In this document: positions 1 through 64,000 of the stretch, in pieces
How positions within the stretch are numbered: position 1 is the first letter of the stretch
Layout of the letters: every line of letters begins with the position of its first letter
Source of the DNA: an uncultured Lachnospiraceae bacterium
Lineage (GTDB): Bacteria; Bacillota; Clostridia; Lachnospirales; Lachnospiraceae
Assembly (NCBI GenBank): GCA_948470335.1
Contig: CAOKOL010000013.1
Coordinates: 1,989 to 65,988, forward strand
Direction: 5' to 3'
Length of the DNA: 64,000 nt
Translations under genes and position numbers: made by a program
The notes under the pieces: generated by a model
Database searches by the model: none
Told to the model about the DNA's origin: nothing
Seen by the model: only the letters and a program-made list of their open reading frames with translations

Positions 1-1374
1 GTGTCCAATGAGCGGGTTTCCGGCAGAGGCGGCACAGGCGCCGTGATGGGATGGATGAATCTGAAAGCGGTCTGTGTCGGCGGAAATAAGGAGATTCCGG
101 TTTATGACAAAGAAAAGATGGTGAAACATACCCAAAAGTGGTTCCGGTATCTGCGCCGTCATCCTCTGACCGGGGAACAACTGCCAAAGCTGGGGACGGC
201 GGGACTGGTCAGCTCCATGCAGATGAAACATATTTTATCCACGAAAAATTACAGCAGCGGACAGTATGATGAGTTTGAGAAGGTGAGCGGCGAGCGGCTG
301 GCCGAGGAGTACAACATTGTGAATAAAGGCTGTCTCACCTGTCCCATCCGCTGTGCCCGCACCGTGGAAGTGGCGGGAAAGCAGGTAAAAGGGCCGGAGC
401 TGGAAACACTGGTGCTGCTTGGCGGCGGCATTTTAAATAACGATCTGGAGGCGGTGCTGCGATGGAATTATGAGCTGGACGAGTTGGGTATGGATACGAT
501 TTCCGCTGCCAACACTTTATCCTATGCGATGGAGGCCAATGAAAAAGGATTGTGGGACAACGGCCTGCGGTTTTCGGAGACGGAAGGGATTTCCCGGCTT
601 TTTGAGGATATTGCGTACCGCAGAGGAATCGGTGATGAGCTGGCCCAGGGCAGCAGGCGGCTGTCGGAAAAATACGGCGGAAAAGAGTTTGCCATCCACG
701 CGAAAGGAATGGAGCTGGCTGCCTATGAACCCCGGAAAGCGGCGGGGCTTGGACTGGGCTATGCGGTCAGCAACCGGGGCGGCTGCCATTTAAACGGCGG
801 ATATCTGGTTATTTTGGAAGGGCTGGGCCTTTCGGTGAATCAGACCACTTATCACGGAAAGGCAGATCTGACCATGATGTTTCAAAACTTAATGGAAATG
901 ATTTCGGCCACGGGACAATGCCTGTTTACCAGCTATGCCTTTTTTCCGTCGTCTCTGATGCGACATCCAAACGCCTGGTATACCAGGCTGGTAAATGCGG
1001 CATTGCCTTACTGCGGCTTTGCGGTCCGGCTGATGAACAAATATCCGGAGCTTTTGAAGCTGCATCTGCCGGTGTTCCATCATACGAAGGGCTTCGAGTA
1101 TGCTACGGGGATGAAAATGAGCTTTGGTCATTACATGCGCTGCGGCGAGCGGGGATACAACCTGGAACGGGAGATTAACCGCCGGTTCGGTGTCAGCGCT
1201 GACAAAGATATTCTGCCCGCAAGGCTGGTGAAAACTTTGCAGGATTCGGAAGACCCCCGGTCGAAAGTGCCGTTGGAGAAGTTAAAAAAGGTATATTATC
1301 ACGCCAGAGGCTGGGACAGAAACGGGCTGCCTACGGAGAAGCTGCTGAAAAAGCTTCAACTGGAACAGATTTAG
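1..1374 (+). CDS. aor: aldehyde:ferredoxin oxidoreductase (tungstopterin AOR family), 5' end cut by window edge
   Basis: ORF open to position 1. Family-typical C-x2-C-x3-C cluster ligands (GCLTCPIRCAR) and the EPRKAAGLGLGYAVSNRGGCH block of AOR domains 2/3. Confidence 0.85.
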   Translation: MSNERVSGRGGTGAVMGWMNLKAVCVGGNKEIPVYDKEKMVKHTQKWFRYLRRHPLTGEQLPKLGTAGLVSSMQMKHILSTKNYSSGQYDEFEKVSGERLAEEYNIVNKGCLTCPIRCARTVEVAGKQVKGPELETLVLLGGGILNNDLEAVLRWNYELDELGMDTISAANTLSYAMEANEKGLWDNGLRFSETEGISRLFEDIAYRRGIGDELAQGSRRLSEKYGGKEFAIHAKGMELAAYEPRKAAGLGLGYAVSNRGGCHLNGGYLVILEGLGLSVNQTTYHGKADLTMMFQNLMEMISATGQCLFTSYAFFPSSLMRHPNAWYTRLVNAALPYCGFAVRLMNKYPELLKLHLPVFHHTKGFEYATGMKMSFGHYMRCGERGYNLEREINRRFGVSADKDILPARLVKTLQDSEDPRSKVPLEKLKKVYYHARGWDRNGLPTEKLLKKLQLEQI

Positions 1375-1421
1375 ATGAGGAAGAAAATTTCTGGTAAAAA
1401 GCGATCCGGAAAGGTGAAAAA

Positions 1422-1652
1422 ATGGCGAAAGTAAAAGTGCGTCTCTATGGCGTGGTTCGGCTGAAAACTGGTATGTCAGCCTTTGAGGCGGAAGCGGAAA
1501 CACTGGACGGGCTTAAAAAACAGATTCCCGGTGTCACGCCGAAAGAGGCGAAGGATTTGATTGTCCTGGTGAACGGAGAAAAGGCGGGGCGGCGGTGTCA
1601 ATTAAAACCGGGCGACGAGGTTGTTCTGATGTCGCCGGCAGGAGGTGGTTGA
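1422..1652 (+). CDS. MoaD/ThiS-family small sulfur-carrier-like protein (76 aa, C-terminal Gly-Gly)
   Basis: 76 aa ending ...SPAGGG*. Ubiquitin-like size. Stop overlaps the next start (ATGA at 1650-1654). Sits directly after aor. Confidence 0.7.
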   Translation: MAKVKVRLYGVVRLKTGMSAFEAEAETLDGLKKQIPGVTPKEAKDLIVLVNGEKAGRRCQLKPGDEVVLMSPAGGG

Positions 1653-3253
1653 TGATGAAACAAAAAGAGATTCCTTATATTAATCCGGCGGACTGCGCCG
1701 GATGTTCGGTCTGTGTGGAGAATTGTCCCATGGGCTGTCTGCGCATAGAAGACCCGGCATATCACGGGGATATTCATACGAAAGCGGTTCTGGATGAGAG
1801 CGGATGTATTGGCTGCGGCTTCTGCGCGAAAGTCTGTCCCATCCGCGCCATAACAATGGACAGAGGAAAAGGCAGTGTCAAGCGGTTTATAAATACAGCA
1901 GCGGATCGGACAAGCTCCGGGAGGATTTCCAGACACTTTAGTGGATGGAAATTCTCCCGGTTTAAGGGGGCTTGGGAGGGGAGCTGCGGAACTAAATTAG
2001 AGGGGAGTATACATATGGATGAACAGTGGAGTTTGAAAAAAGTATATTGCAGAGGGTTTCAGTCTGTGATGAAAGTCGGTATGTATGTGCTGCCCTGGCG
2101 TGTGCCGAAGCTGCTTAAGGGGCCGGGGGCCGTGAAAAGGCTGCCGGAGGCGATCAGGAAGAAAGGGTTTCAAAAGCCGCTGATCGTCACGGACAGCCAG
2201 TTGTTAAAGCAGCTTCACCTTTTGGATGATTTGCTGAAAGCCATGGAACAGGCAGGGCTTTCTTACGCGGCTTATGATCGGGTCGCTCCCAATCCCACGG
2301 ACCTGAATGTGGAAGAAGGCGTGGCAATCTATAAAGAAAATGGCTGTGACTGCATGATCGCTTTTGGCGGCGGCTCCCCCATGGATTGCGCCAAGGGCAT
2401 CGGCGCCCGTATTACAAGACCGGGAAAATCTGTGCGTCAGCTCCAGGGGCTGTTCCGGGTTCTGCTGCCGATTCCCGTGATTTTTGCGGTGCCTACGACG
2501 GCGGGCACCGGCTCCGAGACTACGATCGCAGCGGTGATCACAGAGTCCGCGACCCATCACAAAGCTTCCATGAACGATCTGTGCCTGATGCCCAAATACG
2601 CGGTTCTGGACCCGGAGCTGACCGTGGACCTGCCGCCCCATGTGACGGCCACCACAGGGATGGACGCCCTCTGCCATGCGGTGGAAGCCTACACCAATCA
2701 TACTTATAATTCTGCTCTTGAGAAGAAAATGTGCAGAAAGGCCGTAAAACTGATCTATGACAATCTGCCTGTTATCTACAGAGACGGAAGCAATCTGAAA
2801 GCCAGAGAACATATGCAGAAAGCCGCATTTTACGCTGGACGTGCTTTTACGCGGGGCAGCGTGGGCTATGTCCATGCCATCGGCCATACGCTGGGGGGTT
2901 TGTACGGCACGCCTCACGGGCTGGCGATGTCCATCCTTCTGCCTCATGTGATGCGTGCCTATGGAGAAGCGGCGCAGGAAAGGCTGGCGGAGCTCTGTGA
3001 TGTCTGCGGCATCAAAACCGTCGATGATTCGGTGCGGGCAAAAGCAGAAAGCTTTATCCGCTGGATTGAGGATCTGAAAGAAGAAATGCAGATTCCGGTT
3101 TACCCGGAAATGATTCTGGAAAAGGACGTGGATCAGATCGTGGAGTGGGCGGAAAAAGAAGGCAATCCGCTGTATCCCACGCCCCAGATTTGGAGAAAAA
3201 AAGAGTTCAGGGAATTTATTCTGTCAGTGACGCCCCGGTTTGGGGAAAGCTGA
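1652..3253 (+). CDS. 2x[4Fe-4S] ferredoxin domain read through into an iron-containing alcohol dehydrogenase (single ORF as sequenced)
   Basis: Two CxxCxxCxxxCP motifs (CAGCSVCVENCP, CIGCGFCAKVCP) at the N-terminus. Fe-ADH motifs GGGSPMDCAKG and HAIGHTLGGLYGTPHG follow. No stop codon lies between the domains. An internal ATG at 2015 is preceded by GAGGGGAG and starts a typical Fe-ADH N-terminus (KKVYCRGFQSVMK). Confidence 0.7.
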   Translation: MMKQKEIPYINPADCAGCSVCVENCPMGCLRIEDPAYHGDIHTKAVLDESGCIGCGFCAKVCPIRAITMDRGKGSVKRFINTAADRTSSGRISRHFSGWKFSRFKGAWEGSCGTKLEGSIHMDEQWSLKKVYCRGFQSVMKVGMYVLPWRVPKLLKGPGAVKRLPEAIRKKGFQKPLIVTDSQLLKQLHLLDDLLKAMEQAGLSYAAYDRVAPNPTDLNVEEGVAIYKENGCDCMIAFGGGSPMDCAKGIGARITRPGKSVRQLQGLFRVLLPIPVIFAVPTTAGTGSETTIAAVITESATHHKASMNDLCLMPKYAVLDPELTVDLPPHVTATTGMDALCHAVEAYTNHTYNSALEKKMCRKAVKLIYDNLPVIYRDGSNLKAREHMQKAAFYAGRAFTRGSVGYVHAIGHTLGGLYGTPHGLAMSILLPHVMRAYGEAAQERLAELCDVCGIKTVDDSVRAKAESFIRWIEDLKEEMQIPVYPEMILEKDVDQIVEWAEKEGNPLYPTPQIWRKKEFREFILSVTPRFGES

Positions 3254-3361
3254 ATGTTTCTTCGGGTATTGCTGACAGCCTGTGGTGTTTCAGCGGTTTT
3301 TATTTAGAGACAGGCGCAAAAGAAGCGTGAGGACTGCAAAAAGGGCAGTGAGGGTAACAAA

Positions 3362-4696
3362 TTGGCAAGAGTACGTGATAACAAAGTTGACTTTACAACG
3401 GGAACGATTCCCGGAAATCTGATCCGCTTTTCCATACCGCTGATGGCGGGAAATCTGCTGCAGCAGCTTTATAACATTGCGGATACATTGATCGTGGGAC
3501 GGTTTATCGGAAAAGAGGCGCTGGCGGCGGTGGGTTCTGCCTATACGATTATGATATTCCTGACCTCCATTGTGCTGGGACTCTGCATGGGGAGCAGCGC
3601 CTTTCTCTCCATCCAGTACGGAAAAGGGGACAGAGAGACCTTCGGGAAGGCCAATGGCATGGCTTTCGCGGGGATCGGTCTGTTCTGCCTGCTGATGAAC
3701 CTTCTGGTCTATGCCGGATTAAAGGGGATTCTCTGGTTTATGCAGATTCCGGCGGAGGTTTCGCCGCTTCTGGCTTCATATCTCCGGGTGATTTTTTCAG
3801 GAATTATCGCCACGTTTTTGTATAATTATTTTGCCAACAGTATGCGTGCCATCGGAAATTCCGTAATTCCGCTGCTGTTTCTGGGGGTGTCGGCGCTGCT
3901 GAACGTAGGGCTGGACATTGTGTTCGTGGCAGGATTTCACTGGGGCGTGGAAGGGGCGGCGGCGGCCACCGTTCTGTCTCAGTATGTGTCGGGGTTTGGC
4001 ATTCTGATTTACGCATGGAAGAAGGAAAAAATCCTCAGGATCAGAAAACAGGATATGAAGTTTGAGGGACAGATTTTCCGTCAGGTTGCGAATCTTGCCG
4101 TTCTTACTTCGTTGCAGCAGTCGATTATGAATTTCGGCATTCTACTGGTACAGGGAAGGGTGAATCATTTTGGCACTTCGGTGATGGCGGCTTTCGCGGC
4201 GGCGGTAAAGGTGGATACCTTTGCCTATTCTCCGGTACAGGATTTCGGCAATGCTTTTTCCACTTTTGTGGCGCAGAATCATGGCTCCGGGAATGAAAAA
4301 CGAATCAGAGAGGGCGGGAAGACGGCATTTTTTATGGTGCTGGTTTTTGGCATGGCGGTCAGTCTGGCCGTGGCCGGGTTTGCGGCGCCTCTAATGGGAA
4401 TTTTTACGAAGGAGCAGGAAATTATCGAAATCGGCGTGGGCTACCTGCGGATCGAGGGCAGCTTTTATGTGCTGATTGGCTTTCTGTTTTTACTGTACGG
4501 ATATTTCAGAGCCATTGAAAAACCGCTGGTGTCGATTGTTTTAACAATTGCTTCTCTGGGAACCAGGGTAGTTCTGTCTTACAGTCTGTCCGCAGTTTCT
4601 CAGATTGGTTATCTGGGGATATGGGCAAGCATTCCGATTGGATGGCTGCTGGCGGATCTGGCGGGATACGCGCTGATGAAAGAAGAAAAGCGCTAA
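3362..4696 (+). CDS. MATE family efflux transporter
   Basis: 444 aa polytopic protein with the MATE-typical N-terminus (PLMAGNLLQQLYNIADTLIVGRFIG). TTG start. Confidence 0.85.
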   Translation: MARVRDNKVDFTTGTIPGNLIRFSIPLMAGNLLQQLYNIADTLIVGRFIGKEALAAVGSAYTIMIFLTSIVLGLCMGSSAFLSIQYGKGDRETFGKANGMAFAGIGLFCLLMNLLVYAGLKGILWFMQIPAEVSPLLASYLRVIFSGIIATFLYNYFANSMRAIGNSVIPLLFLGVSALLNVGLDIVFVAGFHWGVEGAAAATVLSQYVSGFGILIYAWKKEKILRIRKQDMKFEGQIFRQVANLAVLTSLQQSIMNFGILLVQGRVNHFGTSVMAAFAAAVKVDTFAYSPVQDFGNAFSTFVAQNHGSGNEKRIREGGKTAFFMVLVFGMAVSLAVAGFAAPLMGIFTKEQEIIEIGVGYLRIEGSFYVLIGFLFLLYGYFRAIEKPLVSIVLTIASLGTRVVLSYSLSAVSQIGYLGIWASIPIGWLLADLAGYALMKEEKR

Positions 4697-4784
4697 AAAT
4701 GTGATGAGGCGAAGCGTTTATGACGAAGGCGGAAGTTTCAAAAATTCTCCCTATGAAAATTCGCGGAGCTTTCCTGATGCTATA

Positions 4785-4843
4785 AAAGAAAGGGCAGACG
4801 GTTATGCCTTGTGAGAAAGGCTGATCTCACTGCCCTTTTCTTT
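4785..4843. terminator. bidirectional hairpin between convergent genes
   Basis: 13-bp arms AAAGAAAGGGCAG / CTGCCCTTTTCTTT with T/A-rich flanks, between the MATE gene (+) and the small coiled-coil gene (-). Confidence 0.55.
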
Positions 4844-4904
4844 TTATAAACTTCCGTGTCAGGCCCTTTTATAAATGCTTTGCCTGACCGGGATCATTCG
4901 TATT

Positions 4905-5153
4905 TTAATTGTTTAACAGTTCGATAATTTCTTCGGGTGTTTTGCCGGAAGCCTCGATGGCTTTCATCAGTTTGGTTTTTGCCTCTTCCTTTACTTTTTT
5001 TGCGGCAATTTTCTCTTCTTTTAACTGTTCTTTATATGCGGCTTTTAATTCTTCCTTCGCAGCTTTTAATTCGGCTTCCAGTTTCTGTACTTTCTCGGCA
5101 ACCTTTGCCGCCTTTCCGGTATACTCAATTTGTCTTCTGACTCCACGGGCCAT
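4905..5153 (-). CDS. small K/E/A-rich coiled-coil protein, function unknown
   Basis: 82 aa. AGGAGG lies 9 nt upstream of the ATG on the minus strand. The plus-strand overlapping ORFs are low-complexity shadows. Confidence 0.5.
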   Translation of the reverse strand: MARGVRRQIEYTGKAAKVAEKVQKLEAELKAAKEELKAAYKEQLKEEKIAAKKVKEEAKTKLMKAIEASGKTPEEIIELLNN

Positions 5154-5265
5154 GTTTTAAAACCTCCTGTTTTATTTTAAATTGTTTTCATTTATTTAAA
5201 GAATAACACTAAATAAAATAAATGTAAATATTGAAATTATATTTTTTGAAAAAATTTTTTCTTAA

Positions 5266-6291
5266 TCACACCTGAACTTTACCCGCTAGCACATTCTGAT
5301 AATCCTCATAGTTTTTCTTTAACAGTTCCGGAATATTTAATTCATAAGGACATTTCTCCGTACATGCTTTGCAGGTGCGGCAGTTTTCAATTTTTTTCAT
5401 TTCCGCCTGCATGGGTTCCGACAGCCAGTTGGCGGAGGGCGCGCGGCGCAGCATCAGAGACATTCTGGCAGCGGTGTTGATTTGGATATCTTCCGGACAG
5501 GGCATACAGTAACCGCAGCCCCGGCAAAAATCTTTGGCCAGTTCTTCCCGTTCCTGTTCGATAAAGGTTTTGATTTCGTCATCCATTTCCGGTGTCTGTT
5601 CCATAAAAGAAAGCCATTCTTCCAGTTCGGATTCTTTCTGGATGCCCCAGATGGGGAGTACGTTGTCAAACTGGGTCATAAAGGCCATGGCCGCTTTTGC
5701 GTGACGGATCAAGCCGCCGGCCAGACCTTTCATGGCGATAAAACCGGTGCCGGTTTCTTCGCATTTTTTCACAAGGGCAATTTCTTTTTCTCCTGACAGA
5801 TAGCTGAACGGAAACTGCATGGTTTCGTAAAGTTCGGATTCCACGCAGTCCATGGCAATCTGGATCTTGTGGGCGGTGGTGCCGATGTGGAGAATTTTCC
5901 CCTGCTTTTTTGCCTCCAGCATACATTCATACATGCCGGTTCCGTCGCCGGGGCGGTAGCACTGATCTACACAGTGAAACTGTAAAAGATCCAGGTGATC
6001 GGTGTTCAGATTGTGCAGCGTAGTCTCAAGATGTTTCCAAAAATCCTCCGGATTTTTTGCCATGGTCTTGGACGCGATAAACACCTTGTCCCACATGCCG
6101 GAAAATGCCGCTCCCAGTTTTTCCTCACTGTCGCTGTAAGCTCTGGCTGTGTCAAAGAAACGCATGCCGCCGTCATAGGCTCTGCGCAAAATGCTTACGG
6201 CCGTATCTTTGTTCACTCTCTGAATGGGAAGGGCGCCGAAAGCATTCTGCGGTACGGTGATGCCGGTTTTGCCTAAAGTGATATGTTTCAT
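5266..6291 (-). CDS. aldo/keto reductase with C-terminal 4Fe-4S binding region
   Basis: MKHITLGKTGITVP... AKR N-terminus, with AGGAGG before the ATG at 6291. Cys clusters CRGCGYCMPCP and CRTCKACTEKCP lie near the C-terminus. Confidence 0.85.
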   Translation of the reverse strand: MKHITLGKTGITVPQNAFGALPIQRVNKDTAVSILRRAYDGGMRFFDTARAYSDSEEKLGAAFSGMWDKVFIASKTMAKNPEDFWKHLETTLHNLNTDHLDLLQFHCVDQCYRPGDGTGMYECMLEAKKQGKILHIGTTAHKIQIAMDCVESELYETMQFPFSYLSGEKEIALVKKCEETGTGFIAMKGLAGGLIRHAKAAMAFMTQFDNVLPIWGIQKESELEEWLSFMEQTPEMDDEIKTFIEQEREELAKDFCRGCGYCMPCPEDIQINTAARMSLMLRRAPSANWLSEPMQAEMKKIENCRTCKACTEKCPYELNIPELLKKNYEDYQNVLAGKVQV

Positions 6292-6880
6292 AATAATCCT
6301 CCTCGTTTTGTAATCGTGTATTTCCGGAATGGTATAAAATCGGGTAATGCAAACTTCCGGACGTGCATCTGACGCATATAGCATATCATAAAATAAACAG
6401 GCAGGAAATCTTTTTTCGCGGGAAAGTTTTATAAAAACTTTCTATGTAAAAAGTCTTTTGGGCAGGATCTGATTGCGGCGGAAATGTAAAATGATTGGAA
6501 CCGTTTTCTGCGGGCGGCAGCATTCATCTTGCGTTTCTTCTGATTCATGATAAAATAGAAATGAAAAGAGAACAGGACACACAGAACTATGGATACCATA
6601 TGGAGGATTATAAAAATAAAAAGGGAATTAAAATGTTTGTGGTTTTTTAGACGGAACATGTGAGAATCAGAATCCGTAATCAGTTCAGTCAGATGTCTTC
6701 ATGAAAATTTATGGGACAGATCCATGATAGCTATCTGACTGCGGACAGCGATTTGTATCTGTCGGGCTGTCGGAATATTTGCGATTGTTTTTCGGAGATA
6801 ACAGGTGTGAACATTTTGACAGAAAAATGCCGGCGTGTAAGGAAATTCCTGATTCCGCCTGCGGCGGGTCGCCCTGGCGT

Positions 6881-6918
6881 CATTCAGAAAACGGGGAACC
6901 TTAAACCGGTGGTTCCCC
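6881..6918 (-). terminator. hairpin overlapping the fdhD stop codon
   Basis: GGGGAACC / GGTTCCCC arms (6893-6900, 6911-6918) followed on the minus strand by GTTTTCTG. Confidence 0.4.
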
Positions 6919-7749
6919 CGCGTAAACTTTCATACTGTCCCGTCTGGCGTTGCAGACCAGCGTCAGACCATATGTTTCTGCCAGTTCCACGGCTTCACGG
7001 GTGGGAGAAGCTTTACCGGACAGAATGGGGATTCCTGCCCGGATGGCCTTTTCTGCCATATCCGTGGGAATCCGTCCGCTGGAATAGATAACGCACCGGG
7101 TCAGGTCGATCTCATGGAGCAGGGCATATCCGATGGCTTTGTCTAAAGCGTTATGCCTGCCGATATCTTCGCATTGAAAAAGAAGCTGATCTTTTATGGC
7201 CAGAAAACAACTGTGGGTACACCAGGTTTCTTTGTGGAGAGGCATTCCCTGGGCAAAGCGGTCGGCCAGAGCAAAAATCCAGGAGGCTTCCCAGGGAATG
7301 GGCGTGACCGGCTCAAAAGCCCGGCATGTCCGGAAATCGTCGTTCAGCATATGGTTTCCGGTACAGCAGGTGGGCGTCAGTTCCACAAAATCACCGGGAG
7401 AGCCGGCTTTGAATCCGGTATCCTTTAAATATACCCTGGCATGGGCGCCATGCTCGCAGATATAGATGGCTTTTACGTCGCCGGCAGTCCGGATTATGCC
7501 TTCCGTCAGCAGACGCCCCATCACAAGCTCCGGAAGATGCTCCGGGATGCAGACCAGTTTCATGGTAAGGCGCTCATTGATATAGATGTCCGTCAGATGT
7601 TCCGTCAGCAGGACGCCCGCGGTTTCTTCGGTCTGTCCGTCACGGGTAAGCCGGAGGCAGTCTGTCCGGCGGAGCAGATCCTGCCGGGAGGACTGGTCGT
7701 TGATGTAAATCCGGGCAGGGTCAAAATGGGTGTTTGGTTGTGAACACAT
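6901..7749 (-). CDS. fdhD: formate dehydrogenase accessory sulfurtransferase FdhD
   Basis: 282 aa with the GRHNALDKAIGYAL motif and the C-terminal GRIPTDMAEKA...SGKASPT block. Confidence 0.85.
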   Translation of the reverse strand: MCSQPNTHFDPARIYINDQSSRQDLLRRTDCLRLTRDGQTEETAGVLLTEHLTDIYINERLTMKLVCIPEHLPELVMGRLLTEGIIRTAGDVKAIYICEHGAHARVYLKDTGFKAGSPGDFVELTPTCCTGNHMLNDDFRTCRAFEPVTPIPWEASWIFALADRFAQGMPLHKETWCTHSCFLAIKDQLLFQCEDIGRHNALDKAIGYALLHEIDLTRCVIYSSGRIPTDMAEKAIRAGIPILSGKASPTREAVELAETYGLTLVCNARRDSMKVYAGEPPV

Positions 7750-7927
7750 AATTTTTCCTCATCTTTCTTCTGCTCTTAATTATACCCGGAATATTTAAAA
7801 ATGGCAACAGACAAACTGGTTACCGGCCGGGCTTCCGCTGCCGCCGGAAAGATAAGTCTTGCTTCTGCCGTAAAACAGTGATAACATAGGAAAGTAAATC
7901 AGGGGATAGACAGACTAAAGGATTTGT

Positions 7928-8605
7928 ATGATGGATATACAGCAGAAAACATTACGGGAAAAGATGAAAGACATCCGGGCAGTTTTGTTTGATCTGGACG
8001 GAACGCTGATTGATTCCATGTGGATTTGGGAGCAGATCGACGATGAATTTCTGGGAAAGTACGGGCTTCCGGTTCCGGAGGATCTTCATGATGAGATTGA
8101 AGGGATGAGCTTTTCGGAGACGGCGGTTTATTTTAAAAACCGTTTTCATCTGCCCCTATCTTTGGAAGAAATTAAGGATATATGGAATCATATGGCCATG
8201 GATAAGTATCTGAATGTGGTTCCGTTGAAACCGGGTGTTCCGGAATTCCTGGATTGGCTGAAAGCAAAAGGAATTCCGGCCGGGATCGCCACAAGCAATT
8301 CCAGAGAGCTGGTGGACGGCGTGTTAAAAGCCAGAAAGCTCGAAGCGTATTTTTCCTGCGTGGCCACCGGCTGTGAGGTGAACGCGGGAAAGCCTGCGCC
8401 GGATATTTATCTGCATGTGGCCGGCGTCCTTTCCGTGCCGCCCTCTGCCTGCATGGTATTTGAAGACATTCCCGCAGGGATCCGGGCAGGAAAAAGCGCA
8501 GGGATGACGGTGACGGCGATCGAAGATGATTTCTCGGCGGCTCTTCGGGAGGAAAAGAAGCGGCTGGCAGATTACTATATTACGGATTACAGGGAATTGA
8601 TATAA
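7928..8605 (+). CDS. HAD-superfamily hydrolase (beta-phosphoglucomutase/phosphatase-like)
   Basis: Motif I FDLDGTLIDS. Also a TSNSRE motif and FEDIPAGIRAGKSAGM. Confidence 0.8.
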   Translation: MMDIQQKTLREKMKDIRAVLFDLDGTLIDSMWIWEQIDDEFLGKYGLPVPEDLHDEIEGMSFSETAVYFKNRFHLPLSLEEIKDIWNHMAMDKYLNVVPLKPGVPEFLDWLKAKGIPAGIATSNSRELVDGVLKARKLEAYFSCVATGCEVNAGKPAPDIYLHVAGVLSVPPSACMVFEDIPAGIRAGKSAGMTVTAIEDDFSAALREEKKRLADYYITDYRELI

Positions 8606-8709
8606 GAATGCCGCAAATCTTCCGGGTTTGCATGGTTTTCGGATAATATGGGATCAGGCAAGCGATTTTCCGTTTTTTGGATATAACATTATGGCATGAC
8701 GGAGGGGAT

Positions 8710-10698
8710 ATGGAGACAAGTTTTTTGCCGGTCAGCCGCAGGGAGATGGAACAAAGGGGCTGGGACAGGCCGGACTTTGTATATATTATCGGGGATGCCT
8801 ATGTGGATCATCCCTCTTTTGGGTCTGCCATTATCGGGCGGCTTCTGGAATCCCGCGGCTATCGGGTGGCCATGCTTCCCCAGCCGGACTGGAAGGAGAA
8901 AGACTCCATAAAGGAATTTGGCCGTCCCAGGCTGGGATTTCTGGTGTCGGCGGGAAATATGGATTCTATGGTGAATCATTATGCGGTGTCGGGAAAGCGG
9001 CGCGGCAGCGACGCTTATACGCCTGGAGGACTGGTGGGAAAACGGCCGGACTATGCCTGCGTGGTGTACGGCAATCTGATCCGCAGCGTTTATAAGGATA
9101 TTCCGGTGGTAATCGGAGGAATCGAGGCCAGCCTGCGGCGCATGGCCCATTATGATTACTGGTCCGGCCGGCTGAAACGTTCGGTACTTCTGGATTCCCA
9201 GGCGGATATTCTCTGTTATGGAATGGGAGAGCGGGCTGCCGTCGAAATTGCCGACGCTTTAAACAGCGGCATTCAGGTCAGAGATATTACTTTTGTCCGG
9301 GGGACGGCTTTTGTGAGCAGGAATCCCGGAGCGCTGACTTTTTCTAGGGAACCGCTGCGGCTTCCTTCCTATGAAGAAGCGAAAGCAGACCGGAAAATTT
9401 ATGCCGGGAGTTTTTATACCCAGTATCAGAATACGGATGCCATTTCCGGCCATCCGTTGATTGAGCCTTACGGGCAGGGGCAGTATGTGGTACAGAATCC
9501 GCCTGCGATGCCGCTGTCCACGGAGGAAATGGATGAGATCTATGACCTGCCTTATGAAAGAACATGGCATTCTTCTTATGATAAGGCAGGGGGGATTCCT
9601 GCGTTCGGGGAAGTGAAATTCAGTCTGGTCAGCAGCCGGGGCTGTTTCGGCGGCTGCAGCTTTTGTGCTCTCACTTTTCATCAGGGGAGGGTCATTCAGG
9701 CCAGAAGCCATGAATCTTTGCTCCGGGAAGCGGTGCGGCTGACGAAAGAGCCGGATTTTAAAGGCTATATCCATGATGTGGGAGGGCCGACGGCAGACTT
9801 TCGGATTCCGGCCTGTAAACAACAGGAACAGCGGGGCGTATGCGGCAGTAAACAGTGCCTGTTTCCGGAACCCTGCAAAAATCTGCGGGCGGATCACAGC
9901 GACTATATCAGTCTGCTTCGGAAACTGCGTCAGATTCCCGGAGTGAAAAAAGTATTTATCCGTTCCGGGATTCGGTTTGACTATGTGATGGCGGATCCGG
10001 ACAAAAGCTTTCTGGAAGAATTGTGCAGGTATCATGTCAGCGGCCAGTTGAAAGTGGCGCCGGAACATGTGGCCGGGCCGGTGCTTCGCAGGATGGGCAA
10101 GCCATCTCATCGGGAATATGAGCGGTTTGTGAAAGCATATGAGGAGATGAACAGGCGGCTGGGGAAAAAGCAGTATCTGATTCCCTATCTGATGTCTTCC
10201 CATCCGGGAAGTTCCCTGCGGGAAGCTGTGGAGCTGGCGGAATATTTGCGGGAAATTCATTTTACGCCCCAGCAGGTTCAGGATTTTTATCCCACGCCGT
10301 CTACGCTGTCTACCTGTATGTATTATACGGGATTGGATCCCAGAACTATGGAGCCGGTTTATGTGCCGGACAGTCCTCATGAAAAAGCCATGCAGCGGGC
10401 GCTGCTCCAGTATAAGGTACCGGAAAAACAGGCATTGGTGCGGGAAGCGCTGATAAAGGCCGGCCGGGAAGACCTGATTGGGTTCGGGCCGGACTGTCTG
10501 GTAAGACCGGGAGGGGAGCAGAAGGCAGAAAGGCCGGTCCATAGCGGGGCAAAACCGGATCGGAGAATAGACGGCCCGTATCGGAGAACAGAGGACTCGG
10601 ACCGGAAGCAGGCGGCCTGGGGCAAAAACAGGGGCGAAAAGCCGGAGGGACGGCGGAAGAAAAAAACGATCCGGAATATACATAAGAAAAAAAGCTGA
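8710..10698 (+). CDS. ygiQ: YgiQ-family radical SAM protein (UPF0313)
   Basis: N-terminus METSFLPVSRREMEQRGWDRPDFVYIIGDAYVDHPSFG. CFGGCSFC radical-SAM cysteines. Basic C-terminal tail. GGAGGGG lies before the ATG at 8710. Confidence 0.9.
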   Translation: METSFLPVSRREMEQRGWDRPDFVYIIGDAYVDHPSFGSAIIGRLLESRGYRVAMLPQPDWKEKDSIKEFGRPRLGFLVSAGNMDSMVNHYAVSGKRRGSDAYTPGGLVGKRPDYACVVYGNLIRSVYKDIPVVIGGIEASLRRMAHYDYWSGRLKRSVLLDSQADILCYGMGERAAVEIADALNSGIQVRDITFVRGTAFVSRNPGALTFSREPLRLPSYEEAKADRKIYAGSFYTQYQNTDAISGHPLIEPYGQGQYVVQNPPAMPLSTEEMDEIYDLPYERTWHSSYDKAGGIPAFGEVKFSLVSSRGCFGGCSFCALTFHQGRVIQARSHESLLREAVRLTKEPDFKGYIHDVGGPTADFRIPACKQQEQRGVCGSKQCLFPEPCKNLRADHSDYISLLRKLRQIPGVKKVFIRSGIRFDYVMADPDKSFLEELCRYHVSGQLKVAPEHVAGPVLRRMGKPSHREYERFVKAYEEMNRRLGKKQYLIPYLMSSHPGSSLREAVELAEYLREIHFTPQQVQDFYPTPSTLSTCMYYTGLDPRTMEPVYVPDSPHEKAMQRALLQYKVPEKQALVREALIKAGREDLIGFGPDCLVRPGGEQKAERPVHSGAKPDRRIDGPYRRTEDSDRKQAAWGKNRGEKPEGRRKKKTIRNIHKKKS

Positions 10699-10717
10699 AC
10701 AGGAACGCATAAAATAT

Positions 10718-11713
10718 ATGAAAACGATTGAAATCACGGAGCGGGAGGCGGGCCAGAGGCTGGATAAGTTTCTGGGAAAATATATGAGTCTGGCCCCCAA
10801 AAGCTTTTTTTATAAAATGCTGAGAAAGAAAAATATTGTGCTGAACGGGAAAAAAGCGGAGGGTTCGGAACGGCTGACGGCGGGAGACTGCCTGACGCTG
10901 TATCTGGCGGAGGAGACAATCGGAAAATTTACCGGGGGTTGCGTGCCGGCAGGTTCCGGCTTCCCAAAAAAGCCTCCGTTTTCTCTGTTATATGAAGATG
11001 AAAATATTTTGGTGCTGAATAAACCCTGGGGAATGCTGACGCAGAAAGCGAAACCGGATGATGTCTCGCTGAATGAGCATATGATCGCATGGCTTGTGGA
11101 CACCGGACGGATGACAGAGGAGCAGATCAGGCTGCAAAAGCCCTCTGTCTGTAACCGTCTGGACCGCAATACCAGCGGGATTGTACTGGCCGGTATTTCC
11201 CTGAAAGGGCTGCAGGGGCTGTCCCGGATTTTGAAAGACAGGACGGCGGAAAAGCGATATTATGCGCTGGTATGGGGGCATGTAAGAGAAGCGCGGCAAT
11301 TAAAGGGGTATCTGGTAAAGGATACGAAGACAAATCAGGTACAGGTCTTTAGCTCTGAGACCATAGAAGATGCCAGCTATATTGAGACGGCGTATCGTCC
11401 GTTGGGGTATGGCGGCGGCTGTACGCTGCTGGAAATTCATCTGATTACCGGCCGGAGCCACCAGATCAGGGCTCATTTAAAGGCAGAGGGACATTTTGTG
11501 ATCGGCGATCCCAAATACGGCCGCCAGGAGGTGAACCGGGAATTTTCCGGGAAGTTTGGCCTGAAAGGCCAGCTTCTTCATGCCGGAACCTTTGCCATGC
11601 CGGCAGAAAACTGTCCTTTTCCGCAACTGGCAGGGAGGAAGTTTACGGCGCCCTTGGAGCCGCGGTTTGTGAAGGTTCTTAACGGGCTGGGGATTGCCGT
11701 ACCCGGAGAATGA
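10718..11713 (+). CDS. RluA-family pseudouridine synthase with S4-like N-terminus
   Basis: Catalytic NRLDRNTSGIVL motif and the HQIRAHL block. Confidence 0.85.
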   Translation: MKTIEITEREAGQRLDKFLGKYMSLAPKSFFYKMLRKKNIVLNGKKAEGSERLTAGDCLTLYLAEETIGKFTGGCVPAGSGFPKKPPFSLLYEDENILVLNKPWGMLTQKAKPDDVSLNEHMIAWLVDTGRMTEEQIRLQKPSVCNRLDRNTSGIVLAGISLKGLQGLSRILKDRTAEKRYYALVWGHVREARQLKGYLVKDTKTNQVQVFSSETIEDASYIETAYRPLGYGGGCTLLEIHLITGRSHQIRAHLKAEGHFVIGDPKYGRQEVNREFSGKFGLKGQLLHAGTFAMPAENCPFPQLAGRKFTAPLEPRFVKVLNGLGIAVPGE

Positions 11714-11756
11714 AAAGAGAACAGGCAGATATCTGAAATAAATTAGGAGTAGACGG

Positions 11757-12317
11757 ATGGCCACATGGAATTCCAGAGGTCTGCGGGGTTCATCCCTGGA
11801 GGAACTGATTAACTACAGCAATGAAAAATACCGCGGGAAACATCTGGCATTGATACAGAAGGTTCCCACGCCCATTAAGCCGGTGAAAATCGATCCGGAG
11901 CACAGGCATATTACCCTGGCTTATTTCGACCAGAAAAGCACGGTGGATTATATTGGCGCAGTACAGGGGATTCCGGTCTGTTTTGATGCCAAAGAGTGCC
12001 ATGCGGATACGTTTCCCTTACAGAATGTCCACGAGCATCAGGTGCGGTTTATGGAGGAGTTTGAGAGGCAGGGTGGTGTCGCTTTTCTGATTTTATATTA
12101 TACGCATCTGGAGAAATTCGTTTATCTGCCTTTTAGGAGGCTGCTGGATTTCTGGCACAGAAAAGAAGAAGGAGGCAGAAAAAGCTTTCTGCTTGCGGAA
12201 ATTGATCCGGATTATGAGATTTCCTCTTATGAAGGCGTGCCGGTTCATTATCTGGAAGCTCTGAAACGGGATTTGGAGGAAAGAGATGCCGAAAAGATGC
12301 CGGGAACCCAGGAGTAA
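11757..12317 (+). CDS. recU: Holliday junction resolvase RecU
   Basis: RGLRGSSLEELIN..., VDYIG..., FDAKE and FLIL blocks typical of RecU. Confidence 0.8.
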   Translation: MATWNSRGLRGSSLEELINYSNEKYRGKHLALIQKVPTPIKPVKIDPEHRHITLAYFDQKSTVDYIGAVQGIPVCFDAKECHADTFPLQNVHEHQVRFMEEFERQGGVAFLILYYTHLEKFVYLPFRRLLDFWHRKEEGGRKSFLLAEIDPDYEISSYEGVPVHYLEALKRDLEERDAEKMPGTQE

Positions 12318-12383
12318 GAAACCGGGAAAGCGGCGGGCTGTGAAAACGCAGAATCAGAATCAATCGGAAGAAAGGAAATAAGA

Positions 12384-13661
12384 ATGGAACAGCTTTTACA
12401 TACCCCGGAGGGCGTCCGGGATATCTATAACGGCGAGTGTGCCAGGAAACTGGCGGTGGAGCAAAAGATCCGGGAAACCATGAATCTGTATGGCTACCGG
12501 GATATCCAGACGCCGGGATTTGAATTTTTTGATATTTTCCGCAAGGAGCGGGGGAGCGTGGCCTCAAAGGACATGTTTAAATTTTTTGACAGAGAGGGGA
12601 ATACGCTGGTCCTGCGGCCGGATATGACGCCCTCGATCGCCCGTTGCGCCGCCAAATATTATTCTGAGGAGACAATTCCTGTCCGGCTGTGTTATCTGGG
12701 AAATACCTACACGAATAATTCCGGCTATCAGGGGCGTCTGAAAGAATGCACCGACGCCGGAGCCGAGCTGATCGGGGATGCGGGCGTGCAGGCGGATGCG
12801 GAGATGGTGGCGCTGGTAATCCACTGCCTGCTGGAAGCCGGACTGACGGAATTTCAGATTGAGCTGGGCCATGCGGGATTTTTTGACGGTCTTTTAGAGG
12901 AAGCGGAGATCGAAGAGAAGGACAGAGAAAAACTGAGGGAGCTGTTTGACAATAAAAATTATTTCGGTATTGAGACGCGGATCTCACAACTGTCCATAGC
13001 AGAAGAGAAAAAGGAATTGTTCCGGAAGCTGCCCCAACTGTTCGGCACGGAAGAATCTCTGGCGCTGGCCCGGAAACTGCTGACCGGGAGGGGGGCCTGT
13101 CATGAGACTGGCGCCGTTAAAGAGGGAGACAAAGTTTTTGCCGCGGTGGATGCGGTAGACCGGCTGGAAAAAATTTATGAGATTCTGAAACTGTATGACA
13201 TGCAGAAATATGTTTCTTTTGATCTGGGCATGACGGTTACATACCGGTATTATACCGGGGTGATTTTTAAAGGGTACACTTACGGAACCGGCGATACGAT
13301 CGTATCCGGAGGCAGGTATGACACGCTGATGGCTCAATATGGGAAAGACCGGCCTTCGGTGGGGTTCAAAATTTCCGTGGACGGTCTGCTGACCGCCATG
13401 GAGCGGCAGAAGATCAAAATCCGGACGGAGGGAACGGATGCGCTGGTGGTCTGCGGAAAGGGGCAGACAGAGCGGGGAATCGCCCTGGCCGGCCGGCTGC
13501 GGAGAGAAGGCGTCAGATTGGCCGTCTATCATCTGGAAGGGCACAGCCTGGAGGAATATCTTCGCTATGGAAAACAGATCGGAGCAGACAGCTTGTTCTA
13601 TATCGGGGAAAATGAAACGGAAGCCGAACAGATCAGTCTGAGAAACGGTGAAAACGGGTGA
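12384..13661 (+). CDS. hisZ: ATP phosphoribosyltransferase regulatory subunit HisZ
   Basis: HisRS-like paralogue. N-terminus TPEGVRDIYNGE, then LRPDMT..., followed two genes downstream by a short-form hisG. Confidence 0.85.
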   Translation: MEQLLHTPEGVRDIYNGECARKLAVEQKIRETMNLYGYRDIQTPGFEFFDIFRKERGSVASKDMFKFFDREGNTLVLRPDMTPSIARCAAKYYSEETIPVRLCYLGNTYTNNSGYQGRLKECTDAGAELIGDAGVQADAEMVALVIHCLLEAGLTEFQIELGHAGFFDGLLEEAEIEEKDREKLRELFDNKNYFGIETRISQLSIAEEKKELFRKLPQLFGTEESLALARKLLTGRGACHETGAVKEGDKVFAAVDAVDRLEKIYEILKLYDMQKYVSFDLGMTVTYRYYTGVIFKGYTYGTGDTIVSGGRYDTLMAQYGKDRPSVGFKISVDGLLTAMERQKIKIRTEGTDALVVCGKGQTERGIALAGRLRREGVRLAVYHLEGHSLEEYLRYGKQIGADSLFYIGENETEAEQISLRNGENG

Positions 13662-13671
13662 GGAGGGAACG

Positions 13672-14697
13672 ATGAGAAAGGCAGGAGTGTTTTTATTATT
13701 GATATTGCTGCTGGCCGGATGTGCGCAGACGCCGGACTGGCGGGATATATATGACAGAGGCCTGGAGTATCTGGAAGGGAAACGGTATCAGGACGCCATA
13801 GATCTGTTTACACAGGCCATCGACATAGAACCGGGATATCCGGAACCCTATATTGCCAGGGGCGACGCCCATGCCCGCAGCGGCGAAACCACCGTCCATA
13901 TGGAAGCGGCCCGGACGGATTACGAGAAAGCCGTCAGCCTGGATGATTCCATGGCCGAGGGATATCTGGGGCTGGCCGATCTCTCCATTCGGCGCAAAGA
14001 CTATGACAAAGCGCTGGAAATCCTGAGCGAAGGGATGGAAAAGACGGACGGCGACAGAGCGGTTTCCGATAAAATTGTAGAAATCAAGAGCGGAACCATC
14101 AGAGATTCTCAGGATCAGTTAAGAAAGCTTTCCGGTTACGATAAGGAGGGGAATCTGACCTGGTATCACGAGTATTATTATGACGAAACCGGACATAAAA
14201 GCTATGTTAAGGTATATGACGACGCAGGCATTCAGACAGATGAAATAGAGGTGGTCTATGACGCACAGGGGAATCTGACGGATACCTTCGGATATGAGGA
14301 AAAAGACGGGACATTATATAAAATTGCCCATGTGTATGACAGCGACGGACGACGGATCAAAACAGAACGATATAATCATGACGGTTCCCTGAAAAACAGC
14401 AAAACCTATGAGCGGGATGAAGACGGAAATCTTGTCAAGGAGGAGTATTACGATTCGGATAATCAGCTAAAGGCGTATTATATCTATGAGTATGATGCGG
14501 ACGGGGAGATTAAAAAACACAGCCTTTACGGGCCAAACGGGGCACTGCGCAGTTATTGGACCTTTGAGACAAATTCCGAGGGAAAGCGGAGCCGGGATAA
14601 TTTTTATAACGCGGACGGAAAGCTGCAGTGTTATTTTATCTATGAGTATGACGACGACGGAGAATTAATTGAAAGACGGGAGTTTATAGAGGAATAA
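13672..14697 (+). CDS. lipoprotein with N-terminal TPR region and C-terminal YD-like repeats
   Basis: Lipobox LLLAGC. TPR-like helices in the N-terminal half. About 8 reiterations of a Y-x-YD-x-x-G-x-L/I type unit (VVYDAQGNLTD, HVYDSDGRRIK, YEYDADGEIKK, YEYDDDGELIE). GAGGAGGG lies before the ATG. Confidence 0.7.
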   Translation: MRKAGVFLLLILLLAGCAQTPDWRDIYDRGLEYLEGKRYQDAIDLFTQAIDIEPGYPEPYIARGDAHARSGETTVHMEAARTDYEKAVSLDDSMAEGYLGLADLSIRRKDYDKALEILSEGMEKTDGDRAVSDKIVEIKSGTIRDSQDQLRKLSGYDKEGNLTWYHEYYYDETGHKSYVKVYDDAGIQTDEIEVVYDAQGNLTDTFGYEEKDGTLYKIAHVYDSDGRRIKTERYNHDGSLKNSKTYERDEDGNLVKEEYYDSDNQLKAYYIYEYDADGEIKKHSLYGPNGALRSYWTFETNSEGKRSRDNFYNADGKLQCYFIYEYDDDGELIERREFIEE

Positions 14698-14709
14698 AGA
14701 GAGGAACCT

Positions 14710-15360
14710 ATGCGATACATCACATTTGCGCTGCCCAAAGGGCGGCTGGCGGATCAGACGATGAAGCTGATGGAGAAAATCGGCATCACCTGCCAGGAGA
14801 TGAAAGAAGAGGGTACCAGGCGGCTGATCTTTGTCAATGAAGAATTAAAACTGAAATTTTTCCTGGCGAAAGCCACAGATGTACCCACCTATGTGGAATA
14901 CGGAGCGGCGGATATCGGCGTGGCGGGCAGGGACACGATTCTGGAAGCCGGGCGGAAGCTGTATGAGGTATTGGACCTGGGAATGGGACGATGTAAAATG
15001 TGCGTCTGCGGTCCTAGAGATGCCGCAAAGCTTCTGAGACACCGGGAACTGATCCGTGTGGCCACCAAATATCCGAATATTGCCAAAGAATATTTTTACA
15101 ATCAGAAACACCAGACCGTGGAGATCATCAAACTGAACGGTTCCATTGAGCTGGCGCCTCTGGTGGGACTGTCGGAAGTGATTGTGGATATCGTGGAAAC
15201 CGGCACTACGCTTAGAGAAAACGGACTGACAGTGCTGGAAGAGGTCTGTGATTTGTCTGCGAGAGTGGTGGTTAATCAGGTGAGCATGAAGATGGAATAC
15301 GAGCGGATCAACCGGATTCTGACCGGTCTGAGAGGACTTCTGGCAGACGGGAAGCATTGA
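14710..15360 (+). CDS. hisG: ATP phosphoribosyltransferase, short form
   Basis: 216 aa. [25 protein letters not shown] and [13 protein letters not shown] blocks. Confidence 0.9.
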
Positions 15361-15461
15361 CATTAGTTTAAAGTTAGGATAAAGTAGGAATATAAGGTTG
15401 AATGCAATAAAAGGCACGGCGTCCGGACAGAATAAGAAAAAGGACGCCGGAGAAAAGAGGA

Positions 15462-16082
15462 ATGCTTATTATGGATGAAAAGGCCGCATACATCCCGGAA
15501 CGAAAAGCCACGGTCAGTCGGAAGACCGGAGAGACGGAGATTCGGGCCGCGATCAATCTGGACGGCGCAGGAACGGCGAAGATACATACCGGGATCGGAT
15601 TTTTTGACCATATGCTGGAAAGTTTTTCCAGGCATGGCTTTTTCGACTTGGAAGTGGAAGCGAAAGGGGATCTCCATGTGGACTGCCACCATACGGTTGA
15701 GGACACCGGCATCGTTCTGGGCACGGCCATCAGGCAGGCGCTGGGAGAAAAAAAGGCGGTGCGCAGGTATGGCTCCGTCATGCTGCCGATGGACGAAACA
15801 CTGGTGCTGTGTGCCATGGATCTGTCAGGCCGTCCCTATTTCGTATATGATGTTTCATTTCAGGGAGAGCAGATCGGCGGATTTGATACCCAGATGGTAA
15901 AAGAATTTTTTTATGCCGTCTCATATACCTGCGGGATGAATCTCCATATCAAGGAGTTGTACGGCGGGAATGATCATCACATTGCGGAGGCGGTGTTTAA
16001 AGCTTTCGCGAAAGCCCTTGACGAAGCGTCGGGACTTGACGGCAGGATCAGAACTGTCCTGTCTACCAAAGGAAGCCTGTAA
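15462..16082 (+). CDS. hisB: imidazoleglycerol-phosphate dehydratase
   Basis: RKTGETEI..., GIGFFDHML, DCHHTVEDTGI and NDHHIAEAVFKA motifs. Confidence 0.9.
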   Translation: MLIMDEKAAYIPERKATVSRKTGETEIRAAINLDGAGTAKIHTGIGFFDHMLESFSRHGFFDLEVEAKGDLHVDCHHTVEDTGIVLGTAIRQALGEKKAVRRYGSVMLPMDETLVLCAMDLSGRPYFVYDVSFQGEQIGGFDTQMVKEFFYAVSYTCGMNLHIKELYGGNDHHIAEAVFKAFAKALDEASGLDGRIRTVLSTKGSL

Positions 16083-16183
16083 AGCGGAAACATGCGGTAA
16101 AAAGCAGAAGCCTGAACCGGCTGGGAAGTCCGGGAAGCCTCAGATCGGCAGGGCGGACGCGGCATTGTAAATGCGAGGTGAAA

Positions 16184-16885
16184 ATGAAAATATATCCCTC
16201 TGTGGAAATTATCAACGGACAATGCAGAAAATTGAAATCCGGTCTGTCCGGTCCGTCCAATGCGGAGCAGATGGCGCTGCACTGGATGGAGGAAGGGGCC
16301 GACGGGATTCATCTTGTGGATATTGACGGAATTAAAACCGGGCATATCATCAACACGGCGGCGATTAAGGCGATTGCGTATGAATTGCCGGTGCCGCTGC
16401 AACTGTATGGGGGGATCCGCTCTTTTAAAGACATTGAATTTGCCATGGACTGCGGGATCCGCAGAGCCGTGATTGGGACAAAAGCGATGCTGAGCCCCGG
16501 TTTTGTAAAGGAATCGGTGAAACTGTTCGGCGCCGGCCGTCTGATCGTCAGCGTCCATATCAGCGACGGCCGTCTGATATACGGAGAGCGGGAGACCGGA
16601 GGCTTTGAGATGCTGCTGAATTACTGTATGGAGATGCGGCGGATGAAAATTTCCAGGATGATTTTTCATGATGTATCGCCCATGGGCGTCATGTCGGGCA
16701 ACAGTCTGGAGCTTTTGGCGGAGATTTCCGATATTACCGGTATAGAAGTGATTATATCGGGGAAAATCATGACATTGAAGGAACTGGAACGAATCAATGA
16801 GACAGGCATATTCGGCGTGGTGCTGGACGACGCCCTGTATGAAGGCAAGATACGGCTGAAAGATGCGGTCAGTCTGTTCAAATAA
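16184..16885 (+). CDS. hisA: HisA-like (beta/alpha)8 protein, divergent
   Basis: Overall HisA layout (IYPSVEI..., VDIDG..., YGGIRS..., VLDDALYEG). By eye, several canonical residues differ; see findings. Confidence 0.65.
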   Translation: MKIYPSVEIINGQCRKLKSGLSGPSNAEQMALHWMEEGADGIHLVDIDGIKTGHIINTAAIKAIAYELPVPLQLYGGIRSFKDIEFAMDCGIRRAVIGTKAMLSPGFVKESVKLFGAGRLIVSVHISDGRLIYGERETGGFEMLLNYCMEMRRMKISRMIFHDVSPMGVMSGNSLELLAEISDITGIEVIISGKIMTLKELERINETGIFGVVLDDALYEGKIRLKDAVSLFK

Positions 16886-16939
16886 GAGCGGCCGCAAAGG
16901 TCTGCTGCCTGAAGAGAAAGATAAGTGGAGGTTGTTGCC

Positions 16940-18190
16940 ATGGCAGAATACAAAAAGATTATTCCCAGGCTGGTGATCAGCGACGGAAAAGCAGTGCTGG
17001 TGGGAGGACGGGTGTACGGCAACGTGCCGGATCTGTGCCGGATTTACAGCGACAGCGGGGCTGACGAGATATTTATCTGGGAGGAGCCTTCCGATGAAGA
17101 AGGGCATGAGAGGACGATTTCTCTGATTAAGCGGATTGTCCATTCCGTGGATATTCCCATTGCGGTGGGAGGTATTCTGCGGGTGATGGACGATGTGAAA
17201 AAATACCTGTATGCAGGGGCGAAAACCATCGTCTTTTCCGATGACGATCCGACCCAGCTTATAAAAGAAGCGGTGGAGCGGTTCGGAAAGGAGAAGGTGG
17301 CCATAAAAGCCAGAGATATCAGCGATGGTTTTGATTATGCCGCATGCGGGATCAGCAGGGTCTTTTATCCGAAAGACTGCCAGAGCAAAGAGGATATTGA
17401 CAATATAAAGGCATTTCCGCTGCCGCTGGTGCTGGAGTGGCAGGAACAACTGGTGGATATTCCCACCGTGTCCGGCATGATGCTGTCGGTGCCCCAGGAG
17501 GAGGCGGACCGTCTGATGGAGAAGAAGCTGGCCTGGAAAAGCCGGGGCATCCTGGTGAATCTGTGCGAGCCTTCTCTGACCTGGGATGAGTTAAAGAAAA
17601 ACGGTGACGGTCTGGTGCCGGTGGTGACGCAAGACTATGAGACGGATGAGGTGCTGATGGTGGCCTATATGAACCGGGAGGCTTACGAGGCTACGGCCCG
17701 GACCGGGAAGATGATTTATTTCAGCAGAAGCCGGCAGGAGCTGTGGGAAAAAGGCGTTACCTCCGGACATTATCAGTATGTGAAGGAATTGCGCGTCGAC
17801 TGTGACAATGATACGCTTCTGGCAAAAGTGGCCCAGACGGGAGCTGCCTGTCACACAGGCAACCATAGCTGTTTTTACCGGCAGATTTTGAAGAAAAGTT
17901 ATGACGAGCGCAATCCGATGAAGGTGCTGGAGCAGATCTATAACGTTATAAAGGACAGAAAGGTAAATCCCAGAGAGGGCTCTTATACCAATTATCTGTT
18001 TGATAAAGGGATTGATAAGATTCTGAAAAAAGTGGGAGAGGAGGCGACAGAGACGGTGATCGCTGCAAAAAATCCCAACAATGAAGAATTGATTTACGAA
18101 ATTTCCGATTTAATGTATCATCTGATGGTATTGATGGCGGAAAAGGAGCTTTCCTGGCTGGATATTATGGACGAGCTGTCTAACCGGTAA
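16940..18190 (+). CDS. hisIE: degenerate HisF-like domain fused to bifunctional HisIE
   Basis: The N-terminal ~200 aa resemble HisF ([14 protein letters not shown]..., IPIAVGGI...). The C-terminal half has HisI ([20 protein letters not shown]...[11 protein letters not shown]) and HisE ([25 protein letters not shown]) blocks. GGAGG lies before the ATG at 16940. Confidence 0.75.
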
Positions 18191-18192
18191 AA

Positions 18193-18226
18193 TCGGGTGC
18201 CTGCATATTGCACCGAATATTTTTTC
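18193..18226 (+). terminator. weak hairpin plus T-tract after the his cluster
   Basis: TCGGGTGC...GCACCGA stem with one bulge, followed by ATATTTTTT. Confidence 0.4.
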
Positions 18227-18287
18227 GAAATAATGGCGGATGATGAATATGATTTGTAAATATGGCAGATGATAAGGAGTGGTCGAA

Positions 18288-18641
18288 ATGTCCGGTTCAA
18301 AACCTCCGAAACATGAATTTAATCCCCGTGCTCACGCCATGGTTTATATGCTGGCGATGGTCTATCTGGCTTATCTGATTTTTCAGATGGTGCAGGGATA
18401 TCTGGCCGGCGGTTCGGATGCCCCGTCGTTTCCGCTGCTGATCGGCGGTGCTGCGGTGCTGGGAGGCGGCTGTGTTTTTTTGGGCGTACTGGCTCGTAAA
18501 ATGTCGGTTATGGCTTCAAAACAGGAAGAAAGCACTGACAGCAGAGAAAGCGCCGGCAGGGAAGAAGGGCAGGAGACGGAACAGCACCATGCATTCGGGG
18601 AAGCAGGGGAATCCGAGACAAGAGGAGAGGCGGAAAGATAG
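18288..18641 (+). CDS. small membrane protein with acidic C-terminal tail, function unknown
   Basis: Two predicted TM helices followed by an E/S/G-rich tail. AAGGAG lies 8 nt before the ATG at 18288. Confidence 0.45.
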   Translation: MSGSKPPKHEFNPRAHAMVYMLAMVYLAYLIFQMVQGYLAGGSDAPSFPLLIGGAAVLGGGCVFLGVLARKMSVMASKQEESTDSRESAGREEGQETEQHHAFGEAGESETRGEAER

Positions 18642-18736
18642 GAGAAGGCAAAAAAGAAACTGTAAAAAAATGTATGGAAATTGTTGGCGCTCTTGGATAA
18701 TTTTCCGATATAAAGAGGAAATTTCAGAGAAATTTC

Positions 18737-18765
18737 TTGCACTTTTTACAGTGATGTGTTAAAAT
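18737..18765 (+). promoter_or_regulatory. sigma-70-type promoter candidate for the mgl operon
   Basis: TTGCAC (18737-18742), a 17-nt spacer, then TAAAAT (18760-18765), about 100 nt upstream of mglB. Confidence 0.5.
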
Positions 18766-18864
18766 AAATGGCAATGGAATGGGAAAAATTTACCTGTTTC
18801 CATGATAGTTCGGATGACGGGTATTTGTCTGTCATTCGGGACAAAGGATTTAAGGAGGGAGAAC

Positions 18865-20130
18865 ATGAAAAAAATGAAAAGAATTTCAGCACTGGCCGTA
18901 GTCCTGGCTATGGTATTCGCTCTGACCGCATGCGGCGGCAAGGACGAAGGCAAAGGCACCACGGCCGCACCTGAAAACACCACGACAGCTCCTGCCGCAG
19001 ACGGTGAAGACACCACGACGGCAGCCGGCGGAGAGGAAGCTACGACGACAGCTCCTGCGGCAGGCGGTGAAATTGCGCAGGGCGGTGCCGCAGAAGGCGT
19101 AAAGGTAGCGGTATTCTATTACAACTTCTCTGATACCTATATTTCCTCAGTGCGTACCGCGCTGGATGCCGAGCTGAACGCAGCAGGCGCAGTGTATCAG
19201 AACTTTGATGCCAACGGCAATCAGACCACCCAGAACGAGAGTATTGACACCGCTCTTACCGACGGTTACAAGATTCTGGTGGTAAATATGGTTACTTCCG
19301 GATCTTCTGACACCGCAAAGTCCATTATTGAGAAGGCCAACAACCATGACGCGCAGGTAATCTTCTTCAACCGTGCCATTGAGGAAGACGGAAATGAAGG
19401 CGCAGTACTCGGTGCAAATGATAATATCTGCTTTATCGGTACCGATGCTCCCGAAGCAGGCCATCTGCAGGGCAAGATGATCGGCGAATATCTGCTGGCG
19501 AACTATGAGACCGTAGATCTGAACGGCGACGGCGTGATCAGCTACGCCATGATGAAGGGCGATGAGGCGAACGTAGAAGCTATTTACCGTACCCAGTACG
19601 GCGTAGAGGATGCCAATGCGGTTCTGACTGCCGCTGACAAGCCCGAACTGGCTTACTTTGACGCATCCAGCCAGTCCGGCTACCAGGTAGATATGGATGG
19701 CCAGTGGTCCGCAAAGGCCGGCCAGGAATATATGCAGACCAACCTGTCCCAGTACAGCGAGGCCAACAACAACATGATCGAGCTGGTAATCTGCAACAAT
19801 GACAATATGGCAGAGGGCGTTGTTTCCGCTCTGCAGGCAGTTGGCTACAACACCGGCGAGGAAGGCAGCAAGACCATTCCCGTATTTGGCGTGGATGCTA
19901 CCACTTCCGCACAGAGCCTGATTGCACAGGGCGCTATGACCGGTACCGTAAAACAGGATGCCGAAGGTATGGCAAAAGCGATCAGAGGCATGGTTGAGAG
20001 CACTGCAGCAGGTACTCCCATGGCTGACGGTATCGCTGCCGTTGCAGGCACCAACGACATCTACAGTGTGGCAGAAGGTGTTGCCAACAAGCTGTATGTT
20101 GCATATTCCGCATTTACCGGAGTAGAATAA
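18865..20130 (+). CDS. mglB: galactose/glucose-type ABC substrate-binding lipoprotein
   Basis: Lipobox ALTACGG, a T/A/G/E-rich linker, then MglB-like blocks (VFYYNFSDTYISSVR..., VIFFNRA). AAGGAGGG lies before the ATG at 18865. Confidence 0.85.
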   Translation: MKKMKRISALAVVLAMVFALTACGGKDEGKGTTAAPENTTTAPAADGEDTTTAAGGEEATTTAPAAGGEIAQGGAAEGVKVAVFYYNFSDTYISSVRTALDAELNAAGAVYQNFDANGNQTTQNESIDTALTDGYKILVVNMVTSGSSDTAKSIIEKANNHDAQVIFFNRAIEEDGNEGAVLGANDNICFIGTDAPEAGHLQGKMIGEYLLANYETVDLNGDGVISYAMMKGDEANVEAIYRTQYGVEDANAVLTAADKPELAYFDASSQSGYQVDMDGQWSAKAGQEYMQTNLSQYSEANNNMIELVICNNDNMAEGVVSALQAVGYNTGEEGSKTIPVFGVDATTSAQSLIAQGAMTGTVKQDAEGMAKAIRGMVESTAAGTPMADGIAAVAGTNDIYSVAEGVANKLYVAYSAFTGVE

Positions 20131-20160
20131 ATAAAGTCGTTATAGAGCGATTGGAGCAGT

Positions 20161-20197
20161 GGAGGGGGCTGCCGCTGAAGCGGCGGCCCTCTTTTTA
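20161..20197 (+). terminator. intra-operon hairpin plus T-tract after mglB
   Basis: GAGGGGGCTGCCGC-TGAA-GCGGCGGCCCTC followed by TTTTT. Confidence 0.6.
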
Positions 20198-20284
20198 AAA
20201 CAATTTTGTTATTTCTAAATCAGGTCTTGTATGAGAAGAATAGGAGGCTTGATTTAAAAATCGTAACAGAAAGGAGCGTTGCGG

Positions 20285-21784
20285 ATGGAGTCGGATGTTT
20301 TATTGCAGATGACGGACGTATGCAAAAGCTTTCCCGGCGTTAAGGCTCTGGACCATGTGTCGCTGACAGTCCGGCGGGGAACGGTTCATGCGCTGATGGG
20401 AGAGAACGGCGCCGGAAAATCCACCTTGATGAAATGCCTGTTCGGCATCTATTTTAAGGATGAGGGAACGACTCTCCTGGAAGGCAGAGAAGTAAATTTC
20501 AAGAGCAGTAAGGATGCCCTTGAAAACGGTGTGGCCATGGTACACCAGGAGCTGAACCAGGCGCTGAAACGCAGCGTTATGGATAATCTGTGGCTTGGCC
20601 GCTATCCTACCACGGGCGGCTTTATCGTAAATGAGCATGCGATGCTGCAGGAGACAAAGCGGGTATTTGAAGAACTGGAAATCGACGTGGACCCTCATCA
20701 GATTATGAGCACACTGCCGGTATCCAAGCGGCAGATGGTGGAGATCGCCAAAGCGGTTTCCTACAATGCCAAAATCATCGTATTCGATGAGCCCACCTCG
20801 TCTCTGACCGAGGAAGAAGTGGAGCATTTATTTCGTATTATCAATATGCTTCGGGATAAAGGCTGCGGCATTATTTATATTTCCCATAAGATGGCGGAGA
20901 TCCTGCGGATTTCCGACGACGTGACAGTGATGCGTGACGGCCAGTGGGTGGACACCAGGCCCGCGGCCGAGCTGGACAATGCGACGCTGATCAAGCTGAT
21001 GGTAGGCCGTGAGCTGGGCAGCCAGTTCCCGCCCAAAACCAATGAGCCGGGAGAGGTTTATCTGGAGGTGGAAGGGCTGACCGCTCAGTATTCCGCCCTG
21101 AAAGACGTCTCTTTTACCGCCCGCAAAGGAGAGATTGTGGGTCTGGCAGGCCTGGACGGCAGCGGCCGTACCGAAACGCTGGAAAATATTTTCGGCGTGG
21201 CTACCCGCCATTCGGGTGTCATTAAGCTGGGCGGAAAAACGGTAAAGAACAAAAATTCCCGTCAGTCTATCAAGGCCGGGTTTGCCCTGCTGACGGAGGA
21301 ACGCCGGGCCACGGGTATTTTCGGTATCCGGAATATCCGGGATAACACGGTGATTTCCAGTTTGAAAAAACATTTAAAAGCCCATATCTGCCTCAGCGAG
21401 AAATCCATGCATGAGGATACGAAGTGGGCCATCGAAGCCATGCGGATCAAGACGCCGAACCAGGAAGAAAAGATTCGTTCACTGTCAGGCGGCAATCAGC
21501 AGAAGGTTATTCTGGGGCGCTGGCTTTTGACCTCCCCGGAGGTGCTGCTGTTGGATGAGCCGACAAGAGGTATTGACGTCGGCGCGAAATATGAGATTTA
21601 TCAGTTAATTATTGATCTGGCCAATGAGGGAAAGACCGTACTGATGGTTTCCTCGGAGATGCCTGAGCTGTTGGGCGTGTGTGACCGCATTCTGGTTATG
21701 TCCGGCGGACGGCTGGCCGGCGAGGTGGATGCCCGTACCGCCACCCAGGAAGAAATCATGACGTTAGCTGCGAAATTTGCCTGA
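20285..21784 (+). CDS. mglA: galactose/methyl-galactoside ABC ATP-binding protein (duplicated ATPase)
   Basis: Near-colinear with E. coli MglA as recalled (GENGAGKSTLMKCLFGIY, SLSGGNQQKV, LLLDEPTRGIDVGAK). Confidence 0.9.
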   Translation: MESDVLLQMTDVCKSFPGVKALDHVSLTVRRGTVHALMGENGAGKSTLMKCLFGIYFKDEGTTLLEGREVNFKSSKDALENGVAMVHQELNQALKRSVMDNLWLGRYPTTGGFIVNEHAMLQETKRVFEELEIDVDPHQIMSTLPVSKRQMVEIAKAVSYNAKIIVFDEPTSSLTEEEVEHLFRIINMLRDKGCGIIYISHKMAEILRISDDVTVMRDGQWVDTRPAAELDNATLIKLMVGRELGSQFPPKTNEPGEVYLEVEGLTAQYSALKDVSFTARKGEIVGLAGLDGSGRTETLENIFGVATRHSGVIKLGGKTVKNKNSRQSIKAGFALLTEERRATGIFGIRNIRDNTVISSLKKHLKAHICLSEKSMHEDTKWAIEAMRIKTPNQEEKIRSLSGGNQQKVILGRWLLTSPEVLLLDEPTRGIDVGAKYEIYQLIIDLANEGKTVLMVSSEMPELLGVCDRILVMSGGRLAGEVDARTATQEEIMTLAAKFA

Positions 21785-21803
21785 TGAGGGGAGGATGTAA
21801 TCA

Positions 21804-22880
21804 ATGAAAAATCCTGTCAATGCGCTGAAACAGACATCCGAGCGCTATAAAACGCTGGATGCCAAAGACCGCAAAAAGTTCTGGATCGACGGATTGCTGA
21901 ACAATGCCATCTATATTATTCTGGTAATCTTTCTGATCTATACCTATATGAAAAATTCCAATATCGCCTCCGCGTCTTCCGCAGTCAATCTGCTGAATCT
22001 GGTGGCGGCAAACCTGCCCATGGCGCTGGGAATCGGCGGCTGTATCGTACTGACCGGTACCGACCTGTCGGCAGGCCGTGTGGTAGGCCTGACCGGAGCG
22101 ATTTCCGCTTCTCTTTTACAGGCGACTACCTATATCAACAAATTTTACGCGGATATGGGCGAGGTGCCTATCATCGCGGTAATTCTGCTGGCTATGCTGA
22201 TCGGCGGTGTCGTGGGTCTGGTAAACGGATTCTTCGTAGCGAAATTCCAGCTGCACCCATTTATCGTAACACTGGCGACACAGTTGATCGTATACGGCGC
22301 CTGCCTGCTGTACTATATGTCCAACGGGAACAACGGACAGCCGATCTCCGGTCTGTCTGACAAATATACCAACTTTGTAAAAGGTACGATCCTGCCGAAG
22401 ATCGGCGGGCAGAGCATTCCCAATTATGTGATCTATGCGCTGATTGTGCTGGCGATTATGTGGTTTATCTGGAACAAGACTCCTTTCGGCAAAAATATGT
22501 TCGCGGTGGGTTCCAATCCGGAGGCGGCCAAGGTTTCCGGTGTAAACGTATTCCTGACCACCGTGATGGTGCATACCCTGGCGGGTATCACATACGGTTA
22601 TACCGGTTTTATCGACGCGGCCCGTATCGCTTCCAATACGGCCAACTCCGGACAGAACTATGAGTCCGACGCCATTGCGGCCTGTGTAATCGGCGGCGTT
22701 TCCTTCGTCGGCGGTACCGGAACCATCGGCGGCGTGGTACTGGGCGTTGTGCTTCTGCGTATCATTTTCGTCTGCCTGAACTATCTGGCTATCGATCAGA
22801 ACCTGCAGTATATTATCAAGGGTGCCATCATTCTGCTGGCATGTTCCATTGATATGCGGAAGTATCTGACAAAGAAATAA
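21804..22880 (+). CDS. mglC: sugar ABC permease
   Basis: Polytopic 358 aa with the branched-chain/monosaccharide permease signature (TGTDLSAGRVVGL). Follows mglA. Confidence 0.9.
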   Translation: MKNPVNALKQTSERYKTLDAKDRKKFWIDGLLNNAIYIILVIFLIYTYMKNSNIASASSAVNLLNLVAANLPMALGIGGCIVLTGTDLSAGRVVGLTGAISASLLQATTYINKFYADMGEVPIIAVILLAMLIGGVVGLVNGFFVAKFQLHPFIVTLATQLIVYGACLLYYMSNGNNGQPISGLSDKYTNFVKGTILPKIGGQSIPNYVIYALIVLAIMWFIWNKTPFGKNMFAVGSNPEAAKVSGVNVFLTTVMVHTLAGITYGYTGFIDAARIASNTANSGQNYESDAIAACVIGGVSFVGGTGTIGGVVLGVVLLRIIFVCLNYLAIDQNLQYIIKGAIILLACSIDMRKYLTKK

Positions 22881-22884
22881 AAGG

Positions 22885-23406
22885 GTGAAATTGATTAATC
22901 AATCAGCAGAGTATTTGAAAGAATCGGAACAAATTTCCAAAGAACAAGCAGCGGAACCTGTAAAAACAACAGAACAGTCATCAGGCCAGACAGCCGGACC
23001 GAAGCCGGGGAATGCTTCCCCCGGCGCCCGGCGGTATGGCCTGTTTGGCGTGTCGGCCTATCCTGAAAGACAGGGGATGGAGGAGGAGCAGCGCCAGAGT
23101 ATGTCCCGGTGGGCAGGCGGCGTGATTCTTTTTCTGATGGCCGGTGTGATGGCGCTGCTTCTGATGGCAGGCTCCGGCTCCAAAGGCCTGACCGTCACCT
23201 TTGACAGCCAGGGCGGCAGCGAGGCGGCGGTGCAGTCCGTTCCCTTCGGAGGCACGGTGGAAGAACCGGACCCGGTAGCCAGGCCCGGCTATGTGATGAA
23301 GGGATGGAGTGTCACTCCCGACGGCAGTCAGCCATGGGATTTTGATCAAGATACCGTGACGGAAGCACTCACACTGTATGCGGTATGGGAGGCGGACCCA
23401 GGGTGA
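22885..23406 (+). CDS. single-pass membrane protein with one Listeria-Bacteroides (Flg_new-type) repeat
   Basis: TM helix GGVILFLMAGVMALLLMAG. Then LTVTFDSQGGS...GYVMKGWSVTPDGSQPWDFD...LTLYAVW. GTG start 4 nt after the mglC stop; the start is uncertain. Confidence 0.5.
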   Translation: MKLINQSAEYLKESEQISKEQAAEPVKTTEQSSGQTAGPKPGNASPGARRYGLFGVSAYPERQGMEEEQRQSMSRWAGGVILFLMAGVMALLLMAGSGSKGLTVTFDSQGGSEAAVQSVPFGGTVEEPDPVARPGYVMKGWSVTPDGSQPWDFDQDTVTEALTLYAVWEADPG

Positions 23407-23626
23407 AAAAAGGAATTTCAGGTTTTTGAATTGAGAAACATCCGGCGGAGTGGGCAGGCGGCGCATTGTGCCGGATCAGCATTTGCGGATTTGAATTTTT
23501 ATGCAAAGGCTATTGTATAATGCAAAAAAAAATGGTAAATTATCATGGTAATCCGACAGGGCATAAAACTGACCGGCGAAATACGCCGGTGATCTGTAGC
23601 TGTCGGAGTGACAAGGAGGAGCCATT

Positions 23627-24565
23627 TTGATTAAATTCATATGCAAAAGAGTCCTTCAGATGATTCCGATTTTATTTGCGGTATCCGTTCTGATTTTCTG
23701 CATGGTCAGGATCACCCCTTCCGATCCCATTGCATCCATGACCAAGGGCAGGAAAACCAGCGCGGAAACCAGGCAGTCGCTGGAGGAAAAATATCATCTG
23801 GATAAATCTCTGCCGGAGCAGTATCTGATCTGGATTACTAATGCGATGCGGGGAGATCTGGGGGACAGCTTTGAGTATAAGCAGTCGGTGAATTCCCTGA
23901 TTGCGGGACGGCTGCCCACCACGGCCCAGTTGGTGCTGATGAGCGCAGTGCTGGCGCTGGTGATCGCCATTCCCACAGGCGTAATCAGCGCGGTGCGGAT
24001 GAACCGGCTGACAGACCGGATTCTGTCGGTGCTGACCCTGATATTCGTGGCATCTCCGGTATTCCTTACGGCCATCGCCCTGATGCTGGTGTTTGCCCTG
24101 CGTTTAAAAATGTTTCCGTCTTTCGGAAGCGGAAAAACCTTTGCGGAAAATCTGCGGTATCTGTTTCTGCCCTCGGTGGCCCTGAGCCTGAATATGGTAG
24201 CCCTGATTTCCAGAATCACCCGCAGCAATATGATCGAGCAGTTAAATTCCAATTATGCCGCCACGGCGCTGGCGAAAGGGATTCCCTATTATAAAGTAGT
24301 GATGAAGCATTGTTTTAAAAATGCGGTGATTCCGGTGATTACGGTGGCCAGCATTCAGATCGGAACCATGCTGGTGGGAGCGGTGCTGGTGGAAAATGTC
24401 TTTGCCCTGGGCGGTCTTGGCGATATCCTGATCGGCGGCGTCAAGTCCTCGGACTATCCGGTGGTGCAGGGAATCACGCTGATGCTGGTGACCGTGTTTT
24501 TACTGATTAATCTGCTGGTGGATATCGTATATGCTTTGATTGATCCCAGAATCCGGCTTAAGTAG
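23627..24565 (+). CDS. peptide/nickel-type ABC permease (DppB/OppB-like)
   Basis: MIKFICKRVLQMIPILFAVSVLIFCMVRITPSDP N-terminus. TTG start with AAGGAGG upstream. Confidence 0.85.
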   Translation: MIKFICKRVLQMIPILFAVSVLIFCMVRITPSDPIASMTKGRKTSAETRQSLEEKYHLDKSLPEQYLIWITNAMRGDLGDSFEYKQSVNSLIAGRLPTTAQLVLMSAVLALVIAIPTGVISAVRMNRLTDRILSVLTLIFVASPVFLTAIALMLVFALRLKMFPSFGSGKTFAENLRYLFLPSVALSLNMVALISRITRSNMIEQLNSNYAATALAKGIPYYKVVMKHCFKNAVIPVITVASIQIGTMLVGAVLVENVFALGGLGDILIGGVKSSDYPVVQGITLMLVTVFLLINLLVDIVYALIDPRIRLK

Positions 24566-24677
24566 CGGCGTCAGATGATTTGTGACAAAACAGCAGCGGA
24601 TCGTATAAGCCCCGGAGCTGCGAAACTTTAATGGCAGAGAAGCTGCGGAATGATAATGGATGAGGCAGGTAAAAGGT

Positions 24678-25622
24678 ATGGCGAAATTTTCGGAAATTTT
24701 CTGGCATAAGCCGTTGTTTCCCGGTATACATAAAAAGAAACAGGAGGGCCGTTTCTTTACGGTCCCCATGGTGTTGTCGATGCTGTTTCTGGGGCTGATT
24801 ATTCTGTGCTGTATTCTGGCGCCGGCTATCTCCCCCTATTCTCCCACGGAGCAGAACCTGCAGGATTCGCTGGCGCTGCCTTCCATGAAGCATCTTCTGG
24901 GTGCGGACAAGGTGGGACGTGATCTGCTGACCCGCCTGTTTTACGGCGGCAGAACCACGCTTTTAAGCGCCATCGGCGTTGTGGCTTTTTCCGTGGCGGC
25001 GGGGGTGCCGTTAGGGCTGGTGTCCGGTTATTACGGCGGTCTGGCCGATGCGGTGATCGGCCGTGTCTGTGACGTGGTTCTGGCCTTTCCTTCCCTGCTG
25101 CTGGCATTTGTGCTGGTAGCCGGATTCGGGCGGGGCATGTTCAGTGCGGTGGTGGCTCTGGGCATCGTCTATGTGCCCATGCTGGCCAGACTGGTCAGAT
25201 CGCTGACGCTGGTGGAGAAAAATAAGACCTATGTGGAGGCGGCGGGTTCCATCGGATATTCCGATGCCAGAATCATGTTTATTCATATTCTGCCAAACTG
25301 TGTGTCCACGATTACCGTGCAGATTACGCTGGATCTGGCCTATGCTATTCTGGATCTGGCGTCGCTAAGCTTTTTGGGGCTGGGCGTGCAGCCGCCCACG
25401 GCAGACTGGGGAGCCATGCTGGATGAGGGAAGAAATTTCCTCCTGCAAAATCCTTTGCTTGCGCTGGCACCCGGCATCGCCATTATCGTTACGGTAGTGG
25501 CGCTGAATATATGCAGCGACGGGCTGCATCAGTATTTCGAGCCGGTGCAGAGAAAGCTGCCTTCCTTTAAACAGGCGGAGAAACAGGCCGAGAGGCGTAA
25601 AAGAAAAGAGGGGGTGGCCTGA
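24678..25622 (+). CDS. peptide/nickel-type ABC permease (DppC/OppC-like)
   Basis: HLLGADKVGRDLLTRLFYGGR block. The start could also be 24660. Confidence 0.8.
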   Translation: MAKFSEIFWHKPLFPGIHKKKQEGRFFTVPMVLSMLFLGLIILCCILAPAISPYSPTEQNLQDSLALPSMKHLLGADKVGRDLLTRLFYGGRTTLLSAIGVVAFSVAAGVPLGLVSGYYGGLADAVIGRVCDVVLAFPSLLLAFVLVAGFGRGMFSAVVALGIVYVPMLARLVRSLTLVEKNKTYVEAAGSIGYSDARIMFIHILPNCVSTITVQITLDLAYAILDLASLSFLGLGVQPPTADWGAMLDEGRNFLLQNPLLALAPGIAIIVTVVALNICSDGLHQYFEPVQRKLPSFKQAEKQAERRKRKEGVA

Positions 25623-26698
25623 TGGCGCAGGAACCGAAGCTGACGGAACAGGAAGGGCATATGGCGGATGAAAAGCCGGAATCTGAGACCGGGTGCAAAG
25701 ATACGGGCGGGGACGGAGCGGAAAATCTGCTGGAGATAAAAGATTTGAAGCTGGATCTGATGTCGGTCCGGGGAATCATCCATGCCCTGAACGGTGTAAA
25801 TCTGAAAATCAGGCCAGGGGAAATCCACGGCCTGGTGGGCGAGAGCGGTTCCGGGAAAAGCATGACCTCCAAGTCCGTTATGCGGCTGCACAATGAGCAG
25901 CGGAGCCGTATGAGCGGAAAGATTCTGTTTCACGGCAGAGATTTGCTGAAAGCTTCCCGTAAACAGATGCAGGCGATCCGTGGCGGAAAGATTTCCATGA
26001 TTTTTCAGGACCCCATGACCTCTCTGAATCCGCTGCTGACCGTCGGAGAGCAGATCGGGGAAACCTACCGGCAGCATGAAAAATGTTCAAAGGCCGAGGC
26101 GAAGAAAAAAACCTGTGAGATTTTGGAGAAAGTGGGTATCTATCCGCCGGAAAAGAGAGCGCTGCAGTACCCCTTTGAATTAAGCGGCGGCCTGCAGCAG
26201 CGGGTGATGATCGCCATCGCCATTGCCTGCGGTCCGGATCTGCTGATCGCCGACGAACCGACTACGGCGCTGGATGTGACGATTCAGGCCCAGATTCTGG
26301 AGCTTCTGAAAAAGCTGTCGGAGGATATGGGCATGTCCGTTCTGCTGATTACTCACAATTTCGGTATTGTTGCGGAAATCTGTGACCGGGTGTCCGTGAT
26401 GTATGCCGGGAAAGTGGTGGAGACCTGTGATACGAAAACCATTTTCCGGGATGCGGCCCACCCTTACAGCAGGGCGCTGATCGCCAGCATTCCCAAAACC
26501 GGAATGAATGTGGAATATCTGCCCACGATTCCCGGCAGTCCGCCGGAACTGTATGGGGAAAACAAAGCCTGCGCATATCTGCCCAGATGTTCTTACAGAG
26601 ACAACCGCTGTCTGCAGGCGCCGGAGATGAAAAGCTGCGGCGTCGGGCATCTGGCGGCCTGTCACCATTTACAGGCACAGGAAGCGGAAAAAGACTGA
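25622..26698 (+). CDS. ABC ATP-binding protein (DppD/OppD-like)
   Basis: Walker A GESGSGKS, signature LSGGLQQR, and a C-terminal oligopeptide-ATPase extension with Cys residues. The ATG overlaps the preceding stop. Confidence 0.85.
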
Positions 26699-26752
26699 TA
26701 AAAGTTTGTAAAATGTTAGGCTTGTTGATAACGGGAATAAAAGGATAGGGCT

Positions 26753-27745
26753 ATGACGACGAATGAGCATCTGATCAACAGAGAACATAAGATTCTGCAG
26801 GTGAGAAATCTGAAAAAATATTATGGTACCGGTTCGAAAACGTTAAAGGCGCTGGACGACGTCTCTTTTGAGGTGTGTGAAGGGGAGATTATGGGCGTGG
26901 TGGGGGAGAGCGGCTGCGGAAAATCCACGTTGGGCCGTTCGGTTTTAAGGCTGTTTCCCATCACGGGAGGAGAGATCCTTTTTGACGGGACGGACATTTC
27001 CGCCATGAACGCCAGGGAATTGAAGCCCTACCGCAGAAACATGCAGATGGTGTTCCAGAACCCGTTTTCCTCGTTTAATCCCAAACAGAAGCTGGGAACC
27101 GCTCTGCGGGAGGTGGGCAAGGTATACGGCATGAAAGAGGATCGGCTGAAAGAGAAACTCTCGCAGTTGATGGAGTATATCGGCCTGCCGGAGCATATGC
27201 TGCAGAGACATCCCGGCGAATTGAGCGGCGGGCAGCTGCAGCGTCTGGCCATTGCCAGGGCGCTGATTCTTGACCCCGCTTTTATTGTGGCGGACGAGGC
27301 CGTGTCCGCTCTGGACGTGTCGGTGCAGGCCCAGATTTTGAATCTGATCACCGACCTGAGAAAACGGCTTCGGATGACCATGCTTTTTATCTCTCATGAG
27401 ATGAGCGTGGTGGAGCATATCTGCGATCAGGTGGCGGTGATGTATCTGGGCAGGATTGTGGAGACAGCCCCTGCCAGGGAACTGTTTTCCGATATCCGCC
27501 ATCCTTACACCCAGGCGCTGATGTCGGCGATCCCGAAGGCTGATCCGGAGGAACGAAAGGAACGGATTATCCTGGAAGGAGATATCCCCAATGCCATTGA
27601 TCTGCCAGAAGGCTGCAGCTTTGCTTCCCGGTGCCGGTACTGCACGGCGGAATGTAAAGAAAAGAGGCCGGAGCTGAAATCTGTGGGTGAAAATCATCTT
27701 GTTGCATGTCATCATATAGAAAAAGCAAAGGATATCAGAGGCTGA
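26753..27745 (+). CDS. ABC ATP-binding protein (DppF/OppF-like)
   Basis: GESGCGKST, LSGGQLQR and HPYTQALMSAIP blocks. Confidence 0.85.
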   Translation: MTTNEHLINREHKILQVRNLKKYYGTGSKTLKALDDVSFEVCEGEIMGVVGESGCGKSTLGRSVLRLFPITGGEILFDGTDISAMNARELKPYRRNMQMVFQNPFSSFNPKQKLGTALREVGKVYGMKEDRLKEKLSQLMEYIGLPEHMLQRHPGELSGGQLQRLAIARALILDPAFIVADEAVSALDVSVQAQILNLITDLRKRLRMTMLFISHEMSVVEHICDQVAVMYLGRIVETAPARELFSDIRHPYTQALMSAIPKADPEERKERIILEGDIPNAIDLPEGCSFASRCRYCTAECKEKRPELKSVGENHLVACHHIEKAKDIRG

Positions 27746-27884
27746 GAAGCCCTTTGATATAGAGTAATTGATATCTGTTTATCATTTGCCCGGTTTCAAC
27801 GGGGGTAGAAGGATACCCGAATGGTTTGCGGATAACCGGGCAGAGAGAACGGATATGAAATGAAAATCAGGAGGATAAAATTTT

Positions 27885-29552
27885 ATGAAGAAACTGTTTG
27901 CCATGTTTCTGACACTGACATTGACTGTTTCTCTGCTGGCCGGCTGCGGCGGCAAGGAGGATGCGCCGGCGGGAACCGAGACGGCCGGAGAGAGCCAGAC
28001 GGCCGCCGATGCCAAAACAGAAGGCGATGCGGCGGGAAAGACTGCTTTTACGATTGCTCTGGACAGCGATATCGTGGCTCTGGACCCGGCGTTTGCCTAT
28101 GATTTTACTACGAATCCCGTGGTGAACCAGATTACCCAGGGACTGCTTACCTTTGATGAAAATAATGAGCTGGTTCCGCAACTGGCCAGCAGCTGGGAGG
28201 CAACGGACGATACCACTTATGTGTATCAGATCAGGGACGACGTTACTTTTTCCGACGGAAGCGCCATGACCATGGATGACGTGCTGTTCTCTATTGAGAG
28301 AATTATGAATCCCGATACGGCTTCCTATCTGCTCTGGATGTTTGACAATGTGGATTCCGTAGAGCAGACGGGAGACTGGGAGCTGACCATCCATTTAAAA
28401 GAGCCTTCCGCTTCCTGGAAATATATTATGGCTACCACGGCGGGACATGTAATCAGCAAAGCTTATTATGAGGCCAATGCGGATACTTTCGGCACCGCGG
28501 AGGGCGGCCTGATGGGAACCGGTCCTTATGTATATGAAAGCTGGCAGAGCGGTCAGGAAATCGTGCTGAAAAGAAACGAGAATTACTGGGACAAAGACCA
28601 GACCATTGCCATGGATACGCTGGTATTCAAGATTATTCCTGAAGATACTACCAGAGTGACCGCGCTGCAGACCGGGGAGGTGGACTTTACGGCCAGTACG
28701 CCCATCGACCTGCTGGATACGGTAAAAGCGGACGAAAACCTGAACGTACAGGACGTGCAGACCATGGGCGCGGTATTCCTGGCCTTTAATACGGGACGGG
28801 CGCCTTTTAACGATATCAATGTGCGTAAAGCCGTGGCTTCTGCCATTAACCTGGAATCCATCCATGAAAATATTGTAAAGGATGCGGGCCAGGTGGGCGG
28901 CTGTATGCCCAACAGCTCTATCCTGTATACGGTTAATCCTGACGAGTGGGCCAGCTATGTGGCCGGCGCCGACGCCTGCGCTTATAATGTGACGGAGGCG
29001 AAGAATTATCTGGCCCAGTCCGACTATGCCGGCGGCTTTGACTGTACAATGATTATTTCCGAGGATTCCATGCGTTATTCCATGGCGCTGGCCATTCAGG
29101 AATATCTGAAAGAGCTGAATATCAATGTGGAGCTGGTGAAGGTTTCCGCGGACGAGCATACCAGCTATCAGTTCGGCGGTGTCTTTGACGCTGACGGCAA
29201 CCGGGATTACGATATGATTATGGCCGGATGGGAAGCGGATTATCCTGATGTGGCCAGCAATATTGAGCCGCTGTTTGCCGCCTACAACGCAGGGGAAGGC
29301 GGTTCCAATTCCGCCGTATACCAGAATGAGGAAGTGGACGCGCTGATCAGAAAGCAGTCCGCCAGCCTGGACGACGCGGCCCGCAACCAGGATCTGTTTG
29401 CGGTGATGGATCAGGTAAACGCGGATACCCCCTATGTGTTTCTGACCTATCCCAACCGGCAGGCGACCATGAATAAGGCATTCACAGGCTATACCATGAG
29501 CGCCTCCTGGCTCTGGAACATGTTCTTTATGGATATTTGTCCGGCAGAGTGA
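27885..29552 (+). CDS. family-5 ABC substrate-binding lipoprotein (peptide/nickel type)
   Basis: Lipobox LLAGCGG. 555 aa with typical SBP_bac_5 blocks (ALDPAFAYDFTTNPVVNQITQGLL). Confidence 0.85.
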   Translation: MKKLFAMFLTLTLTVSLLAGCGGKEDAPAGTETAGESQTAADAKTEGDAAGKTAFTIALDSDIVALDPAFAYDFTTNPVVNQITQGLLTFDENNELVPQLASSWEATDDTTYVYQIRDDVTFSDGSAMTMDDVLFSIERIMNPDTASYLLWMFDNVDSVEQTGDWELTIHLKEPSASWKYIMATTAGHVISKAYYEANADTFGTAEGGLMGTGPYVYESWQSGQEIVLKRNENYWDKDQTIAMDTLVFKIIPEDTTRVTALQTGEVDFTASTPIDLLDTVKADENLNVQDVQTMGAVFLAFNTGRAPFNDINVRKAVASAINLESIHENIVKDAGQVGGCMPNSSILYTVNPDEWASYVAGADACAYNVTEAKNYLAQSDYAGGFDCTMIISEDSMRYSMALAIQEYLKELNINVELVKVSADEHTSYQFGGVFDADGNRDYDMIMAGWEADYPDVASNIEPLFAAYNAGEGGSNSAVYQNEEVDALIRKQSASLDDAARNQDLFAVMDQVNADTPYVFLTYPNRQATMNKAFTGYTMSASWLWNMFFMDICPAE

Positions 29553-29592
29553 GAGGCCATGGGAGAATCATGAAAGAAAGTAAGAGGTCGGT

Positions 29593-31254
29593 ATGGCAGA
29601 TCTGATTTTTTATAACGGGATCATACATACCATGGCTGAGGACGCGGCGGAGACGAAAGTTTCCGCCGCGGCTGTTTCAGGGAATCTGATCGAAGCCGTG
29701 GGAGGGGATGAGGAAATTTTAAAACTGGCAGAGGAACAGTGCCGGATGGTTGATTTGCGGGGAAAATGCCTGGTTCCCGGCTTTCAGGACAGCCACTGTC
29801 ACCTGCTTCTGACAGGGCTGGGTTTTCGGAATCTGGACCTTCGCGGGGTGCGGTCCGCGGAAGAACTGATCGAGGCGGGCCGGGCGTATATCCGGGAGCA
29901 TCGGATTCCCGAAGGAACCTGGATATTGGGTGAAGGCTTCGATCATAACCTGTTTCCTGATCCGGTACTGCCGGATATCCGGGTGGCGGACGCCATTTCC
30001 ACATGCCATCCGATTCTGATTCAGCGGGTGTGCGGCCATGTGGGAACTGCCAACACCATGGCTTTTTCCATGGCGGGTTTCGATGCCCATACCAGATTTC
30101 CCGGCGGCGTGATTGATTTGGACGAGCGGGGGGAGATTACCGGCGTGCTGCGGGAAGCGGCTCTGGACCAGTTTAAAATGCGGATTCCCAAGCCGGATAT
30201 TCCCACATTGAAAGAGGCGATTACGGATGCCGCCCGGCATGTGAATCAGTACGGCGTTACCTCGGTCCACACCGATGACCTGGAGGGCGGCAGTCTGGAG
30301 AATATTATCCGCGCCTATCGGGAGCTGGAGCGGGAAGGCCGGTTAAATGTAAGGATATGGGAGGAGGTTCAGGCTGCCAGGCCGGAAGTTCTCCAGGCAT
30401 TTCTGGACAGGGGCCTGCGCACCGGGGACGGCAGCGATTCTTTTAAGATCGGAAATATCAAGCTGATCCTGGACGGCTCTCTGGGGGCCAGAACGGCCGG
30501 CCTGCGGGCGGATTACAGCGATGATCCCGGAAATCGGGGCATCTTTGTCTATACCCAGCCGGAACTGGACGAGGTGGTGCTTGCGGCTCATAAGGCCGGT
30601 ATGCAGGTGGCCTGCCATGCCATCGGAGACGGCGCGGTGGCGCAGAGCGTCGCGGCATTTGAAAAGGCTTACCGCCTGGACGGGAAAGACCTGCGCAACC
30701 GGGTGGTACACTGCCAGTTCGCGGACGAGGAGTTGATCCGGCGGATGGCAAAGAGCCGGATCGGGGCGGATATTCAGCCGGGCTTTGTGATTTCCGATTA
30801 TCCGCTTGCGGCCTCCCGGATGGGAGAGCGGGAAAAGTGGGGCTACCGCTGGAAATCCCTTTTGGAAGCGGGCGTTCCGATGGGCGCCGGCTCTGACGGG
30901 CCGGTGGAATCTTACAATCCGATTCTGGGAATTTATCATGGGGTGAACCGGACGGACGGGGAGACACTGCCGGAAGGTGGCTGGCATCCGGAGGAGAAGC
31001 TGACGGTCAGGGAGGCGCTGTATCTGTATACGGGAGGAGGTTCTTATCTTTCTTTTGAAGAAGACAGAAAAGGACAGATAAGGTCCGGGTTTCTGGCGGA
31101 TCTGGCGGTGCTTTCGGAGGATATTCTGGGGGTTCCTCCTGAGCGGATTCGGGATATTAAGGTGGAGATGACGGTGCTGGGAGGGAAGGTTGTGTATGAG
31201 AGGGCGTCGGAAAAGGACTGTGGAATCAGAAAGGCTGTAAAAGGAGATGAATAA
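29593..31254 (+). CDS. amidohydrolase-family metallohydrolase (YtcJ-like)
   Basis: LVPGFQDSHCHLL metal-binding motif. 553 aa, with a GSDGPV block near the C-terminus. Confidence 0.8.
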   Translation: MADLIFYNGIIHTMAEDAAETKVSAAAVSGNLIEAVGGDEEILKLAEEQCRMVDLRGKCLVPGFQDSHCHLLLTGLGFRNLDLRGVRSAEELIEAGRAYIREHRIPEGTWILGEGFDHNLFPDPVLPDIRVADAISTCHPILIQRVCGHVGTANTMAFSMAGFDAHTRFPGGVIDLDERGEITGVLREAALDQFKMRIPKPDIPTLKEAITDAARHVNQYGVTSVHTDDLEGGSLENIIRAYRELEREGRLNVRIWEEVQAARPEVLQAFLDRGLRTGDGSDSFKIGNIKLILDGSLGARTAGLRADYSDDPGNRGIFVYTQPELDEVVLAAHKAGMQVACHAIGDGAVAQSVAAFEKAYRLDGKDLRNRVVHCQFADEELIRRMAKSRIGADIQPGFVISDYPLAASRMGEREKWGYRWKSLLEAGVPMGAGSDGPVESYNPILGIYHGVNRTDGETLPEGGWHPEEKLTVREALYLYTGGGSYLSFEEDRKGQIRSGFLADLAVLSEDILGVPPERIRDIKVEMTVLGGKVVYERASEKDCGIRKAVKGDE

Positions 31255-31864
31255 AATAAAGAAAAAGACACAGGAACACAGTAAGGAAAGAGATCCCCTG
31301 GCCTGGGAAGAAATCAGCACGGAGCATATCGTTCAGGACGAATGGATCGATTTCAGAAAATCAGCGTACCGTTTTCCGGACGGCAGCATCTATGAACCCT
31401 TTTACAGTTACAGCCGCAGGGACTATGTGGTAATTGTGGCTTCGGACGAAGACGGGAATTATCTCTGTGTCCAGCAGTTCAGACAGGGGATCAAAGAAGT
31501 GACGACGGAGTTCCCGGCAGGCGGGATAGAACAAAAGGACGGCAGAGAACGTGGGACATCCGGCGGGCTGTCCGAGGAGGATGCCCTTGCGGCGGCAAAG
31601 CGGGAGCTTCTGGAGGAGACAGGGTACGCCTCCGATACGTGGCGTCATCTTCTCACCGTACCCTCCAACGCGACCATAGCCGATAACTATGCCCATCTTT
31701 TCGCGGCGGAAAATTGCGGAAAAGTAACCGGCCAGTCGCTGGATGAAACGGAATTTTTAAATGTGACGAAACATACGGCGCGGGAGATTGAAGTTCTGAT
31801 CGAAAAAGGCGGGTTTCAGCAGGCTGTTCATATTCTGGCCTGGTTGCTGGCACGCAGGAGATGA
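31247..31864 (+). CDS. NUDIX hydrolase
   Basis: Nudix box remnants GG...AAKRELLEETGY with an insertion. Overlaps the amidohydrolase end by 8 nt. Confidence 0.7.
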   Translation: MNKIKKKTQEHSKERDPLAWEEISTEHIVQDEWIDFRKSAYRFPDGSIYEPFYSYSRRDYVVIVASDEDGNYLCVQQFRQGIKEVTTEFPAGGIEQKDGRERGTSGGLSEEDALAAAKRELLEETGYASDTWRHLLTVPSNATIADNYAHLFAAENCGKVTGQSLDETEFLNVTKHTAREIEVLIEKGGFQQAVHILAWLLARRR

Positions 31865-31979
31865 CGGCGGGGGGACAGGATGTGTTCAAGCTCTGCCGGA
31901 ATGTCAGGTACAGTCCATATTCACACACTCTTTGCGGTTTTATCCATACAATATAGTATAAAACCTAAGGAGGATGAAT

Positions 31980-32744
31980 ATGGACTCTTTTCTTACATTG
32001 TCCCATGTCAGTTATGCGTACCATTCTCCCCAGGGCGAGCTGCCTGCCATGACAGATCTCTGTCTTTCCATAGAAAAAGGTGAATTCGTGTCCATCGTAG
32101 GCCCGTCAGGCTGCGGCAAATCCACGCTGCTGTCCCTGATCTGTGGCCTGCTGAAGCCTGAGGAAGGAAGTATCCTGGTGGGCGGCCATCCCCCGGATGA
32201 GTCTGACGTGAAAATCGGATATATGCTCCAGAAGGATCATCTGTTTGAGTGGAGAAATATCTTTAAAAACGTATGCCTCGGGCTGGAAATCCAGAAGGCA
32301 CAGACGCCGGACAGCCTGGCCTATACCACCCAGCTGTTAAAGTCCTACGGGCTGGAGGGATTTGAGGATGTGAGGCCCTCCGAGCTGTCCGGAGGCATGC
32401 GTCAGAGGGCGGCGCTGATCCGCACCATGACGCTGCATCCGGATCTGCTGCTGCTGGATGAGCCATTTTCCGCTCTGGACTATCAGACCCGGCTGGAGGT
32501 GTGCGACGATATTGCCATGATTATCAAAGAAGCGGGAAAAACGGCCGTGCTGGTCACTCACGATCTGTCGGAGGCCATCAGTTTCGGGAACCGGGTCATC
32601 GTCTTAAGCAGCCGTCCGGCCAGGATAAAGGCGGATATCCGTCTGTCCTTTGACGAGGATCTGTCGCCGTTAAAGCGGCGCAGCGACCAGCAGTTTTATC
32701 AGTATTTTAACATGATCTGGGAGGAGTTGAAAGGCCATGAATAA
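31980..32744 (+). CDS. NitT/TauT-family ABC ATP-binding protein
   Basis: GPSGCGKSTLL, LSGGMRQR and LLLLDEPFSALD. AAGGAGG lies 7 nt before the ATG at 31980. Confidence 0.85.
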   Translation: MDSFLTLSHVSYAYHSPQGELPAMTDLCLSIEKGEFVSIVGPSGCGKSTLLSLICGLLKPEEGSILVGGHPPDESDVKIGYMLQKDHLFEWRNIFKNVCLGLEIQKAQTPDSLAYTTQLLKSYGLEGFEDVRPSELSGGMRQRAALIRTMTLHPDLLLLDEPFSALDYQTRLEVCDDIAMIIKEAGKTAVLVTHDLSEAISFGNRVIVLSSRPARIKADIRLSFDEDLSPLKRRSDQQFYQYFNMIWEELKGHE

Positions 32745-33483
32745 TATATCGGCCGCCCAGGCGGCATATCTTTCGGGTCTGAAAAGACACAGGCAGAGGG
32801 TGAGAGGCTTCCGTCTGCTTATTTTTATTCTGCTGGTGGTTCTGTGGGAGCTGGCGGCCAGAACCGGCGTTCTGGACGATTTTATTTTCAGCAGCCCTGT
32901 CAGGATGTACCATACCTTTATGGGCATGGCCGCAGACGGCTCTATTTTCCGGCATACCGGCATCACGCTGGCGGAGACGCTGGCCAGCTTTTTTTTCGTG
33001 GTGCTGTTCAGCCTTTTGCTGGCCATGGCCCTGTGGTGGAATCGGGGGCTGTATGAAATTTTAGAGCCTTATCTGGTGGTGTTAAACAGCCTGCCCAAAT
33101 CCGCCATGGCTCCGGTGCTGATCGTCTGGCTGGGAAGCAATCCGAAGACTATTATTGTGACGGGGATACTGATCGCCGTGTTCGGCTCCATTCTGACGCT
33201 GACCGTCAGCTTTCAGGAAGCCGACCCGGAGCAGATCAAGCTGATTTATACGTTAAAGGGCAGTAAGTGGGATGTGCTGAGAAAGGTCCTGCTGCCCCGG
33301 TCCGTTCCCGTGCTGATCAGCCAGATGAAGGTGAATATCGGCCTCTGCCTGGTGGGGGTGATCATCGGCGAGTTTCTGGCGGCGGACGCAGGGCTGGGGT
33401 ATCTGATTATCTATGGGAGTCAGGTGTTTAGATGGGGAGCGGGGGTGAGAGAAGTGAGTAGCCCGGTTGCAGTCGGGTTGTAA
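32737..33483 (+). pseudogene. NitT/TauT-family ABC permease, 5' part (231 native codons), interrupted at 33429/33430
   Basis: Family-like sequence up to ...GLGYLIIYGSQVF, then 18 unrelated codons and a stop. The C-terminal 35 codons are found at 42414-42521. Confidence 0.85.
33431..33466. repeat. left terminal inverted repeat (attL inner arm)
   Basis: GATGGGGAGCGGGGGTGAGAGAAGTGAGTAGCCCGG matches the reverse complement of 42373-42410. Confidence 0.7.
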
Positions 33484-33557
33484 AAAGCGGCGGTATCATG
33501 TATACTTGATATATGGTAAAACGTATGATTGCACGGGGAAAGGAAACTGTCGTATGA

Positions 33558-34045
33558 ATGAAGACAGGGCTTGATGAACGGATTGTATTTGATCAGTTGA
33601 ACGGAAATGCGCGGGCGGTGTGGAGCCTGCTGCTTGCGACCGGATATCTGAAAGTACAAAATCTCAGGCGTGTCGGTGAGCGCAGAAAGAAAGTATATAC
33701 GCTGGCGCTTACAAATATGGCAGTGGAAATATCTTTGAAGATATGGTAAAAGGGTGGTTCGGCGGCGGCACTGAAATATATTACAATGAATTTATTAACG
33801 CGCTTCTGAATGATAATATCAGAATAATGAATACGTTTATGAATAAAGTGGCGCTAAATACGTTCCGTTCATTCGACAGCGGAAATAAGCCGTCTGATCA
33901 GACAGAGCCGGAGCGTTTCTACCATGGTTTTGTTCTTGGAATGATAGTAAATCTCGCAGACATTTATAAAATCCGTTCCAACAGAGAAAGCGGCTATGGG
34001 ATGACCTGCGTAAAGATGAAAGGGGGAATGTGTCATTATGTGTGA
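33558..34045 (+). pseudogene. remnant of an AAA-ATPase-like / PD-(D/E)XK (DUF1703-type) gene: N-terminus missing, frameshifted, 3'-truncated
   Basis: Two adjacent ORFs in different frames (..WSLLLATGYLK.., then ..MVKGWFGGG...ERFYHGFVLGMIV...SNRESGYG). The frame breaks near 33735. The conserved ESGYG block is cut off where the Rpn gene begins. Confidence 0.55.
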
Positions 34046-34868
34046 AATGGGAAAGGAAATCAAATGGGAAGAAATTGGGATTTCCAATGATTTTTTGTTT
34101 GGAAGGGTCATGCAAAATCCGAAACTCTGTAAAAAGCTGTTAGAGACAATTTTAGAAATTGAGATCGAGCGGATTGAATATCCGGAGGGACAGAAGGCAA
34201 TCAATCTGGAGAAAGATGCTAAAAGTGTAAGGCTGGATATTTTCGTGCGGGATGAAAAGAAGTCAGTTTACGATATTGAGATGCAGGCCTGCACAAGTGC
34301 GGAACTTCCCAAAAGATCGAGATATTATACGGCGATGCTGGATTTGGATATGCTGGATAAAGGAGTGAGCTATAAGGTACTGAAACACAGTTTTGTGATA
34401 TTTATCTGTACATTTGACGCTTTTGACAGGGAGCTTTATTGTTATACATTTGAAAATATGTGCCAGGAAGAAGAAGGGTTGCATCTGAATGACGGGACAA
34501 CAAAAATATTCCTGAATGCGTCAGGAACAAAGGGGAATGCAAGTCCTGAATTGAAAGCATTCCTGGGATATGTAGACGGAAACAAAAGCGATGACGCATT
34601 TGTAAAAGAACTGGATGCGGAAGTAGCAAGAGTAAGGGAAAGTAAAGAATGGAGGCGGGAATATATGACATTGTTGATGAGAGATCGGGAAAATATTGAG
34701 AAAGGAATCGAACAGGGAATCGAACAGGGAATTGAACGGGGCCAAAAATTGCTCGCAGAGCTTATAAAACATTTAATTGCGGATAATCGGATGGGGGATA
34801 TTCAGGTTGCGGTGAGTAATGAAAATGTGCGTAATCAGCTATATGAAGAATATGGATTAAAAAATTGA
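34038..34868 (+). CDS. Rpn-family recombination-promoting nuclease / putative transposase (PD-(D/E)XK), copy 1
   Basis: ISNDFLFGRVMQNPKLCKKLLE...DIEMQ...YYTAMLD blocks typical of this family. C-terminal GIEQ repeats. Confidence 0.8.
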   Translation: MCEMGKEIKWEEIGISNDFLFGRVMQNPKLCKKLLETILEIEIERIEYPEGQKAINLEKDAKSVRLDIFVRDEKKSVYDIEMQACTSAELPKRSRYYTAMLDLDMLDKGVSYKVLKHSFVIFICTFDAFDRELYCYTFENMCQEEEGLHLNDGTTKIFLNASGTKGNASPELKAFLGYVDGNKSDDAFVKELDAEVARVRESKEWRREYMTLLMRDRENIEKGIEQGIEQGIERGQKLLAELIKHLIADNRMGDIQVAVSNENVRNQLYEEYGLKN

Positions 34869-34995
34869 AATGAATGCAGCGGTGTTATGAATGGAACAAG
34901 TTTCGATAAATAAGTGTGGCTTATTGAATGTTTTCAGTTGTCCATTATAAGAAATTTTGCCGGAATTGAAAAATATATGAGGGAGTAGATTACTG

Positions 34996-35910
34996 ATGAA
35001 AATAAAACATGTAGCCATCTGCGGCATGGGTGCGCTGGGGATGCTTTATGGGAAATATATTATGGAACACGGCGGTGCGGATCAAATCCATTATGTGATG
35101 GACAGGGAGCGTTTGGAAAAATACAGGCAGCGTATTTTTTCAGTGAATGGCGTACCCTGTTGTTTTCCGATGTGTGACGGCGCTGAGGATGTGCCTGCCG
35201 ATCTGGTGATTGTGGCGGTGAAATATACGGGACTTTTTGACGCTCTTAACGTGATAGAGAAATGTGTGGGTCCGGAAACCATAATTATGTCCGTGCTGAA
35301 CGGCGTTACCAGTGAGCAGATCATCGGCGAGCGGTTTGGAAAAGAGCATCTGATTTACACGGTGGCCCAGGGGACGGATGCGGTGAAATCCGGCGGAGAT
35401 CTGGCCTTTACCAATATGGGCGAACTGAGGATCGGCGTCAGAGAGGCATGTCAGATGGCAAACCTGGAGGCCGTGTGCGGCTATTTTGACCGGATCGGTT
35501 TCCCCTATGTGGTGGAACAGGATATTATGTACCGTATTTGGAGCAAATTTATGTTCAATGTGGGCGTTAATCAGGTATGCATGGTTTACGAAACGAATTA
35601 TGGGGAATGCGCAGATCCGGACAGCGAGCCGCATCGCATGATGGTTGCGGCTATGCGGGAGGCCATGGCGGTAGCCCGCTGTGAGGGGATTCCGATTGGG
35701 GAAGAAAATCTGAATGAATATGTCCGTATGCTTGACACCCTTGCCCCTGGCGCCGTCCCTTCCATGCGCCAGGATGGCCTAGCCCGCCGCCGGTCAGAAG
35801 TGGAGATCTTTGCGGGAACGGTCATAACACTGGCGAAAAAGCACCATATTCTGGTGCCGGCGAATACGTTTCTTTATAAAAGGGTTATGGAGACGGAGGC
35901 GTCTTATTGA
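34996..35910 (+). CDS. panE: 2-dehydropantoate 2-reductase (ApbA/PanE family)
   Basis: N-terminal GMGALG dinucleotide fold. WSKFMFNVGVNQ and SMRQDGLARRRSEVEIFAG blocks. Confidence 0.8.
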   Translation: MKIKHVAICGMGALGMLYGKYIMEHGGADQIHYVMDRERLEKYRQRIFSVNGVPCCFPMCDGAEDVPADLVIVAVKYTGLFDALNVIEKCVGPETIIMSVLNGVTSEQIIGERFGKEHLIYTVAQGTDAVKSGGDLAFTNMGELRIGVREACQMANLEAVCGYFDRIGFPYVVEQDIMYRIWSKFMFNVGVNQVCMVYETNYGECADPDSEPHRMMVAAMREAMAVARCEGIPIGEENLNEYVRMLDTLAPGAVPSMRQDGLARRRSEVEIFAGTVITLAKKHHILVPANTFLYKRVMETEASY

Positions 35911-36070
35911 AGTTAGGACAGAAATTATAATTTTATTTTGGGCTGTTAAAACAGGATGGTTTCTGATAAAATATTATTATAGATATAGGGAATTGCGAAA
36001 AAACAAGGGGGATTCAGAATATCTGTTTATATCCTATCAGCCTCAGCGAATGAGACAGAAAAGGGAATGA

Positions 36071-36966
36071 ATGATTATGTATGAATTAGGAAAAGAAATA
36101 AAATGGGAAGAAATTAGGATATCCAATGATTTCCTGTTTGGGAGGGTAATGCAAAATCCGAAGCTGTGTAAAAAATTGTTAGAGACGATTTTAGAAATTG
36201 AGATCGAGCGGATCGAATATCCGGAAGGACAAAAGGTTATCAATTTAGAAAAAGATGCTAAAAGTGTGAGGCTTGATATTTTTGTGAAGGATGAGAAAAA
36301 GTCCGTTTACGACATTGAGATGCAGACATGTTCCAGCACAGAACTTCCTAAAGGATCGAGATATTAGCCGCAATGCTTGATTTGGATATGCTGGATAAGG
36401 GAGTAAGCTACAAAGAATTGAAACACAGCTTTGTAATATTTATCTGTACGTTTGATGCATTTGATAAAGAGCGCTATTGTTATACGTTTGAGAATATATG
36501 CCATGAGGAAGAAGGGCTGTGTTTGGAGGATGGAACGACGAAGATATTCTTAAATGCGTCAGGGACAAAAGGGGATGTAAGTCCTGAATTGAAAGCATTC
36601 CTGGGATATGTAGCCGGAAACAAAAGCGATGATGTGTTTGTGAAGGAACTGGATGCGGAAGTAACAAAGGTAAGGGAGAGCAAAGAATGGAGGCGGGAAT
36701 ATATGACATTGTTAATGAGGGATCAGGAAAATGTTGAGAAAGGAATTGTACAGGGAATCAAACAGGGAATCGAACAGGGAGAATTACGTCAGATAATCAG
36801 TATGGTATATAAGAAAGTAAAAAAAGGAAAAACCCCGGAAGTAATCGCTGATGAATTAGAAGAAGATTTACAACTGGTGCGAAAGATTTATGATGCTATT
36901 ATATTAGAAGGTGAAGCATATGATTGTGGAAGTATATATAATATAGTTTTTGGAAAAGTTGACTGA
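36071..36966 (+). pseudogene. Rpn-family nuclease, copy 2, disrupted by a 1-nt deletion plus TAG at 36365-36367
   Basis: Colinear with copy 1 at roughly 80-90% nucleotide identity by eye over ~700 bp. The frame changes between ORFs 36071-36367 and 36373-36966. A further diverged ~70-nt fragment of the same gene family follows at 36965-37035. Confidence 0.8.
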
Positions 36967-37355
36967 TTTGGATAAGGGAGAAAACGATAAAGAATTGAAT
37001 GGCCGTATCTTTGATAGTGTTATGTATACATGGGATAATAAAATGTGATGATTGTATAAATTTATAGAGACCATTATATTATGGATGTAAGAAATATGAA
37101 TGACACTATTTATATTATGATGAAAATATCAAAAAATTCCATTACCCCACATGTTCAAGTGTAGACCAAATAAAGGAAAGAATAAATGAGAGGTCAATTT
37201 GAAAAGGGATGGGTAATTGTGCAGGGATATGACCCTTGGCAAAGGCGTAATCCGTAGGAATAGATTTTCAGATAAATTTGCTTAGTGAAAGTGATGCAGT
37301 TTCTGGTGTTTTGAAAGAACTTTTAATTGTAAATGATTATATGGAATAAAATAGG

Positions 37356-37408
37356 GGCTTTAAATCTAAATTTGTTATAGATTTAAAGCCTCTGTTTGTT
37401 TTGTTTGC
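37356..37408 (+). terminator. perfect 12-bp hairpin plus T-rich tail
   Basis: GGCTTTAAATCT (37356-37367) / AGATTTAAAGCC (37379-37390), followed by TCTGTTTGTTTTGTTTG. Confidence 0.55.
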
Positions 37409-37443
37409 TAAAAATATAATGCTAAGTATAGGGGGATAGAGCT

Positions 37444-37776
37444 ATGGTCGTAACAATAAGCATGGATACAATAAGCAGGAGAAGTAAAGCAACAGACGGA
37501 AAAGAAATTAGTCGGATCAGATGCAGAAGTGTTGATAATCGGGTCAGGGGAGAATTAAAAGACTTTGCGCATAAAATAGATGACGAAGGCTATACACTTT
37601 TCCCGGCATTGCTGGCAGGGAAAACGAAATCAGAAAATTTTGTCTTGATGCAGCTTTTAGTTTTGGATTTTGACAGCGGTGTATCCTTTGAAACGATCAG
37701 GAAAAGAACGAAAGAAAATGTGCTTGCGGAAAGTATACTGCTCGCCATGGCGAGGAACATAAAACAAGTTCCATAA
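37444..37776 (+). pseudogene. possible N-terminal remnant of a primase-polymerase-like gene
   Basis: The 110-aa ORF contains ...FPALLAGKTKSENFVLMQLLVLDFDSG..., reminiscent of the DxD motif region of plasmid/phage prim-pol proteins. It is far too short and no continuation follows in any frame. Confidence 0.3.
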
Positions 37777-38166
37777 AAGATTCAAAAAGGCAGGACTGGG
37801 ACTTATTTGTTTCCAGTGAAAAGCGCCGGATTTTAAACATCTTAAAACAGACATTCAATCCATGCGGAATGGCTTATTAAAATATGCTCTTTTTATAGAA
37901 TAACAGAATAATTTGGAGTTTTTCCTTGAAATCACATATAAAAACAGCAAAAATAAAGCTGCCGCTTCACGAATTTTCATTCGTTAAAGCGACAGCTTCT
38001 TATTTTACAATACATCCGGCAAAATGTACCGGTACCCAAGGGTATGCTTCGAGATATCATTTTTGTTGAATTTAGAAATAGATAAAGACAGGCACAATAA
38101 CGAACGAATAACCATAAAAATAAATAGAGACCCATATAACATCATCAAGCGAAAGGAGATCATTAT

Positions 38167-38322
38167 ATGAGCGAGAAGGAAAGAAAATCCATTCGGAAAA
38201 TCGCCGTGATTTTATATCAGGAAGGGAAAATCACATTTGAGGAGCAGATGAATGTTCTGGATATTTTGCGGGAAAAGTGTGATGGTACACAAGGACAGGA
38301 GTTCGCGTCAGCCGCCATGTAA
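38167..38322 (+). CDS. 51-aa ORF immediately upstream of the recombinase, function unknown
   Basis: Not in the ORF track (below its length cutoff). AAGGAG lies 8 nt before the ATG. Sequence MSEKERKSIRKIAVILYQEGKITFEEQMNVLDILREKCDGTQGQEFASAAM. Same strand as the recombinase and 83 nt upstream of it. Confidence 0.4.
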   Translation: MSEKERKSIRKIAVILYQEGKITFEEQMNVLDILREKCDGTQGQEFASAAM

Positions 38323-38405
38323 AATACGATAGGTTTGGCAGAAAAGCCTTAGCTAAAAGAGATGGATTACCAAAGGAATCCATAAACGGAAGGAGGTGAA
38401 AATCT

Positions 38406-40286
38406 ATGGATAAACTGCGCGCAGTGATCTATAATCGCTGCAGTACGGAAGAAGAAAGCCAGAAGGACGCGCTGAAAAAGCAGGTACAGGAATCGAAAGC
38501 ATGTGTAGCGGAACAGGGATGGCAATTGACAGACTGTTATGTGGAGGCGAAAAGCGGCACCACATCCAAAGGAAGAACGGAATATAACCGGTTATACCGG
38601 GATCTGGAGCGGGACAAATTCGACATTATCGTGATTAAAAGCCAGGACCGGCTGATGCGGAATACCAAGGACTGGTATCTGTTTTTGGACCGGATGCAGA
38701 AAAATCAGAAGCGGCTGTATATGTATCTGGAACGGAAGTTTTATACACCGGACGACGCTTTGATCACAGGCATTAAAGCGATACTGGCAGAGGAATACAG
38801 CAGAGAACTGAGCAAAAAGATTAATCATGCCCATCAGAACCGTCAGAAAGAAGGAAAGAGCTTTGTCTTTACCCGGAATACATACGGACTGAAAAAACTG
38901 CCCGATAAAAGGATTGTGATTGATGAGGAACAGGCCGATATGATCAGGATGATCTTCCGGCTGTCAGCGAACGGATATGGAACTCACAGCAGCGCAGAGA
39001 TCCTTTATCAGAAAGGATACCGGAACCATGAAGGAAACGCAATCAGTCCCGGAATGATCAGGAAAATCATCAGAAATCCAATCTATAAAGGAACGGTGGT
39101 TCAGAACCGCCAGCATTATGACTTTGAGAGTAAACGGATATTCCGGAATCCGCCGTCAGAATGGATCATCCATGAACATGCCGTACCGGCCATTGTAGAC
39201 AACGAACTGTTTGAACAGGCAAACAAAGGCCTGGACGACCGCAGAGCAGGCAGAAAAAAGGAAGAAGGGATGCTACAGCCTTGGTTTCCGGCGGGCTTTC
39301 CGGCGAAAAATGATCTGGCAGGAAAAGTATTCTGCGGGCTGTGCAAAGAACCTTTTTACAGAGTGACCCGGCCTCGGAAATACGGTAAAGTGGTCGAGTG
39401 GAAGTGCAGAAGATATTTATATTATGGAAGAAATGATGAAAGCCTGCGGAAAGATCATATCAGGAAAGCGGAAAGAGCGGAAATAACTGGTTGCGATAAT
39501 GTACATATCAATGAAGAAAAACTGTACAAAGTTCTTGACCAGATCTGCCGAAAAAAGTACGACGATTTTCAGAAAGACAGATCAGATCTGCTGAATAAGA
39601 CGCTGCTGATTTTGCGGAAGGCGCTGGGAGAAGATCATGGGGCCATGAAAAGGGAGGAATTGGAATCAGTTGTGAAAAAAGAAATGCGCAAGAAAAATAT
39701 TCTGATGGAAAAATTACTGGACGGCGTGATTTCAGATACTGATTTTAAACTGAAAAATCGGGAGATCCGGGAGAAGCTGGATGATTTGGAAAAGCAGCGC
39801 AGGATGATGGAGGAGGATATGCTGCAGAATAACCGGCTGGAACAGCGGATGGATGATATCCGTAATCAACTGGAAAACGGTATGATCGAAAGAGCAGAGC
39901 TGTCAGATATGCTTGGGGATATCAAACGGGTGGATGTATTTCCGAAATATCTGGAAATAACTTTTGATTCCTTTTCCCTTATGGGATTGGACAGGAAGAC
40001 AGAGGATATGGATATCAGAGGTGAAACAGATAAACTGACCGTGATACGGATTCCTCAGACCTGCAGCAGCTCAGTTCGTCCGGATATTGAAGCGGAAAAG
40101 GAGCGGATCATAGAAATGATGCGCTGTCGGCCCCAAATTACCGCAAAGAAAATAGCGGATGAGATGCATGTGAGTATCTCGCGGGTCAACCGCAGGATCA
40201 TCGAATTGAAAAAGGAAGGACGGATCAGGTACAGCGCGTCCAATGGGAGAGGGCGGTGGAGCATGCCTGAGTGCGGGGAAACGTGA
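38406..40286 (+). CDS. large serine recombinase (626 aa)
   Basis: Resolvase-type catalytic N-terminus (AVIYNRCSTEEESQ, putative nucleophile Ser13). Recombinase domain (IRKIIRNPIYKGT). Zinc-ribbon cysteines (CGLCKEPFYRV...WKCRRY). Long coiled coil. Extra C-terminal HTH-like segment. GGAGGTG lies before the ATG. Confidence 0.9.
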   Translation: MDKLRAVIYNRCSTEEESQKDALKKQVQESKACVAEQGWQLTDCYVEAKSGTTSKGRTEYNRLYRDLERDKFDIIVIKSQDRLMRNTKDWYLFLDRMQKNQKRLYMYLERKFYTPDDALITGIKAILAEEYSRELSKKINHAHQNRQKEGKSFVFTRNTYGLKKLPDKRIVIDEEQADMIRMIFRLSANGYGTHSSAEILYQKGYRNHEGNAISPGMIRKIIRNPIYKGTVVQNRQHYDFESKRIFRNPPSEWIIHEHAVPAIVDNELFEQANKGLDDRRAGRKKEEGMLQPWFPAGFPAKNDLAGKVFCGLCKEPFYRVTRPRKYGKVVEWKCRRYLYYGRNDESLRKDHIRKAERAEITGCDNVHINEEKLYKVLDQICRKKYDDFQKDRSDLLNKTLLILRKALGEDHGAMKREELESVVKKEMRKKNILMEKLLDGVISDTDFKLKNREIREKLDDLEKQRRMMEEDMLQNNRLEQRMDDIRNQLENGMIERAELSDMLGDIKRVDVFPKYLEITFDSFSLMGLDRKTEDMDIRGETDKLTVIRIPQTCSSSVRPDIEAEKERIIEMMRCRPQITAKKIADEMHVSISRVNRRIIELKKEGRIRYSASNGRGRWSMPECGET

Positions 40287-40450
40287 TAATTATGGGGTTC
40301 CTGTCGCCTTGAATATGGCATTCTCTTTGTTGCAGAATTTATCACAATATCATGCGTCTTTGCAAAGCCAGCCGAGCCAGTCAATAGCAAGATGAACGGA
40401 TCGGCGAGCCGCTATTGACAGTCCCGTCTGTCCTTGACGGTGAGTAATCA

Positions 40451-40482
40451 AGAGGGCGACAGCATTTTTGCTGTCGCCCTCT
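40451..40482 (+). terminator. perfect 13-bp hairpin downstream of the recombinase gene (weak U-tract)
   Basis: AGAGGGCGACAGC-ATTTTT-GCTGTCGCCCTCT followed by TTGTG. Confidence 0.45.
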
Positions 40483-40817
40483 TTGTGCGCCTGGCGGCGT
40501 ATGTCACTAATGAATGAAAATTCCTAATCCGCCCTGCATATAAAAATTGCGGAGACAGATGTAAAACTGCCGGTTTTTAAAACAATTAAACCATTTAAAT
40601 CGTGGATTGCATATTGCTTTGAAAATAGGATTTTATTATAATGTATGAGGAGGGTAATTGCCTGTTTTTATATTTTGTGTAGAGAGGACACAGCAATGGA
40701 CAGACTTGGACAACTCCATGCATCAGATATATCCGGAAGCAGACACAGAAAATATCAGGAAGCCGTCTGTGATTTTGACGGAGGATTCCAATGCGGGATA
40801 TACAGAAGGGAGATTTG

Positions 40818-41735
40818 ATGGCAGACAAAGAACAATTAATCGAGATATTCGAAGATACAAAACGCTGGTATGAGGAGGAACCAAAACTGGCGGAAGCAGT
40901 GAAACAGACTGTTGCACAGACAAAGGTATATATGGAGGAGGATGGGCCTGCATTATGGGAAACGCTGAAAACCATGAGACAGAACACAACAGGCGCAGGA
41001 GCGGCTGATGCGGCAAACGCAGCGAATACACCAGGCGCAAAAGTACACCATCTTACTGTCACAGTCTCCAAAAACAAAACTTTCGAGGCAGCCCTGAAAT
41101 TAAGACAGCAGTTTCCGGATTCCAAAATCGCTGTCCACAATTTTGCCTCTGCCACCAATCCCGGCGGCGGCGTGACACGGGGAAGCAGGGCGCAGGAGGA
41201 ATGCCTGTGCAGGTGTTCCACCCTTTATCCGGCGTTGAATACGAAAGCCCTGTGGGGGCAGTTTTATCAGTTTCACAGAAACCGCCATGATGTCCGTTAT
41301 ACGGATGCCTGTATTTATACGCCCGGCGTACGGATCATAAAAACCGATACCGAGGCACCGGAACGAATGCCGGAAACGCAGTGGTGCAGCGTGGACGTTC
41401 TGACCTGTGCCGCCCCGAATCTGCGGGCCATTCCCAACAATGCAATGAATCCGGGAACCGGAGCGCCGGTGAAGGTATCTGACAGAGAACTTCTGAAACT
41501 TCATAAAAAGCGGGCCAGACATATGCTTGCCGCGGCGGCAGTAAACGGCGCCGAGATTCTGGTACTGGGAGCCTTTGGCTGCGGCGCGTTCCGGAATAAG
41601 CCGGAAGTGGTGGCCCGGGCATATCTGGAAACGATTGACGAGTTCGCATCATATTTTGAGCGGATTGAATTTGCCGTATACTGTTCTCCGAGGGACAGCA
41701 AAAATTATGAGGTATTTCGGCGGACGCTGGGGTGA
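40818..41735 (+). CDS. TIGR02452 / microbial PARG-like macrodomain-fold protein
   Basis: NFASATNPGGGVTRGSRAQEECLCRCSTLY and VLGAFGCGAFRN blocks as recalled for this family. GAAGGGAG lies before the ATG at 40818. Confidence 0.7.
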   Translation: MADKEQLIEIFEDTKRWYEEEPKLAEAVKQTVAQTKVYMEEDGPALWETLKTMRQNTTGAGAADAANAANTPGAKVHHLTVTVSKNKTFEAALKLRQQFPDSKIAVHNFASATNPGGGVTRGSRAQEECLCRCSTLYPALNTKALWGQFYQFHRNRHDVRYTDACIYTPGVRIIKTDTEAPERMPETQWCSVDVLTCAAPNLRAIPNNAMNPGTGAPVKVSDRELLKLHKKRARHMLAAAAVNGAEILVLGAFGCGAFRNKPEVVARAYLETIDEFASYFERIEFAVYCSPRDSKNYEVFRRTLG

Positions 41736-41809
41736 ATCCGTCATATTTGCCCAAAGACAATGACATGTTGGTCTGCTGTAAATATGTAGTGAGCAAAAGG
41801 AAAATTACA

Positions 41810-42415
41810 ATGATAAATATCCGAAATGAAACAGAAAACGATTACCGGATCGTAGAAGAAATCACAAGAAAAGCATTTTACAATATTTATGTTCCGGGAT
41901 GTACCGAGCATTATCTGGTACATGTGATGCGCCGACATGAAGATTTTATACCGGAACTGGATTTCGTGATCGAGCACGACGGGCAGGTGATCGGAAATAT
42001 TATGTATACACGTGCCAGACTGGTTGACGAAGCCGGAACCCAAAAAGAGATTGTCACCTTTGGGCCGGTCAGCGTTCTGCCGGAATATCAGAGAATGGGG
42101 TATGGGAAAATGCTGATGGAGCATTCCTTTGAACAGGCCGTAGTGCTTGGCTATGACGTGATCGTAATATTCGGAAGTCCCGCGAATTATGTGAGCCGCG
42201 GATTTAAAAGCTGCAAAAAGTATCATATTTGTACGGAAGAAGGAAAATATCCGGCGGCGATGATGGTGAAGGAACTGCGGCCCGGTGTATTGGACGGGAG
42301 AAAATGGGTTTATTCTGACAGCCCGGTTATGGCCGTCAATGAAGAAGAAGATTCTTACTTATGCCGGGAATGCCCGCGTATTCATTTCTCTCACTCCCGT
42401 GCCCATTCTCTTTAA
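41810..42415 (+). CDS. GNAT-family N-acetyltransferase (COG3153-like)
   Basis: MINIRNETENDY..., FGPVSVLPEYQRMGYGKMLMEH acetyl-CoA binding block. The last ~20 codons run through the right terminal repeat, and the stop TAA (42413-42415) overlaps the junction. Confidence 0.75.
   Translation: MINIRNETENDYRIVEEITRKAFYNIYVPGCTEHYLVHVMRRHEDFIPELDFVIEHDGQVIGNIMYTRARLVDEAGTQKEIVTFGPVSVLPEYQRMGYGKMLMEHSFEQAVVLGYDVIVIFGSPANYVSRGFKSCKKYHICTEEGKYPAAMMVKELRPGVLDGRKWVYSDSPVMAVNEEEDSYLCRECPRIHFSHSRAHSL
42373..42410. repeat. right terminal inverted repeat (attR inner arm)
   Basis: The reverse complement GAGAATGGGCACGGGAGTGAGAGAAATGAATACGCGGG matches 33431-33466. Confidence 0.7.
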
Positions 42416-42521
42416 AATGGACTGGGTGATGATGAGTATCGTCATCCTGTGCATTCTGGCCACGGCCCTTTATTCCTGTATTAATGTGCTGGAGAAGCAG
42501 TATCATAAAAAATGGCAGTGA
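42411..42521 (+). pseudogene. 3' part of the interrupted ABC permease (last 35 codons plus the shared Phe codon)
   Basis: F-KMDWVMMSIVILCILATALYSCINVLEKQYHKKWQ*, a hydrophobic terminal TM helix typical of the family's C-terminus. Same strand and frame-compatible with 32737-33429. Confidence 0.8.
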
Positions 42522-42551
42522 TGCTGTAATGCCGGATTAAGAAGGAAACAG

Positions 42552-42595
42552 ATCAGGGGCTGTCGGTGAATCCCGGTTTTAGCCCCTGATTTTTA
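42552..42595 (+). terminator. rho-independent terminator after the permease 3' remnant
   Basis: ATCAGGGGCT / AGCCCCTGAT 10-bp arms followed by TTTTT. Confidence 0.7.
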
Positions 42596-42685
42596 AGAAA
42601 GAGAGAAACTTATGAAATGCAGGCTATTTCAAGTCCTGACTTCACAGGAGATTCTTTCTTTTCTTTATAAAATAATGAAATTTTT

Positions 42686-43300
42686 TCATATCACCCATAC
42701 TCCCGAAAATACCAGACTGTACACCAGAATAATCCACGGCTTTCCAAGCAGAATAATCCAGACAAATTTCTTCGAGGTCATGGTCGTCAGTCCTGAGAAA
42801 TAACATAAAAAATCATCCGGAGCCAGCGGAAGCAGAATACATGCGAAAAGCAGCAGTGTAAAAAAGCGGCTCTTTCCCAGCCAGTCAGACCATTTGCTGT
42901 ATTTGTCGTCGGGAAACATATTTTTTACCAGATCGGACCCATAGCGCCGGGCCAGGTAGAAGGCGATAAGGGAGCCGGCGCAGATGCCCAGGTAGTTGTA
43001 CCAGAAGCCGCCGGACACCCCAAACAGCAGTGCGCCTGCCGCACAGCCGATCATGCCGGGCAGGATGGGGAACACAACCTGGAGTGCCTGAAACAGGGTT
43101 AAAATCACAGGGCCCAAAACGCCAAAACCGTTGATATATGTTCTCAGGGACTGAACGGAGCGGAACTGTCCGTCGATATAAGCCCGGACAAAAAAGAGCA
43201 GGATGGCGAACAGGAGAAAAAGGGCTGTGACGGATACGATTCGTTTCCATTTGTCGATTTGCGGCGCCGCTTGTCCGGGTATCTGGTTTTGCTGCATCAT
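42686..43300 (-). CDS. TVP38/TMEM64 (DedA-related) membrane protein
   Basis: 204 aa polytopic protein. LPGMIGCAAGALLFG and PLAPDDFLCYFSGLT blocks. GGAGGTG lies before the ATG. Confidence 0.8.
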   Translation of the reverse strand: MMQQNQIPGQAAPQIDKWKRIVSVTALFLLFAILLFFVRAYIDGQFRSVQSLRTYINGFGVLGPVILTLFQALQVVFPILPGMIGCAAGALLFGVSGGFWYNYLGICAGSLIAFYLARRYGSDLVKNMFPDDKYSKWSDWLGKSRFFTLLLFACILLPLAPDDFLCYFSGLTTMTSKKFVWIILLGKPWIILVYSLVFSGVWVI

Positions 43301-43597
43301 AACACCTCCGTGAAAAAATATATCGGTATTTTAACAGACACTTCTTAATTTTTTCCTGTCAGATTGCTTAACGATTTTTAATGGTTTTTAAAAGCATTAG
43401 TAAAAAAAACGATTGGTCATGATTAAACTGACGATAATTTTTATCTTAAAATTTTATGAAAAGAATTGCATAATTTTATTTTTTCTATTAAAATATATAC
43501 CGTTTATGATATCGATCTAAAAATATACTGCGGGAACGCCGGTGTGCTGTCAGACTGCCGCACTTCGGATATGCAGGTATATGGAAAAGGTAGAGAA

Positions 43598-44110
43598 ATG
43601 AAACATTCAATCGTATATTATGTAATCATGGCAGTGGCATTTCTGGTAATCCTGCGGGCGCCCTTTATGCCGTATGTGCATTCGGAGCTGCTGGCTTCCT
43701 ATTTGGATTATGATTTCCTGACGGCGACCGGTCTGGTGGAGGAGATGCATGTGCTGAATACGATGCCGGGAAGCGTCAGTTTCTTCGGTTATGAACACTA
43801 TGACCTGATTACAAAGCTTTTGATGGCGCTGGGCGTGGTGATGATCCTGCTGCCGATTCTTTTGGAAGCGGTCGGACTGGCGCTTCTTCTGAAAGGAAAA
43901 ACAGAGAAACAAAAAAAAGCAGGGATGATCCTGCCGGCGGCGGTGGTTGTCCTGTTTGCGTTCTACCTGTTTTTCTTTTCGATCGCGGGCGTATTCGTGG
44001 GGATGCCGACCCGGCCCGGTTATGGGATTTATGCGGCGCTGGCTGCCAGCATCGCCGTTATGGCGGCCGTGATTTTGTACAGCAGGGAAAGCGGAAGATT
44101 TCTTTCATGA
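43598..44110 (+). CDS. polytopic membrane protein, function unknown
   Basis: 170 aa with about 5 hydrophobic helices. The longer ORF from 43466 lies in AT-rich promoter-like DNA. Confidence 0.5.
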   Translation: MKHSIVYYVIMAVAFLVILRAPFMPYVHSELLASYLDYDFLTATGLVEEMHVLNTMPGSVSFFGYEHYDLITKLLMALGVVMILLPILLEAVGLALLLKGKTEKQKKAGMILPAAVVVLFAFYLFFFSIAGVFVGMPTRPGYGIYAALAASIAVMAAVILYSRESGRFLS

Positions 44111-44191
44111 CAGGCAAAGGCCGCAGCCGGAATTGACCGGACGTTTGTGCCGGGCAGAGCTGTCATACGAATTTGGGAAAGAGGATATGAC

Positions 44192-45433
44192 ATGGACGAT
44201 GTGATCGTCGTGGGCGGCGGCGCCGCCGGTATGACGGCGGCTCTGGCGGCTGCAAAAAACGGATGCCGCGTGCGGATTCTGGAAAAGAATGAAAAGCTGG
44301 GAAAAAAGCTGTATATTACGGGAAAGGGCCGCTGCAATCTTACAAACGGAGCGGATGTGGAAGAACTGCTGAACCATGTGGTAAGTAACCGGAAGTTTTT
44401 ATACAGTGCTTTTTACGGGTTTTCCAACAGAGATATGATGGAGCTGCTGGAAGACGCCGGACTGCCGCTGAAAACGGAGCGGGGAAACCGGGTATTTCCG
44501 GTTTCGGACAAGTCTTCGGATGTGATCCGTACGCTGCAGCGGCTGCTGAAAGAGGCCGGCGTGCGGATTTGTCTGGGCTGCCGTGCGGAAGCTGTGCTGA
44601 CGGACGGTTCTGTCTGCACGGGGGTGAGATCAGCCGACGGTCAGATTTATTCGGCCGGGCAGGTGATCGTGGCTACCGGAGGACTTTCTTATTCGTCTAC
44701 CGGCTCCACCGGGGACGGCTACCGGTTTGCTTCTGACTGCGGCCATAAGGTGACGGAGCTGTCTCCGGCGCTTGTGCCGTTTTGTGCGGCGGAAGACTGG
44801 GTTGGCAGGCTTCAGGGGCTGTCTCTGAAAAATGTTTCGGTGAAGCTGTCCCAGGGGAAAAAGATCTGCTATGAAGAATTCGGAGAGATGCTGTTCACCC
44901 ATTTCGGCGTGAGCGGTCCGGCTGTCTTAAGCGGCAGCAGCACGACGGCCAGATATCTGAAAAATGGGCCTCTGACGCTGTCTGTTGATTTAAAGCCGGC
45001 TCTGACAGAGGAGCAGTTGGATCAGCGGATTTTGCGAGATTTTTCCGCAATGCAGAACAGGCAGTTTAAAAATGCGTTTCAGGGATTGCTGCCGGCCAAA
45101 TTGATTCCGGTGATGGTGGAGCGAAGCGGGATTGACCCGGAAAAACAGGTGAATGCCATTACCCGCGGGGAAAGAGAACAGCTTGTCAGTCTGATTAAGC
45201 ACTTTACGCTGACGCTGACGGGGCTGCGGGATTATAATGAGGCCATTATCACCCAGGGCGGCGTCTCGGTGAAGGAGATTGATCCCGGAACGATGGAGTC
45301 AAAGCTGGTGAGAGGGCTTTTCTTTGCGGGTGAGGTGCTGGACGTGGATGCCATGACCGGCGGATATAATCTGCAGATCGCTTGGTCTACGGGATATGCG
45401 GCGGGAAGCCACTGTAAAGCAGCGGAATCATAG
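44192..45433 (+). CDS. HI0933/BaiN-like NAD(FAD)-utilising flavoprotein
   Basis: VIVVGGGAAGMTAAL..., ITGKGRCNLTN, and a C-terminal MTGGYNLQIAWSTG block. Confidence 0.85.
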   Translation: MDDVIVVGGGAAGMTAALAAAKNGCRVRILEKNEKLGKKLYITGKGRCNLTNGADVEELLNHVVSNRKFLYSAFYGFSNRDMMELLEDAGLPLKTERGNRVFPVSDKSSDVIRTLQRLLKEAGVRICLGCRAEAVLTDGSVCTGVRSADGQIYSAGQVIVATGGLSYSSTGSTGDGYRFASDCGHKVTELSPALVPFCAAEDWVGRLQGLSLKNVSVKLSQGKKICYEEFGEMLFTHFGVSGPAVLSGSSTTARYLKNGPLTLSVDLKPALTEEQLDQRILRDFSAMQNRQFKNAFQGLLPAKLIPVMVERSGIDPEKQVNAITRGEREQLVSLIKHFTLTLTGLRDYNEAIITQGGVSVKEIDPGTMESKLVRGLFFAGEVLDVDAMTGGYNLQIAWSTGYAAGSHCKAAES

Positions 45434-45548
45434 TGCTTTTTCGGGGAGCGTATTTATATATGAAGGATCTGGGTATATAAAATTTAATTTAGACGGTAAC
45501 GGACCGCAGCCATAGAAAGAAAGCCGCGGTATCCGATCAGGAGTGAAA

Positions 45549-46217
45549 ATGGGTTATAAAATTGCCATAGACGGCCCTGCGGGGGCGGGAAAAAGTACGA
45601 TTGCAAAGGCAGCGGCAAAGGAGCTGGCCTTTGTTTATATTGACACGGGAGCCATGTACAGAGCCATGGCGCTGTATTTTTCGGAAAATGGAATTGATCT
45701 GTCCGACAGGGAGAGCGTGGCGGCGGCTTGTCAGGCGATTCGGATTGACATTGCCTATGAAGACGGCAGGCAGCAGATTTTGCTGCAGGGGGAAAATGTA
45801 ACTGCCCGGATCAGGACAGAGCAGATCGGAACCCTGGCATCTCAGGCGGCGCAGAATGCCGATGTGAGGAAAAAACTGAGCCAGCTACAGCGGGAACTGG
45901 CGGAGAAAACAAATGTGGTGATGGATGGCCGGGATATCGGTACCGTGGTGCTTCCGGATGCGGAATTGAAGATATTTCTGACCGCCAGTGTGGAAACAAG
46001 GGCATCCAGACGATATAAGGAGTTGACAGAACGGGGAGATTCCTGTAATATTGAAGAAATCGAAAAAAATATCCGCATGCGGGACGAGCAGGATATGCAC
46101 AGGGAGATTGCGCCGCTTACCCAGGCGGAGGATGCGGTTTACCTGGATTCCTCGCATATGTCCATAGAGGAAGTGACAGAGAAAATCCTGTCCCTGTACC
46201 GCGGGAAGACTCCGTGA
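45549..46217 (+). CDS. cmk: cytidylate kinase
   Basis: IAIDGPAGAGKSTIAK, DTGAMYR and DGRDIGTVVLPDA. Confidence 0.9.
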   Translation: MGYKIAIDGPAGAGKSTIAKAAAKELAFVYIDTGAMYRAMALYFSENGIDLSDRESVAAACQAIRIDIAYEDGRQQILLQGENVTARIRTEQIGTLASQAAQNADVRKKLSQLQRELAEKTNVVMDGRDIGTVVLPDAELKIFLTASVETRASRRYKELTERGDSCNIEEIEKNIRMRDEQDMHREIAPLTQAEDAVYLDSSHMSIEEVTEKILSLYRGKTP

Positions 46218-46316
46218 GTTCCTTTCCGAATCGGAGGGGAATTGCCGCAGAAGGAACATCGGCTGTTTTGCGGAACCCTTCGGGTACGCAGAAACAGGAT
46301 GCTGAATGGAGAGTGA

Positions 46317-47168
46317 ATGGAAGTAATACTGGCCAAAACGGCCGGCTTCTGCTTCGGTGTGAAGCGGGCCGTAGACAAGGTATACGAACAGGTGGACAGC
46401 GGTAAGCCGGATGTCTATACGTTCGGGCCTATTATTCATAATGAAGAAGTAGTGCGGGATCTGGAGACGAAAGGGATCCGCGTATTACATACGGAGGAGG
46501 AGCTGCGCCGGCTTTCGCGGGGAACCGTGATTATTCGGTCTCACGGCGTCAGCAGAAGAATCTATGAGCTGATGGAGAAAAACGGACTGGAAGTGATCGA
46601 CGCCACCTGCCCCTTCGTGAAAAAAATCCATCGGATTGTGCAGGAGGCCGGCGGCAGAGGCGACACGGTGGTGATCGCGGGCAGCAGAGAGCACCCGGAG
46701 GTGGAAGGCATCGTGGGCTGGTGCGGCAAAGAGGCACAGGTTGTGGAAACCTGCGAGGAGGCCGAAAAACTGGCTCTTGGGAAGGGTACACCGGTGACAA
46801 TCGTTGCCCAGACGACATTTAACTACAATAAATTTCAAGATTTAGTTGAAATAATTTTAAAAAAGGGTTACAATAGTAGTGTTGTGAATACTATCTGCAA
46901 TGCAACACAGGAAAGACAGGAAGAGGCCAGCCGGATCGCATCTCAGGCAGACGCCATGATTGTGGTCGGCGGGCGGCATAGCTCTAACACCCAGAAACTG
47001 TTTGAGATATGCAGAAAAGAATGTGAAAATACTTACTATATACAGACATTCGGAGACTTAACAGAGCATGATTTCCAAACTGTACGCACCGTAGGTATTA
47101 CAGCAGGGGCGTCCACCCCAAAGAATATAATTGAGGAGGTTCATACTAATGTCAGAATTAAGTTTTGA
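46317..47168 (+). CDS. ispH: 4-hydroxy-3-methylbut-2-enyl diphosphate reductase
   Basis: AGFCFGVKRAV, ATCPFV and HSSNTQKL blocks. Confidence 0.9.
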   Translation: MEVILAKTAGFCFGVKRAVDKVYEQVDSGKPDVYTFGPIIHNEEVVRDLETKGIRVLHTEEELRRLSRGTVIIRSHGVSRRIYELMEKNGLEVIDATCPFVKKIHRIVQEAGGRGDTVVIAGSREHPEVEGIVGWCGKEAQVVETCEEAEKLALGKGTPVTIVAQTTFNYNKFQDLVEIILKKGYNSSVVNTICNATQERQEEASRIASQADAMIVVGGRHSSNTQKLFEICRKECENTYYIQTFGDLTEHDFQTVRTVGITAGASTPKNIIEEVHTNVRIKF

Positions 47169-48237
47169 ACAAATGCTGGACGATTATGAAAAAACAATTC
47201 ACAATGGGGAGGTAGTCACTGGCAAGGTTATCGCTGTTAAGGAAGATGAGATTGTCCTGAATATCGGATACAAGTCAGACGGAATTATCACCAGAAGTGA
47301 ATACACCAACGATTCCAACACCGATCTTACCACCGTGGTCCATGAAGGCGACGAGATGGAGGCAAAGGTAATCAAAGTGAACGACGGCGAAGGCCAGGTG
47401 CTGCTCTCCTATAAGAGACTGGCAGCAGACAGAGGAAACAAGAGACTGGAAGAAGCCTTTGAGAACCAGGAGGTTCTGACGGCTCCCGTAACCCAGGTGC
47501 TGGACGGCGGCCTGAGCGTGATCGTGGACGGCGCGAGAGTATTTATTCCCGCCAGCCTGGTTTCCGATTCCTATGAGAAGAATCTGGGCAAATATGCCGG
47601 CCAGGAGATTGAGTTTGTAATTACCGAGTTTAATCCCCGCAAGAGAAGGGTCATCGGCGACCGCAAGCAGCTGATGGTGGCCAGAAAGGCCGAGATGCAG
47701 AAAGCACTGTTCGAGAGAATCGAAGAGGGCATGACCGTAGAAGGAACCGTGAAGAATGTAACGGATTTCGGCGCATTCATTGATCTGGGCGGAGCAGACG
47801 GTCTGCTTCATATCTCCGAGATGTCCTGGGGCAGAGTGGAGAACCCGAAGAAGGTATTCAAGGTAGGCGATACCGTTACCGCATTTATCAAAGAAATCAA
47901 CGGAATGAAGATCGCCCTGAGCTTAAAGTTCCCCGATAAGAATCCCTGGCTGAACGCAGCGGTAAATTATGCCGCGGGCAATGTAATTACAGGCCGGGTA
48001 GCCAGAATGACCGATTTCGGCGCATTTGTGGAGCTGGAGCCTGGTATTGACGCGCTGCTTCATGTAAGCCAGATCTCCAGAACTCATGTGGAGAAGCCCT
48101 CCGACGTTTTGAAGATCGGACAGGAGATCACGGCGAAGGTTGTGGACTTTAACGGCGATGATAAGAAGATCAGCTTGAGCATGAAAGTGCTGGAGTCAGC
48201 GGACGCTGCGGATGATTACGCGGACGAGGAAGAATAA
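47149..48237 (+). CDS. rpsA: 30S ribosomal protein S1 (four S1 domains)
   Basis: Repeated S1 motifs (G.V..V.DFGAF..L..G.DGLLH.S.). The start at 47149 overlaps the ispH end by 20 nt in another frame. Confidence 0.85.
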   Translation: MSELSFEQMLDDYEKTIHNGEVVTGKVIAVKEDEIVLNIGYKSDGIITRSEYTNDSNTDLTTVVHEGDEMEAKVIKVNDGEGQVLLSYKRLAADRGNKRLEEAFENQEVLTAPVTQVLDGGLSVIVDGARVFIPASLVSDSYEKNLGKYAGQEIEFVITEFNPRKRRVIGDRKQLMVARKAEMQKALFERIEEGMTVEGTVKNVTDFGAFIDLGGADGLLHISEMSWGRVENPKKVFKVGDTVTAFIKEINGMKIALSLKFPDKNPWLNAAVNYAAGNVITGRVARMTDFGAFVELEPGIDALLHVSQISRTHVEKPSDVLKIGQEITAKVVDFNGDDKKISLSMKVLESADAADDYADEEE

Positions 48238-48266
48238 GAAGCATCCGGCAAACGCGTTGCTTTCAA

Positions 48267-48299
48267 GCCGGACATACAGGATAGTATGTCCGGCTTTTT
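48267..48299 (+). terminator. rho-independent terminator after rpsA
   Basis: GCCGGACATA / TATGTCCGGC arms followed by TTTTT. Confidence 0.7.
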
Positions 48300-48350
48300 A
48301 TGATTTAAAAATTTCCGTTATCAATTTAGATAAAGAAGGCCGGTATCATC

Positions 48351-49286
48351 ATGACAGATATCAGACAACTGCAATATTTTGTAACCAGCGCCCGGCTTGG
48401 CAGCTTCAGCGAGGCGGCGTAGGCGCTGTATACTTCCCAGCCCCATGTGAGCATGGTAGTGAGGTCGCTGGAGCGGGAGCTGGGGATGACGCTGCTGGAG
48501 CGCAGGGCCAGAGGGGTGTCGCTGACGAAAAACGGTGAGCGTATTTTTGCCTATGCCGTTAATATCCTGAAAAACGCGGAGCTGATTTCTCTGGCGGGTA
48601 TGCAAAAGGACAGACCGTTTTTTTCTGCAGCCTCTAATCCCAGCAGCCGGATGGCGGCGCTGTTTTCAGAGTTTGTCACGGCCAATGAGGCGGATCATAG
48701 CCAGTTCCGTTATCGGGAAGGGGGCGTGGAGCAGGTGATGGACTGGGTCAGCGGCCATGAGGCACAGATGGGGTTTGTTTTTGTTCCATTGAATAAACAG
48801 GCGGCTTTTCGATATCTGCTGGAACGTAAAAATCTGGAATTCACTATGCTGACGGTTACGGGGCTGGTGCTGTACACCGGGGTGCGCAGTGCCTTTTACG
48901 GTATAAGATCAATTGCGCCGGACAGGCTGGGCGGGCTGCGTTATGTCCAGATGGAGGAGGATTTTTTTACGCTGCTGGAACTGTCGGAGGGGCTTTTAGC
49001 CGATATCCTTCCCGGTACTATGCTGGATCAGGCCGTGATGACCAACAGTGACCATATGGTGATTCATCTGCTGCAGCAAACCGATCTCTGCAATCTGGGA
49101 ACTTACTGGCGGCATGACCGCTGTTCCAGCGAAGGAATTTCCGTGGTTTCCATAGAGGGCTGTGAAGAAACCATCGGATTCGGTTATCTGAAACGAAAAG
49201 GTGAGGAAGCGGACGGTTACGGAGCTTCTTTTCTGGAGTGGGTTGCCGGGGCATGCGGAAAAAATGACCTGATTCCGTCTTTCTGA
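48351..49286 (+). pseudogene. LysR-family regulator with in-frame TAG at codon 24 (48420-48422)
   Basis: MTDIRQLQYFVTSARLGSFSEAA-TAG-ALYTSQPHVSMVVRSLERELG... The stop sits inside the HTH. The rest of the gene is intact and in frame. Confidence 0.7.
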
Positions 49287-49394
49287 TATAAGAAATCCTT
49301 ATACCTGCCTATAAATAAGCGGCTATATCCCCGAAAAACCAAAACTGGTATAATAGTGTCGAATCATTTATGACGCCAGGGGGGGATAGCCGAA

Positions 49395-50735
49395 ATGGAG
49401 CATGAAGGACAGTTTTGTATGACAAAAGGGCCCATCGGACGTGAGCTGTTACAGCTGACGCTGCCGGTTTTGCTCTCCCAGCTTTTACAACAGTTTTATA
49501 ATATTGCCGACGCATCTGTCATCGGTCAGGCGGCAGGTGCTGTCGGACTGGCCGCGGTAGGATCCGCCGGGCTGCTCCTGTCGGTTATGGTAAATTTTTT
49601 TATCGGTCTTTCCACGGGCGTCAGCGTGGTGGCGGCACAAATGTTCGGTGCAGGACAGTTTGGGCGTTTGAAGGCATGTATTCATACGGCCATTGCCGCC
49701 GCCCTGGCGTTTGGCGTTGTATTTCAGGCGGCAGGACTTGCGGGAACCGACCGGTTTCTGCTCTGGCTGGGTACGCCCCGGGATGCGGCGGAACCGTGCA
49801 GGCAGTATTTGAAAATCTGCTTTTGGGGCATGATCCCTCAGCTTGTTTACAATATGGGGACAGCCATTTTGCGCGCGCTGGGAAATACCCGCTCGCCGCT
49901 TTACTATCTGACGTTCTGCTCCGTCATGAACATCGGGCTGGACTGCCTGCTTGTGGCGGTATGTCATTTGGATGTCCGGGGTGCGGCCGCCGCCACGCTG
50001 CTGTCCCAGATCCTTTCCGCTGTTCTTGTATCAGGTAAGCTGATGCGGCTGAGTCCGGCGTTCCGGCTGCGGCTGTCATGCGTCCGGCCGCACGGGACAC
50101 ATCTGAAAGCACTGGCGGCTGTGGGTATTCCTGCAGGGATGCAGGCGGTTTTCATGAGTATTTCCTCTCTGGTGATTCAGAACAGTATCAATTCTTTCGG
50201 GACGGCGGCTATGGCCGGGATGACGGTCTTTTCAAAAGTGGAGGGATTCTTATATTTTCCCCTTTTTTCCCTGGGCATCGCCGTGACTAGTTTCGTGGGC
50301 CAGAATGCCGGTGCGGGGCAGTTTGAGCGTATCCGAAGCGGGATGAGAATGAGCGTGTGGGTCGGTCTGGGACTCTGGTTGGTATTTGCGGCGGTGCTGC
50401 TGGCGGCAGAGCCGCTGATATTGGAGATGTTTACCACAGACCGGGCGGTGCTTCAAAATGCGGAGACGGCGATTCGTTATCTATTTCCCTTTTACTGTCT
50501 CTATGCGGTCAATCAGGTCTGTATCGGCGTCCTGCGGGGAATGGGGCATACCTTTTCTCCGATGGCCGTCACCGTGCTGTGCTATTGTGCGTTCCGGATT
50601 GCCTGGTGCGGCCTGCTTCTGCCTCTGTGGCATGATATGCGGGTGATTTATCTCAGTTATATTCTGAGCTGGGTGATTATGATTCTATTGTTGGCATTTT
50701 GCTGCAGGAGGTATCTGGCAGGGGCCGGAGCATAA
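49395..50735 (+). CDS. MATE family efflux transporter
   Basis: LPVLLSQLLQQFYNIADASVIGQ N-terminus and 12-TM-like hydrophobicity. Confidence 0.85.
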   Translation: MEHEGQFCMTKGPIGRELLQLTLPVLLSQLLQQFYNIADASVIGQAAGAVGLAAVGSAGLLLSVMVNFFIGLSTGVSVVAAQMFGAGQFGRLKACIHTAIAAALAFGVVFQAAGLAGTDRFLLWLGTPRDAAEPCRQYLKICFWGMIPQLVYNMGTAILRALGNTRSPLYYLTFCSVMNIGLDCLLVAVCHLDVRGAAAATLLSQILSAVLVSGKLMRLSPAFRLRLSCVRPHGTHLKALAAVGIPAGMQAVFMSISSLVIQNSINSFGTAAMAGMTVFSKVEGFLYFPLFSLGIAVTSFVGQNAGAGQFERIRSGMRMSVWVGLGLWLVFAAVLLAAEPLILEMFTTDRAVLQNAETAIRYLFPFYCLYAVNQVCIGVLRGMGHTFSPMAVTVLCYCAFRIAWCGLLLPLWHDMRVIYLSYILSWVIMILLLAFCCRRYLAGAGA

Positions 50736-50775
50736 AAGCCGGTCAGTCCGGGCAGGAATGCCGAATATGTTGTTT

Positions 50776-51936
50776 TCAGCAGTTCCCCAACAGCATCTCC
50801 AGATATGCCCTGAAAAAATCGGCTGTCGGCAGTCCGCACATTGTTCCGTCGGCTTCCCAGCGCAGCCAGGGCTGTTTGCTGCCGTATTCTTCATAGAAAC
50901 AGGGCTTGAAAGCCGTTCCGGCCGCAGGCAGGAAGAAGCCGGATATTCGGCTGTAGCAGTTTTTCGCTGTGGCTTTTGTCCGGTATTTCGGCTCCACATA
51001 CCGGGATATGCTTTTATGTACGGCCTGGTCTTCCAGAGGAAGGTAGTAATAGTTTTTGTAGTCTTCGAAAAAATATTTCAGCTCCCCTTCGATCAGAGGA
51101 ATCCGAAGGGTCAGCTCCGTCTCTTTGCAGGACATCCAGAACTGTCCGGTCGGGGAGGCAGCTTTTTGTTTATACAGGGAAGAAAAATTCCGGCGCAGAA
51201 CAAGGGGGGCGGGGATTTTCCGTCCGTTGTTGGTTTGGTACACGGAGAACAGTTCTTTTTTCTCCTGTCCTTCCCAGTCCGTATAACGGGCTTCCTCACA
51301 GTGATCCCAGAGAAAACCGCCTTTGAAAAACCGGGTATAGGCAAACAGGGCCGTAAGCCGGGGCATGTTGTTTACGTCTTCCTCATTGTGGAGGAGGAGA
51401 AGGGTTTCTTCCTGGCGGCCGTGATGTTTGCAGTACTTGGAAAAAACAGGAATCAGCTCGCCGCCGTCATACTGATCCCTGCGCCGGATTCCCAGAAAAT
51501 CTTCGACGGCTTTCTGACGGCAGCTCGGAAGGCCCAGCAGGTTTTTGTATGGCCTGATCTGCTGATACAGATCCATATCCGACAGTTGCGAAAAGCGCCG
51601 GCAGTCCAGCCCGTTTCGCCGGCACCGGGTCTGAAAAAAGGGCAGATCGAACCGGGTTCCGTTGAAATGAACCAGTGTGGCAGGCTGAGAAAGCTGCCCG
51701 ATGAAATCCAGAAACGCCGCCAGCACCAGAATTTCTTCCTCCTCCGACTGGGCCAGCCACTGAAAAAACTGTCCGCTCTCCGGTGTGAGAAGCAAAGCGC
51801 CGACCAGATAAATCATATTTTTTTCTCTGGACAGCCCGGTGGTTTCAATGTCAAAAAACAGACAGGGCGATGCTGTGGGAAAAATGGAAAAATCGGCGCC
51901 GGAGACTGGGCCGGTTTTCTTTTGTATGGCAATCAT
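50776..51936 (-). CDS. RNase H-fold (YprB-like) exonuclease-domain protein with uncharacterised C-terminal half
   Basis: FFDIETTGLS DEDD-type motif and FNG..FDLPF. AAGGAG lies 9 nt before the ATG. The plus-strand 399-aa ORF is a shadow. Confidence 0.7.
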   Translation of the reverse strand: MIAIQKKTGPVSGADFSIFPTASPCLFFDIETTGLSREKNMIYLVGALLLTPESGQFFQWLAQSEEEEILVLAAFLDFIGQLSQPATLVHFNGTRFDLPFFQTRCRRNGLDCRRFSQLSDMDLYQQIRPYKNLLGLPSCRQKAVEDFLGIRRRDQYDGGELIPVFSKYCKHHGRQEETLLLLHNEEDVNNMPRLTALFAYTRFFKGGFLWDHCEEARYTDWEGQEKKELFSVYQTNNGRKIPAPLVLRRNFSSLYKQKAASPTGQFWMSCKETELTLRIPLIEGELKYFFEDYKNYYYLPLEDQAVHKSISRYVEPKYRTKATAKNCYSRISGFFLPAAGTAFKPCFYEEYGSKQPWLRWEADGTMCGLPTADFFRAYLEMLLGNC

Positions 51937-52266
51937 GGAATATACTCCTTCATTTGATAAAAATAGTATAGCATACCGGCGTGTTTTTGGGTATCGTATT
52001 CTTTTTCCCTATTATATGCCGGATTTTGCACTGTTTTGAAAAATCTGGTTTACAGATCAGCGTTATGTGTGCTAAAATAGAACGAGGAATTCCCTTTCCG
52101 AAATGAATATTGATGCATATTCTGAGAGTGGTGGACGAGCCTCTTTCCGAATCCTATTGACGCTGCATTTATGCTGGGCCGAGCTGTTTTGGCCATGGAA
52201 TGTACCGTTTATAGATTTCGGGAGGGGGATTTTTTTGATTTATATCATGCAAAGGAGAGTATAGAA

Positions 52267-53130
52267 ATGGAAAACTATGCAGGATTGCCGCCTCTGATTA
52301 ACTGGGAGGCCTTACGGAGCCTGAATATGCCGGTGCGGCGCGAACCGCCGGCTCCGGGTCCCAAAGAAGCGGACAATATGTGGGACAAAACTTCCGGGAT
52401 GTACAGCCGGATGACAGAGCTGGAAGGGAAATTTACGCTGGATCAGTTGGACTGCATCCCGATTGAACCGGATGACACGGTTCTGGATGTGTGCTGCGGT
52501 CCAGGACGTACGGCGGTACCCGCCGCAAAGCGGGCGAAGCTGGTTACCGGAATCGACAGCTCTAAAAAGATGCTGGAATATTGCCGCAGGCATGCCGAAG
52601 AAGAAGGAATCCGCAATCTGGAAACCAGATTGATAGACTGGAACGAGGTGATTCCCGGCGAGAATCTGGAACAGCATGACATCGCGATTGCCTGCCGCTG
52701 TACGGCGATCAATGAGATTGAAAAGCTTTCCGCATGTGCCAGGAAATACGCGGCTATCGTGATCTGGGCCAACGCGCCCAGCATTCCCGAAATCCTGAGT
52801 CATCTGTTTGAGGGCGCCGTGGAAGGCAGAACCTTCCGGCCGAGACCCTCAGACCGCCGTGTGGGGTATAATGTATTTTACAATCTGGTTTACGATCAGG
52901 GTTATGATCCCAACTGCAAAGTACTGGACGATGGTTATTATGCCGTCTACGGCTCCCGTGAAGCGGCCTATGAGGATCTGAAAATACTTTCGGACCGGCC
53001 CGTTACGGATGAAAACCGGTATCATGCAAATGTGGACCGGTATCTGACGGAAAATCAGGACGGAACCGTTACGTTTTTACATAAGACCAGAATCCTTGTT
53101 CTGTGGTGGGATACCCGCGTCAGAAACTGA
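52267..53130 (+). CDS. class I SAM-dependent methyltransferase
   Basis: VLDVCCGPGR motif I. AAGGAGAG lies 8 nt before the ATG at 52267. Confidence 0.75.
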   Translation: MENYAGLPPLINWEALRSLNMPVRREPPAPGPKEADNMWDKTSGMYSRMTELEGKFTLDQLDCIPIEPDDTVLDVCCGPGRTAVPAAKRAKLVTGIDSSKKMLEYCRRHAEEEGIRNLETRLIDWNEVIPGENLEQHDIAIACRCTAINEIEKLSACARKYAAIVIWANAPSIPEILSHLFEGAVEGRTFRPRPSDRRVGYNVFYNLVYDQGYDPNCKVLDDGYYAVYGSREAAYEDLKILSDRPVTDENRYHANVDRYLTENQDGTVTFLHKTRILVLWWDTRVRN

Positions 53131-53177
53131 GGAAAACGGTTTATTGACAGAGATTAAAAAGGAGACTAAGGAGACTT

Positions 53178-54398
53178 ATGATGAAAAAGAAATTAATTGC
53201 CCTGCTGCTTGCAGGCGCCATGGTGTTAAATCTGGCGGCCTGCGGAACAAAGGAACCGGAAAAGACAGAGACACCTGCCGAAACCCAGGCCCAGTCCGGG
53301 ACTGCCGAAACTGCGGAACCGGAGACCACAGCCACAACCACAGCCCCGGCCGCTGAAACGCCGGCGGATACCGGCGAGTGCGGAACCGTTACGGTGACGG
53401 ATATGAGCGGTGATGAAGTAACCGTAGAAGGAAAGGTAGAGAAGGTTATTAATCTCTGGCCCTCGGTAACATCCTCATTTTTTGTGATGGGAGCCGGCGA
53501 TCTTCTGGTGGGCGTCGGGGTGAATTCCCCCGGCATTATGAATCGGTGGACGCAGTTTTTCTATCCGGAATGTGTCAATATTATGAGTATGGGCGGTACG
53601 GAGCCGTCGGTGGAGGAACTGGTAACCCAGAATCCCGATCTGGTGATTACCCATCCTTCCTCAGCCAGCAGCGGTCTTGCGCAGCAGATTCGGGATACCG
53701 GTATTCCCGCGGTCAATATTAATTATAATGACTATGAAACCATGGCGGAAGCCTATACGATTCTGGGACAGATTTTAGGCGGCGAGTATCAGGAGAAGCT
53801 GAATCAGTGGTGTACGGACGTTCAGGGAAAATTGGAAGAACACCGGAGTCTGACTGCCGGTTTATCGGATGACGAAAAACCGGTGGTATATTATATTGCC
53901 GGCCAGAGTGAGGAGCTGCTTACAACCATGGGCGCGGGAAGCATTATGCAGACATGGATTGAGGTGAACGGCGGAATCTTTGCTTCCGATGTGCTGAATC
54001 TGGAAGGACAGGAAGTAACCGCCGAGGAAATTTTCAGCCTGAATCCGGATGTGATTATTGTGGGCGGCGTGTACCAGCATGTGCTGATCGACCAGTTAAA
54101 GAACACCGACGGCTGGAAGGAATTGAATGCCGTAAAGAATAACAGAGTATACAACAATCCTTACGGCTGTTTTAACTGGGAACGTTTCGGCCTGGAGAGC
54201 CTGATGCAGATCGACTATGCGCTGCTGTGTATCCAGCCTGAAATCGCCGCTGAAAACGGAATTACCCGCGAATCAATGGTACAGGAGGTTCAGGATTTCT
54301 ATCAATATTATAATGGGACGGAGCTGACCGACGAAGAAGCCGGGTATATGCTGGACGGCATGCAGCCGGACGGTACGGCTGAGGTTCCCGTACAATGA
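53178..54398 (+). CDS. siderophore/corrinoid-type (cluster A/BtuF-FecB-like) ABC substrate-binding lipoprotein
   Basis: Lipobox LAACG, a T/A/E/P-rich linker, and Peripla_BP_2-like blocks (PDLVITHPS, PDVIIVGG). Confidence 0.8.
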   Translation: MMKKKLIALLLAGAMVLNLAACGTKEPEKTETPAETQAQSGTAETAEPETTATTTAPAAETPADTGECGTVTVTDMSGDEVTVEGKVEKVINLWPSVTSSFFVMGAGDLLVGVGVNSPGIMNRWTQFFYPECVNIMSMGGTEPSVEELVTQNPDLVITHPSSASSGLAQQIRDTGIPAVNINYNDYETMAEAYTILGQILGGEYQEKLNQWCTDVQGKLEEHRSLTAGLSDDEKPVVYYIAGQSEELLTTMGAGSIMQTWIEVNGGIFASDVLNLEGQEVTAEEIFSLNPDVIIVGGVYQHVLIDQLKNTDGWKELNAVKNNRVYNNPYGCFNWERFGLESLMQIDYALLCIQPEIAAENGITRESMVQEVQDFYQYYNGTELTDEEAGYMLDGMQPDGTAEVPVQ

Positions 54399-55441
54399 TT
54401 TTGAAAGACAGTCCGAAGAACGGCAGAGCCGCCGACATGAAATACCATATGATTCTCTGGGGAGGGGCGGCCGCGCTGGCGTTTGCCTTTCTCCTTTCCC
54501 TGACCATGGGACGCTATGCGGTTCCGTTTTCCGAGGCCTTTCAGATTGTTTTCTCCAATGTTTTTCCGGTCACGAAAACCTGGTCTGATATTTCGGAGTC
54601 TGTCGTTATGGATCTTCGGTTTCCCCGGACGGTGACGGCGGCGCTGGTCGGGGCGGCGCTGGCCCTTTCCGGCGGAACTTACCAGAGTATTTTTAAAAAC
54701 CCCATGTGCTCGCCGGACCTGTTAGGCGTTTCTGCGGGAGCCTGTGTGGGGGCTGCCATCGCCATTCTGGCAAACGGTAGCAGCGCGCTGATTCAGGGCT
54801 GCGCTTTTGTGGGCGGCATTACCGCAGTAGTTTTAACCGTCAGCATACCGAAGCTGCTGCGCAATGATTCCACGACCATCCTGATCCTGACAGGCGTTGT
54901 GGTGGGCGGCCTGATGAATTCCGTGATGAGTATGCTGAAATATGTGGCGGACACGGATACGAAGCTGGCAGAGATTACCTACTGGACCATGGGCTCCTTT
55001 GCCACGGTTACGATTCCGGAGCTTTTGCCGGTTCTGCCTTCCATCCTGATTCCGATGGGAGTGATCCTGCTGATGCGCTATCGGCTGAACGTGCTGTCGC
55101 TGGGGGATAATGAGGCCCGTTCTCTGGGCGTCAACCTGCAGCGGACAAGGGGAATCTTTATCTTTTGTTCCACCCTGATTTCCGCCAGTTGTGTCTGCCT
55201 GGCGGGCACGATCGGCTGGGTCGGGCTGATTATTCCCCATACTTCCCGGATGCTGGTGGGATCTGATAATCAGAGGATGCTGCCGGTTTCCATGCTGTTC
55301 GGCGCGGCTTTTATGCTGGTCATCGACATTTTCTGCCGTACCGTCTCGGCATCGGAACTGCGGATCGGCATCCTGACGGGACTGCTGGGTACTCCGTTCT
55401 TTATCTTTATTTTATATGAACAGAACAGGAGGCTACGATGA
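54395..55441 (+). CDS. FecCD-family ABC permease
   Basis: LRFPRTVTAALVGAALALSG block. ATGA overlap with the upstream stop. Confidence 0.85.
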   Translation: MILKDSPKNGRAADMKYHMILWGGAAALAFAFLLSLTMGRYAVPFSEAFQIVFSNVFPVTKTWSDISESVVMDLRFPRTVTAALVGAALALSGGTYQSIFKNPMCSPDLLGVSAGACVGAAIAILANGSSALIQGCAFVGGITAVVLTVSIPKLLRNDSTTILILTGVVVGGLMNSVMSMLKYVADTDTKLAEITYWTMGSFATVTIPELLPVLPSILIPMGVILLMRYRLNVLSLGDNEARSLGVNLQRTRGIFIFCSTLISASCVCLAGTIGWVGLIIPHTSRMLVGSDNQRMLPVSMLFGAAFMLVIDIFCRTVSASELRIGILTGLLGTPFFIFILYEQNRRLR

Positions 55442-56217
55442 TTTTAGAAGTGGAAAATTTAGCCTACCGCTATCATAACGGTCCCGCCATTTTTCAGGAT
55501 ATAAATTTTCGGCTGGAGCAGGGCGAGATTCTTTCGATTCTTGGGACCAACGGCGCCGGAAAAAGCACGCTGCTGAACTGTCTGGGAAATCTGTACACGC
55601 CCTGTACGGGCGAGATCCGGCTGGACGGAACTTCCATGCGGCGGCTTCCGCTGACCCAGGTATCCCGGCTGGTGGGCTATGTCCCCCAGATTCATTATCC
55701 GGTCTATGCCTACAGTGTGAGAAATTTTGTGGTTATGGGACGGACGCCTTATATCGGCGCGTTTTCCAGGCCGAAAAAAGAGGATTATGAAAAAGCGGAT
55801 CAGGCACTTGAAAAGCTTCATATCAGCCATTTGGCCGAGAAAGCCTATACGGAGATCAGCGGCGGGGAACGTCAGCAGGTGACGATCGCCCGGGCGCTGG
55901 CGCAGGAACCGAAAGTGATTTTGCTAGACGAGCCCACGGCCCATCTGGATTACGGCAATCAGATCCGGACGGTGCGGCTGATCAGAGAGCTGGCTGACGA
56001 AGGCTATGGGGTGATTATGACGACTCATAATCCGGACCATGTGCTGATGCTGGGCGGAAAAGTGGGCGTGCTGGACAGAGAAGGCAGAATGGAATTCGGC
56101 GACGCGGGGGTGATTCTTACCGAAGAAAAGCTGTCCCGGCTGTATCAGGTCAGGCTGCGTCTGGTGCAGGTAGAGGGGCTGGACAGAGAGGCCTGTGTGG
56201 CGTCCATGTCAGGGTAA
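55438..56217 (+). CDS. ABC ATP-binding protein (FecE/BtuD-like)
   Basis: GTNGAGKSTLL, ISGGERQQV and ILLDEPTAHLD. Confidence 0.85.
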   Translation: MILEVENLAYRYHNGPAIFQDINFRLEQGEILSILGTNGAGKSTLLNCLGNLYTPCTGEIRLDGTSMRRLPLTQVSRLVGYVPQIHYPVYAYSVRNFVVMGRTPYIGAFSRPKKEDYEKADQALEKLHISHLAEKAYTEISGGERQQVTIARALAQEPKVILLDEPTAHLDYGNQIRTVRLIRELADEGYGVIMTTHNPDHVLMLGGKVGVLDREGRMEFGDAGVILTEEKLSRLYQVRLRLVQVEGLDREACVASMSG

Positions 56218-56318
56218 AAGGTAAAATGTCGCAAAAGCGACCCGTCGTGGGCGAAAAATCCTGCGAAGCGAGATTCTGTTTCACATAACACTTAATATCA
56301 CAGGAGGAATAGGTATAT

Positions 56319-56843
56319 ATGCTGGAAGGAAAACTGATAACGGTAGGAATCTGCGCATGCAGTCCGGCGCCGAAAGCGCTTGACCTGATCCGGGAATTAA
56401 AAAAAAGAGGAGCTGAGGTACATGCGGTTCTGACGCCGAACGCCCTGCATTTTGTGCCGCCGCTGCTGGTGCAGAGAGAGACGGGCACACCCATTCAGGT
56501 GGAGGCCTTTGAACTCCCCGTTCACTATGACGCCGGCCACAAATCTTTATCCGGGGCGTCGGATCTGCTGCTTTTGGCTCCCGTCTCCGCGAATACGCTG
56601 GGGAAGGCGGCAAACGGCATTGCCGACAATCTGCTGTCCACCACGGTGCTGTCCGTAAAATGTCCGGTGATAGCCGCAACGCATATTAATCCGGCTATGT
56701 ATTCCAATAAAAGCGTGCAGCGGAATGTCCGGCAGCTAAAGGAAGACGGCGTGATCTTTGTGGAAAGCGACGCGCCCAGGGAAAGCCTGTTTCCGTCGGT
56801 GGAGCGCATTGTGGAAACAGTGGAACGAGTGTTGGCAGATTAA
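56319..56843 (+). CDS. flavoprotein-family protein (CoaC/EpiD-like decarboxylase fold)
   Basis: 174 aa. GICACSPAPKALDLIRELKKRGAEVHAVLTPNA and APVSANTLGKAANGIADNLL blocks. Confidence 0.7.
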   Translation: MLEGKLITVGICACSPAPKALDLIRELKKRGAEVHAVLTPNALHFVPPLLVQRETGTPIQVEAFELPVHYDAGHKSLSGASDLLLLAPVSANTLGKAANGIADNLLSTTVLSVKCPVIAATHINPAMYSNKSVQRNVRQLKEDGVIFVESDAPRESLFPSVERIVETVERVLAD

Positions 56844-56858
56844 TATGGTTTTTCGATA

Positions 56859-56908
56859 AAAACAGCGGGCAGATTTTCCGTTTTCCGGAAGCTGCCTGCT
56901 GTTTTTAT
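56859..56908 (+). terminator. hairpin plus T-tract after the flavoprotein gene
   Basis: AAACAGCGGGCAG...CTGCCTGCTGTTT (one mismatch) followed by TTTATT. Confidence 0.6.
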
Positions 56909-57237
56909 TGGGTTATTGTTCAGGTGCCGCTATTCCGCTAGGTGTTTCATGCATGTAATGCATGAAATCCTGAGTTGTGTAAGCGCGAAATGATACGGAA
57001 TGCATCATTTCTGTGCATCGCGAAGCATGTTGCTGGTTACGAAGTGAACAGCAGCTTTATCGGGAAATCAGAGGAACGTTTGTTTTTCCCTGTCTTGCGG
57101 GATGGATAAAACTGTGTTATGATAACATAGATATACCTGCGGGCAAAGGCAGGTAAAAGATGTCTTTTAAGGAAAAAGCAGACCGTCTGGCGGATGTGTA
57201 TGCTTTCGGGGATCAATTCTGGAAGGATTTGAATCAT

Positions 57238-57852
57238 ATGTTTTCATATATAAAAGGGGAGCTGGCGGAGGCGCAGGCAGATTCGATTGTGGTGGAGGCC
57301 GCAGGAATCGGCTATGGCATTGCGGTTCCGGGCACTTTGCTGGACAGTCTGCCGCCGCTGGGAACCCAGGTAAAGGTATATACCCATCTGTATGTCAAGG
57401 ACGATCTGGTGGCGCTGTATGGGTTTTTCACCAGAGAAGATCTGCGGATCTTCCGTCTGCTGCTGGGGGTCAGCGGGATCGGACCGAAGGGAGCGTTGGG
57501 TATTTTATCGGCTATTTCTACGGATGAGCTGCGGTTTGCCGTGCTGTCCGGGGATGTAAAAAGCATTTCCCGTGCGCCGGGGATCGGGACGAAGACGGCC
57601 CAGCGGCTGATTATTGAATTGAAGGACAAGCTGGACATTCAGGAAGCCTTTGAGAGCAGGGCGGCCAGGACGACCGGCGGCGGTGTTGTAAAGCAGGCTG
57701 CCGGCGGGGATCAGAGAAGTGAGGCCGTTCAGGCGCTGGCGGCGCTGGGATACTCCCTCTCGGATGCTACAAGGGCGGTTCGGAAAGTGGAACATGGGAA
57801 AGAGATGTCAGCGGAGGATATTATAAAGGAAGCGCTGAAAAATCTGCTGTAA
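57238..57852 (+). CDS. ruvA: Holliday junction branch-migration protein RuvA
   Basis: MFSYIKGEL... canonical N-terminus and the GIGPKGALGILS helix-hairpin-helix. The ORF-track start at 57160 is probably too far upstream. Confidence 0.85.
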   Translation: MFSYIKGELAEAQADSIVVEAAGIGYGIAVPGTLLDSLPPLGTQVKVYTHLYVKDDLVALYGFFTREDLRIFRLLLGVSGIGPKGALGILSAISTDELRFAVLSGDVKSISRAPGIGTKTAQRLIIELKDKLDIQEAFESRAARTTGGGVVKQAAGGDQRSEAVQALAALGYSLSDATRAVRKVEHGKEMSAEDIIKEALKNLL

Positions 57853-57972
57853 TTGTCAAAGCTTCCAAACCGGGGCGGCATACGGGATGGCGGATCGTTA
57901 TAGAAGGGAAAGCAGGGCGCGGCAAATGTCCGGAAAACGGGTCTGGCGCTGATAAAAGGAAAGCGATAGAGT

Positions 57973-58974
57973 ATGGCATCAAGAATGATTACGACGGAAT
58001 TTACGGAAGAAGATGTTAAGATAGAGAGTCATCTGCGGCCCCAGCTTCTGGAAGACTACATCGGCCAGCAGAAAGCGAAGGAAATGCTGAAGGTGTATAT
58101 TGAGGCGGCGAAGGCCAGAGAAGAGGCGCTGGACCATGTGCTGTTTTACGGTCCTCCGGGACTGGGAAAAACCACGCTGGCAGGCATTATCGCCAATGAG
58201 ATGGGCACCCATTTAAAGATTACCTCAGGTCCGGCCATAGAAAAGCCGGGGGAGATGGCGGCAATTCTAAACGGTCTGCAGGAAGGGGATATCCTTTTTG
58301 TGGATGAGATTCACCGGCTGAACCGGCAGGTGGAAGAAGTGCTGTATCCGGCTATGGAAGACTACGCCATCGACATTATGATCGGAAAGGGGCCTACGGC
58401 CAGGTCGATTCGGCTGAACCTGCCTCATTTTACGCTGGTGGGCGCCACCACCAGGGCGGGGCTTCTGACGGCGCCTTTAAGAGACCGGTTCGGCGTGGTG
58501 CATCGGCTGGAGTTTTACTCGGAGGAGGAGCTGGCAGACATCGTGATCAGGTCTGCCGGAGTGCTGGAAGTGGAGATTGAAAAAGAGGGGGCGGAAGAGA
58601 TCGCAAGACGGTCCAGAGGGACGCCCAGGCTTGCCAATCGTTTCCTGAAACGGGTCAGGGACTTTGCCCAGGTGAAATTTGACGGCAGGATTTCCGGACA
58701 GGTGGCCACGGAGGCGCTGGATCTTTTGGATGTGGACAGGATGGGACTGGATTTCCATGACAGAAATATACTGCTTACAATGATCGAAAAGTTCTGCGGC
58801 AGGCCGGTGGGGCTGGATACGCTGGCTGCGGCGGTGGGCGAAGATGTGGGGACGCTGGAGGAAGTATATGAACCGTATCTGATCAAGAACGGGTTTTTGC
58901 AGCGGACCCCCAGAGGCAGGATTGCCACAGAACGGGCGTATCTGCATCTGGGGCTTAAGCCGCCTGAGGGATAA
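57973..58974 (+). CDS. ruvB: Holliday junction DNA helicase RuvB
   Basis: [20 protein letters not shown] and [18 protein letters not shown]. Confidence 0.95.
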
Positions 58975-59096
58975 CACCGGACAGTCTGCTGTTCCGTGTT
59001 TGTAAAAATATGGAACGGGACAAAAAGTTTGAAAGTGAGTGATCAATTGACCCAGATGGTGCGGCAGGCCGCGTCAGGAGAGAGGAACGAACAGAT

Positions 59097-59609
59097 ATGA
59101 GCCAGGGAAAAAACAGCACGCAGGTGTACATAGCCGGCAAGGTTTATACGATAGAGGGTTATGAGGAGGAAGATTATCTCCAGAAAGTGGCCGCTTATAT
59201 CAATACCAGGATATCAGATTTAAAGCAGTCGGGAAATTTCCTGCGCCAGGGCGTGGATTTTTTTCATGTAATGGTGGAACTGAATATTACCGACGATTAT
59301 TTCAAGGTACGCCGTCATGCGAACCAGTTGGAGAAGAAGCTGGACGAACTGGAAAAAGAGCTTTACGGTTTGAAACATGACCTGGTGTCCGCCCAGATGA
59401 AGCTGGAAAAGCAGGAACAGGAGACGAGAGAATGGCAGAGCATCTCCGAGGAAATGGCAGACCAGGTGGAAGAGCTGAAGATAAAAGCAGGACTGGCCGG
59501 AAATGTGGTCCGGAGCCGGGAAACAGAAAAGGATGAGGCGGAGAACGGCGAAAAAGAAAGTACTGCCGTGGAAGAATATGAAAGCGAAAGTGGCAAAACA
59601 GAAGGGTGA
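59097..59609 (+). CDS. zapA: ZapA-like cell division protein with long coiled-coil tail
   Basis: VYIAGKVYTIEGYEEEDYLQKVAAYIN N-terminus followed by a heptad-rich, acidic C-terminus. Confidence 0.7.
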   Translation: MSQGKNSTQVYIAGKVYTIEGYEEEDYLQKVAAYINTRISDLKQSGNFLRQGVDFFHVMVELNITDDYFKVRRHANQLEKKLDELEKELYGLKHDLVSAQMKLEKQEQETREWQSISEEMADQVEELKIKAGLAGNVVRSRETEKDEAENGEKESTAVEEYESESGKTEG

Positions 59610-61816
59610 AAGAAACGATGGTGGAACTGTTAGCGCCGGCAGGCTCTTTTGACAGCGCAAAAGCGGCTGTCAGCGCAGGGGCCGATGCCGTATATATGGG
59701 CGGCGGCAGGTTCGGCGCCAGGGCATTTGCCGAGAGTGTGGAGGAGAACCGGACACTGGAGGCGCTGGACTATGTGCATTTTCATGGAAGGAAACTGTAT
59801 TTGACGGTGAATACCCTTGTGAAAGAGCGGGAGCTGGAGGAGCTTCCCGGATTTCTTGTGCCTTATCTGGAGCGGGGGCTGGACGGGGTGATTCTTCAGG
59901 ATTTTGGCGTGTGGCAGCGAATCCGGGACTGTTTTCCCGATCTGCCGGTTCATATCAGTACGCAGATGACGCTGACCGGTGCCGAGGGGGCCGGGTGGAT
60001 GGAGGCTCTTGGAGCTTCCAGAATTGTGCTGGCCAGAGAACTGTCCCTGGAAGAAATCAGGACGATTCGTGAAAGGGTTTCCATCGAAATGGAAGTCTTT
60101 GTACACGGCGCTGTCTGCTACTGTTATTCGGGCCAGTGTCTGATGAGCAGCATGATCGGCGGCAGAAGCGGCAACCGGGGCCGGTGCGCCCAGCCCTGCC
60201 GTCTGCCCTACGGGCTGGAACGTCCGGACCGGCAGTCGGACTCCCGGAAAAAAGGCTTCCTGCTGAATCTGAAAGATATGTGTACGGTGGAATCCCTCCC
60301 TCAGCTTGTGGAGGCCGGGATCAATTCCATGAAGATAGAAGGACGGATGAAAAGTCCTGTTTATACGGCAGGCGTGGTCAGCATATACAGAAAATATCTG
60401 GACCGCTGTCTGGAATACGGCGGGGAAGGATATGCCGTAGAGGGACAGGATCTGCGGATTTTATCGGAGCTGTTTGACCGGGGCGGTTTTACGGATTATC
60501 TTTGGAGACGGAACGGCCGGGAGATGATGGCGCTGACGGAGAAGCCCCGTTTTCGGCCGGTGGATCAAACTGTCATAAATGCCATAGAATTGCAATATCT
60601 CTCAAAGGAATTGAAACGAAAAGTTTACGGAATTGTAACACTTGAACAGGGAAAACCTGCTAAAATAGTTCTGGAATGTGACGGAATCCGCTGTCAGTGG
60701 GAGGGAGAAACCGTGGAGGCGGCAAAATCCCGGCCATTGACTGAGGAGGCGGTCAGAAAACAGATCCAAAAGACGGGAAACAGCGCGTTCTGTTTTGAAA
60801 AGCTGGATGTGCTGTCAGAGGAAGGCTGTTTTCTAAATGTGCAGGCGCTGAATGCGCTGAGAAGACAGGGGTTTGAACGGCTAAGACAGGAGCTGACCGG
60901 GAGAAACCGGCGAACCGTAAAGCAGACCGGCGGCCGGGCAGAACCGGAGACGGATACTGCCATGGAGCCTGCCGCCGCAGTGGTGCCTGCGGTCACGGTT
61001 CTTGTTCCGGATTTCCGTTCTGCCGTCTGGGTCATAGAAGAACCGGGAATCGACAGGGTGATTGTGGATGAGGGACAGCAGGATAAGCCGGAGCAGTTAA
61101 TGGAGCTGGCAGAGTTTGCCCACAGTCAGGGGAAAAAGCTGTTGTTCCGCCTGCCGCCGGTGCTTCGCAGCCGGGAGGCGGAAAAGTTGTGTGACTGCAG
61201 GAAGCTGCTGACAGGCAGCGGTCTGGACGGTCTGGTGCTTCGGACTGCCGATGAAGCCGGGCTGGTCTGCGGCGCCGGATGGGATATTCCGGTGGTCTTG
61301 GATCACTCCTTTTATACGTGGAACCGGCAGGCGCTGGTCTTTTTGAGAAAGGCTTTCGGCAGCCGCCTTTCCTATACCACACTGCCTCTGGAGCTGAACC
61401 AAAGAGAGCTGTCCGAGAGAGGCTGCCGGAGCAGCGAGCTGGTGGTCTACGGTTATGCGCCGCTGATGGTGACGGCCGGATGTGTGGGAAAGACCGCTGA
61501 AGTTTGCGATCACAGAGAGAAGCTTTTGTATCTGACGGACAGAAAGAAGAAACGTTTTCCGGTAAAAACCATGTGTAAAAACTGCTGTAACATGATTTAT
61601 AACGCGGAACCCTTATATCTGCTGGACCGGATGGACCAGGTAAACGGGCTGAAGCCGGCTTCTGTCAGGATGGAATTTACCATAGAAGACCGGCACAGAC
61701 AGCGGCAGTTGACACGTATTTTAAAAGAAGCGATGCAAACAGGCGGCGGAAAAGCCGATGCGCAGCCGGTGGACGGGACGTATACCAGAGGCCATTTCAG
61801 ACGGGGAGTAGATTGA
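59606..61816 (+). CDS. U32-family peptidase-like protein (736 aa)
   Basis: VELLAPAGS N-terminus, ELSLEEI..E.FVHGA.C...SG.C..S and the RSGNRG.C.Q.CR motif. The start may be the ATG at 59618. Confidence 0.85.
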   Translation: MKETMVELLAPAGSFDSAKAAVSAGADAVYMGGGRFGARAFAESVEENRTLEALDYVHFHGRKLYLTVNTLVKERELEELPGFLVPYLERGLDGVILQDFGVWQRIRDCFPDLPVHISTQMTLTGAEGAGWMEALGASRIVLARELSLEEIRTIRERVSIEMEVFVHGAVCYCYSGQCLMSSMIGGRSGNRGRCAQPCRLPYGLERPDRQSDSRKKGFLLNLKDMCTVESLPQLVEAGINSMKIEGRMKSPVYTAGVVSIYRKYLDRCLEYGGEGYAVEGQDLRILSELFDRGGFTDYLWRRNGREMMALTEKPRFRPVDQTVINAIELQYLSKELKRKVYGIVTLEQGKPAKIVLECDGIRCQWEGETVEAAKSRPLTEEAVRKQIQKTGNSAFCFEKLDVLSEEGCFLNVQALNALRRQGFERLRQELTGRNRRTVKQTGGRAEPETDTAMEPAAAVVPAVTVLVPDFRSAVWVIEEPGIDRVIVDEGQQDKPEQLMELAEFAHSQGKKLLFRLPPVLRSREAEKLCDCRKLLTGSGLDGLVLRTADEAGLVCGAGWDIPVVLDHSFYTWNRQALVFLRKAFGSRLSYTTLPLELNQRELSERGCRSSELVVYGYAPLMVTAGCVGKTAEVCDHREKLLYLTDRKKKRFPVKTMCKNCCNMIYNAEPLYLLDRMDQVNGLKPASVRMEFTIEDRHRQRQLTRILKEAMQTGGGKADAQPVDGTYTRGHFRRGVD

Positions 61817-61818
61817 CG

Positions 61819-63138
61819 ATGAATCATCTGATTGTGGAGCTGTCCAAATATTTATTGATTGTGATGATGATCTGTTATGTCTTCTGCAACTTTTATTACT
61901 TCAGCAAGAAGACGGAGCGGGGAAGAAACTATGTGGTGAATCTGCAGATATTTTTCATGCTGTTTATTCATTTTCTTGGGTTTCTGATTCTATATTTGAA
62001 TACGGAAAATCTGCTGATGCTGCTGTTCTATGCCATGCAGCTTGCCTTTTTTGTGGCTTATCTGTTTATTTATCCGGAGATTTACAGAAGGGCCAACAGG
62101 CAACTGGTGGTAAATTCGGCGCTTTTAATGGCGGTGGGGCTGATTATGCAGACCAGGCTGGAGGGGGAGCTGGCATTCCGTCAGTTGATTCTGATTCTGG
62201 TTGCGGCGGGAGCGTCCCTTCTGATTCCGCTGGTGATCAGCCATGGAAAACAGGTGCTGTACCGCTGTACCTGGCTGTACGGCGCAGCAGGCCTTCTGGC
62301 GCTGTGCGTGGTGTTTGTGGGCGGCGATGTGGAATACGGGGCAAAACTGTCGGTGAAGATCGGCGGTATCTCCATGCAGTTGTCAGAGTTTGTGAAGATC
62401 ACCTATGTGTTTTTTGTGGCGGGGATGCTGCAGAAAAGCCAGTCATTCGGAAGAGTCTTTCTGACCAGCGTGGTTGCGGCGGCTCATGTGCTTTTGCTGG
62501 TGCTCTCGAAAGACCTGGGAGCGGCGCTGATTTTTTATGTCGCTTATGTGCTGATTATTTACGTGGCTACGGAGAAGCTGCGTTATGTGACGGCCGGTGT
62601 GGGAATGGGTGTTTTTGCGTCTGTGGCGGCCTGGCAGTTGTTCGGTCATGTACAGGTCCGAGTGGCGGCTTGGCTGGACCCCTGGGCGGATATTACGGGC
62701 AGCGGCTGGCAGATCGCCCAGTCTCTGTTTGCCGTAGGCAGCGGAAAGTGGCTGGGCTCCGGTCTGTATCAGGGCATGCCCTATAAAATTCCGGTTCCCA
62801 GCAAAGATTTTATATTCTCCGCCATAGCGGAAGAAATGGGCGCGATCTTTGCCATCGGTATGATTCTGGTCTGTCTGGGCACGCTGATTTCTTTTCTGTG
62901 GATTTCCACCTGGATGAAACAGGTGTTTTTAAAAATCGTGGCATTCGGTCTGGCGGCCGTATATGGGGTTCAGGTATTTTTAAATATCGGAGGCGTATTA
63001 AAGCTGCTTCCCTCTACGGGAATTACGCTGCCTTTTGTCAGTTACGGCGGCAGTTCCGTGCTCAGCACATTTATCCTGTTCGGGGTGATGCAGGGCCTGT
63101 ATATCATGAAACAGAAAGAAGATGAAAAGGTTGAGTAG
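61819..63138 (+). CDS. FtsW/RodA/SpoVE-family peptidoglycan polymerase
   Basis: DLGAALIF, FSAIAEEMG and LPFVSYGGSS blocks. Confidence 0.85.
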   Translation: MNHLIVELSKYLLIVMMICYVFCNFYYFSKKTERGRNYVVNLQIFFMLFIHFLGFLILYLNTENLLMLLFYAMQLAFFVAYLFIYPEIYRRANRQLVVNSALLMAVGLIMQTRLEGELAFRQLILILVAAGASLLIPLVISHGKQVLYRCTWLYGAAGLLALCVVFVGGDVEYGAKLSVKIGGISMQLSEFVKITYVFFVAGMLQKSQSFGRVFLTSVVAAAHVLLLVLSKDLGAALIFYVAYVLIIYVATEKLRYVTAGVGMGVFASVAAWQLFGHVQVRVAAWLDPWADITGSGWQIAQSLFAVGSGKWLGSGLYQGMPYKIPVPSKDFIFSAIAEEMGAIFAIGMILVCLGTLISFLWISTWMKQVFLKIVAFGLAAVYGVQVFLNIGGVLKLLPSTGITLPFVSYGGSSVLSTFILFGVMQGLYIMKQKEDEKVE

Positions 63139-64000
63139 AAGCCGCAGCGGCAATTCAAATAAGAAAAAAAGGAATGTGGGGAAAAGGAAGTATGGCCGCA
63201 GCCCAAACAGGCAGATTCTGCATGCCACCTATCTGTTTGTGCTGATGTTCTGTGTTCTGATCGGATATTACGGATATTTTCTGGTGGCAAAAAGCGATGA
63301 AGTGGTGCATAACCCTTACAATGTGGCCCGTATCGAAAAAGAAGCCGAGCGGGTGATGCGGGGCAGCATTCTGTCCGAGCAGGGAGATGTGCTGGCCATG
63401 ACCCGGAGGGATGAAGAGGGAGAAGAAAGCAGATACTATCCGTATGGAAATCTGTTTGCCCACACGGTAGGGTATTCCACCAGAGGAACCACCGGCGTGG
63501 AGTCGGCGGCCAATGGGCATCTGGTTCATTGCAGCTCCACCGTACTGGATCAGATTTATAATGAACTGATGGGGCAGAAGAACGAGGGAGACAATGTGAT
63601 TGTTACCCTGGATCCGGAATTGCAGCAGATTCTGGATGAGGCCATGGAGGGTTATACCGGAGCGGCCGTTGTTCTGGAGCCTTCTACCGGAAAGGTGCTG
63701 GCGATGACGTCCACGCCGGATTTTGACCCGAATTTTATCAATGAGACTTATGAGGTCATTATCGCCGATGATTCCAACACGAACCTGCTGAATAAGGCGG
63801 CCCAGGGACTGTACTCTCCGGGTTCTACCTTTAAATTACTGACGCTGTTAGAGTATATCCGGGAACATCCGATTACCTGGGAAAATTTTTCCTATCAGTG
63901 TAATGGTTCCATCCGGGCCGGCGGCGTGGATGTGAGCTGCTCCGGCGGCACGGCCCATGGAACCGTGGATGCGAAACGGGCGCTGGAGCTGTCTTGCAAC
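63122..64000 (+). CDS. class B penicillin-binding protein (transpeptidase), 3' end beyond window
   Basis: Hand-translated; not in the ORF track because it is open at the window end. Basic N-terminus, a TM helix, a PBP dimerisation region, then the SPGSTFK active-site motif. The start overlaps the FtsW-family gene end. Confidence 0.8.
   Translation, partial: MKRLSRSRSGNSNKKKRNVGKRKYGRSPNRQILHATYLFVLMFCVLIGYYGYFLVAKSDEVVHNPYNVARIEKEAERVMRGSILSEQGDVLAMTRRDEEGEESRYYPYGNLFAHTVGYSTRGTTGVESAANGHLVHCSSTVLDQIYNELMGQKNEGDNVIVTLDPELQQILDEAMEGYTGAAVVLEPSTGKVLAMTSTPDFDPNFINETYEVIIADDSNTNLLNKAAQGLYSPGSTFKLLTLLEYIREHPITWENFSYQCNGSIRAGGVDVSCSGGTAHGTVDAKRALELSCN

Follow-up and report, generated by a model that had tools for sequence, protein, structure and literature searches.

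A serine recombinase cassette occupies the phenylalanine-231 codon of a NitT/TauT-like ABC permease gene in an uncultured Lachnospiraceae bacterium

The stretch of DNA analysed here (the window; 64,000 nucleotides from an uncultured Lachnospiraceae bacterium) contains an ABC permease gene that breaks off before its end, the missing piece lying some 9 kb further along the same strand. What separates the two parts, how it came to be there and what has become of the transporter are the questions that this locus raises. The permease ORF as called runs from 32737 to 33483: homologues and blastn agree with the initial annotation, which was made from the sequence alone, that it is family-like up to ...GLGYLIIYGSQVF, where the final Phe is encoded by TTT at 33427-33429, and the identity of relatives to this N-terminal part stops at 33430. 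The tail beyond this codon is indeed unrelated to the permease, although it comprises 17 codons (RWGAGVREVSSPVAVGL) before the stop, and not 18 as first counted; all 17 are element-encoded. The C-terminal part (KMDWVMMSIVILCILATALYSCINVLEKQYHKKWQ and a stop) begins at 42414, immediately 3' of a further TTT at 42411-42413, a placement borne out by both the sequence and the homologue alignment, and it shares 88% (amino acid) and 91% (nucleotide) identity with the C-terminal end of the uninterrupted P0245/L095 permease. With 8,984 bp removed, the two parts yield the continuous 266-codon reading frame that had been predicted (an 801-nt ORF), and residues 90-253 of the rebuilt 266-aa permease match Pfam BPD_transp_1 (PF00528; E = 1.4e-20); the exact position of the cut is ambiguous inside the TTTA common to 33427-30 and 42411-14. 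The split is not a chance juxtaposition, since full-length homologues all read on past this point (as ...QVF[KQ][ML]D.[VL].MSI...), intact relatives carry the same C-terminus, and blastn joins both pieces.

The relatives also supply the empty site. In L095-L100, where an uninterrupted permease was sought at the suggestion of the initial annotation, window position 33430 is joined to 42411 with zero extra bases, and blastn of the contigs of intact relatives shows the segment 31913-33430 (94.5% identity) directly abutting 42411-42520 (90.9%; E = 1.9e-38 for the C-terminal piece). Three of the corresponding proteins (P0245, P0246 and P0251) are intact 265-aa permeases ending KMDWVMMSIVILCVLATALYSCINMLEKQYQKKC. 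Thus, homologues do align to the 42414-42521 peptide, and the 9 kb is not a fixture of all relatives. The features of the locus are collected in Table 1.

Table 1. Features of the interrupted permease operon and of the cassette (window coordinates)
Feature	Position	Strand	Remarks
ABC transporter ATPase gene	31974..32744	+	ORF; PF00005 recorded on orthologues
Permease N-terminal part, codons 1-231	32737..33429	+	ends ...GLGYLIIYGSQVF
attL core TTTA (common with attR)	33427..33430	+	TT 33427-33428, inferred crossover dinucleotide
Left terminal inverted-repeat arm (attP half-site P')	33430..33460	+	repeat I1
AAA-ATPase/PDDEXK_9 gene remnant (full gene ~565 aa)	33558..34045	+	truncated at both ends, frameshifted pseudogene
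Rpn-family recombination-promoting nuclease (PDDEXK_2), copy 1	34038..34868	+	TIGR01784 1.4e-33; PF12784 5.4e-16
2-dehydropantoate 2-reductase (PanE/ApbA)	34996..35910	+	TIGR00745 3.5e-53, over curated cutoff; PF02558, PF08546
Rpn-family nuclease, copy 2	36071..36966	+	frameshifted in window; direct repeat of copy 1
Primase-like gene remnant	37444..37776	+	N-terminal ~98 aa of 250-aa gene remain
Conserved 51-aa ORF upstream of LSR	38167..38322	+	motif ..I[ML].[KQ][IL]A.[IL]L..E.LI[TS]..E[EQ]..
Large serine recombinase (LSR), 626 aa, intact	38406..40286	+	Resolvase, Recombinase and zinc ribbon domains, extra C-terminal winged helix-turn-helix
Microbial PARG-like macrodomain protein	40791..41735	+	PF10021 8.5e-38; TIGR02452 1.6e-48
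GNAT acetyltransferase	41732..42415	+	PF00583 4e-10; phrog_11841 2e-45
Right terminal inverted-repeat arm (attP half-site P)	42379..42409	+	repeat I1
attR core TTTA	42411..42414	+	TT at 42411-42412
Permease C-terminal part: last transmembrane helix and tail	42414..42521	+	35 codons and stop
Intrinsic terminator of ABC operon	42550..42597	+	hairpin -24.7 kcal/mol, z=-3.5, then UUUUU

The cassette entered a NitT/TauT-like ABC permease gene at codon Phe-231, which lies in the last fifth of the gene. The ATPase gene is the first of the two-gene target operon and its end overlaps the permease start; its dN/dS against relatives is 0.05-0.07. The best NCBIfam models for the permease are SaoP, SsuC, TauC and NtrB, every one of which scores far under its equivalog cutoff, and the JGI label for a cluster member is NitT/TauT permease. 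A gene for a cognate substrate-binding protein was sought upstream of the ATPase, on the operon strand, in the window and in six other species, and none was found; the two additional upstream genes of L095 are not binding proteins. The strong terminator reported downstream of the gene is real, having been missed by a simple consensus scan because of its long hairpin loop. With the cassette in place, the permease has most likely lost its function, as judged from its predicted product: the last transmembrane helix is cut off, and the upstream ORF closes within the 17 element codons.

The integrative cassette itself occupies 33429-42412 (8,984 bp) and is, as had been remarked, AT-richer than its surroundings, with a G+C content of 43.3% compared with 53.3% and 51.6% for the flanks. 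Its ends are marked by a 31-nt inverted repeat (I1), the arms of which are 77% complementary; this is the longest inverted repeat in the interval 33000-43000, and it lies exactly at the ends of the insert. The left arm is conserved in relatives, which have in common the encoded tail RWGAGVREV. The arms are palindromic about a TT dinucleotide and their sequence varies with LSR clade; TT is the sole dinucleotide common to attL and attR across 23/23 complete elements; crossover most likely takes place, on this comparison, at the TT of the Phe codon.

The insert encodes an LSR, again as initially annotated, with a Resolvase domain (PF00239; E = 6.1e-25, residues 6-151), a Recombinase domain (PF07508; E = 8.4e-22, residues 174-279), a zinc ribbon (Zn_ribbon_recom, PF13408; E = 3.3e-6, residues 304-375) and, additionally, the C-terminal winged helix-turn-helix (PF13412; E = 8e-6); among PHROG families, it matches the integrase family phrog_95 (1.6e-79). 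In an alignment of 14 family members, Arg11 and Ser13, the catalytic RxS pair of the YNRCSTEEE motif, are invariant, as are Asp81, Arg82 and Arg85 of the catalytic DRLxR motif and the zinc-ribbon cysteines Cys310, Cys313, Cys334 and Cys363, and a dN/dS of 0.09-0.15 signifies purifying selection. The best NCBIfam equivalog model for the LSR is XisF, at 85 bits, far under the cutoff of 375. Assignment as a Ccr protein was rejected: the CcrB, CcrA and CcrC models give 72.6, 51.9 and 44.1 bits, respectively, against cutoffs of 700-900 (CcrB 900). A small ORF lies directly 5' of the LSR in 78/84 loci, with the motif recognizable by eye in ~70 of those, and often has a 4-nt overlap with the LSR start. 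In the window, the 51-aa ORF has a good ribosome-binding site and no match to Pfam or PHROG families; its position and conservation make it a candidate recombination directionality factor or accessory protein.

We consider it highly probable that this is a non-phage cassette that was inserted at the Phe-231 codon by its own LSR, and that it is one of a family using the same codon. A circular form of the element, with an attP in which two imperfect inverted arms flank a TT core, would have recombined with a chromosomal attB lying within the motif that is best conserved in the gene, GLGYLIIYGSQVF/KMD (the slash denoting the split). Double-strand cleavage with a 2-nt TT stagger, followed by subunit rotation, would generate attL (33427-33460) and attR (42379-42414), and thereby part the permease from its last transmembrane helix. 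Precise attL × attR recombination would restore the gene, and transporter expression may in this way be conditional on excision, as the initial annotation supposed. Excision probably requires a directionality factor, for which the 51-aa ORF is the best candidate. The cassette has no transfer or replication genes, its cargo being accessory only, and so its spread between cells would need hitch-hiking or recombination of flanking DNA.

The wider family displays the same site specificity. At least 262 relatives of the LSR were found in GTDB species genomes; among the best 80, which were used for locus comparison, the LSR adjoins part of this permease, broken at the identical codon, in 73 (69 with an N-terminal fragment broken directly after ...QVF, and a further four with a C-terminal fragment only), and in none is there an intact permease gene. 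Together with the terminal inverted repeat and the empty sites of relatives, this upholds the original reading of an integrated LSR element that splits the gene. The LSRs sharing the permease site have identities of 43-100%. There are 23 complete elements, of 3.3-13.4 kb, and at each of these loci the two permease parts are intact; the minimal elements (3.3-3.7 kb) consist of little beyond the small ORF and the LSR. Most permease homologues, however, are uninterrupted, and one species holds both occupied and empty alleles, with left flanks of 98-99% nucleotide identity. Moreover, synonymous divergence is decoupled between recombinase and host gene: for L073/L085, the LSR dS is 0.02 versus 0.42 for the permease, for L015/L050, the values are 0.09 and 0.71, and the opposite pattern, with the LSR more diverged than the host gene, is also seen. 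Near-identical LSRs in diverged host genes show that the elements have moved horizontally and landed again in the same codon, and this decoupling, taken with the occupied and empty sites of a single species, argues for horizontal mobility and not for a fixed developmental switch.

Three genes in the left arm of the cassette are decayed. The AAA-ATPase remnant corresponds to residues ~341-499 of full-length genes in the sister elements L028, L066 and L091 (blastx, E down to 1e-38), and has a weak Pfam match to PDDEXK_9. The two Rpn copies are 85-87% identical and lie 2,039 bp apart; copy 2 is an intact 298-aa ORF in a second assembly (L002), a lone gap distinguishing that assembly from the window. 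The primase-like remnant is 60% identical (blastx, E = 3.7e-34) to a 250-aa protein of L101 that matches phrog_25531 and, weakly, a DNA primase; in sister elements, this 250-aa gene sits ahead of the recombinase module. At the opposite end, the final codons of the GNAT gene come from the right att arm, and its stop codon, TAA (42413-42415), straddles the junction. The cargo of sister elements is highly variable and includes Septu and PDC-M38 defence systems and TA pairs.

In one relative with an intact permease, homologues of a TA pair, RtcB, panE and the PARG-like gene are present outside any att-bounded unit. Such 'cargo' homologues outside att-bounded units are unexplained by a simple cut-and-paste model.

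The decay of the left-arm genes could reflect an ageing element, and it is in keeping with a second, rather unlikely, account, namely that the cassette was integrated once by the LSR, has since lost the capacity for excision, and has left the permease as a permanent pseudogene of this lineage. The 16 contigs on which exactly this LSR occurs all place it at one locus, with identical junctions, so that recent activity of this copy is conjectural. Additionally, neither the exact empty junction of the window lineage nor the excised-circle junction, both of which the initial annotation had proposed as checks, was found in JGI metagenome assemblies, and the exact rebuilt permease is absent among 15 billion proteins. 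Assemblies, however, seldom capture rare excision products. Furthermore, the LSR is encoded at full length, retains every family-invariant residue and has a low dN/dS; the small ORF is intact, as are the two att arms, and the reading frames of the ATPase and of both permease parts remain open and conserved. All of this would befit a cassette that may still be able to excise.

The same intactness could also be taken to mean that the element has been domesticated, in the manner of skin or gin, such that the host retains it until the LSR and small ORF excise it, in a terminally differentiated cell such as the sporulating mother cell or in response to a defined signal, and the transporter is thereby turned on. 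Purifying selection on the ATPase and on the N-terminal part of the permease is strong (dN/dS 0.014-0.07) even when two occupied lineages are compared, and Lachnospiraceae is a family that includes spore-formers. The minimal elements resemble gin (PMC5595907). Nevertheless, recent insertions would explain the low dN/dS equally well, no sporulation annotation was found on the target permease or its operon, and the permease is not a known sporulation gene. Given also the two-way decoupling of LSR and host-gene divergence, the coexistence of occupied and empty alleles, the preponderance of uninterrupted homologues, and a variable cargo typical of mobile elements, we regard domestication as distinctly improbable.

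Still less credible is an active-lysogeny switch formed by a prophage or the remnant of a phage, comparable to phi10403S in comK or SPbeta in spsM. The LSR does match a phage integrase family and the insert is richer in A+T than the host, but genes for capsid, tail, terminase, lysis or a repressor are absent both from the window element, the ORFs of which were scanned with Pfam, NCBIfam and PHROG, and from sister elements of 3.3-13.4 kb. Moreover, the best relatives of the LSR among 2.9 million IMG/VR contigs have at most 41% identity and are without the C-terminal domain, GenBank phage relatives reach at most 30% over the full length, and on plasmids none exceeds 33%. Finally, an assembly chimera, or a rearrangement without site-specific recombination, can be dismissed: metagenome assemblies do break near the LSR module, but the independent L002 assembly crosses both junctions at 99.6% identity and has them identical, which excludes an artefact, and the same junction structure recurs in 23 complete elements from other genomes.

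Several known systems resemble the cassette in part. Skin and SPbeta are prophages or prophage-derived, span 15-135 kb and interrupt mother-cell genes, whereas the present cassette is 9 kb, has zero phage genes and has no sporulation link that we could find. Both are LSR-bounded insertions in coding sequences (skin in sigK, with SpoIVCA; SPbeta in spsM, with SprA/SprB) that are reconstituted in frame upon excision, a small recombination directionality factor setting the direction (PMC5025042, PMC5499854, PMC4191935). The analogy drawn initially with skin and active lysogeny consequently holds for the mechanism, but not for the phage genes, the target or the horizontal movement. In Bacillus cereus ATCC 10987, the gin element of gerE interrupts a sporulation regulator, carries three recombinase genes, and is excised specifically in sporulation by the LSR GirC with GirX (Abe et al. 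2017, PMC5595907). It too is small, is not a phage and divides a coding sequence; it has a serine recombinase and a small accessory factor (here a candidate), and precise recombination rebuilds the gene (here a prediction). Unlike gin, however, the present element targets a transporter and belongs to a horizontally mobile family with variable cargo. The Anabaena fdxN element also interrupts a gene and is removed by an LSR, XisF (removal here being predicted), but its host phylum, its size and its developmental setting are different. SCC integrates at the 3' end of rlmH and leaves that gene undestroyed, whereas here a permease coding sequence is split; nonetheless, as in SCC/SCCmec (CcrAB, CcrC), an LSR cargo cassette that itself lacks transfer and replication genes occupies a single conserved chromosomal site in different species with very variable accessory content.

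The closest parallel in targeting is with the LSR clades that Durrant et al. (2022; PMC10083194) described as directed at one conserved position in a coding sequence, such as that of a prolyl isomerase or a Mg-chelatase/ComM-like gene. In both cases, distant LSRs use one conserved site in one gene family and disrupt the gene, the core is a 2-bp dinucleotide, and the attP arms co-vary with the LSR. The target here, a NitT/TauT-like ABC permease, is different (the word 'permease' is absent from the main text of that paper), and the present clade has the extra C-terminal winged helix-turn-helix and the conserved small upstream ORF. The kind of element is well known, and the cassette is a further example of it. 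Overall, we conclude that the cassette belongs to a large, undescribed 'small ORF + LSR' family of Lachnospiraceae/Clostridia, found in gut Lachnospiraceae, with a common landing codon.

The permease ORF (32737..33483) is normal for its family as far as ...GLGYLIIYGSQVF, which ends with the Phe codon TTT at 33427-33429, and then continues as 17 unrelated codons before a stop, for a truncated product of 248 aa; the initial annotation had recognized this tail, albeit as 18 codons. The C-terminal peptide, KMDWVMMSIVILCILATALYSCINVLEKQYHKKWQ*, begins at 42414, just 3' of another TTT, and, as had been proposed, the two halves are in frame once the intervening DNA is removed: the cut is ambiguous inside the common TTTA, and five equivalent 8,984-bp deletions all give one identical 266-codon ORF, residues 90-253 of which match Pfam BPD_transp_1 (E=1.4e-20). 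The best NCBIfam models for the rebuilt protein are SaoP, SsuC, TauC and NtrB, all with scores far under the equivalog cutoffs; the 'NitT/TauT-like' family assignment stands, with no substrate attached to it. Full-length homologues align to the peptide encoded by 42414-42521 and uniformly read on as ...QVF[KQ][ML]D.[VL].MSI..LC..., and KMDWVMMSIVILCVLATALYSCINMLEKQYQKKC forms the C-terminal end of three intact 265-aa proteins (P0245, P0246 and P0251) from the same 90% cluster. The match of the downstream peptide is therefore not due to chance, and it is the missing C-terminus, as originally suggested. The insert is indeed AT-richer than its surroundings (43.3% G+C versus 53.3% and 51.6% in the flanks), and the terminator noted after the C-terminal piece is a hairpin of -24.7 kcal/mol (z=-3.5) followed by UUUUU. 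The exact rebuilt permease is absent from a collection of 15 billion proteins. The target operon (31974-33429) is a conserved two-gene ATPase-permease unit in the window and at the relative loci L019, L027, L034, L045, L055 and L063; no substrate-binding protein gene was found near it in the window or in six other species.

The insert carries a large serine recombinase (LSR) gene and a set of cargo genes (see table), and no phage structural, relaxase or replication genes were found in it, nor any tRNA or Rfam features within 31000-44500. PADLOC gave no meaningful match for the window cargo, just a weak one (1.9e-5) for the first Rpn copy, and a promoter consensus scan (27 versus 22.5 +/- 4.6 for shuffled sequence) was not above expectation and is no guide to regulation. 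The direct Rpn-family (PDDEXK_2) copies, 34024-34741 and 36063-36779 (85-87% identical), flank panE in the manner of a composite unit. The 3' codons of the GNAT gene are supplied by the right att arm, such that its TAA stop (42413-42415) spans the crossover; in the reconstructed circle junction the stop would be TAG, at an unchanged position (window 42379-42415). Just 3' of the LSR stop lies an inverted repeat (40363-40436; 26 nt, 77% complementary, 22-nt spacer), which could serve as a terminator or as a site for protein or other binding.

Features of the cassette, in window numbering, and of a related island at locus L095
Feature	Coordinates	Remarks
Left arm	33430-33460	
Remnant of ~565-aa AAA-ATPase/PDDEXK_9 gene	33558-34045	full length in sister elements
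Rpn-family nuclease, copy 1	34038-34868	
panE	34996-35910	
Rpn-family nuclease, copy 2	36071-36966	85-87% identical to copy 1; frameshifted in the window, intact in L002 (independent assembly of the window-type element)
250-aa primase-like gene, first ~98 codons only	37444-37776	
51-aa small ORF	38167-38322	good ribosome-binding site
626-aa large serine recombinase	38406-40286	
Microbial PARG-like macrodomain protein	40791-41735	
GNAT acetyltransferase	41732-42415	
Right arm	42379-42409	
LSR-less island beside intact permease	L095:3932-8940 (also L097)	compare window 34987-35911, 40806-41736

Within 33000-43000, no inverted repeat is longer than the one formed by the left and right arms, exactly at the ends of the insert (31 nt, 77% complementarity). 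When the occupied junctions, attL and attR, were compared across 23 complete elements, drawn from different genomes, the sole dinucleotide present at both junctions in all 23 was TT, which opens the Phe codon; the third base of the codon comes from the element arm at attL, and from the host at attR. The reconstructed attP is palindromic around TT, being TATCAGAATGCC...TT...GGCATTCTGATA in most clades and TCTCTCAC.CCCG...TT...CGGGGGTGAGAGA in the window, and the arms thus vary from one recombinase clade to another; attB, as reconstructed, corresponds to conserved coding sequence, aTATcTGATtATcTAt....CAGGTaTTtAAaaTgGA. For the window cassette itself, these sites read GGAGTCAGGTGTTTAAAATGGACTGGG (attB) and GCCCATTCTCTTTAGATGGGGAGC (attP, the circle junction). 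The non-palindromic TT core fits directional integration, judging from the established mechanism of LSRs. Neither the circle junction GCCCATTCTCTTTAGATGGGGAGC nor a degenerate empty junction gave any matches in the JGI metagenomes (0 in each case).

The LSR has Resolvase, Recombinase and Zn_ribbon_recom domains together with an extra C-terminal winged helix, it retains family-invariant residues including R11, S13, D81, R82 and R85, and, with dN/dS of 0.09-0.15, it is under purifying selection. The extra winged helix-turn-helix (wHTH; window 40090-40286, LSR residues ~560-626; HTH_24/HTH_11/MarR-like) is present in the whole LSR clade, distant IMG/VR relatives are without it, and comparison with solved structures in the PDB returned matches to the catalytic domain only. 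Directly 5' of the LSR, a small ORF is called in 78 of 84 loci; by eye, some 70 of the 84, at 40-60 aa, share the helix motif ..I[ML].[KQ][IL]A.[IL]L..E.LI[TS]..E[EQ].., and a 4-nt overlap with the start of the LSR often couples the two translationally (L008-L102 loci). The window ORF matched no family in Pfam or PHROG, and it is a candidate for a new recombination directionality factor (RDF) or accessory protein. The LSR gene is directed towards attL in most clades, opposite to the window: at L015-L094, for most clades, it adjoins attL and heads towards the N-terminal part of the permease, and it heads towards attR in the window clade and at L068, L089, L091 and L093. As the orientation of the att arms relative to the permease is constant, attP is inverted with respect to the LSR gene between clades.

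The same codon is the target throughout the family. The exact window LSR occurs on 16 metagenome contigs, at the same locus every time; samples that contain the cassette include ERZ14864105, ERZ14867593, ERZ14867575, SRR11229737 and SRR31563908. LSRs that are 85-90% identical occupy this codon in sister lineages with different cargo: a toxin-antitoxin (TA) pair at L008, and a TA pair, RtcB, a ParM-like or MBL-fold protein, an NTase/HEPN pair and HTH_17 at L101/L102. Scanning one genome for each GTDB species with a profile recovered 262 LSR relatives. Among the best 80 of these (43-69% identity, all from Lachnospiraceae or other Clostridia), the N-terminal part of the permease is broken right after GLGYLIIYGSQVF at 69 loci, the C-terminal part is found alone at four, and an intact copy at none; the remaining seven have neither fragment, several being short contigs. 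Both halves are present at 23 loci, where the elements span 3,318-13,398 bp, the smallest carrying one to three cargo genes besides the LSR and a small ORF. Among the cargo of sister elements are Septu (PtuA 8e-165, PtuB 1.7e-68) and PDC-M38, as well as genes that, from reading the sequences alone, appear to encode PTS, ABC and MATE transporters. Assignment to a phage family was rejected (IMG/VR relatives are at most 41% identical and have no C-terminal domain; GenBank phages are at most 30% identical over the full length), as was assignment to a plasmid family (plasmid-borne relatives at most 33% identical).

Related genomes also provide the uninterrupted gene, on L095-L099 (encoding P0245) and L100 (P0251). 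In blastn against the L095 type, window 31913-33430 runs straight into 42411-42520 (94.5% and 90.9% identity), and the same join is seen in L100 (88% and 92%). These empty sites, the anatomy of the insert and its att sites together support the reading of the initial annotation, that this is an integrated LSR element. Moreover, L095/L096 and L101/L102 represent one species (97.8-99.2% nucleotide identity in the left flank); the site is empty in the former pair and filled by a related element in the latter, and occupancy is therefore polymorphic within a species. L014 (encoding P0001) was rejected as a true empty site, given that nucleotide identity to the window falls from 93% to ~58% exactly at the core; it has an intact gene with the C-terminus of a different allele, KLDLVMM...YQGIAWLEKRVSSR, and the 3' end of the permease gene is mosaic between lineages (L014 versus window 42414-42521). 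The idea that some sister elements supply a substitute C-terminus, prompted by tblastn alignments that extend beyond residue 232, was likewise discarded: all of the tails after ...QVF are unrelated and 1-150 aa long.

In L095 and L097, the intact permease is followed by a 5-kb island composed of a TA pair, RtcB, panE, glyoxalase and a PARG-like gene. Counterparts of the L095 island genes, at 84-88% identity, sit within the att-bounded cassettes of the window, L008 and L101; the island has no LSR or small ORF, and a search of its ends revealed no att arms. No simple recombinase reaction accounts for this arrangement. Beyond the permease stop, three lineages have unrelated DNA. Metagenome assemblies made independently stop at recurring positions next to the LSR module, so that the DNA flanking the module is variable or repeated in the population. 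The window-type break lies 439 nt 5' of the LSR (~37696-37966; L003, L004, L006 and L007), and the L008-type break ~155 nt 3' of it (L008 ~10166-10321), with the same endpoint in all contigs encoding P0123. Taken together, the island, the unrelated 3' DNA and the assembly breaks suggest that there is another hypervariable spot beside the att site and that cargo modules are exchanged. The target operon itself was exchanged recently between lineages: dS between the window and the L101/L095 lineage is 0.22-0.32 for the ATPase and both permease halves, versus 0.94-1.04 for the genes that flank them (amidohydrolase, NUDIX and VTT), and the left edge, at 31913, is sharp. One split permease, P0013 (JGI, 259 aa), resembles another species over its N-terminal ~115 residues (by eye, against P0026), and from ...EILEPYLVV on is identical to the P0242 lineage, element-encoded tail included; it is either a recombinant allele that arrived together with the element or the product of chimeric assembly.

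Synonymous divergence is decoupled between the LSR and the adjacent permease fragment: dS is 0.02 versus 0.42 for L073/L085, 0.09 versus 0.71 for L015/L050 and 0.31 versus 1.04 for L056/L058, and the pattern is reversed for the window and L102 (0.77 versus 0.28). Near-identical elements are therefore found in diverged hosts at the same codon, and this, with the presence/absence within a species, makes elements that move horizontally more likely than a switch fixed by vertical descent. Between occupied lineages, dN/dS is 0.014-0.03 for the N-terminal part of the permease and 0.05-0.07 for the ATPase, values that fit recent insertions and retained function alike and do not separate them. That the cassette is a reversible switch, as opposed to a simple insertion, and its small ORF the founder of a new RDF family serving the wHTH-bearing LSR clade seems to us improbable. 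Were it so, the permease would be regained through regulated excision, whether in a subpopulation, in response to stress or in the course of sporulation; a single transporter gene would act as a conditional on/off locus across hundreds of Lachnospiraceae species; and the site would double as a shared docking point for the exchange of defence and accessory genes, without dedicated transfer machinery.

For the horizontally moving element, the most likely course is that the attP of the circular cassette and the attB of the permease were recombined by the cassette's own LSR, with TT as the core, to give attL and attR. The permease has thereby lost its last transmembrane helix and is probably inactive; as it is the last gene before the terminator, no polar effect is expected downstream. 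Reversal would proceed through attL × attR recombination, for which LSRs normally need a directionality factor (PMC3783163, PMC12286644); the small ORF is the obvious candidate. With no transfer genes, the cassette must depend for its spread on other vehicles, or on its flanks undergoing homologous recombination.

The gin/gerE (PMC5595907), skin/sigK and SPbeta/spsM systems are mechanistic analogues, in which the gene is rebuilt on excision. SCC elements, like the cassette, combine an LSR with cargo, have no transfer genes and use one conserved site, although the LSR of the cassette is not a Ccr and its target is not rlmH. The targeting of a single conserved position in a coding sequence by many divergent LSRs is described, for other target genes, in Durrant et al. 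2022 (PMC10083194); we found no description of a permease-targeting clade in the literature covered, which includes the main text of that paper. Gene-targeting LSR elements are well documented, and no new principle is involved; the interest is moderate, and lies in the single-codon specificity across the family, the conserved small ORF and the natural att pairs.

For this genome, the apparent permease pseudogene is explained as a split gene whose rebuilding is possible in principle, and mobile accessory DNA makes up 9 kb of the window. More broadly, the analysis defines an uncharacterized LSR clade of gut Lachnospiraceae with an extra C-terminal wHTH, a conserved small partner ORF and a single, very conserved target codon, and the 23 natural attL/attR pairs, with their reconstructed attB and attP and TT core, are material for integrase and RDF tools. 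The clade is also useful for following the spread among commensals of small cassettes that carry defence genes (Septu, PDC-M38 and TA pairs) but no transfer genes.

Follow-up and report, generated by a model that had tools for sequence, protein, structure and literature searches.

The 64,000-nt stretch of DNA analysed here (the window) contains a NitT/TauT-type ABC permease gene, which is split by a segment of about 9 kb. The N-terminal part of the permease (32737..33426, + strand) ends in ...GYLIIYGSQV, and the C-terminal part, which comprises the last transmembrane helix, follows on the same strand at 42413..42521; the identity of the protein is given by matches to NCBIfam permease families. 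Joining 32737-33430 to 42415-42521 yields an intact permease of 266 aa, i.e., the flanks rejoin without gain or loss of bases, as in a conservative insertion, and the reconstructed site in the permease gene reads ...CAGGTG-TT-TAAAATGG.... In G002, a genome of the same genus, the gene is uninterrupted and its junction (...CCAGGTGTTTAAAATGGACTGG...) is identical to this reconstruction, while the genomes G003, G021, G024, G019, and G006 also align straight over the junction. The G+C content of the left flank is approximately 0.53-0.56, compared to 0.32-0.51 within the segment. The insertion exchanges the last transmembrane helix of the permease for 18 unrelated residues, and the interrupted transporter is probably inactivated. 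If its ends were joined at the TT dinucleotide found at either junction, the segment would form a circle of 8,984 bp.

The interior of the segment is a mosaic of genes on the + strand. Next to the left junction lies the remnant of a PDDEXK_9/DUF1703-type gene in two short ORFs (33558..34045; weak match to PF08011), to which tblastx assigns full-length genes in the elements of other species (e.g., in locus L043; the relatives are described below). It is followed by an Rpn-family PD-(D/E)XK nuclease of the kind annotated as “putative transposase” (34038..34868; PF12784; TIGR01784, 1.4e-33), a ketopantoate-reductase-like (PanE/ApbA) gene (34996..35910; PF02558, PF08546), and a second Rpn copy, a pseudogene that is split in two ORFs (36071..36966) and forms the direct repeats D1 and D2, which are 84-85% identical to 34024-34631. 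Some of the related elements carry the Rpn nuclease as well (e.g., L037). At the right end, a microbial PARG-like/TIGR02452 protein (40791..41735; PF10021, 8.5e-38; TIGR02452, 1.6e-48) and a GNAT acetyltransferase (41732..42415; PF00583) are encoded. The last codons of the latter lie within the right terminal arm of the element: the ORF runs through the arm and is terminated by a TAA that directly follows the crossover and belongs to the host. Once the element is circular, this codon would instead be a TAG contributed by the opposite arm, and the GNAT protein would therefore end at the same place whether the element is integrated or circular. Neither a DDE transposase nor a tyrosine recombinase, a relaxase/Mob protein or a phage gene was detected by Pfam among the ten element ORFs scanned, and the only genes labelled “transposase” are the Rpn/PDDEXK_2 nucleases; for these ten ORFs, the statement in the preliminary description that the element lacks a DDE transposase holds.

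Between the second Rpn copy and the PARG-like gene lies a gene for a large serine recombinase (LSR) of 626 aa (38406..40286, + strand). Pfam identifies a resolvase domain (PF00239, 6e-25), a recombinase domain (PF07508, 8e-22), a zinc ribbon (PF13408, Zn_ribbon_recom, 3e-6), and a C-terminal winged-helix tail (HTH_24). The motif YNRCST of the window LSR aligns with YTRVST of the TP901-1 integrase, the serine of which is the nucleophile; its counterpart in the window LSR is the catalytic serine. The LSR is present in a single copy, and the other two serine recombinases of the genome are 26-29% identical to it. Close relatives were found in none of the viral, phage or plasmid collections: the viral contigs searched yielded, as closest match, a protein of 40% identity that aligns with residues 3-529 and not with the C-terminal tail, and the best match in phage records is 46% identical over half of the protein. 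In one related locus (L082, 10019-12166), the recombinase is extended to 715 aa by a low-complexity, repeat-like insertion of about 90 residues (QAGN.., QAGK..), which follows the first pair of cysteines in the region of the zinc ribbon. Downstream of the window LSR, 165 bp past its stop codon, a G+C-rich hairpin of 13 bp followed by TTTGTG can be read from the sequence (40451..40482, + strand); a simple terminator scan did not list it, and it is likely a terminator that parts the LSR unit from the PARG/GNAT cargo.

Just upstream of the LSR, a small ORF of 51 aa is encoded (38167..38322, + strand), which is pointed out by its conservation. A homologous ORF of 37-55 aa precedes the recombinase in most loci examined, including those with recombinases of 42-47% identity. 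The aligned products share the consensus ..IIE.I.RILV.E..IT.EEQLR.LELL.., in which L16, I22, and E26 are invariant, and they probably fold into two helices; the family has no significant match in Pfam. Its position and conservation make the ORF a candidate for a directionality or other regulatory partner of the LSR.

The two ends of the segment resemble each other as inverted repeats. As quoted in the preliminary description, the sequence just inside the left junction (33431-33466) is GATGGGGAGCGGGGGTGAGAGAAGTGAGTAGCCCGG, the reverse complement of the right end (42373-42410) is GAGAATGGGCACGGGAGTGAGAGAAATGAATACGCGGG, the 9-mer GTGAGAGAA is common to both, and TTTA occurs at 33427-33430 and at 42411-42414; all of these are found at the positions given there. 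The alignment by eye, with about 28 matches and two gaps, had overestimated a similarity that is nevertheless real: when the left end and the reverse-complemented right end are locally aligned with formal scoring, 25 matches are obtained in 29 columns with one gap, for a score of 31. This score was equalled neither in 20,000 shuffles (maximum 28) nor by any of 20,000 random pairs of real sequences from the window (maximum 26). Within 33300-42550, a repeat search returned the pair of arms as the longest inverted repeat. The gapped register is valid, but an ungapped register centred on TT fits the ends better: when the ends are joined, 24 of 32 positions are complementary around a dyad, compared to 16 of 32 in the next best register. 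Random pairs of window positions were used as pseudo-junctions, with the centre allowed a displacement of up to 8 bp in both directions, and only 1 in 200,000 reached at least 24 of 32. The similarity of the ends thus exceeds shuffled, real-pair, and pseudo-junction controls, i.e., the comparison by which it had been proposed to be refuted.

In the ungapped register, the ends can be described as the two arms of a recombination site (attP): the P' arm at the left end, read inward (33429..33460, + strand; TAGATGGGGAGCGGGGGTGAGAGAAGTGAGTA), and the P arm at the right end, read inward (42379..42410, - strand; GAGAATGGGCACGGGAGTGAGAGAAATGAATA). The joined ends constitute an imperfect palindrome around a 2-bp crossover, as is characteristic of LSR elements, in which it measures about 50 bp. 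A position matrix was built exclusively from the arms of related elements, leaving out those of the window. With this matrix, the P' arm at 33429 scores 29.8 bits and is the top match on the + strand of the 64 kb (runner-up 13.9), and the P arm at 42410, which resembles the P arms of the relatives (GAGATGGGCGGCG...), scores 25.6 bits and is the top match on the minus strand (runner-up 7.0). According to the information content of the matrix, the arms are strongly conserved over the first ~25 bp from the centre and less so up to ~32 bp. The LI-integrase model predicts that the distal motif is displaced in attB relative to attP; when different offsets were scored, the best scores were obtained at offsets 0 and 6-7, and none was positive.

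The dyad of the joined ends is centred between the first and the second T of TTTA rather than in the middle of TTTA, which places a TT crossover dinucleotide at 33427..33428 in the left junction (attL), where it forms the first two bases of a Phe codon, and at 42411..42412 in the right junction (attR). TT is invariant at the junctions of the related elements and is present at both junctions in the 8 relatives with two recognisable ends, and the empty site of G002 contains a single TT. In L037 and L043, the bases on either side of TT differ between the two junctions, which implies that TT is the whole shared core. On the sequence evidence, the crossover core is therefore TT and not TTTA, as had been assumed initially; the proposed attP with a shared core remains, reduced to two bases. 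The TA that follows is a chance identity between the attB and the attP of the window, and because these two bases happen to match at both junctions, the longer TTTA was perceived. Inverted repeats flanked by a 4-bp direct repeat are also what a DDE-type (or other cut-and-paste) transposon would leave behind after a 4-bp target-site duplication of TTTA, and comparing the occupied with the empty site alone cannot distinguish such a duplication from a shared core.

This distinction can be drawn from related elements. Eighty related loci were obtained from different species, nearly all of them Lachnospiraceae, with recombinases that are 42-69% identical to the window LSR. The junction with the N-terminal part of the permease (attL-type) was recognised in 18 relatives, both junctions in 8, and one junction in three more; in the 21 other species with a recognisable junction, the recombinases are 52-69% identical. 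Every one of these junctions lies at the same codon boundary of the permease, ...IIYGSQV|F... (GSQV|F). TT marks each junction, the motif ...GCGG-AAATGATA(G/A)AA... is common to the arms, and in 8/8 of the two-ended relatives the permease ORF becomes intact again when the flanks are rejoined at TT. The block of identity around TT comprises 2 to 4 bp, differing between elements, which is incompatible with a duplication of fixed length at an arbitrary target. A putative left arm in L033 was rejected, as it has a CC core and a flank other than the permease. The arms and the permease target are found in a single clade of LSRs (at least ~52% identity) and in none of the loci with 42-47% identity; since the arms occur only together with recombinases of this clade, specificity follows the enzyme. 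Homologous recombinases in 21 other species, with both ends defined in 8, thus have homologous ends at the same junction position, whereas the preliminary description had named different ends and positions as an outcome that would speak against the proposed site.

The two-ended relatives range from 3.8 to 11.1 kb, and their cargo is unrelated between elements: judging from the translated ORFs, there are transporters (ABC and MATE), PTS genes, Rpn nucleases, AAA/PD-(D/E)XK proteins, and a hemerythrin/receiver protein. In contrast to this variable cargo, the LSR and the arms are constant in all delimited elements, and nearly all loci have the small ORF ahead of the LSR. The smallest elements, of 3.8 kb (L051, 8081-11892; L045, 8103-11895), have a single cargo gene (446 aa, which looks like a fusion of hemerythrin and receiver domains) besides the LSR and the small ORF. 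The LSR of L051 ends with its stop codon directly at the distal end of the P' arm. Genes for phage structure, replication or lysis were not detected by Pfam in the window element, and none are apparent in the ORF lists of the relatives. Together with the lack of close LSR relatives in the viral, phage, and plasmid collections, these contents characterise the elements as small, non-phage, non-conjugative integrative islands. The island in the window is unremarkable within this large family of Lachnospiraceae elements, which always land at the one permease codon.

The insertion itself also exists outside of the source assembly, since a contig of an independent metagenome (L111, Ga0137306_116076, 3397 bp) contains the left junction and element interior at 98.5% identity. 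A scan of metagenomes with the P' arm returned only this 98.5%-identical element and neither a circular nor an empty form; a scan of viral contigs with the same arm gave no match. Among 401 genomes of the family, a variant of the arm with up to 3 mismatches was found in G000 and G001 only.

Taken together, these observations point to an integrative island of about 9 kb that was placed in the permease gene by its own LSR, with the inverted-repeat ends representing the P' and P half-sites of attP; judged from sequence comparison, the probability of this reading is roughly 90%. The insertion is precise, the empty site is found in a related genome, the joined ends form a dyad around TT, arms, core, and codon are conserved within one LSR clade, and the LSR is intact including its catalytic serine. 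The architecture of an attP recognised by a serine recombinase, which had been suggested from the ends alone, is borne out by the dyad around TT, the homologous arms of the relatives, the empty site, and the intact LSR, and an attP of an LSR is supported over the ends of a DDE transposon.

The course of integration can be proposed by analogy with characterised serine integrases, from which the chemistry of cutting and rejoining, the stoichiometry of dimers and tetramer, any present activity of the element, and the role of the small ORF would be transferred. In the circular form, the P and P' half-sites would flank the central TT, and the junction would read ...CCCATTCTC-TT-TAGATGGGG.... One LSR dimer would bind attP and a second dimer attB in the permease gene; four serines would then cut both sites at TT, leaving 2-nt overhangs. 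After a turn of one half of the synapse by 180 degrees, the ends would be rejoined, giving rise to attL (33427...) and attR (...42412). As TT is not palindromic, it would fix the orientation of the insertion, and the non-palindromic core is described to set orientation in serine integrases (Ghosh et al., 2003, as cited in PMC10083194). Excision would presumably need a directionality factor, and the 51-aa ORF that precedes the LSR is the first candidate for this role.

Whether the island might still move is a separate matter. It could be a fossil, which was inserted by a serine integrase but is now immobile, with the arms as relics. The mosaic interior with a gene remnant and a split Rpn copy is compatible with this, and so is the arrangement of attP and LSR: in 21/21 relatives, the LSR gene is antisense to the permease, and in the smallest elements (L051, L045, L043, L052, L056) it ends ~50-100 bp from the P' arm. 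Unlike in these 21 relatives, the window LSR is in the permease sense, i.e., attP is inverted relative to the LSR gene. The distance from the gene to the P' arm is 5 kb; the P arm is 2.1 kb away, beyond the PARG-like and GNAT genes. A degenerate old attP just downstream of the window LSR was considered and discarded, as the matrix has no match there and only the terminator-like hairpin is found; no remnant site or repeat that could explain the inverted attP was detected in the window. The single metagenome contig with the same insertion at 98.5% identity, found without an empty or circular form beside it, would also fit an immobile element. However, the LSR reads as a full-length protein that retains the catalytic motif and lacks none of the domains, the small ORF in front of it is unbroken, and both arms score close to those of the relatives. 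Moreover, an enzyme that acts in trans should be indifferent to how its site is oriented with respect to its gene. A loss of mobility is therefore doubtful, although it deserves some weight.

A broader proposal concerns the permease codon itself. In G001, which belongs to the same genus, the permease alignment stops at exactly the junction nucleotide of the window and continues with GATGGGGAGCGGTGGTGATAGAAGTGAGTAACC. Counted from the crossover, the arm is identical to the left (P') arm of the window at 29 of 32 positions, and the sequences are unrelated beyond ~35 bp from the centre, which limits the functional arm to approximately 35 bp or less. As the arm is nearly identical and the rest of the element is different, it is the arm, not the cargo, that goes with the site. 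The G001 element (L029, G001:C95:1-2900, from 2793 down to the contig end) encodes HicA/HicB-like genes and RtcB, and the contig ends inside the element. In this 92%-complete assembly, an LSR of the clade, a P arm, and the C-terminal part of the permease were not found, and the element may be non-autonomous or simply unassembled; an association of arm and clade LSR is thus not seen in this genome. The permease codon could be imagined as a shared landing pad for exchangeable cassettes, somewhat similar to an integron or SCC site, where some cassettes (e.g., the G001 element) lack a recombinase and are moved in trans by an LSR of the clade. In such a scheme, the protein of ~40 aa would be an undescribed directionality factor, and the winged-helix tail of the LSR might function in site choice or self-regulation. 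This scheme is speculative and on the whole improbable.

Many Lachnospiraceae form spores, and with hosts from this family, the island might be a gene-intervening element of the skin/SPbeta/gin type, which the LSR and the small ORF would excise at a set time, e.g., in the mother cell during sporulation. Being precise, the insertion could be reversed in frame, and the pairing of an LSR with a conserved small partner ORF outside of a phage is reminiscent of GirC and GirX of gin (PMC5595907). This idea is nevertheless very unlikely, because the target is an ABC permease without a known link to sporulation, the gene is uninterrupted in many related genomes, and the cargo is as variable as expected of a horizontally moving island. 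Least credible is the DDE-type transposon with a TTTA duplication introduced above, which fails since a scan of ten ORFs gave no DDE domain, the repeated bases of the 21 related elements are always TT and always at one codon of one gene, the identity block is of variable length, and the Rpn genes, the only “transposases” of the window element, are missing from relatives of 3.8-4.7 kb.

As an island integrated by its own LSR, the window element contributes a computationally well supported set of attP, attB, and recombinase with a defined TT core. Its family counts at least 22 members (3.8-11.1 kb), which are spread over many gut Lachnospiraceae and all occupy one conserved codon, and the set could serve for site-specific integration in gut commensals that are hard to engineer. 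The permease codon emerges as a recurrent entry point for cargo with functions in efflux, PTS and ABC transport, signalling, toxin-antitoxin systems, and PARG/GNAT activities, where each insertion costs the permease its last transmembrane helix. The understanding of serine integrases remains unchanged by the island: both dinucleotide cores and LSR clusters with one target gene each are well documented (PMC10083194).

The serine-integrase elements described by Durrant et al. (2022, PMC10083194) likewise combine an attP in the form of an imperfect palindrome with a 2-bp non-palindromic core and precise insertion by attB x attP recombination, and related enzymes target one gene cluster. The window LSR shares the build of a resolvase, recombinase-domain, and zinc-ribbon protein with the integrases of phiC31, Bxb1, A118/LI, and TP901-1. 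In contrast to the phiC31, Bxb1, A118, and TP901-1 systems, the window element is not phage-borne, the LSR has an additional C-terminal winged-helix domain, and attP is inverted relative to the LSR gene, at a distance of 2.1 kb. Small non-phage LSR elements with cargo and a 2-bp core at both ends are also represented in Firmicutes by Tn4451/Tn4453 (TnpX) and Tn5397 (TndX), which have a GA core, a looser choice of target, and genes for mobilisation (TnpZ/oriT) or conjugation. The window element differs from these clostridial transposons by its TT core and by a target that is restricted to one codon of one gene, and no relaxase/Mob domain, and hence no mobilisation protein, was found among the ten window ORFs scanned. 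The gin element of Bacillus cereus ATCC 10987, which sits within gerE, a sporulation gene, and is removed when the cells sporulate (PMC5595907), is similar in being non-phage, in interrupting a coding region, and in relying on a serine recombinase together with a small accessory protein (GirC and GirX). In the window, by comparison, the target is a transporter permease, and the small ORF is a candidate partner of the recombinase.
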